Shown here in pieces: positions 1 through 64,000 of a stretch of 64,000 nt of DNA (position 1 is the first letter of the stretch; each line of letters opens with the position of its first letter). Made by a program: the position numbers and the translations under genes. Under the pieces are notes generated by a model. The model worked only from the letters and a program-made list of their open reading frames with translations. It was not told the origin of the DNA and searched no databases. The DNA is from Nemertoderma westbladi (lineage: Eukaryota; Animalia; Xenacoelomorpha), in NCBI GenBank assembly GCA_032718475.1, contig JAUCBJ010002525.1, positions 1-64,000 on the forward strand. Reading direction: 5' to 3'.

Positions 1-1141
1 ATTATACTCTCCGCGCCCACCAGCAAAAATATTAATTAACCAATAGCAAACCTTGTTTTCAGCAGCTGCCCAATGTAAAGGAAACTTCTCCCTCCATCCG
101 TAATGCCGCTCGATTCCAATTGGATGATGAACTAGATCGCTATCAGCTGTTTGACTGGGTTGTGTTAATTCCACCGGCCGAATTACTTTGGTATAATCGG
201 GAATTCCAATTCCAAAGAACTGATTAATCGCGCAGCCGTCAACCTTTTGGGAAATAAATAGGTAAAAGTAAAGTTATTGGTTAAGCATCCGAAGGCTCCT
301 CTCTCTTGGCTGTTACCTATAAGGCATGGAGGGCGCTCTTTAAAGCCCCCCCCCCCCCCCGCAACAGAAGCCAGGACCACATATACTGTACGTACAATTA
401 GATTACGAGCTATAGGTCCTAATTAAGTTAAGTAAGAAAGCTCTTATGCTACAACAAGTAATAATAGCTCATGGGAAATAGCTCATCTAAGGTGTAGGTA
501 ACATTACTCCTAGAAAAATGAAAGTCTATATAAAAGATTACGGAACACGGAGACTTCGGATATTAATCTGTGCCCTGAAAACATCTTAAACATTTTATAT
601 GAACAGGCTGGGATAATGGAAAAACATTAAACAATAAAACCGCAGTTTAAAACAAAATAAATAAATTTGAATCACGAGTGTATTTGTTCAAGCGACCATT
701 CAAACCGAGCACCCACCCCCCCCCCCCACCCCCCCCCCCCCCCCCCCCCAATTCCTCCATCCTCCCCCGTTTCCTCTACAGTATAATGATATCCACCCAT
801 TACAGAGTTGCACCAACTTACACCATTATTAAATGTTTGATAGTGGCCCACTAGCTTTGCTATTAACTACCAACAAGTCCATCAAACAAAATTTATTCAT
901 TCCCCCGCCTCCATATCAATTCCTCCGTAATAATTAACTAATTTTAACAGTAAATAGTCCTTATGGTCAAATTATTGGTGATGGGGTGTTTAAATTCTCT
1001 TTTAAAATCTAACATTTATTTTGTATTTATTTTTAAAACAAAGAATTTAATTGAATTGAACGTAGTACAGGCAGCACCAATAATAATTAACGTAGCACCA
1101 ATAATTTATTATAACATATATTGTATTACATCTGCTTTCCT

Positions 1142-1492
1142 TTAAAACAGTCCCACCTTGTTTACTTTATCGATATTTGAGCCATAAACCGGATTTATAA
1201 TAACCGCATCGCATTTCTCTAACGCCAGCATCCTTGTTAGTATCTCGTTGGAAGCCATCCGTGATTCTTTGTTGGAAATCTCGCCCCGGAGTGCTGCGAA
1301 AGCGGGACTAACAACCACTCTCAGCGTTGTGAATGCACCACTAACTGCACCGGTATGTGCACCGCTAACCCGACCGGTTTGTGCACCGCTAACTGCACCG
1401 GTATGTGCACCGCTACCTGCTGCACCAGTATGTGCACCGCCATCGAGTCCCGAAGTTCTAACCGATGGCACTCCAACCCCCCCTGTAGCCAT
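1142..1492 (-). CDS. Orphan ORF or possible first coding exon with GAHTGAVS-type peptide repeats
   Basis: GC-richer ORF in AT-rich context. ATG is preceded by an in-frame stop. It has about 5 imperfect 24-bp repeats (1333-1441) and a possible weak donor CAAG|GTGGGA near 1157. No family recognised. Confidence 0.35.
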   Translation of the reverse strand: MATGGVGVPSVRTSGLDGGAHTGAAGSGAHTGAVSGAQTGRVSGAHTGAVSGAFTTLRVVVSPAFAALRGEISNKESRMASNEILTRMLALEKCDAVIINPVYGSNIDKVNKVGLF

Positions 1493-3125
1493 AGTAACCG
1501 ATATTTAATATTATTTATGTTGTAGGTGAGACAAATATCCGACATCGCTGAATTGTATCATATCTTAACACATTTCCACTTAAAGAAATAAAATAAAACA
1601 CATGTGTACTTCAAACAGTCAAACAATCTGATGTTTACACTACGACTACACAACACACTATGAGGATAAATACTGTTAATTAATAATACTATTGTAATAA
1701 TGATTGGTAATTGAGAATACTAATACTACAGTAATAGGCTTAGATAATTAAATTATTTAAAAACTTATAAACAAATCATCAAACGAAAACTAATGAACTA
1801 TTGATGATTACAATGTAGGATACATGGTGTTGGTCAAACCAACATACAATGAATTGTTATAGGGGCAAAAGAGATTCCATCCTGCCATTGTTATTGATAG
1901 TAGAGCGCCATCCTAATAATATATCAGTGCCAAATCATAAGGCAGTAAGGCCTATCTATACTCACTGCTACCAAAGCAAAATAAATCAATGTGTTACTAT
2001 ACCGTTAGCACGAAAGCTGTATCTTAAGGTGTACCGCGTAAATAAATTTATATTTAATAAGATTTACAGCAGTAAAATAGGTATACCTTAGATAGCATAT
2101 ATCTGATAGCGCAGCTATTTCAGTAAGCAATGACACAGCGTGCACGTTGTGTAAGTGAGATTCACTCACCTTGGTGGGTACTGGAAGCTATATTTAGATT
2201 AGTGATGTTTATTGCCACATTTTAACGCCATCTACTGTGCGGTGGTGGAATACAATTTTGTTACAACTGCTTTACCTCAACCAAAAGCTGCTGGCCAACT
2301 CAGCACATTGTTGACATGTTACCATGGTAATAAACGCAAGTTCTTTCCTGAGAATTACTTTTGGGATTGTTTCTCCGGGTTAAAATTAAATGAAGTAAAA
2401 TTAAAACTGATGTTTTGGAAAAGAAGTATTTGAAACTACTGTGAGCGAACCATTCAATGGGGAGGAAATATCTTGCATTATTAAAAAACTAAAACCAGGG
2501 AAGGGTCCCGGCGCAGACCAACTAGATACTGACATTTTTATACTAGGTAGTGAGTCATTGACGAAAGAAAGGACTTCTTACTGTAAAAGTATTCACTATC
2601 TCTATCTATCTCTATAATATTTGCAAAAGGTCCAAAGAGCCAACGGCCCTAGTCTCGGAGATTTACTCGTCTAGGTAAAATAATACTTACAGCACATAAA
2701 AAATAATCACTGAAAAACTTGAGAAATTTCGATCGAGTATTAAAGTTACGATCTGCCCCAGTTTACATTGATCTAAATTGTTATTGGCTAAAAGGTAGTA
2801 TAGGATACTGTTGCTAAGGCTACCTATAAAACAATACAACAGTCGTGAATTATATTGTAATAATAAGGAACATAATAGGAATCTCAGATTTTCGCAGTAT
2901 TGTTTACAGAGTTGCCCAGCAACACTCTAAAATAGCATCGTAACTAAATTACGATAATCGGAAGCAGGATTAATCGGAAACAGTTTTATACATACCAATA
3001 TACGATAATCGTGGCTACGATAGTCGTAATCCAACTTACGACTTATTTAGAGTTACGACGGACGTAAATTTACGACTGTTTTATGCATACGGGCCATTGG
3101 CATTTGAATTTTCCATGAATTAGTT

Positions 3126-3312
3126 TCCACTGCAGGCCATTTATTCTATTAATAAATACACAATGTTCTAGAACGTTTTGTTTATCTCATAAGTAACTTG
3201 GCAACAATGCAATGCCTACATGATGGTACTAGTATATGGATATTCCCACATAAGCAAAATGTTCTAGAACATTGTGTATTTATTAAATAGAATAAATGGC
3301 CTGCAGCGGAAG
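3126..3312. repeat. Inverted repeat (about 50-bp arms) belonging to a dispersed repeat
   Basis: ccactgcaggccatttattctattaataaatacacaatgttctagaac is mirrored at about 3260-3310. The right arm plus flank recurs at about 13683-13790. Confidence 0.7.
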
Positions 3313-4162
3313 CAAAACCAACATTCGAATGCCAATATCTCAGCCATTTCCCAACCAAATTCAAATATTTTTTACATATTAGGAATCCTTGCACGGTCAG
3401 CTTTCCACTAGTACCAACAAATCACTACAGGTATGAAGAATATAACTGCTGTGTTACTGCTGATATTCGTCGGAGACACTTTTTTAAACGCTTCTAGCTA
3501 AACAATGAAAGCAAAATATAAAAATTCTGGCTCACCCAGTAAGGAAGAGGGAGATGAAGATGACACTAACACCGTTTCAAATTTCATGCAATCTCATTAA
3601 TATTTATAGAAACATATGGGGGGGGGGGGGGGCAGGTACCTGAATAACGACACTATATTCCTGGGCATGGTGATTTAATATCCGTTCAGAAAAAACTGAA
3701 ATGGAAGCGCACTACAGTAGATAATATTATTATTCCTAAAATAATTAACTGCTAGCAAAAATCAGAAAGTAGGCCCCAACTGGTATTTACGATTAAACAG
3801 TTTCCAGTCCTGGTATAAATTAATATTCTAGAAGTCCATGCCTCGGCAGATTGTTTGCTTTTGCTTTGTTTTTTTTTTAAATAAAATTCAGAAAAAAACT
3901 TCATTAAGAATACATTTAAATATTTCCCATGCCATTAATGTAAATTACATATAATTTAATGTAATATACTGTACTGTATAACACCAAATATACAATTCTA
4001 TACAGAAAAAAAAACTATTACAAATTTACACAAAGATTTATCAATACAATTAATTATTTATAGCTTAAAACAATTTGCGTACCAACACTTAAAAAAGGCG
4101 GCACACTGTCGCCTTTTTCATCTAAATAATTCAGGAACATTCATTGTAACTTTACCACCAGC

Positions 4163-4876
4163 GCCTTTACATATTTTATATTGACCCCCAGGGAGGCAGG
4201 GTGCCTGGCGCCTTTAAATATTTTATATTGACCCCCAGGGAGGCAGGGTGCCTGGCGCCTTTAAATATTTTATATTTAACCCCAGGGAGGCAGGGTGCCT
4301 GGCGCCTTTACATATTTTATATTGACCCCCAGGGAGGCAGGGTGCCGCCTTTACATATTTTATATTGACCCCCAGGGAGGCAGGGTGACGCCTTTACATA
4401 TTTTATATTGACCCCCAGGGAGGCAGGGTGCCGCCTTTACATATTTTATATTGACCCCCAGGGAGGCAGGGTGACGCCTTTACATATTTTATATTGACCC
4501 CCAGGGAGGCAGGGTGCCGCCTTTACATATTTTATATTGACCCCCAGGGAGGCAGGGTGCCGCCTTTACATATTTTATATTGACCCCCAGGGAGGCAGGG
4601 TGCCTGGCGCCTTTACATATTTTATATTGACCCCCAGGGAGGCAGGGTGCCTGGCGCCTTTACATATTTTATATTGACCCCCAGGGAGGCAGGGTGCCGC
4701 CTTTACATATTTTATATTGACCCCCAGGGAGGCAGGGTGACGCCTTTACATATTTTATATTGACCCCCAGGGAGGCAGGGTGCCGCCTTTACATATTTTA
4801 TATTGACCCCCAGGGAGGCAGGGTGACGCCTTTACATATTTTATATTGACCCCCAGGGAGGCAGGGTGACGCCTTT
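4163..4876. repeat. Minisatellite, 43/47-bp unit, about 16 copies
   Basis: Unit gcctttacatattttatattgacccccagggaggcagggtgcc, with or without an added tggc. Confidence 0.97.
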
Positions 4877-4974
4877 ATTTAAAACCTCTTATAAACTTTT
4901 TTAAACTATTGGGGCGGAAAATATTCGTGTTGGGCAGGAAAAACTGGTCTAGAAAAGAGAATTTAATATTGCTT

Positions 4975-7900
4975 GAAGGGATTCCTATTGGTTTGGGTGT
5001 ATGAAAGGATTCCTATTGGTTTGGGTGTATGAAGGGATTCCTATTGGTTTGGGTGTATGAAGGGATTCCTATTGGTCTGGGTGTATGAAGGGATTCCTAT
5101 TGGTTTGGGTGTATGAAGGGATTCCTGTTGGTTTGAGTGTATGAAGGGATTCCTATTGGTTTGGGTGTATGAAGGGATTCCTATTGGTTTGGGTGTATGA
5201 AGGGATTCCTGTTGGTTTGAGTGTATGAAGGGATTCCTATTGGTTTGGGTGTATGAAGGGATTCCTATTGGTTTGGGTGTATGAAGGGATTCCTATTGGT
5301 TTGAGTGTATGAAGGAATTCCTATTGGTTTGAGTGTATGAAGGGATTCCTATTGGTTTGGGTGTATGAAGGGATTCCTGTTGGTTTGAGTGTATGAAGGG
5401 ATTCCTGTTGGTTTGAGTGTATGAAGGGTTTCCTATTGGTTTGAGTGTATGAAGGGATTCCTATTGGTTTGAGTGTATGAAGGAATTCCTATTGGTTTGG
5501 GTGTATGAAGGGATTCCTATTGGTTTGAGTGTATGAAGGGATTCCTATTGGTTTGGGTGTATGAAGGGATTCCTGTTGATTTGAGTGTATGAAGGGATTT
5601 CTATTGGTTTGGGTGTATGAAGGGATTCCTGTTGGTTTGAGTGTATGAAGGGATTCCTATTGGTTTGAGTGTATGAAGGGATTCCTATTGGTTTGGGTGT
5701 ATGAAGGGATTCCTGTTGATTTGAGTGTATGAAGGGATTTCTATTGGTTTGAGTGTATGAAGGGATTCCTGTTGGTTTGAGTGTATGAAGGGATTCCTAT
5801 TGGTTTGAGTGTATGAAGGGATTCCTATTGGTTTGGGTGTATGAAGGGATTCCTGTTGGTTTGGGTGTATGAAGGGATTCCTATTGGTTTGAGTGTATGA
5901 AGGGATTCCTGTTGGTTTGGGTGTATGAAGGGATTCCTATTGGTTTGAGTGTATGAAGGAATTCCTATTGGTTTGGGTGTATGAAGGGATTCCTGTTGGT
6001 TTGGGTGTATGAAGGGATTCCTATTGGTTTGAGTGTATGAAGGAATTCCTATTGGTTTGAGTGTATGAAGGGATTCCTGTTGATTTGAGTGTATGAAGGG
6101 ATTTCTATTGGTTTGGGTGTATGAAGGGATTCCTGTTGGTTTGAGTGTATGAAGGGATTCCTATTGGTTTGAGTGTATGAAGGGATTCCTATTGGTTTGG
6201 GTGTATGAAGGGATTCCTGTTGATTTGAGTGTATGAAGGGATTTCTATTGGTTTGAGTGTATGAAGGGATTCCTGTTGGTTTGAGTGTATGAAGGGATTC
6301 CTATTGGTTTGAGTGTATGAAGGGATTCCTATTGGTTTGGGTGTATGAAGGGATTCCTGTTGGTTTGGGTGTATGAAGGGATTCCTATTGGTTTGGGTGT
6401 ATGAAGGGATTCCTGTTGGTTTGAGTGTATGAAGGGATTCCTATTGGTTTGGGTGTATGAAGGGATTCCTATTGGTTTGGGTGTATGAAGGGATTCCTGT
6501 TGGTTTGAGTGTATGAAGGGATTCCTATTGGTTTGGGTGTATGAAGGGATTCCTGTTGGTTTGAGTGTATGAAAGGATTCCTATTGGTTTGGGTGTATGA
6601 AGGGATTCCTATTGGTTTGGGTGTATGAAGGGATTCCTGTTGGTTTGGGTGTATGAAGGGATTCCTATTGGTTTGGGTGTATGAAGGGATTCCTATTGGT
6701 TTGGGTGTATGAAGGGATTCCTGTTGGTTTGAGTGTATGAAGGGATTCCTATTGGTTTGGGTGTATGAAGGGATTCCTATTGGTTTGGGTGTATGAAGGG
6801 ATTCCTGTTGGTTTGAGTGTATGAAGGGATTCCTATTGGTTTGGGTGTATGAAGGGATTCCTATTGGTTTGGGTGTATGAAGGGATTCCTGTTGGTTTGA
6901 GTGTATGAAGGGATTCCTATTGGTTTGGGTGTATGAAGGGATTCCTATTGGTTTGAGTGTATGAAGGGATTCCTATTGGTTTGAGTGTATGAAGGGATTC
7001 CTATTGGTTTGGGTGTATGAAGGGATTCCTGTTGGTTTGGGTGTATGAAGGGATTCCTATTGGTTTGGGTGTATGAAGGGATTCCTATTGGTTTGGGTGT
7101 ATGAAGGGATTCCTGTTGGTTTGAGTGTATGAAGGGATTCCTATTGGTTTGGGTGTATGAAGGGATTTCTATTGGTTTGGGTGTATGAAGGGATTCCTAT
7201 TGGTTTGAGTGTATGAAGGGATTCCTATTGGTTTGGGTGTATGAAGGGATTCCTGTTGGTTTGAGTGTATGAAGGGATTCCTGTTGGTTTGAGTGTATGA
7301 AGGGATTTCTATTGGTTTGGGTGTATGAAGGGATTCCTGTTGGTTTGAGTGTATGAAGGGATTCCTATTGGTTTGGGTGTATGAAGGGATTCCTATTGGT
7401 TTGAGTGTATGAAGGGATTCCTATTGGTTTGGGTGTATGAAGGGATTCCTGTTGGTTTGAGTGTATGAAAGGATTCCTATTGGTTTGGGTGTATGAAGGG
7501 ATTCCTATTGGTTTGAGTGTATGAAGGGATTCCTATTGGTTTGGGTGTATGAAGGGATTCCTGTTGGTTTGAGTGTATGAAGGGATTCCTATTGGTTTGG
7601 GTGTATGAAGGGATTCCTGTTGGTTTGAGTGTATGAAGGGATTCCTATTGGTTTGGGTGTATGAAGGGATTCCTATTGGTTTGGGTGTATGAAGGGATTC
7701 CTGTTGGTTTGAGTGTATGAAGGGATTCCTATTGGTTTGGGTGTATGAAGGGATTCCTGTTGGTTTGAGTGTATGAAAGGATTCCTATTGGTTTGGGTGT
7801 ATGAAGGGATTCCTGTTGGTTTGAGTGTATGAAGGGATTCCTATTGGTTTGGGTGTATGAAGGGATTCCTGTTGGTTTGAGTGTATGAAGGGATTCCTGT

Positions 7901-8277
7901 TGGTTTGAGTGTATGAAGGGATTTCTATTGGTTTGGGTGTATGAAGGGATTCCTGTTGGTTTGAGTGTATGAAGGGATTCCTATTGGTTTGGGTGTATGA
8001 AGGGATTCCTATTGGTTTGAGTGTATGAAGGGATTCCTATTGGTTTGGGTGTATGAAGGGATTCCTGTTGGTTTGAGTGTATGAAAGGATTCCTATTGGT
8101 TTGGGTGTATGAAGGGATTCCTGTTGGTTTGAGTGTATGAAGGGATTCCTATTGGTTTGGGTGTATGAAGGGATTCCTGTTGGTTTGAGTGTATGAAGGG
8201 ATTCCTGTTGGTTTGAGTGTATGAAGGGATTTCTATTGGTTTGGGTGTATGAAGGGATTCCTGTTGGTTTGAGTGTA
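4975..8277. repeat. 28-bp tandem satellite, about 118 copies
   Basis: Unit gaagggattcctRttggtttgRgtgtat at strict 28-bp period. Confidence 0.99.
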
Positions 8278-8514
8278 CAGGTACATTAAATGACATAATT
8301 TATGAAATTTAATTTCGGTTTATCCAAAAATAATATTACAATTGATTAAGGCGGCAGTGTCCGCCCAGGATAAGTAGTAATATGGTTATCCTCTTTATTA
8401 AAAAAAACGCTGGTACAAGAAAATAAAACTTGGTCCGATCAAATATTATTTTTCTTGGTCCCTGGGAGTAAAAATTCATGTAAATTAATGTTTGGTATGC
8501 AAAGGGTTAGTAGA

Positions 8515-11500
8515 CTAGTCTCCAACATCGTTCGAAGGTTGAACTTTTCTTTCTAATATTGGGGAGATAGACAGTTCCCTGGGAGTAGTTTGGTCTCTGG
8601 AACTATCTCTGGGTGTAGTTTGTTGACTTTCGTACGACACAGGTCTACCATCGATGTCTCCAGCCTCTACAATGTCCCTCAGTTTCTTCTTTAGCTGTCT
8701 CGATTGTTTCTTATAGTAATACAAGTCCTTCTCTAGGTCCTCCACTCTCTGTTCCAACTCCTCGTCTACTCCACCCGATCTCAGATCCGACCCCGCCATC
8801 TGCTTTATCAAGGTCTGCACCCGATACTCGTGTTGCTTCCTAAGATGCGTTAACTTCCTATCATTCTCTACAGCGTCCTTCTCCAAAGCGTTCTCTAAGT
8901 TCCCTAGCAACCTCTGCTGCTCATTTACTTTCACTTCGAGTTCTGTGTTCTGAAGTTGAACACGCTTCTCTCGATCCCTTAAATCTACGACTTTATCAAA
9001 AAATACTTTTAATAAATTGGAATTCTCGTTGGCACTTAGATTTCCTAATCGACTCATCAGCTGGGAATACGATGTCTTCAGCTGTTTATTTGATTCACTT
9101 AAACTCAACTGTTTGCTTTGTATAACGTCGGTTTTATACTCTATAGTTGCCTCTAATGCTTCTATACCTTCCTGTAACTCAATCAATCGCCGTTCATCAG
9201 CCACGCTTAGGACTTTACCTTCCATAAGGTCGGTGTCTAGCTTCAACCTCTCGTTATCTAACTTATCTCTGGCTGCCAATAACTCTTCCACGTTGTTCTT
9301 CAGTTTATCCCGAACGTCCCTCGGGGTAGCAGGCCGTTCAATCTCGGCGTTCCGTTCCGCTATTTGGTTGTCAACATCTCGGAGTTTACTAACTATATCG
9401 AGTTTATTGCAACTCATCTGTTGGCTGCTCCTCAACTGTTGCAACTCCAACTGATTGCGCTCTCTCAACAGTGCCTCTTTGTCCTCCACAATCGTCTCCC
9501 TTCTCCTCAACTCTCTCTGTAAGTCGTTCAGTTTATGTTTCGTTTGGAGTATTTTCTCGACTTCAGTATCCAGCCACCGTTTCTGCTCATCAATACGTTT
9601 ATTCTCCCCAACCAACCCCGCTGTCGACTGCCGTATCTTTCTCTGCGCTACGGCTAACTCCTCAGTTTTCCGTCTCAGAACTTTCTGCTGGTGTTCATTT
9701 CGTATCTCGAGCTCTTTGCACCGGTTTTGGTCCCTCTGTAAATCCCTATCCAGTCTGAGTTTTCTTTCACTCTCCTCCTTCAGTCGTCTCTGCAACAGCT
9801 CCTGATGGGACCGCAATCTCGCTATCTCCCCTTCCAACTCCGATATCTTTTTCCCCGCGGAGGTGACAGGAATTCCCGCCAACACCTCAGCTTCCTTCTG
9901 CCGTCGTTCCAAAACCGAGAGTTTCGTTTTTGCCTCTTCGAGCTGTTTCTCGTATTTCCGTTTCAGTTTTTCCTTATCGGCTTCCACCTTTTGTCCTTTA
10001 CTCTCTAAATCGACTAGAACTTTCTGCGCAACCTCCGATTCTTCCTTGGCTTTCTCAGTTTCTTTCTGTAGATCAGCGATTTTTCTTTTGTTTTGCTCAT
10101 TAAGTTTCTCCGCTTGCTTCTCACTGCGAACCAACTCCCGTATCAACTCCTCTTTCAGACGGATATTAATAGACAACTCCTTCATCCTCTTGGACGACTG
10201 TTTAATCTCCTTGGCACTCGCTTTCGCTTTCCTCCGGGTCACATCTGTGCTCCTCCGCAACTCGTCCAACTCGTCATCATCTTTAACCTCGTTCTGTTTA
10301 TCGCTGACCAGCTCGTTCGGTACGGAATTCTCATCGTTCAAACCGACGGCCGGGTACTTCGTAAAGGTAGACTGTAACGGTCGGGATGGGGTCTCCCGTA
10401 ACTTCAGTAGGATTTCGTCTCCAGGCAACGGGAGTCTTTGAGCCACATCCTTCTCCTCGACTTGCATCAGCAGTAACTGACTCCGGGCTCGGACGCCCTG
10501 CAACATCTTCTCAACAGTCAGCGGACGGGCCGGAGTCGTAAAGACCTCGCGAGAGACATTACCATCCATAGCCACTAAGGGGCGCTCTACAGGGGCGCTC
10601 TTTGTCTGCCTAGTTGGGGGTCTCGACTCGACTGACACACCGCCATCTCCTGATTGGTCGACAGAGTCGTTAACCTGGACTGACGCGTTAGCGACCACCT
10701 TATTGCTATGGTAACCGTCTAGTTTCCCCTGTAGGTCTACCAACTGCTCCTGGTATCTCCTTTGCAGCTTTTTACTGTCTTCCACAGAGACTTTGGCCCG
10801 ACTATATTTATCTTCTAGAATGGAAACTCTCTTTATAAGCTCGTTAGTTTCTTTGGTTTTATCATTAAATATTTCCTCATCCATCTTCAACTCTAGTTTA
10901 CTTTGTTCCAACTCTTTCGTTAGACGCTTAACAGTCTCATCCACATTGTTTTCTTTATCCAACACATTACCCAAAGTCTCCCCTTCTACATCGATTATCC
11001 AATCCTTAATTTTATTTAGAAGTTCCGTATTTCCCTTGAGTAAGTCGCCGTTAACGAACTCCATTAGGTAATGGTAAGCTCGTTGGGTCAGCGTAGAGAA
11101 GTGGTTACAATCGGCCCTCAGTCTGTCCAACTCTTCCAGCATACCTTTATCGCCCTCAACCACTACGTTACTCCTCTCCTTGTTGAGTTGTTCTCTTAAC
11201 TCGTCGATCTGGGAGCGCATTCGCTCTACTATAATGCTCTGAGGGTCTCGATTCACTACCGGTTTGTTCTTTATGTTTCGGGCGCGGTTGGCGAACTTTA
11301 GCGAGTTGTGAGACTCCTCGTAGTCGAGGCTAGATGGACTAACGCACGCGATCATCAACGTGTTGGAGTTGCCACCCAAGGAGTCCTTTAGGAGTCGAGT
11401 TATCTTGGAATCCCTGTAGGGTATGTGGGAGATTTTCTTCTTTGGGTCCCCCAGAGCGCTGATTACGTTACCCAAAGCCAGTAATCCAGTGTTTATCGAT

Positions 11501-12327
11501 ATGGATTCCTTAAATCGCTCACCGACATTCCCCGTTCGGTTGGCTCTTTCGCTACCCGCCAAATCGACGAAGTGGATCTTGGCGGACATGAAGTGGTTGG
11601 CGCGTCGGGACGATATATTCTGTGGGCTGCGCGGGCTGGGCAGTGGAGTGTCTCGCCAAGACTGCTCGATAACAATAGTGAATATACAATGGGAGCGCGA
11701 GGAATGTTCGTTCATTAAAGTAGCGGCGGTCTGCCGTAAAGATGAGCCCATCTCTAGACAATCTAATAATTGTTCTTTAGTGAAACATTCAACCTCAGTA
11801 GCCCCTATAACCATGGTGTTACCTCGGTCGTCCTCACGTATGTGAATGTCCTTCATATTATTTTCGTTATCTAAGAGATCCCGCAACTCCTCTCTGTATA
11901 ATTCGATGTAGGATACTTTTAATCGGATGTTTCTATCGATATTTTCTTTGAGTTTCTGGAATATCTTATTGACGGCCCTCGGCACTATACCGTCACATTG
12001 CTCCATATCATATTCATCCTCGTCTGGATTCGCTCCGATTATCGTGTAAGTTTTACCGGAACCAGTCTGCCCATAAGCGAATACCGTGGTGTTGTATCCA
12101 CGGAAACTGTCTTCGATCAACGGGACTACACTCTCTTGGAAAACGTCGGCTTGAGTTGAGTGAATCTGTAGAACATTATCGAAGGTGAACAGTTTCTGTT
12201 TGTGTCCGGGGCCCAGGACTACTTGATGACGTTGAGGGTTGACTTGGAGACAAACGTCCTGGTTGATGAGTTTCTCGCGAGGAAGTAACGGACGGATTCG
12301 TACCGCCACTCGCACCGGGACCTCCAT
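8515..12327 (-). CDS. KIF27: Kinesin-4 subfamily KIF27/KIF7 (Costal-2-like) motor protein, single exon, about 1270 aa
   Basis: N-terminal motor domain with VRVAVRIRP, P-loop GQTGSGKT, switch I NEHSSRSH, switch II DLAGSE, and HIPYRDSKITRLLKDSLGGN. The motifs GERFKESISINTGLLALGNVISALGD and ELSINIRLKEELIREL are typical of KIF7/27. Long coiled-coil stalk. First ATG at 12327. Confidence 0.9.
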   Translation of the reverse strand: MEVPVRVAVRIRPLLPREKLINQDVCLQVNPQRHQVVLGPGHKQKLFTFDNVLQIHSTQADVFQESVVPLIEDSFRGYNTTVFAYGQTGSGKTYTIIGANPDEDEYDMEQCDGIVPRAVNKIFQKLKENIDRNIRLKVSYIELYREELRDLLDNENNMKDIHIREDDRGNTMVIGATEVECFTKEQLLDCLEMGSSLRQTAATLMNEHSSRSHCIFTIVIEQSWRDTPLPSPRSPQNISSRRANHFMSAKIHFVDLAGSERANRTGNVGERFKESISINTGLLALGNVISALGDPKKKISHIPYRDSKITRLLKDSLGGNSNTLMIACVSPSSLDYEESHNSLKFANRARNIKNKPVVNRDPQSIIVERMRSQIDELREQLNKERSNVVVEGDKGMLEELDRLRADCNHFSTLTQRAYHYLMEFVNGDLLKGNTELLNKIKDWIIDVEGETLGNVLDKENNVDETVKRLTKELEQSKLELKMDEEIFNDKTKETNELIKRVSILEDKYSRAKVSVEDSKKLQRRYQEQLVDLQGKLDGYHSNKVVANASVQVNDSVDQSGDGGVSVESRPPTRQTKSAPVERPLVAMDGNVSREVFTTPARPLTVEKMLQGVRARSQLLLMQVEEKDVAQRLPLPGDEILLKLRETPSRPLQSTFTKYPAVGLNDENSVPNELVSDKQNEVKDDDELDELRRSTDVTRRKAKASAKEIKQSSKRMKELSINIRLKEELIRELVRSEKQAEKLNEQNKRKIADLQKETEKAKEESEVAQKVLVDLESKGQKVEADKEKLKRKYEKQLEEAKTKLSVLERRQKEAEVLAGIPVTSAGKKISELEGEIARLRSHQELLQRRLKEESERKLRLDRDLQRDQNRCKELEIRNEHQQKVLRRKTEELAVAQRKIRQSTAGLVGENKRIDEQKRWLDTEVEKILQTKHKLNDLQRELRRRETIVEDKEALLRERNQLELQQLRSSQQMSCNKLDIVSKLRDVDNQIAERNAEIERPATPRDVRDKLKNNVEELLAARDKLDNERLKLDTDLMEGKVLSVADERRLIELQEGIEALEATIEYKTDVIQSKQLSLSESNKQLKTSYSQLMSRLGNLSANENSNLLKVFFDKVVDLRDREKRVQLQNTELEVKVNEQQRLLGNLENALEKDAVENDRKLTHLRKQHEYRVQTLIKQMAGSDLRSGGVDEELEQRVEDLEKDLYYYKKQSRQLKKKLRDIVEAGDIDGRPVSYESQQTTPRDSSRDQTTPRELSISPILERKVQPSNDVGD

Positions 12328-12367
12328 TATAAAATATACAACCAATTTACACGAAACTTACAGCGGG

Positions 12368-13049
12368 GGGTGACAGACCGAACGTAATCAGGATCGAATG
12401 TAACATAGGTAGTTTTTATGAATCGAACGTAACCTCAATTATGTTACATTGGATCCTATAACTATGTTACATTCGATCTACAAATTACTAAGCTCGAATG
12501 TAACATACATTTATTTCAGTTGTGTTTTGATTTCAGGAGTTAACCGATGAAATGCTTCGTTTATTTACAGGAAGAAACAGTTTGGTGTTGGTGAGTACAA
12601 AACAAAGACCCAATTAAGTAACCTGCATAATCTTGTAACATGTGTTAACTTTCGTTTATTGTTTTGGTTCCCCCAACACGCCTCTGTGACCTGCTCCTTT
12701 CAGCCTTTAATTAAAAGTAACCTGCATAATCTTGTAACATGTGTTAACTTTCGTTTATTGTTTTGGTTCCCCCAACACGCCTCTGTGACCTGCTCCTTTC
12801 AGCCTTTAATTAAAAGTAACCTGCATAATCTTGTAACATGTGTTAACTTTTGTTTATTGTTTTGGTTCCCCCAACACGCCTCTGTAACCTGCTCCTTTAA
12901 ATCTGTAAATGGCAATGTTATATTCGAGCTTAGTAATTTGTAGATCGAATGTAACATAGTTATAGGATCCAATGTAACATAATTGCGGTTACGTTCGATA
13001 CGTAATAACTATGTTACATTCGATCCTGATTACGTTCGGTCATGTATCC
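12368..13049. mobile_element. Non-autonomous MULE-type MITE with long TIRs
   Basis: About 135-bp imperfect TIRs with GG termini. 9-bp TSD TACAGCGGG at 12359-12367 and 13050-13058. Internal 99-bp repeat in about 3 copies (12619-12898). Confidence 0.88.
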
Positions 13050-15433
13050 TACAGCGGGTAACCTATAATCTACAAAGTAGATAGTCGTACGTAATAAATA
13101 GTCGTACGTAGGCCTATATTACCAGACTACCAAAGTGATACATCTATTATTTGCGTCTACATTTAAAACAACAGTACTTCGCATTTGTTTCACGAAATTT
13201 ACATTAGGAGTTAAATAATACTAACTGGGTACATCAGTGCTTCTGGTTAATGTAGATATGCCACGGTCACATCCACATGTCTGCTAGTAACGAACAATTT
13301 AATTACAGCTATCATTTATTTATTTTAGTTGCTAGGCTACATACAGACAGATTATACAAACATGACTGTTCCTGTAGAGATTGTTCATCCCATTCAAGTA
13401 GATGATTACCAGATGCTATCTATATAGAGCGAATAATGATTGACTAAATTGTATAACTAAACTTCGGGACGGCCTAATAACGTAATATATTTATATCATT
13501 AGAAAGCTTGCCTTGCAAGGATTCGAAAAAAATGTCTGAATTTCATATTGCAAAAATTATCGTTGAAAGGAGGCCATTTGTACTAATAACCAAGGTTAGA
13601 GAAGGGCTGAATCTAACCAAAACATTAAACTTATTAGTATCTGTACAGTACATTGTACCGGTAAAGTACTATAAAATACAGTACATTGTGTATTTATTAA
13701 ATAGAATAAATGGCCTACAGCGAACGATAATTCTTGGAATCTTATTTGAACGCCTTTATCTCAGCTATTTCTACACGAAATTCAGACATTGTAAAACGCT
13801 TATAAATTAAAGGCAAAATTCCGGCATCGTGGGGAAATGGAAGGTGCGGTGGATTGAACTAGTTGTGTTTTAAATGTTAAGCAATATGATAAAGATTTGT
13901 AGAAAAATGTTTTTTTTTGTTGAGGGGGGCAGTGGTGTGCCGGGGGGGGGGGGGGGGGGGGGTCGGGGGGGGTCTATTTCCACCGGGCGAAAAAAATGGG
14001 GGGCGAAAAAATGTAAATCAGACAGACACTAGTTGATGGATTTTAGGGGGCGATTTAGCTATCGTCACCAGCTTTGGAGCTGGACACACATTAACCAAAC
14101 CCAAAAATTGTTTTATTTTAATAATTGAAAATAGAAATAACTTTAATTTATTAGTCCTGTTTTATTTTGGTGTGCAAAAATATGGCTAGAATTGACAGTC
14201 AGTGTATAGAAGTCAGTACAGGTCTTGTACCCGTAGATCACTAAAATGGGTGGCTATGAGCAGGGCCGGTTTAATGACTTGGCGACCCGGGTGCACTGAT
14301 CCATAGCCCCCAACCCCCCCCCCCCCCCCCCCCCCGCCCAGTATTTATATTTTGCATTTTTCAACATAATAAAATGAACTAAATAAGTATAACTTATAAT
14401 TTTTTTCCCCATGTAATACGAAATTATTTTCTGAAATAGGTACTTTTTCGTTGCTTAACCCTATTTGACCCGGGGTGAGGATGGGGGGGGGGGGGGGGGG
14501 GGGTCCTTTTATACAATTTTTGTAGTTAATATGTATTATTGAGTCAGATTTGATGTAAAACCGAGATTTCGTGACTTTTCCTAAAATTTATTAGGCTATC
14601 CAACAGCGAAAACGCCGTTTACATGGCTATGTTAGTTTTCGTGTTGTGGTCCCTTTCTGACACACATCTCCAGTATTTTTCGTGCTAAAATTTTCCAAAG
14701 TTTTTATAGTTCACTAAAATTAATCTATTTGCGGTATATATCTGTTTTTGGATGCTGATCACGTTTATAGAACTCAAATAAAACATTCGAGAAAATTATT
14801 GGTAATTTTAAAAGTGCGGGGCCCTGGGGCATGAAAAACAAGTAGTGGAAATATGATAATGAAAAATCACTCGAATTCAAATTGATTTTATGACCATTTG
14901 TTTTTAGGATGCTGATCACGAATATGACACTGAATAATATTGTACCATGACCTACTATAATACGACCTGGTATGCTGCAGCAGCCCACTAAATTTAGTGG
15001 GCCTACTTGTTTCTACTTGTAAATCGATTATAATTTTGTAAATTATACTCCCCATGTGCTTTTTATAAATTGGTGATATTCATAAACTTGTTAATTAATA
15101 AAAAAACAAGTAGCACAGCTCAGATTGCAAACAAAAAATCTTAAAAACGTGTTAACCTAAGCAAAATATAAAAAGTGAAAATGTAAAGAAAAGGAGGTGA
15201 ATTATATTAATATTATCACGTTCTTTATATATTTTATTTTGACTTATTACATTATATTATTATTGCGATCTGTATATATTTTATGTTAACTTATTACTTT
15301 ATATTATTATTGTCTACTTTATATTATTCTAACTTTCTTTATATTTTATGTTAACTTATTACTTTATTATTTTATTAGGATTGCCAACCCAATATTCCCC
15401 AGTGTGAAAACACATCAATGGCCCCGATAAGGG

Positions 15434-16270
15434 CTCTTTATTAATTAAATAGATAGAGTAACAATCCTGAAACTTAAACGTAAACCAGAAAATTGTGTGA
15501 CTCCCCTGTAGAGAAATATCTCAGTTTTAAAGAGTCTCTCTGGGCTCGGACTCAACGTGTGACCCCCCTGTAGTGAAAAATCTCAGTTTTAAAGAGTCTC
15601 TCTGGGCTCGGACTCAACGTGTGACCCCCCCCCCCCCCCCCCCCTGTAGAGAAATATCTCAGTTTAAAGAGTCTCTCTGGGCTCGGACTCAATGTGTGAC
15701 CCCCCTGTAGAGAAATATCTCAGTTTTAAAGAGTCTCTCTGGGCTCGGACTCATCGTGTGACCCCCCTGTAGTGAAAAATCTCAGTTTTAAAGAGTCTCT
15801 CTGGGCTCGGACTCAACAGCAAACTGTAACAGCAAACGCATTTCGAGTTTGTTGCGAAAACATGTGTGTCGAGGTAGTGTTGTCGCGTAGCCATTCGGAT
15901 AGTTGGTGGAGGAACTCCGGTTTTCCATTGCTCTTTATTAATTAAATAGATAAGAGTAACAATCCTGAAAATTAAACGTAAACCAGAAAATTAATTGTGT
16001 GACTCCCCTGTAGAGAAATATCTCAGTTTTAAAGAGTCTCTCTGGGCTCGGACTCAACGTGTGACCCCCCTGTAGAGAAATATCTCAGTTTTAAAGAGTC
16101 TCTCTGGGCTCGGACTCAACGTGTGACCCCCCCCCCCCCCCCCCCCCTGTAGAGAATTATCTCAGTTTTAAAGAGTCTCTCTGGGCTCGGACTCAACGTG
16201 TGACCCCCCTGTAGAGAAATATCTCAGTTTTAAAGAGTCTCTCTGGGCTCGGACTCAACGTGTGACCCCC
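15434..16270. repeat. Duplicated block containing a tandem repeat of about 62 bp
   Basis: Unit cccctgtagagaaatatctcagttttaaagagtctctctgggctcggactcaacgtgtga, in 5+4 copies. Each array is preceded by the same roughly 65-bp leader (15434 and 15930). Confidence 0.93.
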
Positions 16271-17457
16271 TACACTCTGACTCTTACTCTGACTGTGACT
16301 CTACATGTCTCAATCCCCGTCTTAATAACCTCTTTATTGGCAGTAACCACCGGAACAGCGTGAATAATAACTGGGATCGACTGTTTCATTGACGACACCA
16401 TATAACACATAAGTCCAGTGTAAAGTTTGTCCGAATCAGAATCTTTCCCGTATAAATGTCCGTCGCTATACATTTCCTGCTGTTGCAATATAATCTCATC
16501 CACGATCAACACAACATCGTTAGAGATCTTTCCCGAGGTTCTGAGAGCAGTTAATGCAGCCATCGAGTCTACGTTTCCAGATGTAATACTTCGGAGAAGT
16601 CTCAGCGAAGGAAGAGGGACTTGAGTTGCGAGTATCTTATACGCATTAACCGAGGTGTACCGGAGCAGCAATGCGAATCTGATCTGCTCAGCCGTGTACT
16701 TTGGGCGACCTTTAGGTTTGGACAACTTTAAGGCCAACAGACTCCGAATAACTGAGTCAGATTCATCCTTATTAGTTCGGCAGTAATTGAGTAGTTCGGA
16801 AATAACAGTTGTTGATGTTATTATACAGTTATGAGTTGCTCGCAACCATGATGGTAGTGGAAGAGGGACACCCTCATAGGAAAGGTGAACATAAAGGTCG
16901 TCATCAATAGTGAGACATTCGTGTACTGAAGGAATGCCTAAACTAAAGATCAACCTAAAGATCGACACGGAATTCTCATTGACTTTTACCTCGTACTCCT
17001 CAAACTCAATCGACGCCTCTAAATACAACCGGATATCCGTAAGAGACAAAACTCGAGTTCTCTTACTGAACTCTTCCATCTCATCCCGCTGATACACTCG
17101 TTTCAAGGGTTTTTTGCGTGACGGAGTTACTTGTTTTACAGAGGATACAGGGATACAGGCCGGGTATAACGAAGGAAACGCACCGGATTTTAGCGTTAAA
17201 CGTTGGGCATTCCTGTTGATCCATTGATCCTCAAAATGTAAAATACACACCTTGGAGTGATCAGATGGGGCCCATGATGGCGATGTCACTGTGGCAGACG
17301 ATGTCGTTGTACTGGCTCTATTCGACATAAACTGGATCCACCGGCACCGCACATCGGGTTGTTTCGGGAAACTAAACATTGCGGGAGTTCCAGTTCCTGG
17401 CGAAGCTTCTGACGAATATCCCGACCTACACCCAACTACGCAACACTTTCCAACCAT
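16270..17457 (-). CDS. THAP-domain P-element-type transposase, 3'-truncated (about 395 aa)
   Basis: THAP C2CH signature (CCVVGC..FSFP..W..VCILHF..AFP) followed by P-transposase N-terminal motifs (LPSLRLL, VVLIVDE, LMCYMV). The ORF ends in low-complexity VTVRVRV at the tandem array. Confidence 0.85.
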   Translation of the reverse strand: MVGKCCVVGCRSGYSSEASPGTGTPAMFSFPKQPDVRCRWIQFMSNRASTTTSSATVTSPSWAPSDHSKVCILHFEDQWINRNAQRLTLKSGAFPSLYPACIPVSSVKQVTPSRKKPLKRVYQRDEMEEFSKRTRVLSLTDIRLYLEASIEFEEYEVKVNENSVSIFRLIFSLGIPSVHECLTIDDDLYVHLSYEGVPLPLPSWLRATHNCIITSTTVISELLNYCRTNKDESDSVIRSLLALKLSKPKGRPKYTAEQIRFALLLRYTSVNAYKILATQVPLPSLRLLRSITSGNVDSMAALTALRTSGKISNDVVLIVDEIILQQQEMYSDGHLYGKDSDSDKLYTGLMCYMVSSMKQSIPVIIHAVPVVTANKEVIKTGIETCRVTVRVRVRV

Positions 17458-18333
17458 TATATATTTAGTTAAATACAGCAATATTAATTTAGCCTACTGG
17501 TAGTGTAATCAGGTAGGCCTATAATAGAAGCCTAGCCTATAACAAACAGACAAAGAGGCAAAAACGGACGGACTGACGGTGGACGGAGTGTATTTGTCGC
17601 CCAACTGATGCCAAACTGGTCTGTAGATATAGTAGGCTAGGCAGGTAGGTACGGCTGTACGGGCCCTGTTGAAAAGTTTTATTTCCTGCGCCGAACGCGG
17701 CGCCTGGTGCAAAAAATCTTGCGCCGGATCAGTGCGAAGCCACGCCAGGTGGGGGTGGCCCGGCAGCCGGTGCACAAAATCCTGCGCCGGCTCTGTGAAA
17801 TGCTCAGCCAGGCTGCCAGGTGTAAAAAAAGTATTAATAATTAGGCCTACCGATAATACAGTAATAATACAATAGGCAGATACCGGTAGGCCCTAATACA
17901 GTAGGCCTAATAAAAATATTTCGACGCCGGCCACCGGCTGCATCGACAGGCCGAGTGCAGCATCTCTATTACAGTATTATTGCATTATGGCCAATAGAGC
18001 ATATTATTGCAAATTATGCAATAATAACACTACACAGAAATAATACAGTAATACATAATAGACTACAGGCAACAGGACGGGTATATCTTTTGCGTAGAGG
18101 TATAGCCTACATAGAGGCTTCATGTAGGTATGTGTAGCCTACATGTAGATGCACGTGTAGGGTGAATGTAGGTAGGTGTAGTCCCATAGATATTAATGTA
18201 ATTTATGTGTCAACTTGCAGTAACGTGATACACGGTCGTCAATCAGGATGTATGGCAATAATCTCTGATCTCCACGGTACAATACGGTACATCAACATGC
18301 AGACCTGTCTGCTGTCAGACAACAGGTTTTACT

Positions 18334-20930
18334 CAAGGACTGCTATACTACAGGACTGGCACACTGAATATCCAGACCCCGCTAGCGGGGTCCATTAGTT
18401 CCCTTCTAATATGGCTCCGAAATAGATGCAAATTTGTTAAATTTTCAATTTTCTCTCACAGATAAATTGTTATTTATTCTTCTTATGTGTTTATGACGAA
18501 CCTAGCTACCTCAAACCTGCCTCGCTGCCTGCTTTAACGTTTGAGGCTGATATAATTATTGCTAAGCCAGTGATAGTCCATATACAATAATACTGTATGG
18601 TAGTAATCGTGCTCGTGTACTATGCATAATAAATTCAGACACCACCGGCACCGCCCACTACTCTCGCCACCAGCCCAGCCTAATACATTAATTAAACATC
18701 TTAGTGGGGCGAGCCACGTAGTAGTTGAAGCTTTACTGTACAGATTTCATAATGTTGACATTCTTGTGATCTGCAATTTAAGATTATAAATTTTAACACG
18801 CAAAATGAATATTAAATAACGATTAGAAAATGTATTTATTTCCAGCAGCTGCTATTTCAATCTGCAATGGTTTTCATATGTATAAATTGCCGGCAGTGTA
18901 GGTAGACACACTCGATTCAAAATAACAACAGCAATTGGCCCTTAAAAGGGGCATTTGGGTTGAGTTGTATTACAGTATGTGACATATGTCTGTAGGCATA
19001 TTGAATTATCAAAATTAATTACAATTAAATTAATAGATAGTCGAATAGTCAATCTTCACTACAGAAGATTAATGTCCTTTATCCAGACCGGTAATGCGGA
19101 GAAATTTCCTGTTGGTTCCGTGACCTTCGGAAGATCGCTTTTCAGAGCACATCATGCTGGAGCGTTTCTGCATTCCGTTTAACAGTGTGTTCGCAAGGGT
19201 GGTACATGCAACTGCGGGGGGTGCTGGTATTATATCGTACTGTACAGCGATGGTTTTGACCACCTGCGCTAATTGACGGTAGCATAGTATGGTTCCATCA
19301 GGTACCGAATCTACCCATGTCGCTGACACCATTACCCACCAAACCAACTCATGTGATGGCAGCTGTAATCCACCCCTAGATAGCCGCCATGTTTGTGGAA
19401 AGAGGTAATTGCTTCCTTGATACACGTATGGGCAAATAGGGATGTCATGGAATGAACTGGAATCATCTGCACCATCACTGAAGGTCCCCCGTATAAAATC
19501 TTAACCATCAAGCAGAGGACTGAGTTGGCCAACTCCGATGGGTCATCCTTAGCATAGCCAAACACTCCATGTCCTTGATACAATAGTTTGGGAACCACCT
19601 TTACTTCGTCTGTTATAAGAATCGCCTTTGGGGATTCGGCAGCAGGCGTACCAGCTGGTAAGCTGTTCTTTGCTTTACGAATGGCCATTTCTATGAGCAA
19701 ATCACTGGTGACTCCCTGTTTTAGCGATCTTATCTTCTTTTCGCATGGAAGAATAGCAATCTGCCGCAGTATACTATATGGCAGACGCGGGTAGCCCTGA
19801 ACAGCCAGTAGATAATCCGACTGTGAGTAACACTTTGAACCGCTACAAGGCAGCTGCAACTGATGGGATATAAACTCCAGCTGGGTTTTGTATTTATAAT
19901 CAGAACTGGAGGCGATAGCGTCATCAATCAACTCTCGGGCTTTCAGCAGCAAGTTCTCGGTCGTTCCTACCACGCTTCGTTTAACTGTGACAATAACTTC
20001 CAACAGCTAGGACCAGCGAATGAGCTGCGCATTAGGAGCGAGGCAATAGTTAAGCGATATACGTTTGTTAGTAGGATTAAACGCAGTAACATAGATATCA
20101 CTGCAGAGAAGCTGCCTCGTTTCAATACATATTTTGCCAGCGTAGGAATCGCTGACAAAAACATACAGCATAATGAAATCAGCAGTTATCTTAACAAATA
20201 TATCGACGGATTCAACATGAACATCGTTGCGAATCCACGTTTCGACATCGCCACGGAAGATATCGAACCCGCCAATTCCCGGCGGTTTAGCGATTGAACC
20301 TGTCGCTCTTCGATCGGTGGCTCCGCTCGTAACTTCCCTGGTGGCGGAGGAACACAGGATGCTGGAACCCCAGGAAAGAAGAATGGCAGGATAGTCGGCC
20401 GCAACGCTCCTCCGGGAACCTTCCGATGAGGGATATCCTGCGGGAATCCTGGCCAATGTCGGATACAAATAACAGCATCGGCGCTATACTTTATGGGCGA
20501 TCCATCAGGAGCAGACCGCTTTGGAAGAGTAGCAATCCATTGCTGACGTTCCACGCCGAATGGGAGCTTGAAAGTTCGTACAGTTCTTCCCTCGTAGTTG
20601 TCATTGCATCCATACACACAACAGTGTTTCCCCATTCCAGTTTATAACCCGAATAATCTGATATTACTGTGATGTGTGTTAAAACTACTGTAGCTACCGG
20701 TACTAAGCTGCAGCCTGTCAGCCTGTAGTTATGTTAAACCTTTTTAAACATTACTAAATAATAATACATAAATATAAATCCACTGATTTAATAAAGTACA
20801 TACCGGTAAGTAATTGGGTTGATTACACAGTTGTACAGCCAGACAGCAGTACTGGAATTCTGCAACTAATGGACCCCGCTAGCGGGGTCTGGATATTCAG
20901 TGTGCCAGTCCTGTAGTATAGCAGTCCTTG
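18334..20930 (-). mobile_element. P-element superfamily transposon nested in the MULE
   Basis: Perfect TIRs of about 67 bp (CAAGGACTGC...GCAGTCCTTG). 8-bp TSD GTTTTACT at 18326-18333 and 20931-20938. Internal THAP-transposase remnants. Confidence 0.93.
19069..20635 (-). pseudogene. Frameshifted, internally deleted THAP/P-element transposase
   Basis: THAP (CCVYGC..FKLP..W..ICIRHW) at 20635-20186. ILITDEVKV..ANSVLCLMV at 20003-19332. C-terminal RGGLQLPS motif at 19425-19069. The three pieces are in different frames. Confidence 0.85.
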
Positions 20931-22551
20931 GTTTTACTGCATACTGCAGTACTGTATAAATATCAAACATCGCGTTCTGATTATACTAAAGTCCCTTACT
21001 CGTCATAAATATTATGCCCTAATAAATTTGAGTATGCTAACGCCACGAAAGGCATCGTTCCATTAGATTAACTCGTTCTGATTTATATGTTTATTGAGTA
21101 AGAGTAACCTAAACAATAACAGCCATCATCGCGGGGATTATAGTCTGCCAGAAACCCTGACCCCCCTCTGCCCATCTTTATCTGTTTATCAACCATACAT
21201 CCATGGGACTTGAACAGTACTTCAGCATTGAAATGTTTTGGACGTTTTGTTTTGAAAGTAAAAATATAGAAGTCTGGAAGTTTTGTTTGTTTTAATTTTT
21301 CAGGCAGTCACATTCCACCAACCAGCAACAGTCCCATCCCTTCCCACTATCCCGCGGACCACCACACTGTTTCATTATAAAGTATTCCCATCTCGATGAT
21401 GGGAATTAATCAGTAATCCGATGGGATTCAAATCCCATCTCGAAGTAACAGCAAAACAATAACACGAAAGTCAATAGCTTTACAGTTATATTTGATTGCA
21501 TTGAAAGTTAATAGAAAGAAGAAGTTAAATTGCATATCCATTAAAATATCATGAAATTGATACGGCAGTTTAGTAGATTAAAACGGCCACAGCAAGATTT
21601 ATAAAATGAAAAATAAGTAAAATCAGCACACAATATTATCAATATAGACATTGAAGACAATTTAATAAACAAATACTATAAAAAAATATCTACTAACAAT
21701 CAATACATGATATATATAATATATATAATATACATCAGCGACTACCATCGCCACTCTGGTTCAATCAGTCAGTCCGGTATCATTGTTAGCGTTTTGTTGA
21801 ATTACCCACTCATCCTCAGACCCTCATGGACACCGACGACGAGCTAACCCTAACCGTTAGTCGATTCCTCCTTGACTGGAAACATCAGGTTCGGGCCGTT
21901 CGGCCCATACAAAGTCATTAGCCTCCATGCCTGAACCCGCAGGATCATAAGATCTACAGTATGTATCGGTATATCGTTCAGTCGTTTTTTCCTTTGTCAG
22001 TACTGTAGTATTGATAGGCTCCGTCTCGTGGGTATTCAGGGGACCCCCATTCGACGTATTCGCATCTCCTCCTGGTTGTTTCGGGTACCACCGCCCGCCA
22101 TATGCGCATCTCTTCGTGGTTGTTCCGGGTAGGCTACCACCCCCGTTCGCCGCATTCGCATCTCATCGAGGAAGTTCGGGTCCGGGTACCCCGTGTAGGC
22201 CTATTCATTCATCATTGTTGTTTTTAAAGACCTACCTACACCTACCTACATTCACCCTACACGTGCATCTACATGTAGGCTACACATACCTACATGTAGC
22301 CTCTATGTAGGCTATACCTCTACGCAAAAGATATACCCCAACAGGACCGAGGATATCAGATACCGGTAACTACTGAACTAACTGACTAACAGTGAGTGAC
22401 AGTACAGTTGTAGGCATAAAACATAATAAAGGACAGACAAGCGACAGCGTAGAGAACTCCTGATTTCTCTTTAATTAATTTCTTTATTTAACTAAGTTAT
22501 TAGAAGCTTCTTGTAGGAAGTAATTAAGAAACAACCATTATTTATAAAGAG

Positions 22552-25500
22552 TGTTAGAATATCATAAACTGTTAGTCTGCCGGACTCGGTTTCTTACATT
22601 TTGAGAGAGATATAAGGTGGAGGGAAATTCAAACTTACTTTTAGTTAGAGGTAGCACTGTGTGACATACCGGCACTGCTGCACTGCAGCAATACTGCAAT
22701 AGGTCTAGTGCATTTATTGACAGGCCTAAATCGTGTATACATTATACAATGATATGTTAGAATATCCTATCTTAACATGGCGCAGTGTGTACTCCAACCT
22801 ACACTGGAGTAAAATAATTCCCAGTGGCAGAATATAACCGAATACAGGAATATAGATCCCTAATCCATCCATCTTATCCGGAATTTTGAAAATAACTTGC
22901 CCTTACAATGGGAGAGAAACCAGATAATTATTTGGACTTAAATGAAGAGGATCTACCACAACTCGATATACAAGATCTTCGACATTACTGTACCCAGGCT
23001 GGCATAAACTTTACAAGTAAAACAGCTGCTAAAACTCTTCAGAAGAAGTTATCCGGAGCATTAAACTTTGAGGATGGAAAGGGCGAAACTGCCTCATGGG
23101 ACACGTTTGCTAAAATTTTAGCAGATGAACGGCGGGCTGCTGAGGATCGTTCCGCTAGAGAGCGTGCCGCCGCCGAATTACAACGAGCCGAGGATCGCGC
23201 CGTCACAGCCGCGGAGCTACGGCTTGTAATAGAACGTGCTGACGAGGACAGACGTGTCGCCGCTGCGCAGTTCGCTCAATTAATAGCAACACTCCATCCT
23301 GCCGCTGGCGGTGGAGTGGCACCGGGGGTTCCACCTCTGGCTCCCGGAGATGTACCTGAGCATCAAAATCGACGTCGTCCTATCGACATTAAGAATCTCG
23401 AAAAGATAAATAATAACGTCGACTTCCAAACCTTCATCCGATGGCGGAAAGCTTGGGATGTTCACGCACACCGGCAACAGATATCGCTTTTCCCTCGCGA
23501 CGAGCAAGTATATGCCTTGATAGAGGCGTTGGGAATGGATATCCAACAAACTATTAAAGTTACGCTTCGCCTGGATATCGACTCAGGTGACACAACAACT
23601 GAGACGTTGTTGGACGCGTTTCAGGCCCATTTACGTTCTAAACGGAGTCTTGCCGTTGATGCCATAAAGTTTAGAGAACGTAAACAGGGTCCTAACGAAT
23701 CCTTTGATTCACTCCGAGTTTCACTCGAGGAACTAGCTGACAGCGCTGAGCTGTGCGACCATTGTCGTAATCGTCAGTTAGTTACACAGATCATCGTGGG
23801 TGTTCGAACCTCTGAGACCCGATCCAAACTCCTCGAAATTCTACCTGAACCGACACTTAATGACTGTGTTCGAATAGCACAGATGGTTGAAGCAAGTGAG
23901 AAGAACGAGGTAATTATAGGTAGCGGCAAACCTATAACACAAATCTCGAACTATCAACGGGAACGTGGACGATCACCAACCCGCGAAAATCGAGATAATC
24001 GGAATCCTTCGGGAAATCGAAATAATTCCAGCAATCCGAACCAAAGTTCCGGCAAATGTGGTATGTGCGGTCGAAAGACACACCCGGGTGGCAGAACTGA
24101 ATGTCCAGCCCGAAACGCCACATGCGACGGATGCGGAAAACTTGGACACTATAGACCGGTATGCCGTTCTAAACATAAAACCAAGGAACACAAGGTTTCC
24201 ACTATCCGTCCAACTCAAAACTCTGTCAATCGCATTGTAATCTCTAACACAATATGCGAGCTAGAATATGTACCAGTCGACATATTTCGCACAGATAATA
24301 ATAATAAAGTTGGACATATTAAACAGGCCCTGCCCGACAGTGGCGCTGTTATAACCATTTTGGGCGAGAAACAATTCCACAAGATGGGCGGTAAAGGATC
24401 CGACCTTCTACCTGCCGGCAGGGAAGTGTTTTCCGCAGCAAATGGTTCTCCGATATATATATCGGGTCGTCTTCCCGTTCGAATAATTCATGAGGGCGAC
24501 ATCGTTGAGACCGAGATATACATATCTCGAGAATCCACTGGATTTATTATGTCTCTCCGACTATCTCAAGAGTTTGGACTCATTCCTTGGAATTTTCCAA
24601 ACAAAATCCATCCAGATATTTCCACTGTCAAAGCATCTCAGAATATGGAGAATTTGCAGCAGGAAATTCTGACAGAATTTGCAGATGTCTTTGATGACGA
24701 CTCGGTTCCATTATCTATGATGGACGGTCCACCGATGCACATAACACTTAAGGAAAATGCGGTGCCTTACCATGTAAATGGCGCCCGACCTATACCTTTT
24801 GCGTTGCGCGAAGAGGTTAAACTACTGCTCGACGATTACGAACGTCGTCAGATCATTGCTAAAGTTACTGAGCCTACAGATTGGGCTCACCCTTTAACGG
24901 TGTGTAGAAAACCAAATGGGAAACTCCGTTTGTGCGTGGACCTTCGACACCTTAATAACCAGGTTAAACGTCCACAGTATCCCACACCCAATCCACGCAG
25001 TGTAATCGCTAATATTCCGGCTTCCTCGAAATGTTTCACAGTATTCGATGCAGCACATGGATATTGGCAGATTCCCCTGGACTCAGAAAGCCAACTTCTC
25101 ACGACATTCACCACACCATGGGGGCGCTACGTACATCGACGTAGTGTAATGGGCCTCATCTCGAGTGGGGATGAATATAATCGTCGTGGAGACAACGCAT
25201 TGCAGGGTATTCCCAACGTGGTCAAGTTGGTTGATGACCTACTGATCTACGGAGACAATGTGGAAGAACATATCTCCCAGATTAGGGTTGTACTGCAACG
25301 CTGTCGTGAGGAAAAATTGTGTCTTCACCCAGAGAAGATACAATTCGCTAAGTCGGAAGTTAAATATGCCGGATTTCTAGTAGGAGAATCGGGAATAAAA
25401 CCAGATCCAATGAAACTTCGAGCGATCTCAAGTTTTCCATGTCCAACTAACATAACTGACTTAAGAAGTTTTGTCGGGTTAGTCGAACAATTGGCCCCTT

Positions 25501-27691
25501 TCTCACATGACTTGGCATCACATTTAACTCCACTACGTCCCCTATTAAGTGCGAGGTCTCCATTTATATGGACTCCAGACCACGAACGCGCATTCATTGC
25601 GACAAAGGCCGGACTGATTTCGCCGCCTATTCTAGCATCATTCGACCCCACTAAGGAAACTCAGCTCCAAACTGATGCGTCCCGGAAACATGGCCTTGGG
25701 TACGCCTTACTCCAACTCCATGGTGAAGATTGGCGTCTCGTTGAATGTGGTAGTCGGTTTGTGACCGAAACAGAATCCCGCTATGCCATAGTCGAGTTGG
25801 AAATGTTAGCGGTAGTCTGGGCAACCCAGAAGTGTAGATTGTACTTACTGGGGTTGCATAATTACACCTTAGTGGTGGACCACCAACCACTCGTGACGAT
25901 CATTGATCGTTACACCATCGATGCAACGGAGAACACACGCCTCCAGCGACTAAAGACCAAACTGTCTCCATATGTGTTTACCACAATCTGGAGAAAGGGG
26001 AAAGACCATCGAATACCAGATGCTCTATCCCGCGCCCCTGTGGATGACCCCACTCCAGAGGACATTGTCGATGACGGTGATATGTCATATTACATCCGGG
26101 CGGTTACTCAACAAACCATCTCGGATATTGAAGCCTCTTTTGACGACTCCATTCTAGAATCCCTGAATCAATGTGTTCTGAACGACCCTGATTACATGGC
26201 ATTACACAAAGCCATACAATCCGGTTTCCCCCTGGACACTCGGACACTATCTGGAGTTCGACCATTCTGGTCAATTCGTCATGAACTCACGACTGACCAT
26301 GATCTCATTCTATATGGTCATCGCATAGTCATCCCGCTTGAAGAACGACGGAAAATTCTTCAACGCTTACATTCGTCTCACCAAGGTGTTGAAAAGACGC
26401 TGCGTCGGGCACGTCAAACTGTTTACTGGCCAGGATTGACCAGTGACATTCGGAACACTACTGGGTCGTGCCGTGAATGTTTGGCTTATCAACCAAGCCA
26501 TCCCAAAGAGCCAATGCTCTACGACCCCCCGGCTACACGGCCCTTCGAAGAAATTTCGTGCGATTTCTTCTCCCTAAACGGTCATGATTACCTCACTGTA
26601 GCGGATCGCTACTCCGGGTGGCCAGAAGTCCTCTCTTACAGCACCCCTCCCACTGCGGCGAAAACTATCGAGAGTGTCCGCAGCGTGTTCATCCGCTTTG
26701 GTGTCCCTACACGTTTACGATCCGATGGCGGCCCTCAATTTACAGCCACCGTATTCGAGGATTTCCTCAATGATTGGGGCGTCAAACCGATCGTTTCTTC
26801 ACCGGGATACGCGCAAAGTAACGGTCACGCCGAATCAGCGGTGAAAGCTATCAAATCCCTCCTCGCAAAGACTGGAGGAAACATCAAGAGTGAGAGATTC
26901 GGGGAGGGGCTACTCGAATTACGGAATGCGCCACGCATGCATGGGAAATCGCCAGCCGAAATTCTGTTCGGACATCCTATCCGTACACGAATCCCCATCC
27001 ACAGCAGTGCGTTCCATGGGAGCCATCAGTCTACTCGGACTGAAATGGATATAAAGGCCCATGACCTAAAATCCAAAACTGCCAACTATTATAATAAGGG
27101 CGCCCACAAACTCAAACCACTTCAGATTGGGGAGAAGGTCCTTATCCAGAATGCTTCTACAAAGCGTTGGGACCGATCCGGTGTCGTTGTGGAGATCAAT
27201 CCACATCGTTCTTACAGGGTCCGGACCCCATCGGGCCGCGCACTACGGCGCAACCGAAGATTCCTTATTAAGGACACTGCGGCAGACCCTATTATACAGA
27301 AAGAACAACCCTATCAACGGAAACATGTAACATGGAAACCGACGTTAGTGGATGATATACCTGTCGTTCATAGATATCCACAACGTAATCGACGCTCTCC
27401 AGACAGACTACATTCCTCTACAAACTGAAAGCTTTCATATCATATACTAAAAGCTCGAAGGGGGGTGTTAGAATATCATAAACTGTTAGTCTGCCGGACT
27501 CGGTTTCTTACATTTTGAGAGAGATATAAGGTGGAGGGAAATTCAAACTTACTTTTAGTTAGAGGTAGCACTGTGTGACATACCGGCACTGTTGCACTGC
27601 AGCAATACTGCAATAGGTCTAGTGCATTTATATACAGGCCTAAATCGTGTATACATTATACAATGATATGTTAGAATATCCTATCTTAACA
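22552..27691 (+). mobile_element. Full-length Ty3/Gypsy LTR retrotransposon (Mag-like)
   Basis: 226-bp TG..CA LTRs at 22552-22777 and 27466-27691, with 3 differences seen. PBS TGGCGCAGT at 22778. PPT ending GAAGGGGGG at 27465. Flanks AAGAG/AAGAT form a 5-bp TSD with one mismatch. Confidence 0.96.
22908..27428 (+). CDS. Gag-Pol polyprotein, single uninterrupted ORF, 1506 aa
   Basis: Two Cys-His knuckles ([10 protein letters not shown]; [14 protein letters not shown]), protease DSGA, RT (RLCVDLR, LVDD), RNase H (QTDAS, ELEMLAV), and integrase H-H-C-C plus D-D-E (SDGGPQF, SNGHAE). Domain order is Gypsy-type. Confidence 0.97.
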
Positions 27692-29187
27692 AAGATGACA
27701 GCCATGTGCCCTTCGTCACACATTGTTGTCGGTCCCTAGAATAACCCTCAATCATTCCTGCGATCATCTCTGCTGTGTTCTTGATAATAGTTATAGGTGG
27801 ATCGTCTATACTTATAAATGCGCCAGCCGCCAGTATATTATTATCTAAACCTGATGTCGTCTCCAACACGTCCTACGTTCATTATTTTCCACCAACGAAC
27901 AATAATTGTTCGTATATAATTCCGAGGTCTCCTTTACTACATTATAAATCGATTCTTTCTAGATGGGATTCTAAGACTTTTTGTAGAAAAAATGTACTGA
28001 CTAACTGAATTATTGTCGAAAATCACCTATCAAATTAGAAAGACAATTTCCACAAAAGACAGAAAATAGCAAAAAAAGGTTCGAAAAGAAGGAGACACTA
28101 CCATATATACCACACTACTATATAAATTAGCGCAAAATTTTTGGCCAACATTTTCGTTGATTTTTTTTTCACAAATTTTCATGCTTTTTTGTCAGTATTT
28201 TTTCTTGATAAATGTTCTAGAACGTATATTGACTGAGTGTTCTAGAACTTTGAAAAAAGTTCTAGAACATTTTAATTATTAATTTTCGAGAAAATAATTT
28301 TCTTTAAAAAAGAAAAATTTTTAAAAAGTTTATTATTTTTTATCCTATTTTGCCTGTTTTTTTCTGTTGATAAGAGTTCTAGCAACCACTACCAAATGTT
28401 CTAGAACATTTTTATTAACAATTTTCGATAAATAAATATTCTAGAATATTTTTTCATTAAAAAAATATAATAATATGATTGTTTAATTAAAAAAAAAGTA
28501 GCTCGTAAACTAAACACATTTTAGAGCAAAATGAAAATGTTGGCACGGGCGGAACTCTAGCCAAATTTTTAGCTACATATTCAATATTTGGTACTAGCTA
28601 ACGTTCTAGAATATTTAACAAGCATCAATTTGAAGGGTGGCATTAGTATAGTACCATATCCAAATTTTGCACTTTTCTTTTCTTTTTAGGTTAAAAGATT
28701 TTTGACATGTTGTTTGGCTTTGTATTATCAATTTTATTCTAGAATTATATATCTTTGTTGCTAGGTTATATACATAAATAAAATAAATTTAAAATTACTT
28801 AATGAATAATTATTTCTTTATATAGTGATTATTTATTTCTTATTCTTATTGAGAAATATATTTGAGGATTAAATTACATTTTTAATTTTTTACTAGCTAA
28901 TAAAAAGTACTAGCATGGCCTACTATATATACGGCCTAACATGTTGTCGATTTGGCCTTAAAAAAAGAGGCCAGTTTTTTTTACACTATTTTAATATTTT
29001 GATATGGGGAGAGTTCTATAAATTGCCATTTGCTGCAATTTGGTCAACGGACGTAATTGAAGTCTCTTCGTTAATTAAGCAAGATACAAAATTTGATGGT
29101 AGCTAGTGTTTTAGATAGGTTTAGCTAGTAATTTCAACACTGGTTCCGACATCCTACTTCCCTCTATAAATTTTTTGTAGTAGCTAG

Positions 29188-29576
29188 TTCTTATTACTAT
29201 TTGTATAGAAAATGTTCCAGAACATGTTAGCTATTCATTTTTTTAAAAATTATGTTCAAGAACAAATATTTTTTGTTCTAGAACATTTTTTAGAAAAAAA
29301 TCTGGATTCTGTTTAAAACGCAAGGAATCGTTCTAAAACGTGTTTAAAATCAATAAAAAAAAATGTGAAAAAAAATATTGTGAATAAAATTTTTTGAAAA
29401 AATTTTTTTTATTGATTTTAAACACGATTTAGAACGATTCCATGCGTTTTAATTAGAATCCAGATTTTTTTCTAAAAAATGTTCTAGAACAAAAAATATT
29501 TGTTCTAGAACATAACTTTTTTAAAAATGAATAGCTAACATGTTCTGGAACATTTTCTATACAAATAGTAATAAGT
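29188..29576. repeat. Long imperfect palindrome (about 175-bp arms) within a GTTCTAGAAC-rich foldback-like region (about 28200-30430)
   Basis: 29188-about 29365 is the reverse complement of about 29400-29576. The motif TGTTCTAGAACA recurs many times nearby. Confidence 0.85.
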
Positions 29577-29802
29577 AAATAGTAAATAAGCAAATAGTAA
29601 TATATATAGTAGGCCATGGTACTAGCTAACACAAAATCAAAATTATTAGCTACCGGTACCATCTTACGGTCAGATGGTCAAATATTTGTTCTAGAACAAA
29701 AACGGTCAAAATAAAAGACATTTTCACAAGAAAAAGTTGGTCAATTGTTTTTTTAATTTTAAATTATGATTTTTTTTTCACTAGCTAATATAAAGTACTA
29801 GC

Positions 29803-30339
29803 GGTATTACTACACCTTGGGTCACACCTACGAAATTTTTTTTTAATACATAAATAGGTTATTTAAGAATACTAATATTGTTCTACAATGTATATTAATA
29901 AATAGATAATTGTTCTAGAATGTATATTAACAGTTAGTTAATTGGATACTCTTGCTTTACTAATTCAATAAGGTCGTTAAACGGTGAACGTTTGTGAAGC
30001 ATCCTCCACCGATACTCATCTAGGTGACTTTGTAGTAAATTCAATCTAGTGCCTTTCCGTTGCTTCATTATCATAAGTTTGGCATGTCCCCATAATCCTT
30101 CTATAAGTTGCGTGTTCGCTCCGGTGATCTGGTCTACGAATCTACCACGCCCCTTCTTACTGTGGTTTACGACATAGCGACAAAGTACTGTTATTCGACA
30201 GTTATGCACTTTGTGCAAGTGGTTATAATAAATATAAAACATTCTAGAATTCAATTACTATTGTTACAGTACGCTTAAAACACTATAAAACATGCTTATA
30301 ATTAAATTTGTCAGGTGTGACCCAAGGTGTAGTAATACC
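29803..30339 (-). mobile_element. Merlin (IS1595/ISXO2-like) internally deleted DNA transposon
   Basis: About 27-bp TIR GGTATTACTACACCTTGGGTCACACCT. 8-bp TSD GTACTAGC. Transposase C-terminus VNHS..FVDQITGANTQLIEGLWGHAK..HLDEYRWR at 29934-about 30175. Confidence 0.92.
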
Positions 30340-31619
30340 GTACTAGCTTACACAAATTCAAAATTACTGGCTACCATCTTACTGGCTCCAATCTTACTGT
30401 CAGGGGGTCAAATATTTGTTATAGAACAAAAACCTCATGATAAAAACCGATAATCACTAATATAATAAATTAATATAAATTTTTTTTGAATTTGGGCATA
30501 GATGCTATATTAATGCCTTGATGTTGGGTTAGAGGAACAAAAATTAAAGTTCATTTTATAAATATTATGTAGTTAAGTGTTTTAATTTGGCATTTACATT
30601 AAATTTCCAGTGTGTTTTTGCTTTGTAACTTCTCGAATTAGCTATAGTAAATTCCGCCGTCATGACCTACATAGTCGAGTCAATCTAGCAAAAAACCCAA
30701 AGTATTTCGCAATCAATCCGAACCACATATTTTGGATTCTATATTACCTTATAAATGACCAAAAAAAAGTCCATAAAATTTTATTTTGCGGATCATATGT
30801 TTATTCATGGAAATTCTGCGTAACACAAGCCAAACAAAAGGAACAGTAGGGAAAAGTAAGTAGCAAATTGGTGATGTTCCAGAATAATTTAATTAATTTC
30901 ACAATAAGCTGTGATTCAATGGGATATTAGTAATATTTACACTGGCGTGTTACACATTAATTGTTATATCTCGGAAACTAGAAGTCGCATCAAATTTTTA
31001 AATATATCAAAAACTTCACGTTATATTAAGGAAACCGTTGTAAAAAAAATTATACAATTCCACTGCAAGGAAATTTCATAATTTCCATTAATGTCGGTGA
31101 AGAATTTTCACATAATTAAATTGTGATTGCTCTAATGATTTTAGGTGTAATTTATTTATTTGGTTTAGTTTGAAAACCACAATAGAATATCATATATCAA
31201 ATAAAATTTTTGGGGATACGGGTTTTTGAGGTCGATAAATCCGCCCGATGGGCGAGGTTACATCCACCCGTTTAGTAGATAAGTTGTGTAAATAAGGTCC
31301 TTCTTATATTGTACCAGCAAAATTGGTATTAAAAATGGATAAATTATTAGACAAATTTCCGTTGCTCTGGAAACTAAATTGGTAATTATATAGAAGTGCA
31401 TACTTCTGTCAATCGATAGTCATTAGAGTAAAGTTTGTCTGTACCAAATTTGGAAATTGGAAATTGAAGGTGATCCGCATAATATATTTTTATCGACTTT
31501 TTGGGGGTATTAACAAGGTAATGTAGAATAAAAAAAAATTGGTTTGGACGAATTGCGAATTTGTTATGGGTTGACCCATTTTTCGGCTAGATTGACTCGC
31601 CTATTCAGTTTAGAACGCC

Positions 31620-33120
31620 TCAGCATCGAAAACACGTACAACGCAATAATGAAATTATAACTAGGAACTGCTTTACATCGTTTATATCGTTGTAATAAAG
31701 ATGACAGTTATTATATTGTTTGCACCGAATGTATTCACTAGTTGGATGATCAGTGCGATAAAGGAGTTTCCATACATACTTCACACGGACTATCTTACAC
31801 CATATATCAGGTAGTAAAAGTCCGCGCGAAATTGGTAGTTTGTGCCTGTCTGTGTTGAATAGTGTACCTACTGCCCCTATCAACAACATTGCGGCCCAGA
31901 AATCTTCTATAATTTTACATGATCGACGTGAGGCCCAGACTGGTGAAGCATACACAATTTTAGTAAGAATAACTGAATGTATAATTTTTGTCACCGCAGC
32001 AATACTAATTCCATTCCTAGAAGGAGCACAGAAGCTGCTATCTAGCTTAGAGGAGGCTGCATCTAGTGTTGGCCTCTTTGTGAATAGCACAAAGACCAAC
32101 ATTCTGACAGTAAACATGGATTCAGATCAGCAGAAAATTGATCGGGATAACATTCAATCGCTGGGTGGACTGGTAAGTCATGTGAACGACTTCTGCTACC
32201 TTGGATCATGGGTTCGGAGGTCTGCTGAAGATCTCCGAATTCGCAAAGGGAAAGCCTGGTCCGCCATCCACAAGCTATCCAGGATCTGGAAGAGCTCTGA
32301 CATCTCATGCTCTTTAAAGGTCCGCCTTTTCCGTGCAGCAGTGGAGCCTGTGCTGCTCTATGGCAGCCCATGCTGGGCTCTAACTTCTGAAGACACCAGG
32401 TCCTTGGATGGCACATACACCAGGATGCTTCGCCGGGTGCACAACATAGCATATGATGCACACATAAGCAATGAGGTGTTATATAAATATGGTAACATCT
32501 CATTGCCAAGACCTAGCATCACCCTGCAGAAACGCCGCCTAATGCTTGCTGGGCACTGTTTCCGCCGGCAGGATCAACCTGTACACAACCTTGTGCTGTG
32601 GCAGCCTGCTGGCGAGATTAGACGTGGTGGACAGCCAATGACTTTCCTCAAACGCCTGCTCAAGGACACAGGACTTGAGAACAGGAATGAATTAGGAAAT
32701 TGTATGGCTGACCGCAAGATCTGGGGGCGCTATGTTTCTGGGGCCGCCGGCACTGCACCCTAGTGCAAGCCGATCATCATCATCAATTCCATTCCTGGGG
32801 TTTACGAAACGTGATACATTTTTCCACAGCTGCCAAAAATTCATCATAACATTCTTTAGATGAATATCAAAGTCATTTTGGAATCAAATGAACACCTAAT
32901 ATCTTTGTTTTGTAGTCTGAGAAAAGTTAGCATGATCCACAGTTGTTCCCATAACTAAAACATCAGTTTTCTCAGCATTTATCTTTAGGCGCCATCGTTG
33001 ACACCATTAAAAGACTTCATCACAGTCCGTCTGGAGACTTTGTATACCCAGACTGATACTGTAGTATTTATCATCGTGAGTTGGGCAAGTTTTGTAACGA
33101 CTGTTATCATCTGCATACTT
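31620..33120 (-). pseudogene. Degenerate non-LTR retrotransposon RT remnant, interrupted by an RTE insertion
   Basis: Minus strand reads YADD...LQTDC..WCQRWRLKINAEKT (about 33117-32960) and IVYASPVW (about 31950), with stops and frameshifts. Confidence 0.75.
32019..32784 (+). mobile_element. 5'-truncated RTE-clade LINE
   Basis: RT C-terminus (FCYLGS, KVRLFRAAVEPVLLYGS, RLMLAGHCFR). (CAT)n tail. 12-bp TSD AATTCCATTCCT at 32007-32018 and 32785-32796. Confidence 0.92.
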
Positions 33121-33820
33121 AAATTTACTCATCATTTCTTTTATTTAAAAAATAAGCAAATAAATCCATAGATAGTACTTTTCCTTGGCCAATACAAATT
33201 GTCATTTCTTTGGAAATTACCCATAGACTTTGGAAATTACATCACTCTTGTGATCTACACTAGGGGAATTTAACCGGGGATGGATTTGAACAGAGTGAAA
33301 ATTGTTAAATGCATAAATTCACTGGAGGGGGGTTAAATACACTAGGGAAAATACACTCCGGGAGTGAGAATACACTACGGAATTTTATCCGGGGAGTGAT
33401 TTTGCATGGAGAGTGAAAAGTATATGTTACACCGGTAGTTAAAATGTTTGATAAATTAGTTTTATGGTCGTTTCCAAGGCCAGTTTTAAAGTTTGATGGA
33501 TTCAAAGGTGTTTTCCGTCTGTCTGTCGAGAACCGAACCAAAAAGAAATTGAAGCATTAGTGGTCAAGATTATTCAACAATTACTCTATATGCCTCAAAA
33601 TAAACAGATTACATTACAGCATTATTGGTGTTTGGCTTCTCGACTTTACTTGGTCAAAACCATGTAAATGGCACAAAATAACCACAAACACCAATTATGT
33701 TTTTATTTTGTTTAAAAAGTTAATTTAATTGAACAAACATGAGGTGGGTTTGAAATGTGCATTATTCGGCTTAATATTGGTATTATTATATAGCATTCCC
33801 GGAGTGGGATTTCAACTTAC

Positions 33821-34005
33821 CTGGATGGTTGCAGTGGTGCTGACCCCTTGAACGAGGCTGAATGAGAGGCGAACAGAGGCGGAGAAGGCGAACCAGATAA
33901 TTCGTCCAAGTCGTCATCCGATAAATTATCATCCGAAGAATTTAGTTGGGGTTCTTTAGTTGTCGTTAACGGTATTCCATTTGCAACGGGTAACGGCACT
34001 GCCAT
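33821..34005 (-). CDS. Probable first coding exon of an unidentified host gene
   Basis: ATG in ataATGG context. Acidic, Ser/Pro-rich peptide ending at a consensus donor CAG|GTAAGT (33820). Downstream exons were not identified. Confidence 0.55.
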
Positions 34006-36725
34006 TATCGGTATTTATTTGACCGGTCTTCCGTCAGTAACTTAATGCAGTAATAATGCAGACAGCTGATGTATTACAGAAGTTCTTTAAGGCAACTTAA
34101 AATCCAGAAGTGTTGTTAGTCTGTATTCAGGTATTAATATCGCTCAACAACTGAACTAACTAATTTTATGTTAAGTTAGGGCTATGTTACCATGGGCCTC
34201 ACAGTGACGACATTTGACATCTGTTTATCAGTAAAACTGTAATACAGGTATGTGTGATAATATTAATTTACAGATTTAATGGCAGAATGGTAAACCGAAC
34301 CAATAATATGTATTGTAATAAATGATATTAGGCTATTGCTGCATTGCCAATACAGTAATAATGTAATAACAACACTCATAAATAGGATAATAAATAGAAA
34401 ATAGGCCACTAATTATTGTGAATGGCAGGTATATAATTGCCAATTGGCAGTCAAATAGGCCTACAGTCTATAACACCATACATGCGAATATAAGTACTGT
34501 AGTATGGTAAATAAGGCCACAGCGCACAGCAGAAACCTACTCCTTAACTACCAAAATATTTACTAGGGCCAGGTACTGCTGTACTGTCAGACTATTTTTA
34601 TTCGCAGCTAGGCCTAAATAAGAGTTGCCCTTGTGCAGTGCAGTAAGTATTGCTACCGGTAGCTATAAACTCCTTTTCTTATGAATAAATTATTTTCATT
34701 GTCATCTGTCTGCCGAATTAAAGTTTGAAGTTTATAGATGTTGCTAAGATACAAACCTACCGCCCTACCACTCACATCCCTTGCTTTTTGCTTGGATTTA
34801 TTGGTCAGGAGAATTCTTAAAGTTTTCCTTTACTAATTACCCCACCAGGCCAGCAGCAGCTGGGACTTTATTTAATACAATTTTAATAAGCACCGAGACT
34901 GACACAAACGAAATACCGGTACCGGTACATTAATTGATAAATTTTAATTAAAATTGTGAATAATTATTAATTTCATTTAATTATTTATTTATAAAAGCAA
35001 ACAGCGAAACAGGGAAGCTTTCACTATTTGTACAGTGTACCAGGCGCAATGTGTATTCTGGATAGTTTTTATTATTATAATGTAGTAACAGCTAGCTACA
35101 TATGATTGCGAATATGTGGGGCGAGCCACGCAGTCGGGGCGAGATTTAGCGCACAATTATAATTAGTAAATAGGGCGAAATTTAATATGTCTGTATGTCC
35201 GTCTGTAATGAAAAAATCATTCGTAAATAACTATGGAAGATTTTACCCATTTTCAACCAAATATTGTAGGGCATACTAGAGAAAAAGTTCCAATATTTTT
35301 GAAAGTTACTGGCAAATAGCTCTCGAACGTTTGACTCCAGATCAAATCGAACTTGTTTCGAACTTGGTCATGTTCGCGTGATCTGCTGCGCGACGCCCCA
35401 CGAGCGTGTACAGTAAGTACTACACTACTTACACTGTTACACTACATGGTACTGTTCGCCGGTGATTATAAACAAACGGTTATACTGTAGTTATTATAAA
35501 CTCGTCTTTCTCAATTGTTCAATGTTTTTTTTATTCTCTAATGACGTTAATTAGGAGCCCGCTCGACAGGCGGGATACTTACTGTAAGAATCTCAGGGAT
35601 ACATTACTGTAAAAATCTCAGGATATACACTGACTGACTGACTGACTGATAATTATCTAGGTTCAGGCACTTCCTGCCTGGCGATTTTGTTGAAATTTTA
35701 CAAGTAAATTGCTTTGGTGGTTCATAATCGCGTTACAAAATATCAGATTAATTCAATGTGTGGTATTCGATATATTTCGTTTTTTGAAATTATTTTGTCG
35801 CGAAATTAAAAGCAATGGTAAAGTAACAACTCCTGCCTGAGCTGCTGCAGCAGCTAGCTGTGTAGGAATTCCATCAAGGCAGAATTTCTTGACCACACCC
35901 CTCCTGCTGCTGGCTGCTGTCTGAGTCTACACTTCCTTATCAGCTCTCAGGTATAGACAGAAAGTAGTTGAGTTGTCAATAAACAAAATAAAATATACAA
36001 CTGCAGTAGGATTATATTATTATTATTCCACGAATCACTGGGCTGATTATTTTGTATAGGATATATGTAGAATGTTCTTAAAAATAATATTCTTATTTTT
36101 TTTATTACATATGATTATCATCATTTTTTAGCTGAAGCATTAATAGTGTAAATTAATTTAATTATATTTTAATACCATTACTACGTTGGCATACTGTAAG
36201 ATAAGTTTTAACATTTCTTACAAATAGTGGTGCGAGCATAAATCAAATCACGCAAATTTAAAAGAACCGGGTGTGTTGTCATAGCAAAGTTTCATTTTTT
36301 ATTATGTGGGACGAGCCACAAAGTCAGCTAGCCCCACGCCTTATAGTTTAGACAATTGTTTAGTTTACTTACTGCTGACCGACAAGGTTGATTTCTAATA
36401 GTCTTGTAAATAGGATACTTCCCCCGGGCTCCTTCCAGCCAGCTTGCTGGCTTTCTAGTGTATATTGTATGTTTATTTATTCGTGTAATTTCGCACTACC
36501 AAATCGGCAGGACGATCTACAGTATTGTCCAACTTTTTATATCGCAGTGCGAAATTATTCCTCAGTATTTCCCTACGCCATACGTTTGCGATATATAATA
36601 ATAAATTAATTGTAGCAGTGGGGTGGGTGAGGGTGAATTAAATATATTATGTACCGTACAGTAATAGAACAATAAGATAATGCTCTCCATAGCGAAAAAT
36701 ATCAACCGACCCTATTGGGACTCGA

Positions 36726-36774
36726 ACCCGGTACCTACTGTAGGTTTCAAACTTCCGGTTGTCTTCAGCCGGGT
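36726..36774 (-). ncRNA. Minimal type I hammerhead ribozyme motif inside a tRNA-like unit (about 36705-36805)
   Basis: ACCCGG-CUGAAGA-CAAC CGGAA GUUU-GAAA-CCUA CAG UAGG-UA-CCGGGU. Complete core, perfect 6-bp stem I, GUA cleavage triplet. Flanked by A-box TAGCTCAGTTG and B-box GGTTCGAGTCC. Confidence 0.72.
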
Positions 36775-37099
36775 GTGTGTGTCCTAAGACAACTGAGCTA
36801 CCAGAACGTGTGAAGAATTTTATTCGCTATAGAGTGGATATTATACTTTGGCTTTTAACTAATCACTCAAAGGAAAGTACAGTACAACGTTATTAATTAA
36901 CAGCCTGGTATACGGGGTAAAACAGTGGTTTCTACAACACTGTATAGTTATTCTTTGAGGCATGGTTGCCATTACTGGCAGAGCACGGGCATGTTGCACT
37001 TTCCTTTGAATGATTAGTTAAAGGTCAAAATATGATATCCACTCCATAGCGAATAACTTATTCTCCGTCCTGGTAGCTCAGTTGTCTTAGCACACACAC

Positions 37100-37143
37100 A
37101 ACCAGCTGATGATAACCGGTAGTTTGAAATCTAGGTACCGGAT
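37100..37143 (+). ncRNA. Second, more degenerate hammerhead motif inside a tRNA-like unit (about 37068-37160)
   Basis: AACCAG-CUGAUGA-UAAC CGGUA GUUU-GAAA-UCUAGG-UA-CCGGAU. A-box TAGCTCAGTTG upstream, B-box GATTCGAGCCC downstream. Stem I is mismatched. Confidence 0.6.
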
Positions 37144-37858
37144 TCGAGCCCCAGTAGAGTTTGCGATATATGTTTAGTATGACACAGCTTCATTCAAAAT
37201 ATTAGCCATTGTATATTGGTCGCGCTTTTAGGCCTTTAACAGTTTAACCTGCTAATTTATATGTCTATTAATACCTGACAGCCCAATACAGATGAACTCA
37301 GCCGAAGCCAGTCTAGCGCAGCGAATGACCCACCGGAGGTGGGAGACTGGATTCGATAGCACAGAGAGCCGTAGGACACTTTGTATTATTCGATTGATCT
37401 TTACTATATAATCTCCAAAAACTATGCTTATTTTCAGTTAAATAGTAAAAGTTCCTTTTAGGTGCTGCGCTATAAATACTACGCAGAGATATGACTTATA
37501 GTAATACTAATTACAACGGGCGGGCATGAGATAACGCAAATGTTTACATCCTATAGTATTTATTGAACGTTCACACGCTAGCACGGACGGACAATCCCTG
37601 CAAACAGTGAACGTTAAACTAACGTTAGATTTGTGTCTAAGTTTCGTTAAAATTTAACATTGCCAAAACTAACAATAATCAAACGTTAATAACCGTTACA
37701 CTTTAGTTGAAAATCAACATTTAGTAATTGAACTATAACCATACGTTCAATCAACGTTATAGTTTAGTTAAAAAATAACGATTTAAAACTTAGTCTAATC
37801 AAACGTTACATTGCCGTTGATTTTCAACGTATCAACAATTTAAATATTTGAACGTTAA

Positions 37859-39294
37859 CCCTATTATCACTGGGGTGTTTTGACCATTAGCACCACTGGG
37901 GGGGGGGGGGGGGGGGCGATTCGGCCCACCCACTATATTTTTGTAGTCGTCCAATGAAATCCTACAAAATTTGGGCTGTTGGTGAAACAACTATAGATGA
38001 ACACAACCAAACCTTAAAAAGTTAAAATTTCATAAGCAGGGACTCATAATTTTGATGAAAAATAAAAGTAGTCCCAGGACAAAATTACAAAATTTTTCGT
38101 TTTCTAAAAACTAATAGTGTGGCAGTATTGGCTAGATTTAGTAGGTTTTTCAAGACGCTGAATCGAATGTGATTATATTCCACTTCCAAAAATTGAAGTG
38201 GATGCTATTTTTCGTGCACCTAAGAAGTGGGCGTGGCACTTCAAATTTTGAAAAATTAGATATTCAGAAAATGCCCCTAATTTTTTTATTTCAACGCATC
38301 TTTATGGGTTTTACAGACCGCTGAATCGATTGAAAGTAATATAGAAGCCTGAAGACTTAGAAGTTAGCCATTTTTTGAAATCAAAACTTTAGTGTTTTTT
38401 CCGAATAAAGTAATTTTGAAAATTTGAAGTGCCACGCCCTAATTTTGGTGCACCGAAAATTACGTACACAAAGGATTTGAGGCTTCTATATTACTTTCAA
38501 TCGATTCAGCGCTCCAGAAAACCTATAAAATTAATTTGAAATCAAAACTTTAGTGAATTTTCCGAATCTCGTATTTTTCAAAATTTGAAGTGCCACGCCC
38601 TAATTTTGGTGCACCAAAAATGGCGAACCACTAAGTCTTCAGGCTTCTATATTACTTTCAATCGATTCAGCGCTCCAGAAAACCTATAAAAATGCTTTGC
38701 AAATCAAAACTTTAGTGTATTTTCCGAATCTCGTATTTTTCAAAATTTGAAGTGCCACGCCCTAATTTTGGTGCACCAAAAATGGCGAACCACTAAGTCT
38801 TCAGGCTTCTATACTACTTTTAATCGATTCAGCGCTCCAGAAAACCAATAAAAATGCTTCGAAATCAGAACTTTAGTAAATTTTCCGAATAAAGTAATTT
38901 TGAAATTTTAAAGTGCCACGCCCTAAATTTGGTGCTCCAAAAATGACGTACCACTACACTTACATACTTGTATAGAGCATTAGAGTGATCCAAACCAATA
39001 AAAATAAATAAAAATAGCCCAAACATAAATAATTACTAAATCACGAATGACTTTGTAAAATTCGAAAATTTCAAAAAATTTGGTGCTGGAGACCAAATTT
39101 TGAGGTGGCACCCACATCGAAAAGTAGAAATCCAATTGCAACGGCGTTTTTTGCAAAATATGCGGCATTAAATTTGGCTAATTCTCACAAAAAATTGGGC
39201 CGGTACGTAATGTGGTTGCATAGTTACAGCAACTAAAAACTAGGAAGGGGCCGATTCCCCCCCCCCCCCCCCCCCCCCCCCAGTGGTAATAGGG
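37859..39294. mobile_element. piggyBac-type non-autonomous element (TTAA TSD)
   Basis: TTAA|CCCTATTATCACTGGGG ... CCCCAGTGGTAATAGGG|TTAA. Internal tandem repeats of about 170-180 bp (38400-38945) plus an inverted copy. Confidence 0.88.
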
Positions 39295-39427
39295 TTAAAT
39301 GAACGTTACACTTTAGTTGGGAATTCACAGAAAACATGTCATGTACTCCCTAAATTGTGATTGGATGAATAACGCGTACAATTTCTAATCTACTAAAATT
39401 AGCAGTGCATTCCCAGCAATAGACATC

Positions 39428-40085
39428 GTGGGGACTTCGCGCAGCACGTAGTCGGCAAGCCTTGGCATACGGTTCATATAGAGCAAATGGGGCATGTCTA
39501 GTTTGAACCCCATATCCCATGCTATAAATGTATTCATTCGATATACAATCATATGTTAATCCGCTAGGTGGTGTCAAATTGTTATTCTGCAATTTTGTAC
39601 TTACCAGTGCAGCACTGTACAGCAGTACCGTACCGGTAGGCCTATGAGTCTCTTCTGAGGCCTCTTCTGAGTGACCTTCTGAGTCTCTAGCGGATCCCCA
39701 ATTAAATGTCTTAACTTTTCAATTTCGTAAAAGATAGACTTCATGATTCTCTACAGGCCACCAAAATTTCAGCTCAGGAAAATGAGGCCTTCCCGAGAAA
39801 TTTAACATTTTCTAAAAACCACAAAATCTGTCGTAGCCTCGTAGCTGACGTCAGACTGCATGATTTTTCACCAAACTTTACAAACTTTCTAAACTTTCTC
39901 TCTACTACTTGCCTACTAAGTTTGGTTCAATTCCGAACCAGCGATGCCGAGAAATTCGCGTTCAAACATTTACCAGACAGACGGACGGACAGACAGACAG
40001 ACGGACAGACAGACAGACGGACATGCCCCATTTACCCTATATGAACCGTATGCCAAGGCTCGCCGACTACGTGTCTCGCCCCACA
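39428..40085 (+). mobile_element. DINE/Helentron-like non-autonomous element
   Basis: 5' motif gtggggacttcgcgcagcacg, (GACA/GACG)n microsatellite at about 39975-40022, and 3' ggctcgcc..ctcgccccaca motif. The end motifs recur at about 18704, 35116, 36306, 43729, 44405, 44561, 46136 and 56131. Confidence 0.55.
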
Positions 40086-40898
40086 TACATTATTGCTGCT
40101 GAAGTTTAATATTCAATAACAGCCAACAAACAGTTATAAGATATTTTTTACTTCATAGTGACAGGATTTTTATTTCTGAATAATATTGTTTCAACATTTT
40201 TCATGTATGATATTTCTTTATTTTTGCAAGAGTAGGGCTAAGTAATGGTGGTTTAATTCGGTGGTTTAATATATAACCAAATGAAATTGCTTGTAAATTT
40301 TCCATTGGGGTCTTCCCGCCAATATATCGCACCGTATATGTAGGCCTAGTTCATTTTTTAAAATATTGGCAAAAAATATTTTACTTCATATCTATCCAGC
40401 TCATACTGTAACTACAGTAACCAAGTTGCAATGGTTCCTCTGAGTTTGCATTGTATACCAGTATACGTCTAGACAGTGAGAAACCCCACACCCCAAAAGC
40501 AATCTATTGTTGATTCTTCTCAATGTAAGATGCTTTCTGAAGATTCTCCTGCTGGACCTCTGCCCCTCCTAAAAAGTCCCTGTAAAATCCCGGTTACATC
40601 AGATGCAATGAGGATCCTTATGTTCTCCACAGATTCACCCATAGTCTAAGGTTAAAAAACCTATAAGTTTCCAAGCTTAGAGTATTAGGCTTACTGTGAT
40701 AGCTTTAGGGTAGTTGTATTGAATAAACAAGGCAATGGCAGAGAGACTACCAGTATTCACTGGATCAAGTAAAAGAAGCAAGCGTCGGAGATTGACAAAG
40801 GAGTTACACAGTCTTTAGAATTCGAATCTGTATCTGATTATTTTGATTCCCCAGCTCCGTCTAATGTCGCTTCGAGTATTTCTAATCAAAACTTATGC

Positions 40899-41810
40899 AT
40901 GGATTTGCCAATAACGCAATCTTCTCATGAACATGCTCAATATCAACGCGATAGTGGTGATGCTCTTATTACAAATTGTGATCAACCCCAATCTATCAGT
41001 GATTCGGAATCTGATCTTTCTGTCCTTTTGGTGGATGATCAGGCGAAAGAGGTATTTTGTAATCTTGAGCCAGATTCATATGAAGACGAAGCTGGACTTT
41101 GTTCAATTGAGGATATTGAACCCCCAAACACTTCATTTAAACGAATTAAATTCGTTTAAATGAAGTCCAAGTTATCAAATGCTGTTGCGCAAATGTTTTC
41201 TAAGACTGGGCGTCGGAGCACGAAAGAATCCTTTGAAGATTCGTATCCCCGTGTGTTGGCCTGTTTTAAACGTAAGAAAATTTTACTCATAATATATTAA
41301 TATGATTAATTAATACTCATATTAATATTATTATAATATAATATTATAATATTAATAATTGCAGAAAAAAATGCAGTTACAAACTCGTGTTTCAGTGTCG
41401 TTTGTTTAGATTTTCTGTTTTGGGAAAGAAACAGGTTACTCAAGGATAGGATAAAATTCTATACGAAACAATTTATCGTGATACGTCCAGAATGTGATTT
41501 TGAGTAAAGCTCACATATTGTTGTTATACAGTAAGCATTTTTAATGTGCTAATTTATTCAATTGAAAATTATAAGAAATTAGTAGATTTTTTAACAATAC
41601 ATTAAAATTTGATATACGATACGAATTACGAAAATAAATGTCGCATCGAATCATTATATCCTGTTTAGAGAGCGACAAATGTTATAATCATTTTACTGGC
41701 TCATAGGTGCGCTGCTGAAAGATGGACGATTCCAGGAAACGGCTGTAGATGGGGCGATTTCTATATTTTTCAGGCAGGCGCCTAATAGATACGGAGGAGC
41801 TAACTATTAA
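40899..41810 (+). pseudogene. Spliced DUF4806/BEN-like transposon accessory gene remnant
   Basis: ORF 40899-41159 continues in frame across one TAA into MKSKLSNAVAQMFSKTGRRSTKESF...ACFK. A GT-AG intron at 41272-41706 joins it in phase to ALLKDGRFQETAVDGAISIFFRQAPNRYGGANY*. Confidence 0.6.
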
Positions 41811-42293
41811 GTCAACTTCTATGTCACTTCAGCTTCTAAAATTGTATTAATTGAATATTATATTGTTTTGAGTGTCCGTATACTGAAATATAACATAAGA
41901 AAGGATTTTAGGCTACTTAGCTACTTAGCTACTCTAGAGCTACTTAGGCCTACTGTATATTTCCCCACATACTGTACTGCGCGTTATATAATTTTTCGAA
42001 TTAGTAAGATATCGCAATTACGATAGCTTTAAATAAGGTAGCTTTAATTTTAATTCCAACTGAGAAAAATTAGTAAAATGATATTATATACGGAGTAAAA
42101 TACTACATTGTGTTGTGAAAACTGAACCGTAGATACGAATTTCTACTGAACTAAGCGGGTTCAAATTTGGAGTTCACAAAGGATTATTAAATAAATTTAC
42201 TATACCCTCATTGTAAAATTGTAAATTTAGTAAGTTAAATTAAAGTAAGTTAAAGTTAGTAAGTAAGTTAAATTTTAATTTATTGTAAATTGA

Positions 42294-42733
42294 GGCATGG
42301 GTAGCCTTGAATAGGCTTTCCAGGATTTGGAAGTCACCGAGAATTAATCGGAAACTTAAGGTCCGATTATTTAGAGCAGCAGTAGTTCCAGTACTCCTCT
42401 ATGGGAGTCCATGCTGGGCTTTAACTGATGAGGACACCAAATCTTTGGATGGCACATTCACAAGAATGTTACGCCGGGTTCATTGTGTCAAGTACAATGC
42501 ACACATCTCCAAGCAGACACTATATAACATTGGAGATGTCCCATTGGTTCCCCCAAGCGTGACACTAGAACAAAATTGCCTCCGCTTTGCAGGACATTGC
42601 TTTCGCCGTGAGGACCAGCCAGTGCATAATCTTGTACTTTGGCAGCCTCATTGAGTGAAAAAGCATGGTGGACAGCCCATGACTTTCTTGGGACGCATCT
42701 TAAAGGACATTGGCCTTGAAGATGCGGATGATC
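42294..42733 (+). mobile_element. RTE-clade LINE fragment
   Basis: KVRLFRAAVVPVLLYGSPCW...FAGHCFRREDQPV; paralogous to 32019-32784. Confidence 0.88.
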
Positions 42734-45700
42734 AGTAACAGTAAATAATACAGTAACAGTAAATATCTAAATATTGTTAAAAACAATTTTTGCACAATAA
42801 ACAAACTTCGAGAGGGGGGCGGGGTGGGTGTTTTGCCTGTCATGCCCCCTCTACACAACATTGTTCACTCCTTGGTGGAAATAAAGGAGGAAGGAGGAGT
42901 TGAAGAATGTCCAAGGAACTTTAAAAATAATGGAATTGATTCAAGGAGAGACTCTTCAGTCAGAGTTCCTGTTCCCCGACCAGCCAGTAGTCTTCTCCTG
43001 AGGATTTAGCCAAATGGGAAAAGGCCCTAAAGGAGAATAATGCACTGGCAAAGTATACAGTAAGGTGAGAATGATAATGGCATCTTTATCCTTTTATCCT
43101 ATATGGGAAGTCGAATTTGACATTAAATTATTTAACAAATTGTGTAAAACAGAATCAGGAATTGTTGAAGATTACTACCTTCGGGTAGTGGCTATCGAAA
43201 GAAGAGCCTTCGGATCGCTTCCGGCTTCAGCCGACTGTTTGCTTTGCTCGATACGTTCTCGAAACGTATTCTTTTGATTTCTTATTATTTGTTCTAGATC
43301 AGTAATTAATCATTTTTATTAATGTGTTTATATATTTTAGCATTAAAATGTTAGTAAGCTAAAATGTTAGTAAGCGAGGAGTTTTTTCTAATCTTTGTAG
43401 ATTGACGAATTCTCCAACTTCTCACAATCACTATCGGCTGCGAGTTTTGCCATCTGTGCACGATGGATGGAAACACATTCGCCGAGAAATATGCAAAAAC
43501 CGCTAGACATGCCATCGGGAAAATTAATCGTTCTAAGATGTATTAAAGGTTAGACAATTTTTCATATTATTTGTTACATACTGATATGGAATTGTTACAG
43601 TATAATACGCCAGTACACATATTGTTACAGTACATATAGGCTACGCCGGTACACATACAGTACATTGACGCTAATGCAAGTTGGCATATGACATTTATTT
43701 ATTTATTTCTAACATTTATTGACTCATTGTGGGGCCTTCGCTCAGCACGAAAGTCTATAAGAAAGTTACTAATCTCTATTAGATAAACGGAAACCGTCAT
43801 TTCCAAGATATCAATCAGTGATGCATAAACTGGTTGTAAAAAGCAGAGGTCCATTTCAGTTTAGCCTTACACGCTTTTTAACTATTTAACTTGACTTGAG
43901 TATTTAACCTGCCTTAACACGATTTATAGAAGATGGATACTTGTATCCACTACAAAACTTGTTGCGTTCGTCCTATACAACCTGGTCACCAAATATATGC
44001 CTTAAAACATTCCTTTGGCAATATTGGATAAAGTGTCAACCGTCTAATATGCTAAACCAGGTTGTTTACGAGTTATATTTAAAACTCTCGTCTTCATTAC
44101 AACCCTCGTTGCACTCGTCCTGTACATCTGATCACCAAATAACTAGCATAAGACATTCCACCACCGGTGCTATCAAATTGACATATCGTCCAATATTCTG
44201 TACTAAAGCTTGCAAGTATAGTCAACATAATGCTAGTCTCTTCATTAGCTCATCCTGAAGGCCCCACGCAAATTCTAATTGGAAAATTTATAAACTTTTA
44301 CCAAACAACATGTGTACTAAGTTTGATTAGATTTCATCGAGAATTAGCCGAGTTATTCACATTTCAAAACACGGACCTACAGATCTAGAGAACACTTACT
44401 TTCATGGCTCGCCCCGCATTCACGCAGTAGGATAATTTGAACATAGTATTATTGTGTTTCATTTTATGTAAAGAAAGTAAAGTAAATAACTTTATTCTGT
44501 ACCCTAGGAAGAACTGCTATAGTTTGAAGCTCGTAACATAATAACCTAACAAAACACGTCCGCGGGGCCTTCGCGCAGCACGAGGCTCAGTTAGAGATAC
44601 AAATTTAAATTAATTTTCAATTAAATTTCTTCTAGCTTTCTCACTGAACACTAGGCCTATGGTGTTGACGCGAAGATAGAGAAAGTGATTACAAACTATT
44701 TTGTTCAAGTTGCGCGGCGCGCTGGTGGATCTAAGCACATGTAAGTATAATTATATTATAATGCATAGACCTCAAAATTTAATTAAATATTATAATTTAA
44801 TGCAATGGTGCGATTATGGGTATATAAAGAAAGATTAGTTTTGTATTAGATAAATAATAGTGGTGAGGATTTGTGTGTTAAATATTATGCATGTGGGTGG
44901 GTTGGTTTAGGTTTGAGGATTTATAACATAATTTTCTTAACTTATATCATGGAATACCGTTTCGCTGTCAACTTAATATTACGGTAATCTTAATAATGTA
45001 ATCAATGAAATCTTAATTAATGTAATCTTAATTACTTTACAGTGCTAGAAAAGTTGGAGGAGCCGAGGAGTGTATCGCAATCGAAAAGATAGAAAACGAA
45101 ATCGAGACTGGAATTGAGACTTTTGATTGGACTTATAAGAACTTTATACCGTAGGGCATGATTGGACTTATAAGAACTTTATACCGTAGGACATGTGCAT
45201 AAAATAGGTCAACCTTTATTTATATTTATATCAAATTTTAATTGTTTGTTTCTTGCAATATCTTTTCAATTAATAATAAAATTGTAATAGATTGTCCTAT
45301 TAGGTATCGGAAAGTTCTGTGTTTTTATACCTACGAGATTAGCACTACATTGGGGATTAACCAGACATTATTGTAAATTACTGTTGTTGGATATATTTAT
45401 TTACTCTAAGATAATAAGATAAAAGCATTGCGTCTTGGGTTGGTGGGTTTCATTTCCATATTTTCAACGGGTGTACACATACTAACATTATTATTCACAT
45501 TATGATTATAATATTAATTAATAGCGTTTTTACCCATTGTTATTCTGTAATATTATAAAACAAACCGCACCAATTTTGTTCAGGCGTAATAAGTTTTTGC
45601 ATTTATAGAAATAACATTGTTTATATGGAAACTCTATGTAAGCCTATTACAAGATAATACCAACATGCATTTAATAACATTAAAATCATAATGTTTTAGT

Positions 45701-46582
45701 ATTGATGTACTAATGTTAGAATAATAATGAGAAAATAGTGAGAAAAAAATCAGGAATGCTATGAGAATGCTATGAAATAATTCCAATATTAGCTTAATGT
45801 TTGAATAACATTAGAATGTTAAGGGTGGGAAATTTACAAACTATTCGAATTCCAATGTTAAAATAACACTGATTAATATTGGTTACCAAATACTGCCAAA
45901 AGTGCACTTGTATTGCACAGGGTCCGAGCGCTTTGCCAAAAAAATATTAAAACTGGCATTAGTTTAACATTTGAATTTTAATATTTTATTATATGAATAA
46001 AGATGTTAATAAACATTATTTTAATGTTGCTATGGTTTGCAGGGTAGGCGTATACTTCAAACTCCGTATATTAATGTTATCATAAACAATTTGAATATAC
46101 TTATCTCTATATATACTACACGGCAATCTTATGTTGTGGGGCGAGCCACGAAATTTAGCGAGCTTAGCATATACCCATAGGGTAATCCACTAATACCTAT
46201 ACATAGCATAACCACTATTTTAAGTACTTGTGTGTCGGTCTGCCGTGTCTAATCATTGAAAGCTTACTTATCAGGAACTCTGCACATTATTGAACTAAAC
46301 TTTGTATGACTGATCTATGAATAAAGTTTAGAAAGTTTACATACAGACAGACTTCTACAGTTCCCCTGTCGGCCGGCCGCTAGGAGGCTACGTGACTAAA
46401 GTACAAATGTCCTCTGTTAACATTGCTTTTAATCGTTCAAGCTGAAAATTTGACAGATACAGTATGTACTACTGTAGACCATCAACTGTGCCAAATCCGC
46501 CTGCATTTCTCTATTCTGCTGCTAGAATTCGAAATTTCTAATAGCTGCGCGAAGGTCCCACAACGTCCGTTATATGATTCAG

Positions 46583-46848
46583 CTTTGCAGGACATTGCTT
46601 TCGCCGTGAGGACCAACCAGTGCATAATCTTGTACTTTGGCAGCCTCATGGAGTGAATAAGCATGGTGGACAGCCCATGACTTTCTTGAGACGCATCTTA
46701 AAGGACACTGGCCTTAAAGATGCGGATGATCTAGCAAATGTCATGGGTGATAGGGAGTTGTGGCGGTGCAATTTTGTTGACAAGCCGGCACAGCATTCTT
46801 AAAAATGCAGCTGCAATGCAGCATGCCGATCCTAGTAGTAGTAGTAGT
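46583..46848 (+). mobile_element. RTE LINE 3' end with (TAG)n tail
   Basis: Near-identical to 42585-42733 and 55145-55357. Ends in ctagtagtagtagtag. Confidence 0.85.
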
Positions 46849-47144
46849 TATATGATAAGACATGAACTAAGTACAGTAAGCTATTTTTAAAAGTATAAAC
46901 TACTTAATTACACCATCACCTAGAAAATAGTAAATTTATTTTATTCCGGTAGCTGCCCCCTCCCTTTTTTTTACAAATCTGATGAGATTGCATGGAATTT
47001 GAAATGGAGATAGTTTCACCTCTGTGCCGTGTGGGGGGGGGGGGGGGGGGCAGGTAACCAGAATAAAGACACTGCATTCCAGGACATGGTCTAAGCCTAC
47101 TTAATTCAGAATATTGCTTTACTATTAATTGCTTGAACTGGTTT

Positions 47145-47409
47145 AAAACTGGACGCAATAAAAATTCACCCCTCTCCAGGGGAAACTCGACGCAAATAAT
47201 AGCTGATTACTCTCAAAGATAAAACTGTAACCTGTTCTATTGTGTTTAGTTTATTGTTTTGGTTAAAATAACGTGCCACTGTAACCTGTCTATATGAAAT
47301 ATACTGATAAAATATACTGTTCCTTTCACTAAATTGAGAATTTAACATTGAGGCGGGATATTAATTATTAATTCGCCAAGGCGCGTTTTGCGTCCAGTTT
47401 CCCACCCTG
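47145..47409. mobile_element. MITE-like dispersed repeat
   Basis: Inverted aaactggacgcaa / ttgcgtccagttt. A related copy lies at about 63060-63240. Confidence 0.55.
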
Positions 47410-48972
47410 TCTCGGTTTATTATGTACTAACAAATTATAATATCTTAATTATATACATTATACATTTATGATTAATACGTTAATATTATGTTCCAATTCA
47501 AGTTTTGGATTATACATTAACAACAACGATATTTTATATTTGTATGAATAAACTACACCCCTAGTTAGTTCATACAGTAGTTTAGTTTAAATTAACGTTT
47601 GAACTGCGGCCAAACCAACGATAATTCAACAGTATGCAACGTTTAAAAATAACGTTCATTTGTTAAAAAGTGAGCGTTGTATAACGTTACATGAACGTTA
47701 AATTGTTTGCAGGGATAGTACTGAAACATGCTAATTTTCCAACAGTCACCAATTTTACTCGCATATAGGGAGAACTTAACTCACGTACGTTGGGGACTAT
47801 GAAACAGCATAAACTCATACAAACCACTGTTATTTGAACTAAGCAATTGTGAATAGTATACCCCTCCGCTTACCTCAATAAATCATGAAAACCAAGAGAT
47901 CTACCGGTTATTCGCAAGTATTCTCCAACTACTGTATTAACATTACTCCATATGTTACAAATTACAACAGATTATAACAGCATAAATCAGTATAAAAATG
48001 CGGTGTTGCAGCAATATCAGACAGTCAGGACGTGTTGCAGTGAGTAGCGAGTCTGCACGTGCGGTACTGTGGTGTCAACGTGTGTAGACGTTATGCAAAC
48101 GTGTCAACGTTGTAATCGATTTGCGTTCTGTATCTCTCTAGCCACTGGTGTCTCTGGGCACAGAGTCAGGAAGTGTATAAACACTCACACTGAGGGGCTG
48201 CAAGAATATTCTTGCCTCAAGTAGTCCACAAAGCTTGAATCACATCGAACGCTGTAGAACGTATGGAATCTACAAGAACTTCCAATCAGGGACCAGTATC
48301 CATGCCATCAACCCGTAACCAATGGATCCAGTAATTCAGGCTATGGGGTGACGTAGGAGGGAAAGTATACTGATTGAACGGTGACTAACAGAGAAGGGTG
48401 TAAACTTTTTTTTGGGATAGGTAGGTGGTAGCTAATCATCAATTTATTATTCCATTACTAAATTATAAAATCAGGCGAAGCACAAATTAATTAAGTAGAA
48501 TAATTAAGATTGAAGCACAGGTTAACAATAAATATTTACAATAAAGAAACAGATATGTAATCAGTACATATCTGGGTCAACACCCCGAATCCCCGCCCCA
48601 TCCCCAAACCCGAAGCCCCGCCACGGCCTCCTACCACCCCGGAGGAAAGTGTAAACAGAAGGGTGTAAACAAAGAGAATAGTATCCAATGGCTGGTGATT
48701 TCGTAATCTGAGCATTTGGGTTTCTGTAGCAATGTACGGGAAAGTGTTGTACTTAGAGTAAACGCTAGAGGGAGTAAGTTTACATTAGTTCATAAAGATA
48801 CAAAGTTCTTAAAGAGTTTTTAAGGGTTTAGAGTAACCAGCGCATTGTGTAAAAATAGGGACACTTTGGCTGCATAAGCTTAAACACCACTCCCAGAAAA
48901 TGGGACTTAAGTCTATAAAATGAAGGTCTGCGCTATCCCAAGCTCGTATGTATCGCAATACAATCAACTCAT

Positions 48973-49674
48973 TTACGCTCTCCATGTCGTGGTTAAAAGG
49001 GCAATCCCAACTAGCGTTATAAAGTACCTCGATGTCGGGGCCAAAGGGGCAGTTTGCTTAAGTTGGCAATGCGCGCACAGGGTGGCAAAGACCAAACAGG
49101 AGAAGAAGATGTGATCGTCGTTAATACGGCAGTTGGGACAGTGAAGTTTGATACGACTATCGGTGAGGCGCTCACAAAGAACTCCAGGTTGGGTGGGAGC
49201 CTTGTGTGTGGGAAGACCACAATGCGCACAACAGACATGTTTGCGAAATAACGCATAACGGAAACCTCGAACTGTGAGCCGCTCGGTACCGCGATACCAG
49301 TCAATCAAGGCGGACTCGTTGTCGGGGGTGAGCACGACAGTGGTGGCTACTGAGGTCGCTTCTAGGTGGATTGGTTCCTCCGCTTGGTCGGGGACGTCCA
49401 TAACATCAGTCTGTATTTGTCCAACCGAGAAACCAGGTTTGATAATGGGTCTCTCGATCACTGATTGATGGAGATTGGAAATACATTCGTCTCTGAATAT
49501 GGCAAAGCCACCGCTGGCTAGCTCATCCACTACGGAGCGACGTAGCTCTCGCTGAGACAGTAACTTCACGCGAAACTGACTGTCAATGTTGGCAAAGGGA
49601 GTTAGGAAACGCTGAAAGCATTCGAAGTTCAGGAATTTACCAAGTTCATCGAGTTTGGCAAGTTGTGTTCCCAA
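48973..49674 (-). CDS. Hypothetical Cys-rich protein (three CxxC motifs)
   Basis: 233-codon open frame with CAHC, CPNC and CAHC motifs. No ATG at the annotated start. No family recognised. Confidence 0.4.
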   Translation of the reverse strand: MGTQLAKLDELGKFLNFECFQRFLTPFANIDSQFRVKLLSQRELRRSVVDELASGGFAIFRDECISNLHQSVIERPIIKPGFSVGQIQTDVMDVPDQAEEPIHLEATSVATTVVLTPDNESALIDWYRGTERLTVRGFRYALFRKHVCCAHCGLPTHKAPTQPGVLCERLTDSRIKLHCPNCRINDDHIFFSCLVFATLCAHCQLKQTAPLAPTSRYFITLVGIALLTTTWRA

Positions 49675-49797
49675 CTACAATGAGTGCGCTCTCAGTGTAC
49701 AGCTACAGACATCCGCAAGCCATCCTGATAACGCTTGGTTTTTTTTTCGAATAAGAGGTATATCGCTAACGAGGGGCGCAAAGGGACGCTCATGTAG

Positions 49798-50190
49798 CTA
49801 TATACGTACAGCGCCAGGGGCGGTGAGTGATCCTTGAAAGTAATAAGGCGAATATGAATCACCATAGACCTTGGAATACGTCTCGCGATCGGTCTCTTTG
49901 AAGTTCCAACCATACTCTTGAAACACGATGTGGCCAGAGGTCAACTCTGCTATATGTATCGTTAGCGTTTCATCCATGTCCAATAAATCGTATCCTCCAT
50001 ACGTGAAACGCATATAACTATGTTTAGGGCAACGTTCACGGGGGTGATTAACCGGTTGGCACCATCGTGCATGGTCATCATGGTTTACTTGTTGGTTAGG
50101 GTGTGGACAGTCGTCACAGTAATACCATAATTTAAAGTCCTGACGACTTACGTGCGGAGGTCGGGAACCAGTTTTACAATACTCCTCCAT
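49798..50190 (-). CDS. Hypothetical protein with Cys/His-rich N-terminus
   Basis: ATG in gccATGG context; CDDC..H..H..C..H..C. May continue by frameshift into 49913-49692. Confidence 0.35.
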   Translation of the reverse strand: MEEYCKTGSRPPHVSRQDFKLWYYCDDCPHPNQQVNHDDHARWCQPVNHPRERCPKHSYMRFTYGGYDLLDMDETLTIHIAELTSGHIVFQEYGWNFKETDRETYSKVYGDSYSPYYFQGSLTAPGAVRI

Positions 50191-51908
50191 GGCGTCCGTA
50201 CGATCCGGCAATACGGTAGGCCTAAAGGTCTAGCCGCGGTGAGGTACATCATCTTATGGTACAAACGCTTAAGTTACGCTATTGGATCAGGGTGGATGCC
50301 TTTGGGGTAATGAGTTTGCAGATTTTGAGCTGCCGCCACGTTCAAATACGTTTCTCTGAGGAAAGTGATTGAATCCTCAAATATAGCTGCGTTGTCGCTA
50401 GCTTCCGCCTCTTTCGTTGACATGGCATCCCGAATCGCATCTTCGACGACAGTTAAAAACCATTCCGGTCTCACAACTCTACAGATACCAACTGAATCAG
50501 AATCAATAAATACAACGGTTATATTGCTAACACATATTTGTTACTCCTACCGTTCTAAGCGGCCTGGCCAATGGATGCGTTCCAATCACCTGTTTTCCCC
50601 TCCCATCATTGGCTAACCTAATTAATCTCCATCTCGCCACTCCCTGTTGCCACTGTCCCCAATTGCTAGCCCCTTTGTCCCCTGAGATGGCTTATGGCCT
50701 CTCAACTCTATACGTGGCTGACAGTGTGTGTTTCCTGAGTTGGTTATTACTTAGGTGACATTATATTAGTAATGTCACCTTCCCAACTATAATTGGTAAA
50801 AAGCCACTATGCCCATTTTCCGCTGGGGAGTGCAGGGAATTGAATCCGCTTACAATATCAACACACAATTATAATGAAAATGTATGTATTTATCATATCA
50901 AAATTATTATATTTAAACATTCAGAATTATACTGTATCGAACATTTGACATAGTATAGTACCGTAGTAAAAAAACAAAACAAGTAAAAATTCCCGATTGC
51001 TGTAATAATTACATTTACTTACAGTTTAAGGCAAAAATATAACAATAATTACATTGTGTATACTTACAGAAGGCAAATATAAAAGGACGGAAGATCTGCA
51101 ATAACAAAAATACATTATCGCAATACAAAGTTTATTACTGATCAATTTTTTGTATTTAATGTTCATTTTTAAACATACTACGTAAAAAATGCAAACTATG
51201 TAAAAAATATAGTATTCAACAGAAAACTAGACGTTGCAACATCCAGGAAGTCAGCAAAGGTGACTGGGAAAAACAGGACCTGGGGGGGGGGGGGGGGGGG
51301 GATCTTGACTCAAATCATAGCTTGGCGAATTAATTTATCGTTTAATATTAAATTATCAATTAATTGAAAGGAGCAGGTTACAGTGACATGTTATTCTAAC
51401 CAAATCAATGAACTCAAGTCAATAGAACAGTTTTATATTTTGGAGTAATTCAGCCCCAGTCCCACACCCCGCCCACCATCTATCTGCTGCAATTAGCTTA
51501 TCATTGTTGCATGCAATATCTACTGTAGTTCTCAGTGGCGTTTAAGTTTTTTTTTTACATAGTTTGGTCCTTTGTTTTTACTTACTCGCTTGACTATTAA
51601 ATATGATGATCGACTAATGCTCTTTCAAGCTTTTACTTCACCTTTTATGAGTTAATAAAAAAATTAATTATAAATTAATTACACATTATAATATACTTTG
51701 TAGTTATAAGATGGTGCAATATCCCAGTGGTTCAGTCTTTAACAAATCCGACCACAGTGATTCAGTATATATATACCAACATAACCGTCCATATATCTTC
51801 AATATCCAACAGTATCCGACGCCAGTGGTTATTCAATATCCGAACCTAATTGTCTCAGTAACCTACTCTGTGGCATCCGCCTACCTAAGATTCGGGTGGT
51901 ACGGGTGA

Positions 51909-52646
51909 TCACCCCGAGTACCGGTAGACCAAGAATTCGTTAGACACCGTGTACTTGGCGGCAAACTGACGACCCTCTGGCGTTGGATCAGAGAAAGCGA
52001 TCTCCTGAGGACCCAGACAGGTCCCGTAGACAAAGTTTCTGCGGAGACAGTCGACCAGACGTGTGGCCACGCCAGTGCGTCGGTCGCAGCGCGCCACCCA
52101 GATTTGGGCTATTCCAGCCCGAGCCGGCGTCGCCACATCAGAGCAGAAGCAGGCCGAACCGGGGGACGAAACAGCAACGGCTGGTTTAGAAATAGGTGAT
52201 AGTGGGGTTGCAGGGGGGAGGGGGGTTGTCGTATTATTAGTGAGGGTGAGGGGGGTTAGGGGATGCGGTGCTGAGTCCATATTACATGTGGGTGTGGCGT
52301 TTAGGTCTTGTGATAGAAGTACATGAGATTTAAAGTTTGAGCCTTGAATTAGCGAGACTTGTGTATCTTGGGTTGACTCTTGATATTGCGATCCTTGGGT
52401 TGGTTGGGTTGATTCTTCAGACTGAGATAATTGGGTTGAATTCAGCCCAATCGAAGACGGTGTGTCTGGAAGCGTTTCTAAATTGTGTTCGTAGACGATT
52501 TTTCGGTTATCGGGACCCTGTGCATTGCGACGTTGTTCAATATTGCTTCCCTTAGACGCATTGATCTCGATGTTGGAGACTGCTGTAGTTTCCGATACAG
52601 TTGTAGTTGTTCCGGATTCCGAAGTCAAGTTCAACACACGAAAACC
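51909..52646 (-). CDS. ESCO2: Terminal exon of ESCO/Eco1 cohesin N-acetyltransferase
   Basis: Branch point CTAAC plus pyrimidine tract and CAG| at 52647. Exon begins GFRVL and ends with the ESCO motifs CFCS..PARAGIAQIWV..RRTGVATRLVDCLR.NF.YG..IAFSDPTPEGRQFA.KY..FLVY. ESCO1 versus ESCO2 cannot be resolved. Confidence 0.9.
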   Translation of the reverse strand, partial: GFRVLNLTSESGTTTTVSETTAVSNIEINASKGSNIEQRRNAQGPDNRKIVYEHNLETLPDTPSSIGLNSTQLSQSEESTQPTQGSQYQESTQDTQVSLIQGSNFKSHVLLSQDLNATPTCNMDSAPHPLTPLTLTNNTTTPLPPATPLSPISKPAVAVSSPGSACFCSDVATPARAGIAQIWVARCDRRTGVATRLVDCLRRNFVYGTCLGPQEIAFSDPTPEGRQFAAKYTVSNEFLVYRYSG

Positions 52647-53298
52647 CTGCGCAAAAATAAGTTAGAAGTTACATTTTTGTATAGAAAACCTATAATAGAT
52701 TCTCACAAAGTATTTTGTGTTGCAGGTGGTAAGATCCGCAATTTAGCATCGCATATTCGCTAAACATCCATTGGTTATACATAGCCTTCCCAGACTATAA
52801 TGCCAATGGGAGAGCTAGTTTAAGATAGGTTTATACATAGGTTTAAGATACACATCTAGTTTAAGATAGGTTTACATATACATAAGTTTGCATATAAAAC
52901 ACCATTTTCGTTAGCCAAAGTTGTATAAAAATTCCCACAATTTATCAAAAGTTATATTAAAAGCTGTATAAAAATTATTTAAAGATAAATAAAATATCGT
53001 AAAAGTTATATCAAAATTGCAAAACGTTATATAAAATTCCAAAGTGATGACTCAGAATGCTTCAGTCGTCGTCGACCTAGGTCAAGAGGGATCAACGATT
53101 TTTCACATATCAATAAACTTTAATTAGATATAAATGCATAATTAATAATGTGTAACTGTTAATAAATTTCACTAAATAAACTTAGGTACATAAAAAAAAA
53201 CTTAGGTCGTAACGCTGCAAAGTGCTACTTTGCACACAATGATGTAAATAGTTATTGAGAATTTTGATAAAACTTTTGCTAACGTAAATTGTGGTTAA

Positions 53299-54940
53299 CC
53301 CGCCGAAGACCTTTTGATTCAGGTTACACCCAGGACCGTTTGGGTCAAATTGACCCACGGTATATTATTGATAATTGATAATATTATCAATCAAAATGAC
53401 CAAAAGTGAGGTTTTATCAGTGTGGAAACTCATTTGCGACTTACGGGCAAGTTACTTAGGCTATTTACATCCAATTTGGTTTCAATAACTAGCGTAGCGA
53501 GTGACACAACGAAACGAGGGTTTCTCATTTTGTTCAGATATGAACTGTACATGGAAATATTGACAACTCCACCTGAACAAGCGTGTGTATCAATATGGGT
53601 TTCATAATATTATTCACCAAAGTACTTAGACTATTTACATCAAACTGGGATTGATTAACGAGCGAAGCGAGTGACACAAAAACCGAGTCCATTTTATTTG
53701 AATAATTATTCGCATACAATGAGAAAACATTTGAGTGGCGCTGATTAAAGGCTAAACAACTGCGATAAATGATAATCTCTGATAGCACCTTACTATCACC
53801 CATCTGATATAGGCCCTACAACATTTACATATACTTGTATAGAAGTATTCTAGAGATAATATTATTTGTTTCCCAAATAAATAGTGAAGTAAATATATCA
53901 TAAATATGTTACTACTAAAGCTACGGGACCTAAACACTACAGGACCTACTGCTACTGACCTAACTCAGTAACTGCCTAAAGTATACCGATTTGGACCTAA
54001 TGCTACCAGGCTGTTTTGTACATTACACACAAAAGTGATTCTCAAAAATGTTTCCATTTTGCACACAACTGTTATATATTAGCCCAATTTATTAATTTAT
54101 AGGCCTATAGGCTAATGACAGAATGACTACTGGTTGCCGGTAGCTGTAGGCTTAGACAGCTAGATTATATATTTACGGCTACTGTATATAGCCAGACAGC
54201 CAGATACCAGTCCCGGTAGCTTTAGGTCCTGGCAACCTGGTAATGTAGCTTTAGGTCCGGAGCATTAGGTCCATGGCATTAGGTCCTGGCAGCCTGTTAG
54301 CATTAGGGCCGAGCCATTTGGTCAGTAAGTCCAGTCTGCCTCCATAACCAGGCAGGTTAGTAAAGGAGCAGGTTATAGAGGCGAGTTGAAAGGAACCAAA
54401 ACAATAAACGAGAGTTAGGAATAATTTAATGTAATGTGTTACAGGACCTAAAGTATACTGGTTTGGACCTAACGCTATATTGGCACTGACTAGGCCTAAT
54501 TAGAAGACGTTCCATACAGGAAATATGGTTCATGGACGATACCAGGTTTCCATATTACACAGTACACACACACACACACGCACCGACATACAAACAGACA
54601 AACTGTACAAACAGACGAATTGACTTTTCAATGTTGATTAAGCATCGCCCTGACTTGGAAAATTGATGTGTTTACAGAATTCGACTTTGCAAAACTGTTA
54701 TTTATGAGTAAAACTATAATGGGTCATTTTGACCCAAGCGGCTCTTGGCGTTGCCTAAATAATAAAAGTCAAATTAAAAAAAAAGTGTTAAAGTAAAAGT
54801 TGTGACCCGGTTACATTTGGAAAGAGTATAAAAAAGTAGGAGAATTCATGAAATATTGTAAACCCAATCATTATATTGAATTTGTACAGTGCATGTAAAC
54901 TTCATTTTGGGTCAATTTGACCCAAACGGTCCTCGGCGGG
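53299..54940. mobile_element. piggyBac-type non-autonomous element in the ESCO intron
   Basis: TTAA|CCCGCCGAAGACC ... GGTCCTCGGCGGG|TTAA, with subterminal GGGTCAAATTGACCC palindromes at both ends. Confidence 0.85.
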
Positions 54941-55144
54941 TTAAACTGTAAGGCCTAGTGTGGTATATCTTACCAACAATATCCCGTTCGATACTGTATT
55001 TCACATCTGGGTTTATCCAACCCCGGCCCCACCAACTTAAGTTTGTTTATAACATAATTAATTATATATAATGCGGTTTTTAATGATTTGTTATGGTTTA
55101 ACTACATAGAAGCTATTCACCTTTATTATGATTCAACATACAAT

Positions 55145-55357
55145 GTGCTTTGGCAGCTCCATGGCGTGAATAAGCAAGGTGGACAGCCCATGACTTTCTT
55201 GAGACGCATCTTAAAGGACACTGGCTTCGAAGATGCGGATGATCTAGCACATGTCATGGGTGATAGGGAGTTGTGGTGGCGCAATTTTGTCGACAAGCCG
55301 GCACAGCATTCTTGCAAATGCAGCTGCAATGCAGCATGCCGATCCTATAGTAGTATA
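55145..55357 (+). mobile_element. RTE LINE 3' fragment
   Basis: LWQ..GGQPMTFLRRILKDTG; near-identical to 46635-46845. Confidence 0.85.
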
Positions 55358-56176
55358 TGATTCAATGATTCAATTGGTGGTTTTCTCCCTTTAATTTTAA
55401 TTTTTTAATCTGTGTTTTTCCGATTTAAATTTTAATATTAATTTGTGAAATAAATAAATAAAAAATAATAATGTACAATATTTTGTAATTTTGTGAATTT
55501 CTCAATTGATGACCGGGGGTGGGGAGGGAGGGGGGGGGGGGGGGGGGGGGGAGTGTAGCCCATGTGAAGTTTCACAGGATTCCATTTCCAAAAAAATAAA
55601 ATGCACATGATGTGAAGAAAGGAAAGGGATTTGGCCTACTTACTGTAGATGGTTGAGTTGATATTATTCCATAAAATTACCTATATCATTTGATACCGGT
55701 ATATTTCAAAGATCCCCGTTTATTTATGTAAACCTCCCGGGCTGCGCTCGGCACATATACACTTCTATGTATCGCTACAAATATTGAAGGGAATGCGAGT
55801 ATGACCGCCGCGGTGATGAAAAATTGAAAAATTGTCCGTCAATCATCCTGAAAAGCTTCAAATTCAGACACCTTCGTGGAGAATCCGCGTAGGACTAAAT
55901 ACTTGAGCCTTTGCGTAGCAGTGCAATTAGTGGACTAGATTCTTCGCCCCATGGCGGCCAACAGAGGAACCATAGAATGAACTCCGTTTGTATGTAGAAT
56001 TTCTAAACTTTTGATAGACCTTTATGTGTACCAGTGTGCAGTGTATCAAGTTTAGTTCCATGTTATCAATGACGACAGATGGTCCACAAATTATACCGCT
56101 ACACAGAGCAGAATAGACTGACCTATACTCCGTGGCTCGCCCCACAAGTAATTAACTGACAACTAACTTGTATTTA

Positions 56177-56473
56177 GGGTAAATCTTTTCGACCTACGCG
56201 TAGGCCTACGCGTAGCTACGCGTAGCTACGCGTAGTTTGTAACTTCCATTCCTGTCATTTACCGGTAGGGCCAGACTTACTGCCTTTTTAACAACTACGC
56301 GTAGGTGTTTTAAAACTACGCGTAGTTATTTTGGAACTACCGTAGGTATTTTGGACTACGCGTAGTTATTGTTAAAACTCTGAAACTGGTGATATATGAC
56401 CCAATGTTGCGAACTACGCGTAGCTACGCGTAGCTACGCGTAGGGCCTACGCGTAGGTCGAAAAGATTTACCC
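56177..56473. mobile_element. MITE built from CTACGCGTAG repeats
   Basis: About 60-bp TIRs GGGTAAATCTTTTCGACCTACGCGTAG. 8-bp TSD TGTATTTA at 56169-56176 and 56474-56481. Confidence 0.9.
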
Positions 56474-56662
56474 TGTATTTATTTTGATAACTACCTCTGT
56501 ACTGCAGTACTGGTACCGGTACCTCAGAATTACTAGAGCCTACCTCAGTCAGTCAGTCTGTACCTACTGACCTACAACTACAACCTAAGCCTGTAAGCTG
56601 AACAACAGCTCAGACACCGGTACCGGTAGTTTCTCGCACCAAAAACGGTAAATCCCAACAAT

Positions 56663-57154
56663 ATGACAGTAGAGTGTGGAGAATGCAAATGGTTTAACAA
56701 CGAGAAGGGTTTCGGATTTATAACCCCTGACGACGGTAGCCCTGATATATTCGTTCACCAAACCCAAATCTATTCTCAAGGATTCCGCTCATTATGTGAA
56801 GGAGAAAAAGTTGAGTTCGTTCGAGCGATGGACGAGAGAAACAACAAGGAGAAAGCGACCAATGTAACCGGGCCAAACGGGGACTACGTGAAGGGACAAC
56901 CGAGGGATGGAGGGGGGCGTGGGGGTGGGGACAGGTACGGAGGCGGAGGGGGAGGGAGCCGGTACGGGGGTGGAGGTGGGGGGTACGGGGGTGGTGGAGG
57001 GGGGTATGGGGGTGGCGGCTACGGGGGTGGGGACCGGTACGGCGGTGGTGATAGATACGGGGGCGGCGGAGGAGGGGGGCGTTACGGTGGGGGAGGGGGT
57101 TACGGGGGAGGAGGAGGAGGGGGATATGGCGGAGGTGGCGGAGGCTACTACTGA
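56663..57154 (+). CDS. Cold-shock-domain protein with Gly/Tyr/Arg-rich tail, intronless, 163 aa
   Basis: CSD with KWFN, RNP1 KGFGFI, RNP2 DIFVHQ, GFRSL.EGE.VEF and NVTGP.G. C-terminal (R)YGGGG repeats. No CCHC knuckles. Confidence 0.93.
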
Positions 57155-58009
57155 GTTACAACCCGTCGCGCAAACTCTCAAAGGATGAACCTTCCCACAG
57201 TCTTAAGTACGTAATGTCTTCATTTCTCCTCCTATATCTAGTTCCTACCTGTAGGCTTCCCAACCCAACGCAGAACCACACGTTACCATGCGGACTGGGA
57301 ATATCAAAGTTGTGTAGGAACTAGTAAATATTTTATCAGGGCAATTATTCGTATACAATTCATTGTTTCTTACTGTTTTACCATTATTTCGTTACCGGTA
57401 CAACGAGCCTGGATGTGGAGTAAAAGATATCTGCTCGCACGATCTACCATTATCCAGGTATAGTTACGAGCTTTTCCACATGAACTCGCTTTGAAACTGG
57501 ACTAGTTTTACTATCTATGTAACATGATTTAAGTTATTGCTTAAAGATAAACTATCATGCAGTTTTAATTGTATATATATATAGTAACCAGTTTATGCAG
57601 TGAATCGCCAGTAATAATTAATTGTAGATCGGTTAATGCACTCTTACATTCTAAATTATAGAAGTAAGTGGAATCATTTCATCTTAATAAGTCCAGCTTC
57701 ATATCATTGTTCGTTTTGTTAGTTCTGGTTCTGAATTTATTTAAGTAAAAGTTGTCTCTAGTTGTTTTGTTTTATAGTGAAGTTGAAGGTCTATAGATGT
57801 TCTTTACGGAAATATATTATTATATCTGTTAGTGGGATGAAAATAATAATGATTGTTTATTATATACCTGGGGGTCAATCTCTCACATTACCGGTACCTT
57901 CCTGAAATAGTTTAATATATAGTTAAATTTATTGAACCACCCACAACATTTCTGTCTACTGCTGATGGTGACACAGATCCAGTCGAAGTCTTATAGGGAG
58001 TCCTTCAGG

Positions 58010-58495
58010 GTGACACACTTGCACCATTCTTATTCATAATTGTGGTTGATTATGTTCTACGGACGCATGTCCTTAGTGATGGTATGGTAACACCCCCTCC
58101 TACACGCACAAGAAGTAGAGGAAATCCAGCAAAGTACCGTACTGATCTAGACTTTGCCGATGACTTAAGTGTACTGTCAGAATCACTAGAGTGAGCCCAA
58201 AGGCTCCTCTGCTCATTTGAGCAGGTTGCGTCTAGTGTTGGTCTTTTGTAAACTCCAAGAAGACCAAAATCATGACAGTGAACCTAGACAGCCCTCAAGA
58301 AATAAGTAGGGGCATAGCTCTGGGGACGGCTTTCTTGATCACTTGGATGACTTCTGCTACTTGGGATCATGGATCAGAAAGTCAGATGAAGGCATTCGGA
58401 TATGTAAGGGGAGAAGGCATAGGTAGCGTGAAATAGTCTGTCCAGGATTTGGAAATCCCATAGAATAAAACGTAACCTTAAGGTTCGATTATTTA
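58010..58495 (+). pseudogene. Degenerate RTE LINE RT fragment
   Basis: GVLQGDTLAPFLF, DLDFADD and FCYLGSW motifs, with stops and frameshifts. Confidence 0.85.
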
Positions 58496-59285
58496 TGTGT
58501 AGTAGCAGTACTCTTAACAATGGGTTGCCTTAACTTAAGACCCAAATAGAATTAGTGAAGTAAATTTTAATAGCTGACTAACGTGTTCATCGAATTATCC
58601 TTAAAATAATATGATATCATTAGTTATGTTTATAGGTTTTGAAAGAACAATTTTTTGACGAAAATCCCATCGTAAGGCCATCCCTGATATATAGCCCATA
58701 TGATATATTATTAGGTATATATTTTTTCCATTTTTTTTTTGGGTATATTGATCAGTTATTACAGTTCAGAAGTATTGAACTGTCAGATACGATATATTAT
58801 TAGGTATATATTTTTTATTTTTTTGGGGTATATTGATCAGTTATTACAGTTCAGAAGTATTGAACTGTCAGATATTAATAGGTATATATTTTTTTATTGA
58901 AAATATTGAACTTCTAGGTTGGAGTCCCATTGTGATTAATCAGGTAATAAGTGCCAGTTTAATCAAATCAAGGTGAGAAATCCGTGTCTATAATATGTAC
59001 TTGCAAAATTCATTTATATTATTTGCTTATGTGGGTATTTTTTTTGCTGTACGTATATTAGAAGGTATTATAATATTTAATGCTCTTCTCGGGTCTACCG
59101 GTGCCGGGTATTTAACGTACGACATCAGGCATTTGGGAATTCTACCAAATACTTACCAATCTCCATTTATTAGCTAAATAACTTGTGTTTTAGAACTAGT
59201 AAATATTAAGCTTCTACTCCCCGGGGTTACAGTAGTTCCGATATCCGACACACCTAGCCATCCTGCCCCCCCTGCTCTGTCTCTA

Positions 59286-62200
59286 ATGACCCGATCCTGT
59301 GACCTTTGCTACGTGTCTCCGAGTGATCCCTTCAACTCATTTTCTTGCGATATATGTGGGCTTGACTACCACTACCAGTGCGGGACATGTCTAAACCGCG
59401 TAGACTTTTTACAACGGTGTATCAGCGCTGCCCTTCTATTGATTTTTACTGTATATATTGTTCCAAAGAGATCTTCCCTTTTTTTGATGTTCCAAACGAT
59501 GACGACGATATTTTTCAAAATGATGATAATTTTGTAAGCGCCCCAACCTCGGACCCCCTTATGTTTGACAATGTAGACCCTCATTCCAATCTTGTAGATT
59601 ATAGTGTGCCCGGAGGATACTATGACCAGAGTTTGTTTAATAGTAAATTCAAAAATGTCTCCAATTCTAATCCATCTCTATTTCACATAAATTGCCGCAG
59701 CCTTCAGCGTAATTTATCTAGTGTAACGGACTATCTCTCTGGACTTAATAATAAATTTGACTTCTTGGCCTTCACGGAAACCTTCTCAAAAAATGATAAT
59801 CGGCTGGACCTTTTAAATATATCTGGCTATAATAAACCATATTTTGACCATAGAACTGATTGTCGGAGAGCGAGTGGAGGCGCGGCAATCTATGTTCGCG
59901 AAGGTTTATATAGTTCCGTTCGTGACGACCCCAAATTAAAAAATACTGAGAATATTTGGATTGAAGTAAAAACAAAGAATACAAATAAACCATTAATTAT
60001 TGGGTGCGCATTTACCGTCCCGATGAATTTAAATACGATGATTTTGTTTCAGAGTTTGACGCTACATTAAATAAGTTATTTGGGAAATGTCGTGATGTTA
60101 TTATATGTGGGGATTTTAACGTTGATCTTTTAAAAAAAAATAAACACAGTGACGCGTATAATAATTTAATTAATTCACATGGCTTTAAACAAATAATTAC
60201 TGAGCCAACCCGCATTTATAAAAATTCTCGTACCTTAATAGACCATATCATTACCAATATAAATAATATGGTATTACACAGTGGTAACTTTTTGGCGGAA
60301 CTCGGTACGGCCGACCATCTCGCTATCTTTACGATCCTTGATGACATCGGTGACTATTTTAATGCAGAAAAATGTACTACATTCGATTGGACGAAATTTG
60401 ATGTCAACATATTTAAAAGCGATCTGGATAACGAAATAAACTGGCCGTACCGATCGCAAAATATTTCCAATGCAAACAATTTTGATGCTTTTTATAAATA
60501 TTTTGAAGACATTTGTTTGAAAAACTTACCAACTCGCGAAATAACCAGGAAAAAATCAGATCCTCGTAAACCATGGATATCAAATGCCTTACTCCGCTGT
60601 ATAAAAGTAAAAAACAAACTATACGTCAAGTATATTAAAAGACCTTCGCCATTAAACAGTATAATATATAAGCGTTACAGAAACAAACTTTCACAGGTTC
60701 TCCGTAACGCTGAAAAACTATATTATGAAAATGAATTTAATAAATGCGGGTCGGATATGAAGAAAACTTGGAAAATTATTAACCGTGTCATATCAAAAAG
60801 AAATAAATTATCATCTAAAATTAGGCCTGAAATTGGCACTGACCTATTAACGGATTCATATGATATTGCAGAATGTTCTAACAAATTTTTTTCAAGCGTT
60901 GGCCCCAAAATAGACAGTACAATCCCATTTTCAACTAGATGTCCCATCTCATTTATGAAAACCCGCTCAACTTATAAATCCTTTTCCCTTGTAGAGACAT
61001 CACCCGTTGAAATCCAATATCATAATTTACACTTAAATGAGGATACAGCTTATAATGACCGCTTCCCTTGCCGCTTATTAAGATTAGGATCTGAAATCCT
61101 AGCCAGCCATTTATCCGTGTTAATAAATGAGAACTTTAGAATGGGTCAATTCCCTGATATACTGAAAATAGCAAAAATCACCCCTGTATTCAAAAGCGGT
61201 GACCCCCTGGATACTTCTAACTACCGCCCTATATCAGTACTTCCCATGCTAAGTAAAATTAACGAAAAAATTATTTACGACCAGTTAGCTAATTACCTGC
61301 AAAAATTTGACCTCCTATGCACCCACCAATACGGATTCCGGAAAAAAAGATCCCCATTTCAAGCTATTTTAGCAATGACGGAAAAAATTCGAGATATTAG
61401 ACACCCAGTCAAATGGATGTATAATATATATGGATATAAAAAAGGCATATGACACAGTAAACCACTCGATCCTTGTAAAAAAGCTTGAACACTACGGAAT
61501 TCGCGGATTCCAAATACAACTTTTCAAAAATTATTTCCAAAATCGACTTCAATTTACCAAAATTAATAACTCAATTTCAACCTTTCAAAAAATCACATGC
61601 GGGATATCACAGGGTTCAATCTTAGCTTCCATTTTCTTTTTACTATATATTAACGACATACCAAATGCTTCTAAATTATACACAGTACTTTTCGCGGACG
61701 ACTCAAGTTTTCTTTGTAAAAACAATGACGCGACTTCCCTAGTGACGACCATGAAGTCAGAACTAAGTAATATACAAGACTGGCTAATTTCCAATAGATT
61801 ATTAATAAATACAAAAAAAAAACGAATTTATGGTAGCGTCAAACAAACCAGAAAGATCCCAATTTCAAAACTCTTTAAAAATTAACAATAAATATTTAAC
61901 AATGTCACCGTCGGTTAAGTACCTAGGAATTCAAATTGATCAAAAGTTATCCTGGAACACTCATATAACATATGTTTTATCAAAGTTATCTAAAACAGCT
62001 GGTATTTTTTATAAGTTGCGACACTATTTTGGTCTACGTATCCTAAAACTTCTTTATTTTTCGCTCGTGCACCCGTATATAAACTATGGACTTATTATTT
62101 GGGGGAATGCTGGCTCCTCTCTGATAAAAAAGGTAAGACAAAAAATTAATAAAATCTTAAGATGCATTACCTTTTCTGACCGTCTTGCGCACTCCTTTCC

Positions 62201-62560
62201 GTTATATCAAAGTTTAAAAATATTACCCGTTCAACATTTGCACTCACTTCAAGTAGCAGCCTTTATGCATAGTGTATTCTACAAATGAGAAAACTGAATT
62301 ATCAAATCAATTTTAATTGGTAGGTGATGTTCATCGTTATGGTACAAGATCAAAATCACAAAATTTATTCTTTATTCCTCGTGCTAATTTAGTCGTTGGG
62401 CAGCGATCTATCTCTTTTGTCGGACCATCTCTTTGGAACAACAATATCACCTAAACTGAGAGAAATCAAAAGTAGGAAAATGTTTATAAAAAATATGAAA
62501 TTAAAACTAATGTCATCGGAGAGCAGCGATCTATAAAAATAAATAAAAAGTAAAAATAAC
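59286..62560 (+). mobile_element. CR1/L2-group LINE ORF2 (PHD-like finger, APE endonuclease, RT), frameshifted
   Basis: CDLC..CDIC..H..C / CIYC; HINCRSL, AFTET, GDFN, TLIDHI, DH; NYRPISVLP, QYGFR, DIKKAYDTVNH, GISQGSIL, FADD, KYLGI. A-rich tract at about 62530-62560. Confidence 0.92.
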
Positions 62561-63586
62561 AATTTTTTTTAACATTTATAACAGAGGGATCGTAAGGAGG
62601 TCTACGTAGCAACAACGGTGTGTGGGAGGGGGTCGATTGACCAATGATAGGGGAACTGGGTGCACTGGTGGGTTGGGTGTTGGGATCCTACATGTATGTA
62701 ACCCCTGTAGTTGCTTGCACATTAACGTAAGATGTATCTACCCAATTTATGTAATATATATTCCGGTACCTAACAGGATACTGCGCTAACTAGCACTATG
62801 CTACTTGCACTTATTAATTTGATAATCTTTGAAAGACACGTTAATAAGTGTCAAAGTAAAAATATGCATCTGCTAATTTTAAAACATTTGCTGAATTTCC
62901 CGAGAACCTGTAGCTTAGGTTAGAATCCCTTGAAGTCAGTGAGATTCACTTAAATTTCCAGTTTTCGTGTCCCACTCTGTTCTTGGTTGTTGCACCATTG
63001 GTTCCATGTCGTGGGTAATACATTATACAGTATTTATTACCGATTACTGGTACTGGGGCCTGGTCGACGCAATCAAAATTCATCCCTCGCCAGGGAAAAT
63101 CTACGCAAATAACATGTGATTACTGCCAAAAATCTATTGAGTTTAATTTATTGTTTTGGTTAGATTAACTTGCCACTGTAGGTTGCTACTTTCCAAATTG
63201 AAAAATTAACATTGAGACGAGATATTCATTCAACGAGATGGGAATTTACTTCATAAATTGTCTAGTATAGTTTGTGTAAATGTACCTGGGTTATATTTTC
63301 ACAGACACAGAATCCATTGATCCGTTTATCGGGCGCCACATGCAGGAAGACTGCAGTGTCCTTCTTCCATTTGGGTACTCGGTTGATACCGTGGTCTGCA
63401 GTGCCTAACTCGGCAGACACGATCTGTCGGATTTGGTCCAGTTTGTAGAGGTAGCGAGTCGGGGCTGAGGAGGGGATTATGCGAACTATCCGCGAGCCGG
63501 AGTCGTCTTGTTGGCAAATAAGTGCGCGTTTCCAATCCTACGGGAAATAAAACATGGGTAAAGTAAGTGGAAGGCACCGCATTTTA

Positions 63587-63609
63587 GGTCCGCGTAGCGA
63601 GACCTCTAG
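63587..63609 (+). mobile_element. Helitron-like 3' terminus
   Basis: GC-rich hairpin ggtc-cgcgtagcg-agacc followed by tCTAG|t. The 5' end was not located. Confidence 0.45.
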
Positions 63610-63761
63610 TATTCACTCCGTTGATGTATTATATATTTCGCTGTATCTTATGTATATAAATATATATACTTTTAAAAAATTAAGGTTCCCAGCTGGACTG
63701 GGTTCCATGCTGAATGAATGAATGGAATATTGTTGTTAATTTCTCGGATAATGATTGATAT

Positions 63762-63830
63762 GGCCCCAGTGGCTCAGTTGGCAGAGCGTGGGACTTGGAA
63801 TCTCTAGGTACCGAGTTCAATCCCCCATTC
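63762..63830 (+). ncRNA. tRNA-derived SINE head or tRNA pseudogene
   Basis: A-box TGGCTCAGTTGG, D-arm AGAGC, B-box GAGTTCAATCC. Acceptor stem not intact. Shares ctaggtaccg with the hammerhead-bearing units. Confidence 0.6.
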
Positions 63831-64000
63831 CGGTGAATGTAGCGAGATTCAACTATTCTGACAGAGTGGATGAGTTTTAGGAGACTTGGCAAGTTTTTAA
63901 GAATGCGTTTAAGGCGGAAGGCGGGAGAGAAACTGCAGAGACTCAAAGAGACTTCAAAGAGACAACACCAAACTGTTAAAAGGGTAAAGGAAAAAGAGTT

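Follow-up and report, generated by a model that had tools for sequence, protein, structure and literature searches.

Repeats that combine a hammerhead ribozyme with a Pol III promoter are already known. In the accessible portions of the schistosome literature, Sm-alpha and Sj-alpha appear as high-copy, tRNA-related Pol III repeats with a type I hammerhead, and cleavage parts the promoter of Sm-alpha from the remainder, as is predicted for the repeat described here (PMC6765202, PMC2770079, PMC8490949). Sm-alpha is described with its promoter ahead of the ribozyme (PMC6765202), a canonical stem II, and a tandem arrangement, whereas the hammerhead of the present repeat is placed between the two boxes and overlaps the B box. 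Some overlap with a B box may exist in Sm-alpha too, since the bases past its cut site look loosely B-box-like by eye; in one decayed Sm-alpha fragment a stretch resembling a B box precedes the core, also judged by eye.

Penelope elements offer a second comparison. According to the excerpts consulted, the hammerheads in their pseudo-LTRs share with this repeat the type I form, a short palindromic stem III, and dispersed, 5′-truncated copies (PMC4209133, PMC8557442). Dimer action is described for them as well, and they occur in close opposite-strand pairs (PMC4209133, in part); a hallmark of the group is an inverted, 5′-truncated copy abutting the 5′ end (PMC8557442, in part), and the pair in our window has this structure. 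Penelope stem II is 6 to 8 bp long (7 to 8 in minimal hammerheads) with G10.1-C11.1, in contrast to 3 bp after a U·U pair here (PMC4209133, passages seen). A tRNA promoter is not described in the sections consulted on pseudo-LTRs, whereas this repeat has A and B boxes (PMC4209133, PMC8557442), and a possible 13-bp duplication with a 64-nt extension does not match the 30- to 40-nt tail described for Penelope in the excerpts. Metazoan non-LTR retrozymes, as portrayed in the accessible text, are likewise short non-coding repeats with a type I hammerhead in animal genomes, but they form head-to-tail tandems of 150 to 450 bp and are said to be promoterless, while ours have both boxes and appear dispersed or inverted (PMC7229834, PMC7761336). 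Finally, tRNA-derived SINEs (SINE2) also have A and B boxes, a tRNA-like head, high copy number, and 5′ truncation; unlike them, this repeat has a box gap about 23 nt wider, a ribozyme in its head, sequence continuing upstream, and no poly(A) or simple-repeat tail.

We analyzed a window of 64,000 nucleotides from Nemertoderma westbladi (contig JAUCBJ010002525.1), in which two inverted copies of an abundant repeat each carry a hammerhead motif between their Pol III boxes (Table 1). The best matches of KIF27, at 53-59%, place the host among animals. No description of a hammerhead in this position was found in the openly readable literature.

Table 1. Coordinates of the features discussed, in window positions
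Feature	Position	Strand	Basis or remark
First arm, 5′-truncated copy	36661..36881	-	Alignment of arms; contig ends; family 3′ end at 36661
Second arm	36882..37158	+	Inverted, head-to-head with first; 82% alike over common part; upstream family sequence 36882-36994
Type I hammerhead motif	36726..36774	-	Direct sequence reading, descriptor search, folding; predicted cut between 36732 and 36731
Pol III A box	36790..36800	-	Sequence; letters identical to those in real tRNAs
Pol III B box and T-arm remnant	36718..36728	-	Overlaps stem I 3′ strand; T-arm match to tRNA model
T5 run, predicted Pol III terminator	36695..36699	-	Only run of at least 4 T in the arm
12-bp helix, upstream arm	36823..36834	-	Would enclose tRNA/ribozyme unit in long transcripts
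12-bp helix, downstream arm	36685..36696	-	Partner of 36823..36834
Second hammerhead motif	37100..37143	+	Core intact, stem I broken, stem III short
A box, second arm	37074..37084	+	Sequence
B box, second arm	37140..37151	+	Sequence; one change
13-bp direct repeat, possible left target-site duplication	36584..36596	+	64 nt past family 3′ end
13-bp direct repeat, possible right target-site duplication	37159..37171	+	Family matches stop here (pieces end at 37157)
Ribozyme-free tRNA-like element, normal box spacing	63763..63835	+	Own tRNA model, 28.1 bits, E 2e-6

The hammerhead motif and the promoter around it

The original prediction described a complete type I hammerhead on the minus strand, and our re-reading of the letters agrees with it: the copy has stem I, CUGAAGA, stem II behind a C·U pair, GAAA, stem III, and GUA in that order, with stems of 6, 3, and 5 bp around the core, open at stem I. 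The predicted cut falls between the A and B boxes, where the ribozyme had been placed. It is the sole match to the hammerhead descriptor in the window, and the chance expectation, taken from 150 simulated order-2 Markov windows, was 0 matches. Pattern searches gave 0 matches in viral contigs and in prokaryote genomes; in metagenomes a pattern of core plus B box gave 41 chance matches, which served as a control (0 of 41 had a stem I of at least 4 bp or a palindromic loop III); blastn against phages gave matches only near E 9 among the best 15 of 61. These searches say little about the range of the family, because few animals are present in those collections. We consider the sequence motif in the minus copy confirmed, and self-cleavage a prediction from it.

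The Rfam hammerhead models did not recover the motif, with no match at E ≤ 1 across the window or at E ≤ 10 across 36640-37200. The G10.1-C11.1 pair is absent, replaced by C·U in the minus copy and U·U in the family majority; the original prediction had pointed out this unusual closure of stem II, and U10.1·U11.1 is a natural hammerhead variant on record (PMC3088659, in the part available). In folding calculations, stems I and III form together with P 0.5-0.6 when the A-box side is left out and with P 0.002-0.005 when it is included, and the complete three-stem fold is scarce even in the isolated 49-mer (P 0.006). The predicted competitors pair loop II with the stem I 5′ strand or with the A-box side. 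The model predicts that the ribozyme would be off in a short Pol III RNA.

The A and B boxes lie 56-61 nt apart where real tRNAs mostly have 33-34 nt, a spacing about 23 nt wider. The B box overlaps the 3′ strand of stem I. The suggestion that the tRNA T-arm and the ribozyme exclude one another is weak as the main switch, since the T-stem has mostly decayed to a 3-bp GGG/CCC remnant that rarely forms in folding (P ~0.001); the T-arm matches our tRNA model at 10.8 bits (E 0.44). We set this competition aside as the main control. The T5 run, which we take to be a Pol III terminator, would stop transcription 34 nt short of the family 3′ end.

The plus-strand copy keeps the core letters that had been claimed for it. 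Its ribozyme is nevertheless probably dead, judging from the sequence, because only four of the six stem I positions pair, a mismatch adjoins the core, and very little is left of stem III, where position 15.2 is U. The family majority letters at 37101 and 37104 restore this stem I.

A large, 5′-truncated family with inverted joints

We examined the family in public DNA contigs from four runs (X1-X4, representing at most three samples), in which contig depth is not true copy number; very roughly, the family has thousands of copies. In the 40 of 114 variant rows listed, its majority letters give a CUGAUGA core, a perfect stem I, a U·U pair where stem II begins, and a stem III that is short and palindromic. 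A large repeat family whose majority letters keep the core and stem I is supported, and the assignment to a plain SINE or tandem retrozyme in the original prediction is not supported. U at N7 accounts for 95-98% of depth in X1-X3 and U at 10.1 for about 100%. Five bases are missing at 36736 in 61-68% of depth in all four runs, which produces the palindromic stem III; the minus copy, with its longer stem III, departs from this norm, and the family form would be of the dimer type. The stem I-restoring letters reach 56-100% of depth at 37104 and, in X1-X3, 47-92% at 37101, and the single common stem I variant (22-38% in X1-X3) retains G·U pairing. In X4, two of the family majority letters stand at only 36-41%. 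Among the 40 of 114 variant rows listed, none affects a fixed core base and none is a two-sided compensatory stem change.

Depth declines steeply toward the 5′ side: X2 has 258k over the tail and 109k over the B box, and the value falls further to 59k within the core and 15k by the A box. With the arms summed, the drop at the tRNA 5′ end is about 10-fold in X1 and X2 and about 2- to 2.5-fold in X3 and X4 (range 2- to 11-fold). At the other end, 20-29 contigs per run stop at 36661 in X1-X3, and their AT-rich flanks are unrelated (agreement 0.53-0.57); no poly(A) or simple-repeat tail was seen at 36661-36694 or at loose contig ends. The stretch 36640-36658 has zero cover in three runs.

The two arms meet at 36881/36882 and stay alike for 70 nt beyond the tRNA head, and repeat depth also persists upstream. 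One contig fuses 36915-36989 (plus) straight onto 36878 (minus), so 36915-36989 is upstream element sequence. Beyond the A box the repeat runs on upstream for 190 nt or more. One 1915-nt contig holds 1679 further bases upstream. The head-to-head, inverted, 5′-truncated type accounts for 10 of the 15 joints listed (of 28), with two more from another table; these assignments were made by eye, and a record confirmed the orientation for one of four opposite-strand rows. There was no head-to-tail joint among the same 15 and no tandem array of the ribozyme repeat unit in the window. Breakpoints seemed to cluster at the cut site, with 6 of 12 head-to-head joints at 36727-36736 (P 0.006, depth-weighted null), but after removal of joints beside the 5-base indel the count was 3 of 9 (P 0.10), and we do not count it as evidence. 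Direct repeats of at least 13 bp, like the one bracketing the pair, arose by chance in 10 of 2903 random pairs and in 23 of 1433 equally spaced pairs.

Mobilization and rival explanations

The head-to-head inverted copies, the steep 5′ truncation, and the missing poly(A) point to Penelope-type mobilization over a plain SINE or a tandem retrozyme. We give a probability of roughly 50% to the reading that the locus is an inverted pair of an abundant repeat with a hammerhead between its A and B boxes, likely copied in the Penelope manner and likely cut only by paired copies. The boxes would be usable by Pol III, yielding an RNA of about 115 nt that ends at T5 and whose predicted fold leaves the ribozyme inactive. 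As this RNA would lack the last 34 nt, the most abundant part in the genome, the copied RNA would be longer: the mobile form would be a transcript carrying two repeats, as in Penelope pseudo-LTR tandems. Two palindromic stems III would pair and permit a cut after GUA, so that the product would begin at the B box, and a Penelope RT/GIY-YIG enzyme would copy from the 3′ end, leaving truncated and inverted insertions. None of the 56 frames in 33000-41000 matched Pfam, RT and GIY-YIG domains included, and the upstream part has no ORF; the repeat may be a non-autonomous element or may form the terminal repeat of a coding Penelope element.

The precedent of Sm-alpha, which joins Pol III transcription to an active type I hammerhead and spreads from tandems (PMC6765202, as far as seen), makes a similar SINE or non-LTR retrozyme, the reading of the original prediction, conceivable here, with Pol III tandems cut to monomers and circularized, the circle rejoining the split promoter. 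The ~10-fold depth drop in X1 and X2 would fit, as if many copies began at the tRNA 5′ end, but the far smaller drop in X3 and X4, the lack of head-to-tail joints among those listed and of a tandem in the window, the unrelated 3′ flanks, and a T5 that would halt Pol III within the unit make this unlikely. Mobilization by a LINE, with twin priming and a 13-bp target duplication around a SINE-like element whose hammerhead trims upstream read-through RNA, seems more doubtful still. The direct repeat brackets the pair, LINE fragments in the window include possible RTE or CR1 partners, and 5′ truncation is typical of LINE priming; however, one monomer template could not have given rise to two arms that have a stretch in common, and the 3′ end lacks poly(A) or a simple repeat. 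In addition, most of the 5′ ribozymes linked to LINEs belong to the HDV type, and a SINE with an internal ribozyme would be expected to become truncated by it (PMC5786205, in the portion available).

A tRNA-derived repeat whose insertion merely mimics a hammerhead, or holds one long dead, would show no cleavage, and to this we assign a similarly small chance. Real tRNAs provide parts for free: the variable loop ends in GUC in 101 of 109, the anticodon loop opens with CU in 81 of 109, and stem I-like pairing of at least 4 bp is possible in 5 of 109. The weak stem II, the disfavored active fold, and the blank Rfam result are consistent with such mimicry. On the other side, CUGANGA occurs between the boxes in none of 127 panel tRNAs bearing the same boxes, GAAA, stem II, and a palindromic stem III are also required in register, and the family majority letters suit a ribozyme better than either window copy. 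The lack of CUGANGA in the tRNA panel, together with U as the majority at N7 in three of four runs, also led us to reject CUGAAGA as a leftover tRNA-Phe anticodon loop.

Possible tRNA ancestry and significance

The tRNA likeness of the family head is piecewise only. ARAGORN called 0 genes, and our own model, built from 36 phage and prokaryote tRNAs, recovers the T-arm alone; a whole-cloverleaf fit was dropped. The 3′ half of the ribozyme matches the ribozyme-free tRNA-like element in the same window, possibly a stand-in for the ancestral tRNA head, and judging from this alignment the hammerhead was likely built partly from tRNA sequence. A bolder proposal, which we hold only tentatively and think rather improbable, is that the hammerhead is active and originated de novo within a promoter derived from a tRNA. 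The stem I 5′ strand and CUGAUGA would have come from an addition of about 23 bases, and GAAA, stem III, the GUA cut site, and the stem I 3′ strand would have been fashioned from what had been the anticodon arm, variable loop, and T-stem of the tRNA; the short Pol III RNA, folded off by itself, could then partner the long transposing RNA and activate cleavage in trans.

The many genomic hammerheads may descend from a single ancestor or may have several independent origins. Since a ribozyme-free, tRNA-like relative from this genome aligns with the 3′ half of the motif, single versus repeated origin becomes testable here, and the proposed origin, if true, would offer an example from nature in which the descent of a ribozyme from a tRNA can be traced. 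Without cleavage, this is an ordinary repeat family. With it, the same 50 bases would lie inside the promoter at the DNA level and act as a ribozyme once transcribed, tying Pol III transcription to Penelope-type mobilization.

Two hammerhead motifs in one inverted insertion

Judged by its sequence, the window is animal DNA: it holds an intronless KIF27-like frame whose best matches (53-59%) are to many animals, the closest relative among the matches listed standing at 59%. The window also holds remains of Gypsy, LINE and THAP transposons. The minus copy and the plus copy, hammerhead-like motifs between tRNA-type A and B boxes, are the arms of one head-to-head inverted insertion and are 82% alike where shared.

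The minus-strand hammerhead of the original prediction agrees with the sequence: a 6-bp stem I, CUGAAGA, GAAA and GUA are all there, and the motif does lie between the two boxes. Stem II has 3 bp preceded by a C·U pair, stem III has 5 bp, and the predicted cleavage site falls between 36732 and 36731. The plus copy keeps the core letters, as had been claimed, but pairs at just 4 of 6 positions in stem I. A hammerhead descriptor matched the window once, at the minus copy, versus 0 matches in 150 simulated windows (order-2 Markov), and a looser scan added one weak AT-rich match at 46979. The proposed search with Rfam hammerhead models gave no match in the window (E ≤ 1) or in 36640-37200 (E ≤ 10). 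None of 41 metagenome matches to a core-plus-B-box pattern had a stem I of at least 4 bp or a palindromic loop III.

In folding models of the natural minus-copy sequence, which leave out tertiary contacts and Mg2+, stems I and III form at P 0.5-0.6 without the A-box side and at P 0.002-0.005 with it, because loop II then binds either the 5' end or the 5' strand of stem I. The full three-stem fold is rare throughout (P 0.008 at best). In long transcripts, the unit would lie inside a modelled 12-bp helix between 36823-36834 and 36685-36696. The predicted Pol III RNA would end at a lone T5 run, making it ~115 nt long and 34 nt short of the family 3' end.

Features of the insertion and of the rest of the window
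Feature	Position	Strand	Basis or remark
A box, minus copy	36800-36790	-	sequence
B box, minus copy	36728-36718	-	sequence; overlaps stem I 3' strand
Lone T5 run	36699-36695	-	predicted Pol III terminator
First arm of inverted insertion	36661-36881	-	arm alignment
Second arm of inverted insertion	36882-37158	+	arm alignment
Ribozyme-free tRNA-like element	63763-63835		28.1 bits, below Rfam threshold; shares ribozyme 3' half
Minisatellite	4974-8277		28-bp unit, ~118 copies; adjoins 43-bp array 4162-4877
KIF27-like kinesin	8515-12357	-	1280 codons, single open frame, no introns
THAP-domain transposase remains, two	16270-20641	-	noted with inverted repeats 18079-18181/22236-22338 and 18334-18400/20864-20930
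Gypsy-type LTR retrotransposon frame	22896-27428	+	1510 codons; RT, RNase H, integrase domains
Near-perfect palindrome	29190-29575		190-nt arms, 93% complementary, 6-nt spacer
ESCO1/2 acetyltransferase domain	in frame 51909-52661	-
Cold-shock-domain protein	56630-57154	+	glycine-rich tail, single frame

Abundance and majority letters of the family

Four public DNA runs (X1-X4, from at most three samples) supplied the contigs, which were aligned to 36640-37200 at 80% likeness. In X2, contig depth falls from 258k (tail) through 109k (B box), 59k (core) and 15k (A box) to 0.4k further upstream. Set beside the median of ~24 for long single contigs, this suggests ~10,000 tails, ~4,500 B boxes, ~2,400 cores and ~600 A boxes (6,900, 3,000, 1,000 and 100 in X3), figures that are orders of magnitude because contig depth is no true copy number. 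The family ends sharply at 36661, with unrelated AT-rich flanks beyond and no poly(A) at this end. Upstream in the element, the stretch 36944-36981, which contains a perfect 5-bp hairpin, has ~50 times its neighbours' depth in all large runs and is probably also part of a commoner repeat. At one locus (X1-X3; joint 36728/37090), the end of the A-box region is seemingly fused directly to the B box, with the entire ribozyme missing.

The family's majority letters, the commonest base per position by depth, match a ribozyme more closely than the letters of either copy in the window do. Across X1-X4, N7 is U in 97, 98, 95 and 36% of depth and position 10.1 is U in 100, 100, 100 and 41%; a U10.1·U11.1 opening of stem II is present in natural hammerheads (PMC3088659). 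A 5-base deletion at 36736 (61-68%) gives a short palindromic stem III. Both plus-copy stem I mismatches revert in the family, at 37104 in 56-100% and at 37101 in 47, 92, 57 and 0% (X1-X4), and a stem I C-to-U variant (38, 38, 22 and 0%) keeps pairing as G·U. Among the 40 variant rows listed of 114, none affects a fixed core base and no two-sided compensatory change in stems was seen.

Relation to tRNA

For comparison, we used a panel of at least 127 tRNA-type matches from phages and prokaryotes that share these boxes (123 are tRNAs by ARAGORN). Among those listed, the boxes lie 29-45 nt apart, mostly 33-34, and 0 of 127 has CUGANGA between them; the gaps of the window copies are 56 and 61 nt.

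The ribozyme-free tRNA-like element is probably a pseudogene or the head of another repeat. Directly ahead of the B box it has 9 and 11 bases in common with the two copies, no unique panel spacer (n = 119) shares more than 3 bases there, and the window matches a 17-base pattern of this stretch 3 times versus 0.07 expected. The palindrome, GUA and the start of the stem I 3' strand are therefore probably of tRNA origin. The remainder can be aligned in two ways. One ~23-nt insertion after the D-arm would give the ribozyme 5' half, the anticodon loop becoming GAAA (z 4.4; 3 of 119 panel tRNAs reach as high). Otherwise, CCGG-CU...AA-CCGG would be an expanded anticodon arm, as in tRNA-Met (best match of 119, z 3.2-4.6; chance of the loop II pattern ~0.002). 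What counts against either alignment is that a tRNA covariance model picks up just the T-arm, that the panel contains no animal tRNAs, and that the ribozyme-free element could itself descend from the family. We regard an origin of the hammerhead from tRNA parts as rather doubtful.

Mobilisation of the repeat

The most likely reading, at a probability of about 0.5, is that a Penelope-type enzyme copied the repeat from a long two-repeat RNA. Published accounts describe an inverted, 5'-truncated copy right at the 5' end of Penelope-like elements (PMC8557442), and close opposite-strand pairs, a palindromic stem III and dimer action for Penelope hammerheads (PMC4209133), whose stem II, as there described, is far longer than the 3 bp of the family. 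By our reading, 10 of the 15 joints listed (of 28) are head-to-head, as are 2 more tabulated separately. Membership among Penelope elements is unproven. Points against this reading are the short stem II, the failure to find a Penelope ORF near the pair (0 of 56 frames in 33000-41000; Pfam) and the 13-bp repeat around the pair which, together with its 64-nt extension, could instead be a LINE-type target duplication. Apparent breakpoint clustering at the cut site was lost once joints beside the 5-base indel were removed.

The repeat resembles Sm-alpha in that both combine a type I hammerhead with promoter boxes for Pol III (PMC6765202, PMC2770079, PMC8490949). In Sm-alpha the ribozyme is described after the promoter, whereas that of the family lies between the boxes. 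None of the 15 joints listed of 28 is head-to-tail. We consider a tandem retrozyme like Sm-alpha an unlikely explanation. Slightly lower we put a SINE mobilised by a LINE, for which the 13-bp repeat could be a target duplication but against which the 3' end without poly(A) counts. On a par with it is an inactive hammerhead mimic, with the Rfam result and the rare fold in its favour and the majority letters and the lack of CUGANGA in the panel tRNAs against it. Assigning the family to Sm-alpha, retrozymes or plain SINEs was rejected, as their defining features fail. Primary Sm-alpha papers excepted, the literature searched yielded no description of a hammerhead between A and B boxes (further literature: PMC10886601, PMC7761336, PMC7229834, PMC6155905, PMC5786205).

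Beyond the DNA anatomy, we infer every step of the mechanism. Under copying by a Penelope-type enzyme, the template would be a long RNA carrying two repeats, in which the palindromic stem III of one repeat would base-pair with that of the other, leading to a cut after GUA. Such cleavage would split the promoter at the RNA level; in the short Pol III transcript, the ribozyme would be kept off.

Follow-up and report, generated by a model that had tools for sequence, protein, structure and literature searches.

Hammerhead ribozymes recur across life, and repeated origins are assumed for them. Several described systems resemble in part the repeat family reported here, one copy of which, U1, lies on the minus strand of the window, i.e., the whole 64-kb stretch of Nemertoderma westbladi DNA that was analyzed. 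The Schistosoma elements Sm-alpha and Sj-alpha are described as high-copy short repeats that, like the U1 family, combine a tRNA-related Pol III promoter with a type I hammerhead (PMC6765202, PMC2770079). In Sm-alpha, however, the ribozyme is reported to follow the promoter and the units are often in tandem (PMC6765202), while in the U1 family the ribozyme lies inside the promoter and the copies found in the window are inverted. The animal non-LTR retrozymes, which have been proposed to be Penelope derivatives (bioRxiv 10.64898/2026.07.22.740005), share with the U1 family a unit size near 220 bp or more (PMC7229834). The axolotl hammerhead HHR_Amex2 and the majority form of the U1 family are alike in being type I, with a 2-bp helix III, a tetraloop, a U-U at the base of helix II and a 6-bp helix I (PMC7229834). 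The available text on these retrozymes mentions no tRNA frame, whereas the U1 family has one, with no head-to-tail tandem array at the U1/U2 locus.

Hammerheads of Penelope pLTRs are described with a palindromic helix III, opposite-strand pairs, inverted 5′-truncated neighbors and AT-rich flanks, all of which are found in the U1 family (PMC4209133, PMC8557442, PMC11167929). In contrast to them, helix II of the U1 family is short and has no G10.1-C11.1 pair, and no coding partner was identified. The Helenus TRIMs resemble U1 in their tRNA-derived A and B boxes within a 200-300-bp unit and in a 4-bp flanking repeat (PMC10886601), but the available text of their description mentions no hammerhead, and inspection of U1 by eye showed no second LTR, primer site or purine tract. 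Full-text literature searches (main texts without figures and supplements, with few subscription papers) returned no natural hammerhead nested between an A box and a B box or derived from a tRNA, and no paper naming a natural precursor sequence of a hammerhead. The combination of a tRNA promoter and a hammerhead is already known from Sm-alpha; the nesting between the A and B boxes suggests a new layout.

The type I hammerhead skeleton of U1 was the sole match to the strict rules within the window, with a 6-bp helix I and the triplet GUA. The core motifs CUGANGA, GAAA and NUH are present in hammerhead order, surrounded by helices I, II and III of 6, 3 and 5 bp, helix II lying inside a terminal mismatch (Table 1). 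None of 200 dinucleotide shuffles of the window gave a skeleton as good as that of U1, and none of 200 window shuffles gave a loose hammerhead match followed by a B box. Both letters of the minimal tertiary contact described for hammerheads, U1.7 and a loop II terminal A (PMC11875169), are present in the predicted structure. The U10.1-U11.1 combination is an already known natural and active variant (PMC3088659, PMC7229834). Rfam returned no hammerhead match to the U1/U2 region (36650-37200) even at E 10, no match at gathering scores in the whole window, and only weak, unrelated matches in 35000-39000. Loose CTGANGA...GAAA matches in the window were at chance level (13, against a shuffle mean of 7.3); those at 9020-9081, 9626, 32225, 38349, 42998, 46979 and 51966 all failed the strict scan.

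An earlier sequence-only reading had proposed that a short insertion into a tRNA-derived SINE created this ribozyme de novo, its core being built from a tRNA-Phe-like anticodon loop. The motifs on which that proposal rested were all found on the minus strand: TAGCTCAGTTG at 36800-36790, CTGAAGA at 36768-36762, the next 17 nt with GAAA as their last four (36761-36745), and a GTA triplet with the T-arm/B box at 36734-36718.

Table 1. Coordinates of the elements and motifs in the window
Feature	Position	Strand	Description
U1, approximate full extent	36661-36881	-	Leader, tRNA-like head with nested hammerhead, and 3′ tail
Pol III A box	36790-36800	-	tRNA positions 8-18, exact motif; predicted +1 near 36807
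D-arm remnant and CA tract	36775-36789	-	Length-variable: 2-nt loss, or form without 36781-36791
Helix I 5′ strand	36769-36774	-	6 Watson-Crick pairs with 36726-36731
Core CUGANGA	36762-36768	-	N7 is A in U1, U in the family majority
Helix II	36749-36761	-	10.1/11.1 mismatch, 3 bp and 5-nt loop ending in A
Core GAAA	36745-36748	-	Best alignment site of the anticodon loop of the 63763 element
Helix III	36733-36745	-	5 bp in U1 owing to 5 extra nt, 36736-36740
GUA triplet	36731-36734	-	tRNA positions 46-48; predicted cut 36732/36731, from the hammerhead numbering of the skeleton
T-stem 5′ strand and B box	36718-36731	-	Also helix I 3′ strand; U1.7 is 36725
T5 run	36695-36699	-	Predicted terminator for Pol III, which would give an RNA of some 107-112 nt
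Inverted repeat, 3′ arm	36680-36702		Imperfect, 23 nt, 78% complementary to 36817-36839
Inverted repeat, 5′ (leader) arm	36817-36839		
8-bp direct repeat	36656-36663 and 36877-36884		At the ends of U1
4-bp duplication	36656-36659 and 36882-36885		Alternative reading of the repeat at the ends of U1
U2	36995-37158	+	Faces U1 head-to-head; truncated 21 nt past the triplet
U2 A box	37074-37084	+	
U2 CUGAUGA	37106-37112	+	
U2 GAAA	37126-37129	+	
13-bp perfect direct repeat	36584-36596 and 37159-37171		Encloses U1 and U2; candidate target-site duplication
63763 element	63763-63835	+	Insert-less, tRNA-like and decayed; may be a sister or an ancestor-type head

The hammerhead sits between the A box and the B box of a decayed tRNA-derived head. 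When tRNA numbering is applied, the cut triplet falls at positions 46-48, the 3′ strand of helix I at 49-54, and U1.7 at 55. Contig depth in one sequencing run (X1) falls from 17,786 to 550 across 36803-36808, just upstream of the tRNA-like 5′ end. Since NUH occupied positions 46-48 in 16 of 20 distinct tRNA calls from fetched loci, the fit of this tRNA segment to a cut triplet is general. The narrower GUH was found in 12 of the 20 and GUA in none; A48 is common to the family and to the 63763 element. It is likely that the tRNA variable loop and T-arm supply the cut site and the substrate strand of the predicted ribozyme, probably as a case of tRNA recruitment. The proposal of an insertion into a tRNA was thus upheld as far as the tRNA-derived frame and the substrate half are concerned, whereas the origin of CUGA from a Phe loop, discussed below, found little backing.

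The family was characterized using contigs of four public DNA runs (at most three samples) aligned to the U1 locus. In three of the runs, 220, 374 and 206 contigs aligned on the 116-bp core, and in run X1 the depths of all contigs added together came to 70,000-148,000 over the core, against 9-98 for single listed contigs, a crude comparison. The copy number is roughly on the order of 10^3, a crude figure because contig depth is not a copy number, and the unrelated loose ends of the contigs point to dispersed copies. Other contigs cease to match U1 at 36661 (19, 27, 17 and 1 of them in the four runs) and, on the other side, at 36881. The tail ends raggedly, at 36661, 36663, 36669 and 36676, and the leader has a depth about 100-fold below that of the core. 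U1 belongs to a non-coding repeat family of high copy number that is likely a retroelement.

U1 is atypical of its family. N7 is U (CTGATGA) in 98.0, 98.2 and 96.4% of depth in three runs, the A of U1 being a minority letter and letters other than U accounting for 2-4% of depth; U2 also reads CTGATGA. Position 10.1 is U in more than 99% of depth, which gives a U-U where U1 has C-U. The five extra helix III nucleotides of U1 are absent from 61, 68 and 62% of depth (direct count, three runs), and contig depth is about sixfold lower in the bin that holds them. At helix I position 36772, a one-sided change of C-G to U-G was found in 38, 37 and 22% of depth. Among contigs on the U1 locus, no core variant besides N7 is listed at 2% of depth or more, and the contig depth tables, which are not single copy sequences, list no two-sided compensatory change in the helices. 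The majority form consists of a 6-bp helix I, a helix II of U-U plus 3 bp, and a helix III of 2 bp with a palindromic tetraloop, which would reach 8 bp in a dimer. There are signs of two variant forms: 11-19 contigs per run have loose ends at 36781-36791, which points to a subfamily whose spacer between A box and CA tract is 11 nt shorter, and a joint of 36728 to 37090, seen in one contig in each of three runs, represents a hammerhead-less deletion form in which the D-arm region is fused to the B box.

The element at 63763-63835 had been pointed out as a ribozyme-less relative of U1. It is indeed tRNA-like (E 0.0057 and 24.7 bits with the Rfam tRNA model, short of its gathering score of 29) and insert-less, and it has 19 of 23 nt in common with U2 (window blast E 0.24-0.35, weak), with 11 nt exactly identical, the unusual A48 included; its anticodon loop, however, is CTTGGAA, not a Phe loop. 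Compared with this element, the net extra sequence is 23 nt in the majority form or 28 nt in U1, instead of the 17-nt insert first counted. In a register test, the anticodon loop of the 63763 element was forced onto each position of the family form and the alignments were scored. With the majority form, placement on the GAAA side scored 53.1 versus 43.9 on the CUGA side. The GAAA side was better in 12 of 12 scoring-by-form combinations, and shuffled arms reached the gap in 3-29 of 300. The test lends modest support to a GAAA-side placement of the anticodon loop. If the 63763 element is a relative, the insertion would therefore have occurred 5′ of the anticodon loop and would have carried CUGAUGA.

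The explanation that we favor, at a little under an even chance, is a hybrid origin in which the right half of the predicted type I hammerhead comes from a tRNA or SINE and the left half was inserted. The right half, probably from GAAA on, would be old tRNA or SINE sequence, while the left half (the 5′ strand of helix I, CUGAUGA and the start of helix II) would have arrived, by capture or local mutation, as some 23 nt inserted between D arm and anticodon arm. Pol III would make an RNA of 107-112 nt, and longer RNAs by read-through. As a monomer this RNA would mostly misfold; two molecules could pair via the palindromic helix III and be cut after GUA. The cut would part the A box from the B box, leaving ends that RtcB could rejoin. 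Hammerhead products have RtcB-compatible ends. Ligation of retrozyme monomers by RtcB is described in the literature.

The predicted folding depends on the length of the RNA. In the isolated core, helix I is predicted to be populated at 39% (majority form) or 91% (U1), but at only 0.1-1% in the full-length predicted RNAs; in the predicted Pol III RNA its population is 0.3-1% and the hammerhead fold lies 5.7-7.5 kcal/mol above the minimum. The minimum-energy fold of a dimer of the 50-nt core contains both intermolecular helices I and an 8-bp helix III. For the full RNA of the majority form, a rough estimate for the double hammerhead is -53.4 versus a dimer minimum of -64.8, about 11 kcal/mol above. 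For HHR_Amex2, self-cleavage is reported to be weak in the monomer, at 22% within one hour, and much better in the dimer (PMC7229834). Helix I of U2 is broken at the second pair and U2 fails the relaxed skeleton scan, and its ribozyme is likely dead. Contig depth does not change abruptly where the cut is predicted. An active Penelope studied in vitro is reported to insert with no need of hammerhead cleavage, and no reads ended at its cut (PMC11167929).

U2 is 82% identical to U1 over 152 nt, and the two cores are on opposite strands about 340 bp apart. U1 starts with TG, and its leader arm could possibly be a fixed inverted copy of the tail. Of 30 joints in the contigs, 15 are listed, and five of these were dropped (one other repeat, three same-orientation deletions and one arm equivalence). 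Among the joints listed, 11 were inverted and head-to-head (10 of the 15 plus one from another table). Six of these 11 have an inverted 3′ fragment whose start falls at 36727-36735, around the predicted cut; the proportion is 4 of 9 if the two that the U1 indel could bias are left out (p about 3e-4 under a uniform null). A palindromic hexamer at the predicted cut could itself favor inversions. The clustering of joints is an indirect hint of cleavage, weakened by the partial listing of joints and by the palindrome.

Inverted 5′-truncated neighbors have been described as a Penelope signature (PMC8557442), and hammerhead pairs on opposite strands, 100-700 bp apart, have been reported in truncated Penelope elements (PMC4209133). 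With the T5 run ahead of the tail's most abundant portion, plain Pol III transcription would end short of the tail and could not copy the whole unit. This feature, together with the inverted 5′-truncated neighbors, the opposite-strand pair and the 13-bp repeat, favors a Penelope-type mobilization, and the copies were likely inserted by Penelope-type enzymes. A blast search within the window found no similarity of the tail to other window elements. The segments 36597-36655 and 36886-36994 belong to another abundant repeat (depth up to 68,000) that is interrupted by U1; one contig joins 36647 to 36921 of that repeat, and several contigs run from it into a U2-type leader.

Searches elsewhere were carried out with patterns of different stringency. 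The family-specific pattern was found in no stretch of the metagenome contigs, while general patterns were found at no fewer than 119 metagenome loci, 17 and 7 viral loci, and 57 prokaryote-genome loci. None of 200 fetched loci showed likeness to the unit by blastn at E 0.01, and none of the first 136 passed a strict skeleton-plus-B-box scan. In two fetched loci (L023 and L054, around 285-350, minus strand), a motif resembling a hammerhead carries one additional U, and its helix II, which pairs well, runs directly into a tRNA T-arm fragment; the motif lies beside a long inverted repeat, and its helix I failed the scan.

The window contains other features of note. An LTR retrotransposon at 22551-27691 has 227-bp repeats that are 98.7% identical and one open frame of 1510 aa with RT, RNase H and integrase domains, and looks young. 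Nested inverted repeats (103 bp at 99% and 67 bp at 100%) surround transposase-like frames at 18079-22338 and 18334-20930, which are likely DNA transposons. A KIF27-like kinesin is encoded at 8515-12357 (minus strand) in a single uninterrupted frame of 1280 aa, its tail being at most 38% identical to hemichordate, mollusc and other matches. The window also includes a 3.3-kb strand-skewed tandem array with a 28-bp base unit (4974-8277), a cold-shock-domain protein with a glycine-rich tail (56630-57154, plus strand) and an ESCO-type acetyltransferase exon (51909-52661, minus strand).

The tRNA frame admits readings other than the hybrid origin. A box, B box and terminator follow one another in the usual sequence and the insert is close to the usual intron region, as expected if U1 were a bona fide intron-containing tRNA gene spliced by the tRNA splicing endonuclease, an alternative raised together with the original proposal. 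Nevertheless, ARAGORN called no gene and, with introns allowed and a lowered threshold, returned pseudogene folds only, while over the whole window the lowered threshold brought up 190 calls that were discarded as junk; Rfam gave no tRNA match at E 10 in 36650-37200, and with neither program was an intact cloverleaf found in U1 after intron removal. There is no anticodon stem around CUGAAGA in U1, only 3 of 5 T-stem pairs are formed, and the copy number is very high. The frame is not a working tRNA gene, and this alternative is largely refuted and barely credible. The proposed Phe route would start from a Phe-like tRNA, possibly with an intron, whose anticodon loop provided CUGA(A/U)GA and whose intron-like insert provided helix II and GAAA; the 3′ strand of the anticodon stem would have been lost and its 5′ strand would pair with the T-stem, making the ribozyme wholly de novo. 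CTGAAGA cannot be taken as the Phe loop of the family, 96-98% of whose depth reads CTGATGA, although the majority letter at N7 need not be ancestral and 2-4% of depth is without U there. Counted from the first base of the A box, CTGAAGA also comes 32 nt on, whereas the distance is 23-24 nt in five natural tRNA-Phe-like genes, and no paired stem surrounds it; should the CA tract be an expansion, on the other hand, the five bases that precede the core would occupy positions 27-31. The argument is weak: it rests on a minority letter, and with the CA tract counted in, the motif is off its register by 8-9 nt. The anticodon stem of metazoan tRNA-Phe is a different one, and this tRNA is not known to have an intron in metazoans. 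In favor of the route, CUGAAGA is flanked by an intact anticodon stem in eight metagenome loci, in which an intron-like insert also ends in GAAA. Four of the eight share the five stem bases of U1, and three others (L039, L076 and L087) could pair the 5′ strand of the anticodon stem with the T-stem into a helix I of 6 pairs; L039 and L076 pass the relaxed skeleton scan. The precursors of these three intron-bearing tRNA-Phe-like genes (L039:259-361, L076:285-360 and L087) have CUGAAGA, GAAA and GUC in hammerhead order. Against the majority form, four of five tRNA-Phe-like genes scored 55.5-58.3 and the fifth 46.5, compared with 49.9 for the 63763 element, in a biased sample of prokaryotic-looking genes fetched by a pattern that demanded the motifs. 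Such genes show the feasibility of a Phe route, not ancestry: the eight loci were also selected by pattern and look prokaryotic, and the stricter scan gave no pass among the first 136. The route requires two insertions plus the loss of a stem, and the 63763 element aligns to the GAAA side instead. An origin of the core from a tRNA-Phe anticodon loop is poorly supported by these comparisons, and we consider the route as a whole unlikely.

A finished hammerhead could also have been imported whole from a Penelope pLTR or a retrozyme and joined on after a tRNA A box. The segment resembling a B box would then be either the 3′ strand of the ribozyme itself, adapted into a B box, or the point of microhomology with the tRNA T-arm. 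The geometry of the majority form, including the short palindromic helix III, is that of the standard animal type I design (PMC4209133, PMC7229834), the inverted joints are recurrent, and the distance between the U1 and U2 cores is within the range reported for Penelope pairs (PMC4209133). Yet the 3′ half continues as a tRNA, with a B box, the remaining T-stem pairs and correct numbering at 46-55, and has 11 nt identical to the hammerhead-less 63763 element; helix II is short in comparison with the 7-8 bp described for Penelope minimal hammerheads (PMC4209133), and no donor was seen. We doubt that the ribozyme was acquired in this manner. The imperfect inverted arms and the T5 run before the tail would also suit a miniature inverted-repeat DNA transposon, and the TG start and 4-bp flanking repeat are those of animal Helenus (PMC10886601), so that U1 might be such a transposon or a Helenus-type solo LTR in which the hammerhead is an inactive passenger or relic, as the poor predicted folding and the lack of an Rfam match would also suggest. 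The low depth of the leader, the ragged tail end, the structure of U1 as seen by eye and, among the joints listed, the clustering of breakpoints near the predicted cut all speak against it, and we regard it as decidedly improbable.

Returning to the hybrid origin, a bolder statement can be made, which we offer tentatively and would sooner doubt than believe. A working hammerhead may have been born inside an animal tRNA gene frame and then amplified about a thousandfold. The tRNA segment 46-55 would have been a ready-made substrate strand (triplet, six pairing bases and U1.7) and a short insertion would have completed the enzyme; as the cut splits the Pol III promoter, only RNA left uncut or rejoined by RtcB would give live copies, and the genomic breakpoints at the cut would record cleavage in vivo. 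Such a layout is unusual for a retroelement, as the cut would part the element's own promoter. If the ribozyme was imported or is dead, the family would add to the hammerhead repeats with a tRNA head, a kind already familiar from schistosomes. The substrate half located on tRNA positions 46-55 and the candidate insert-less relative would make a de novo origin of a hammerhead testable.
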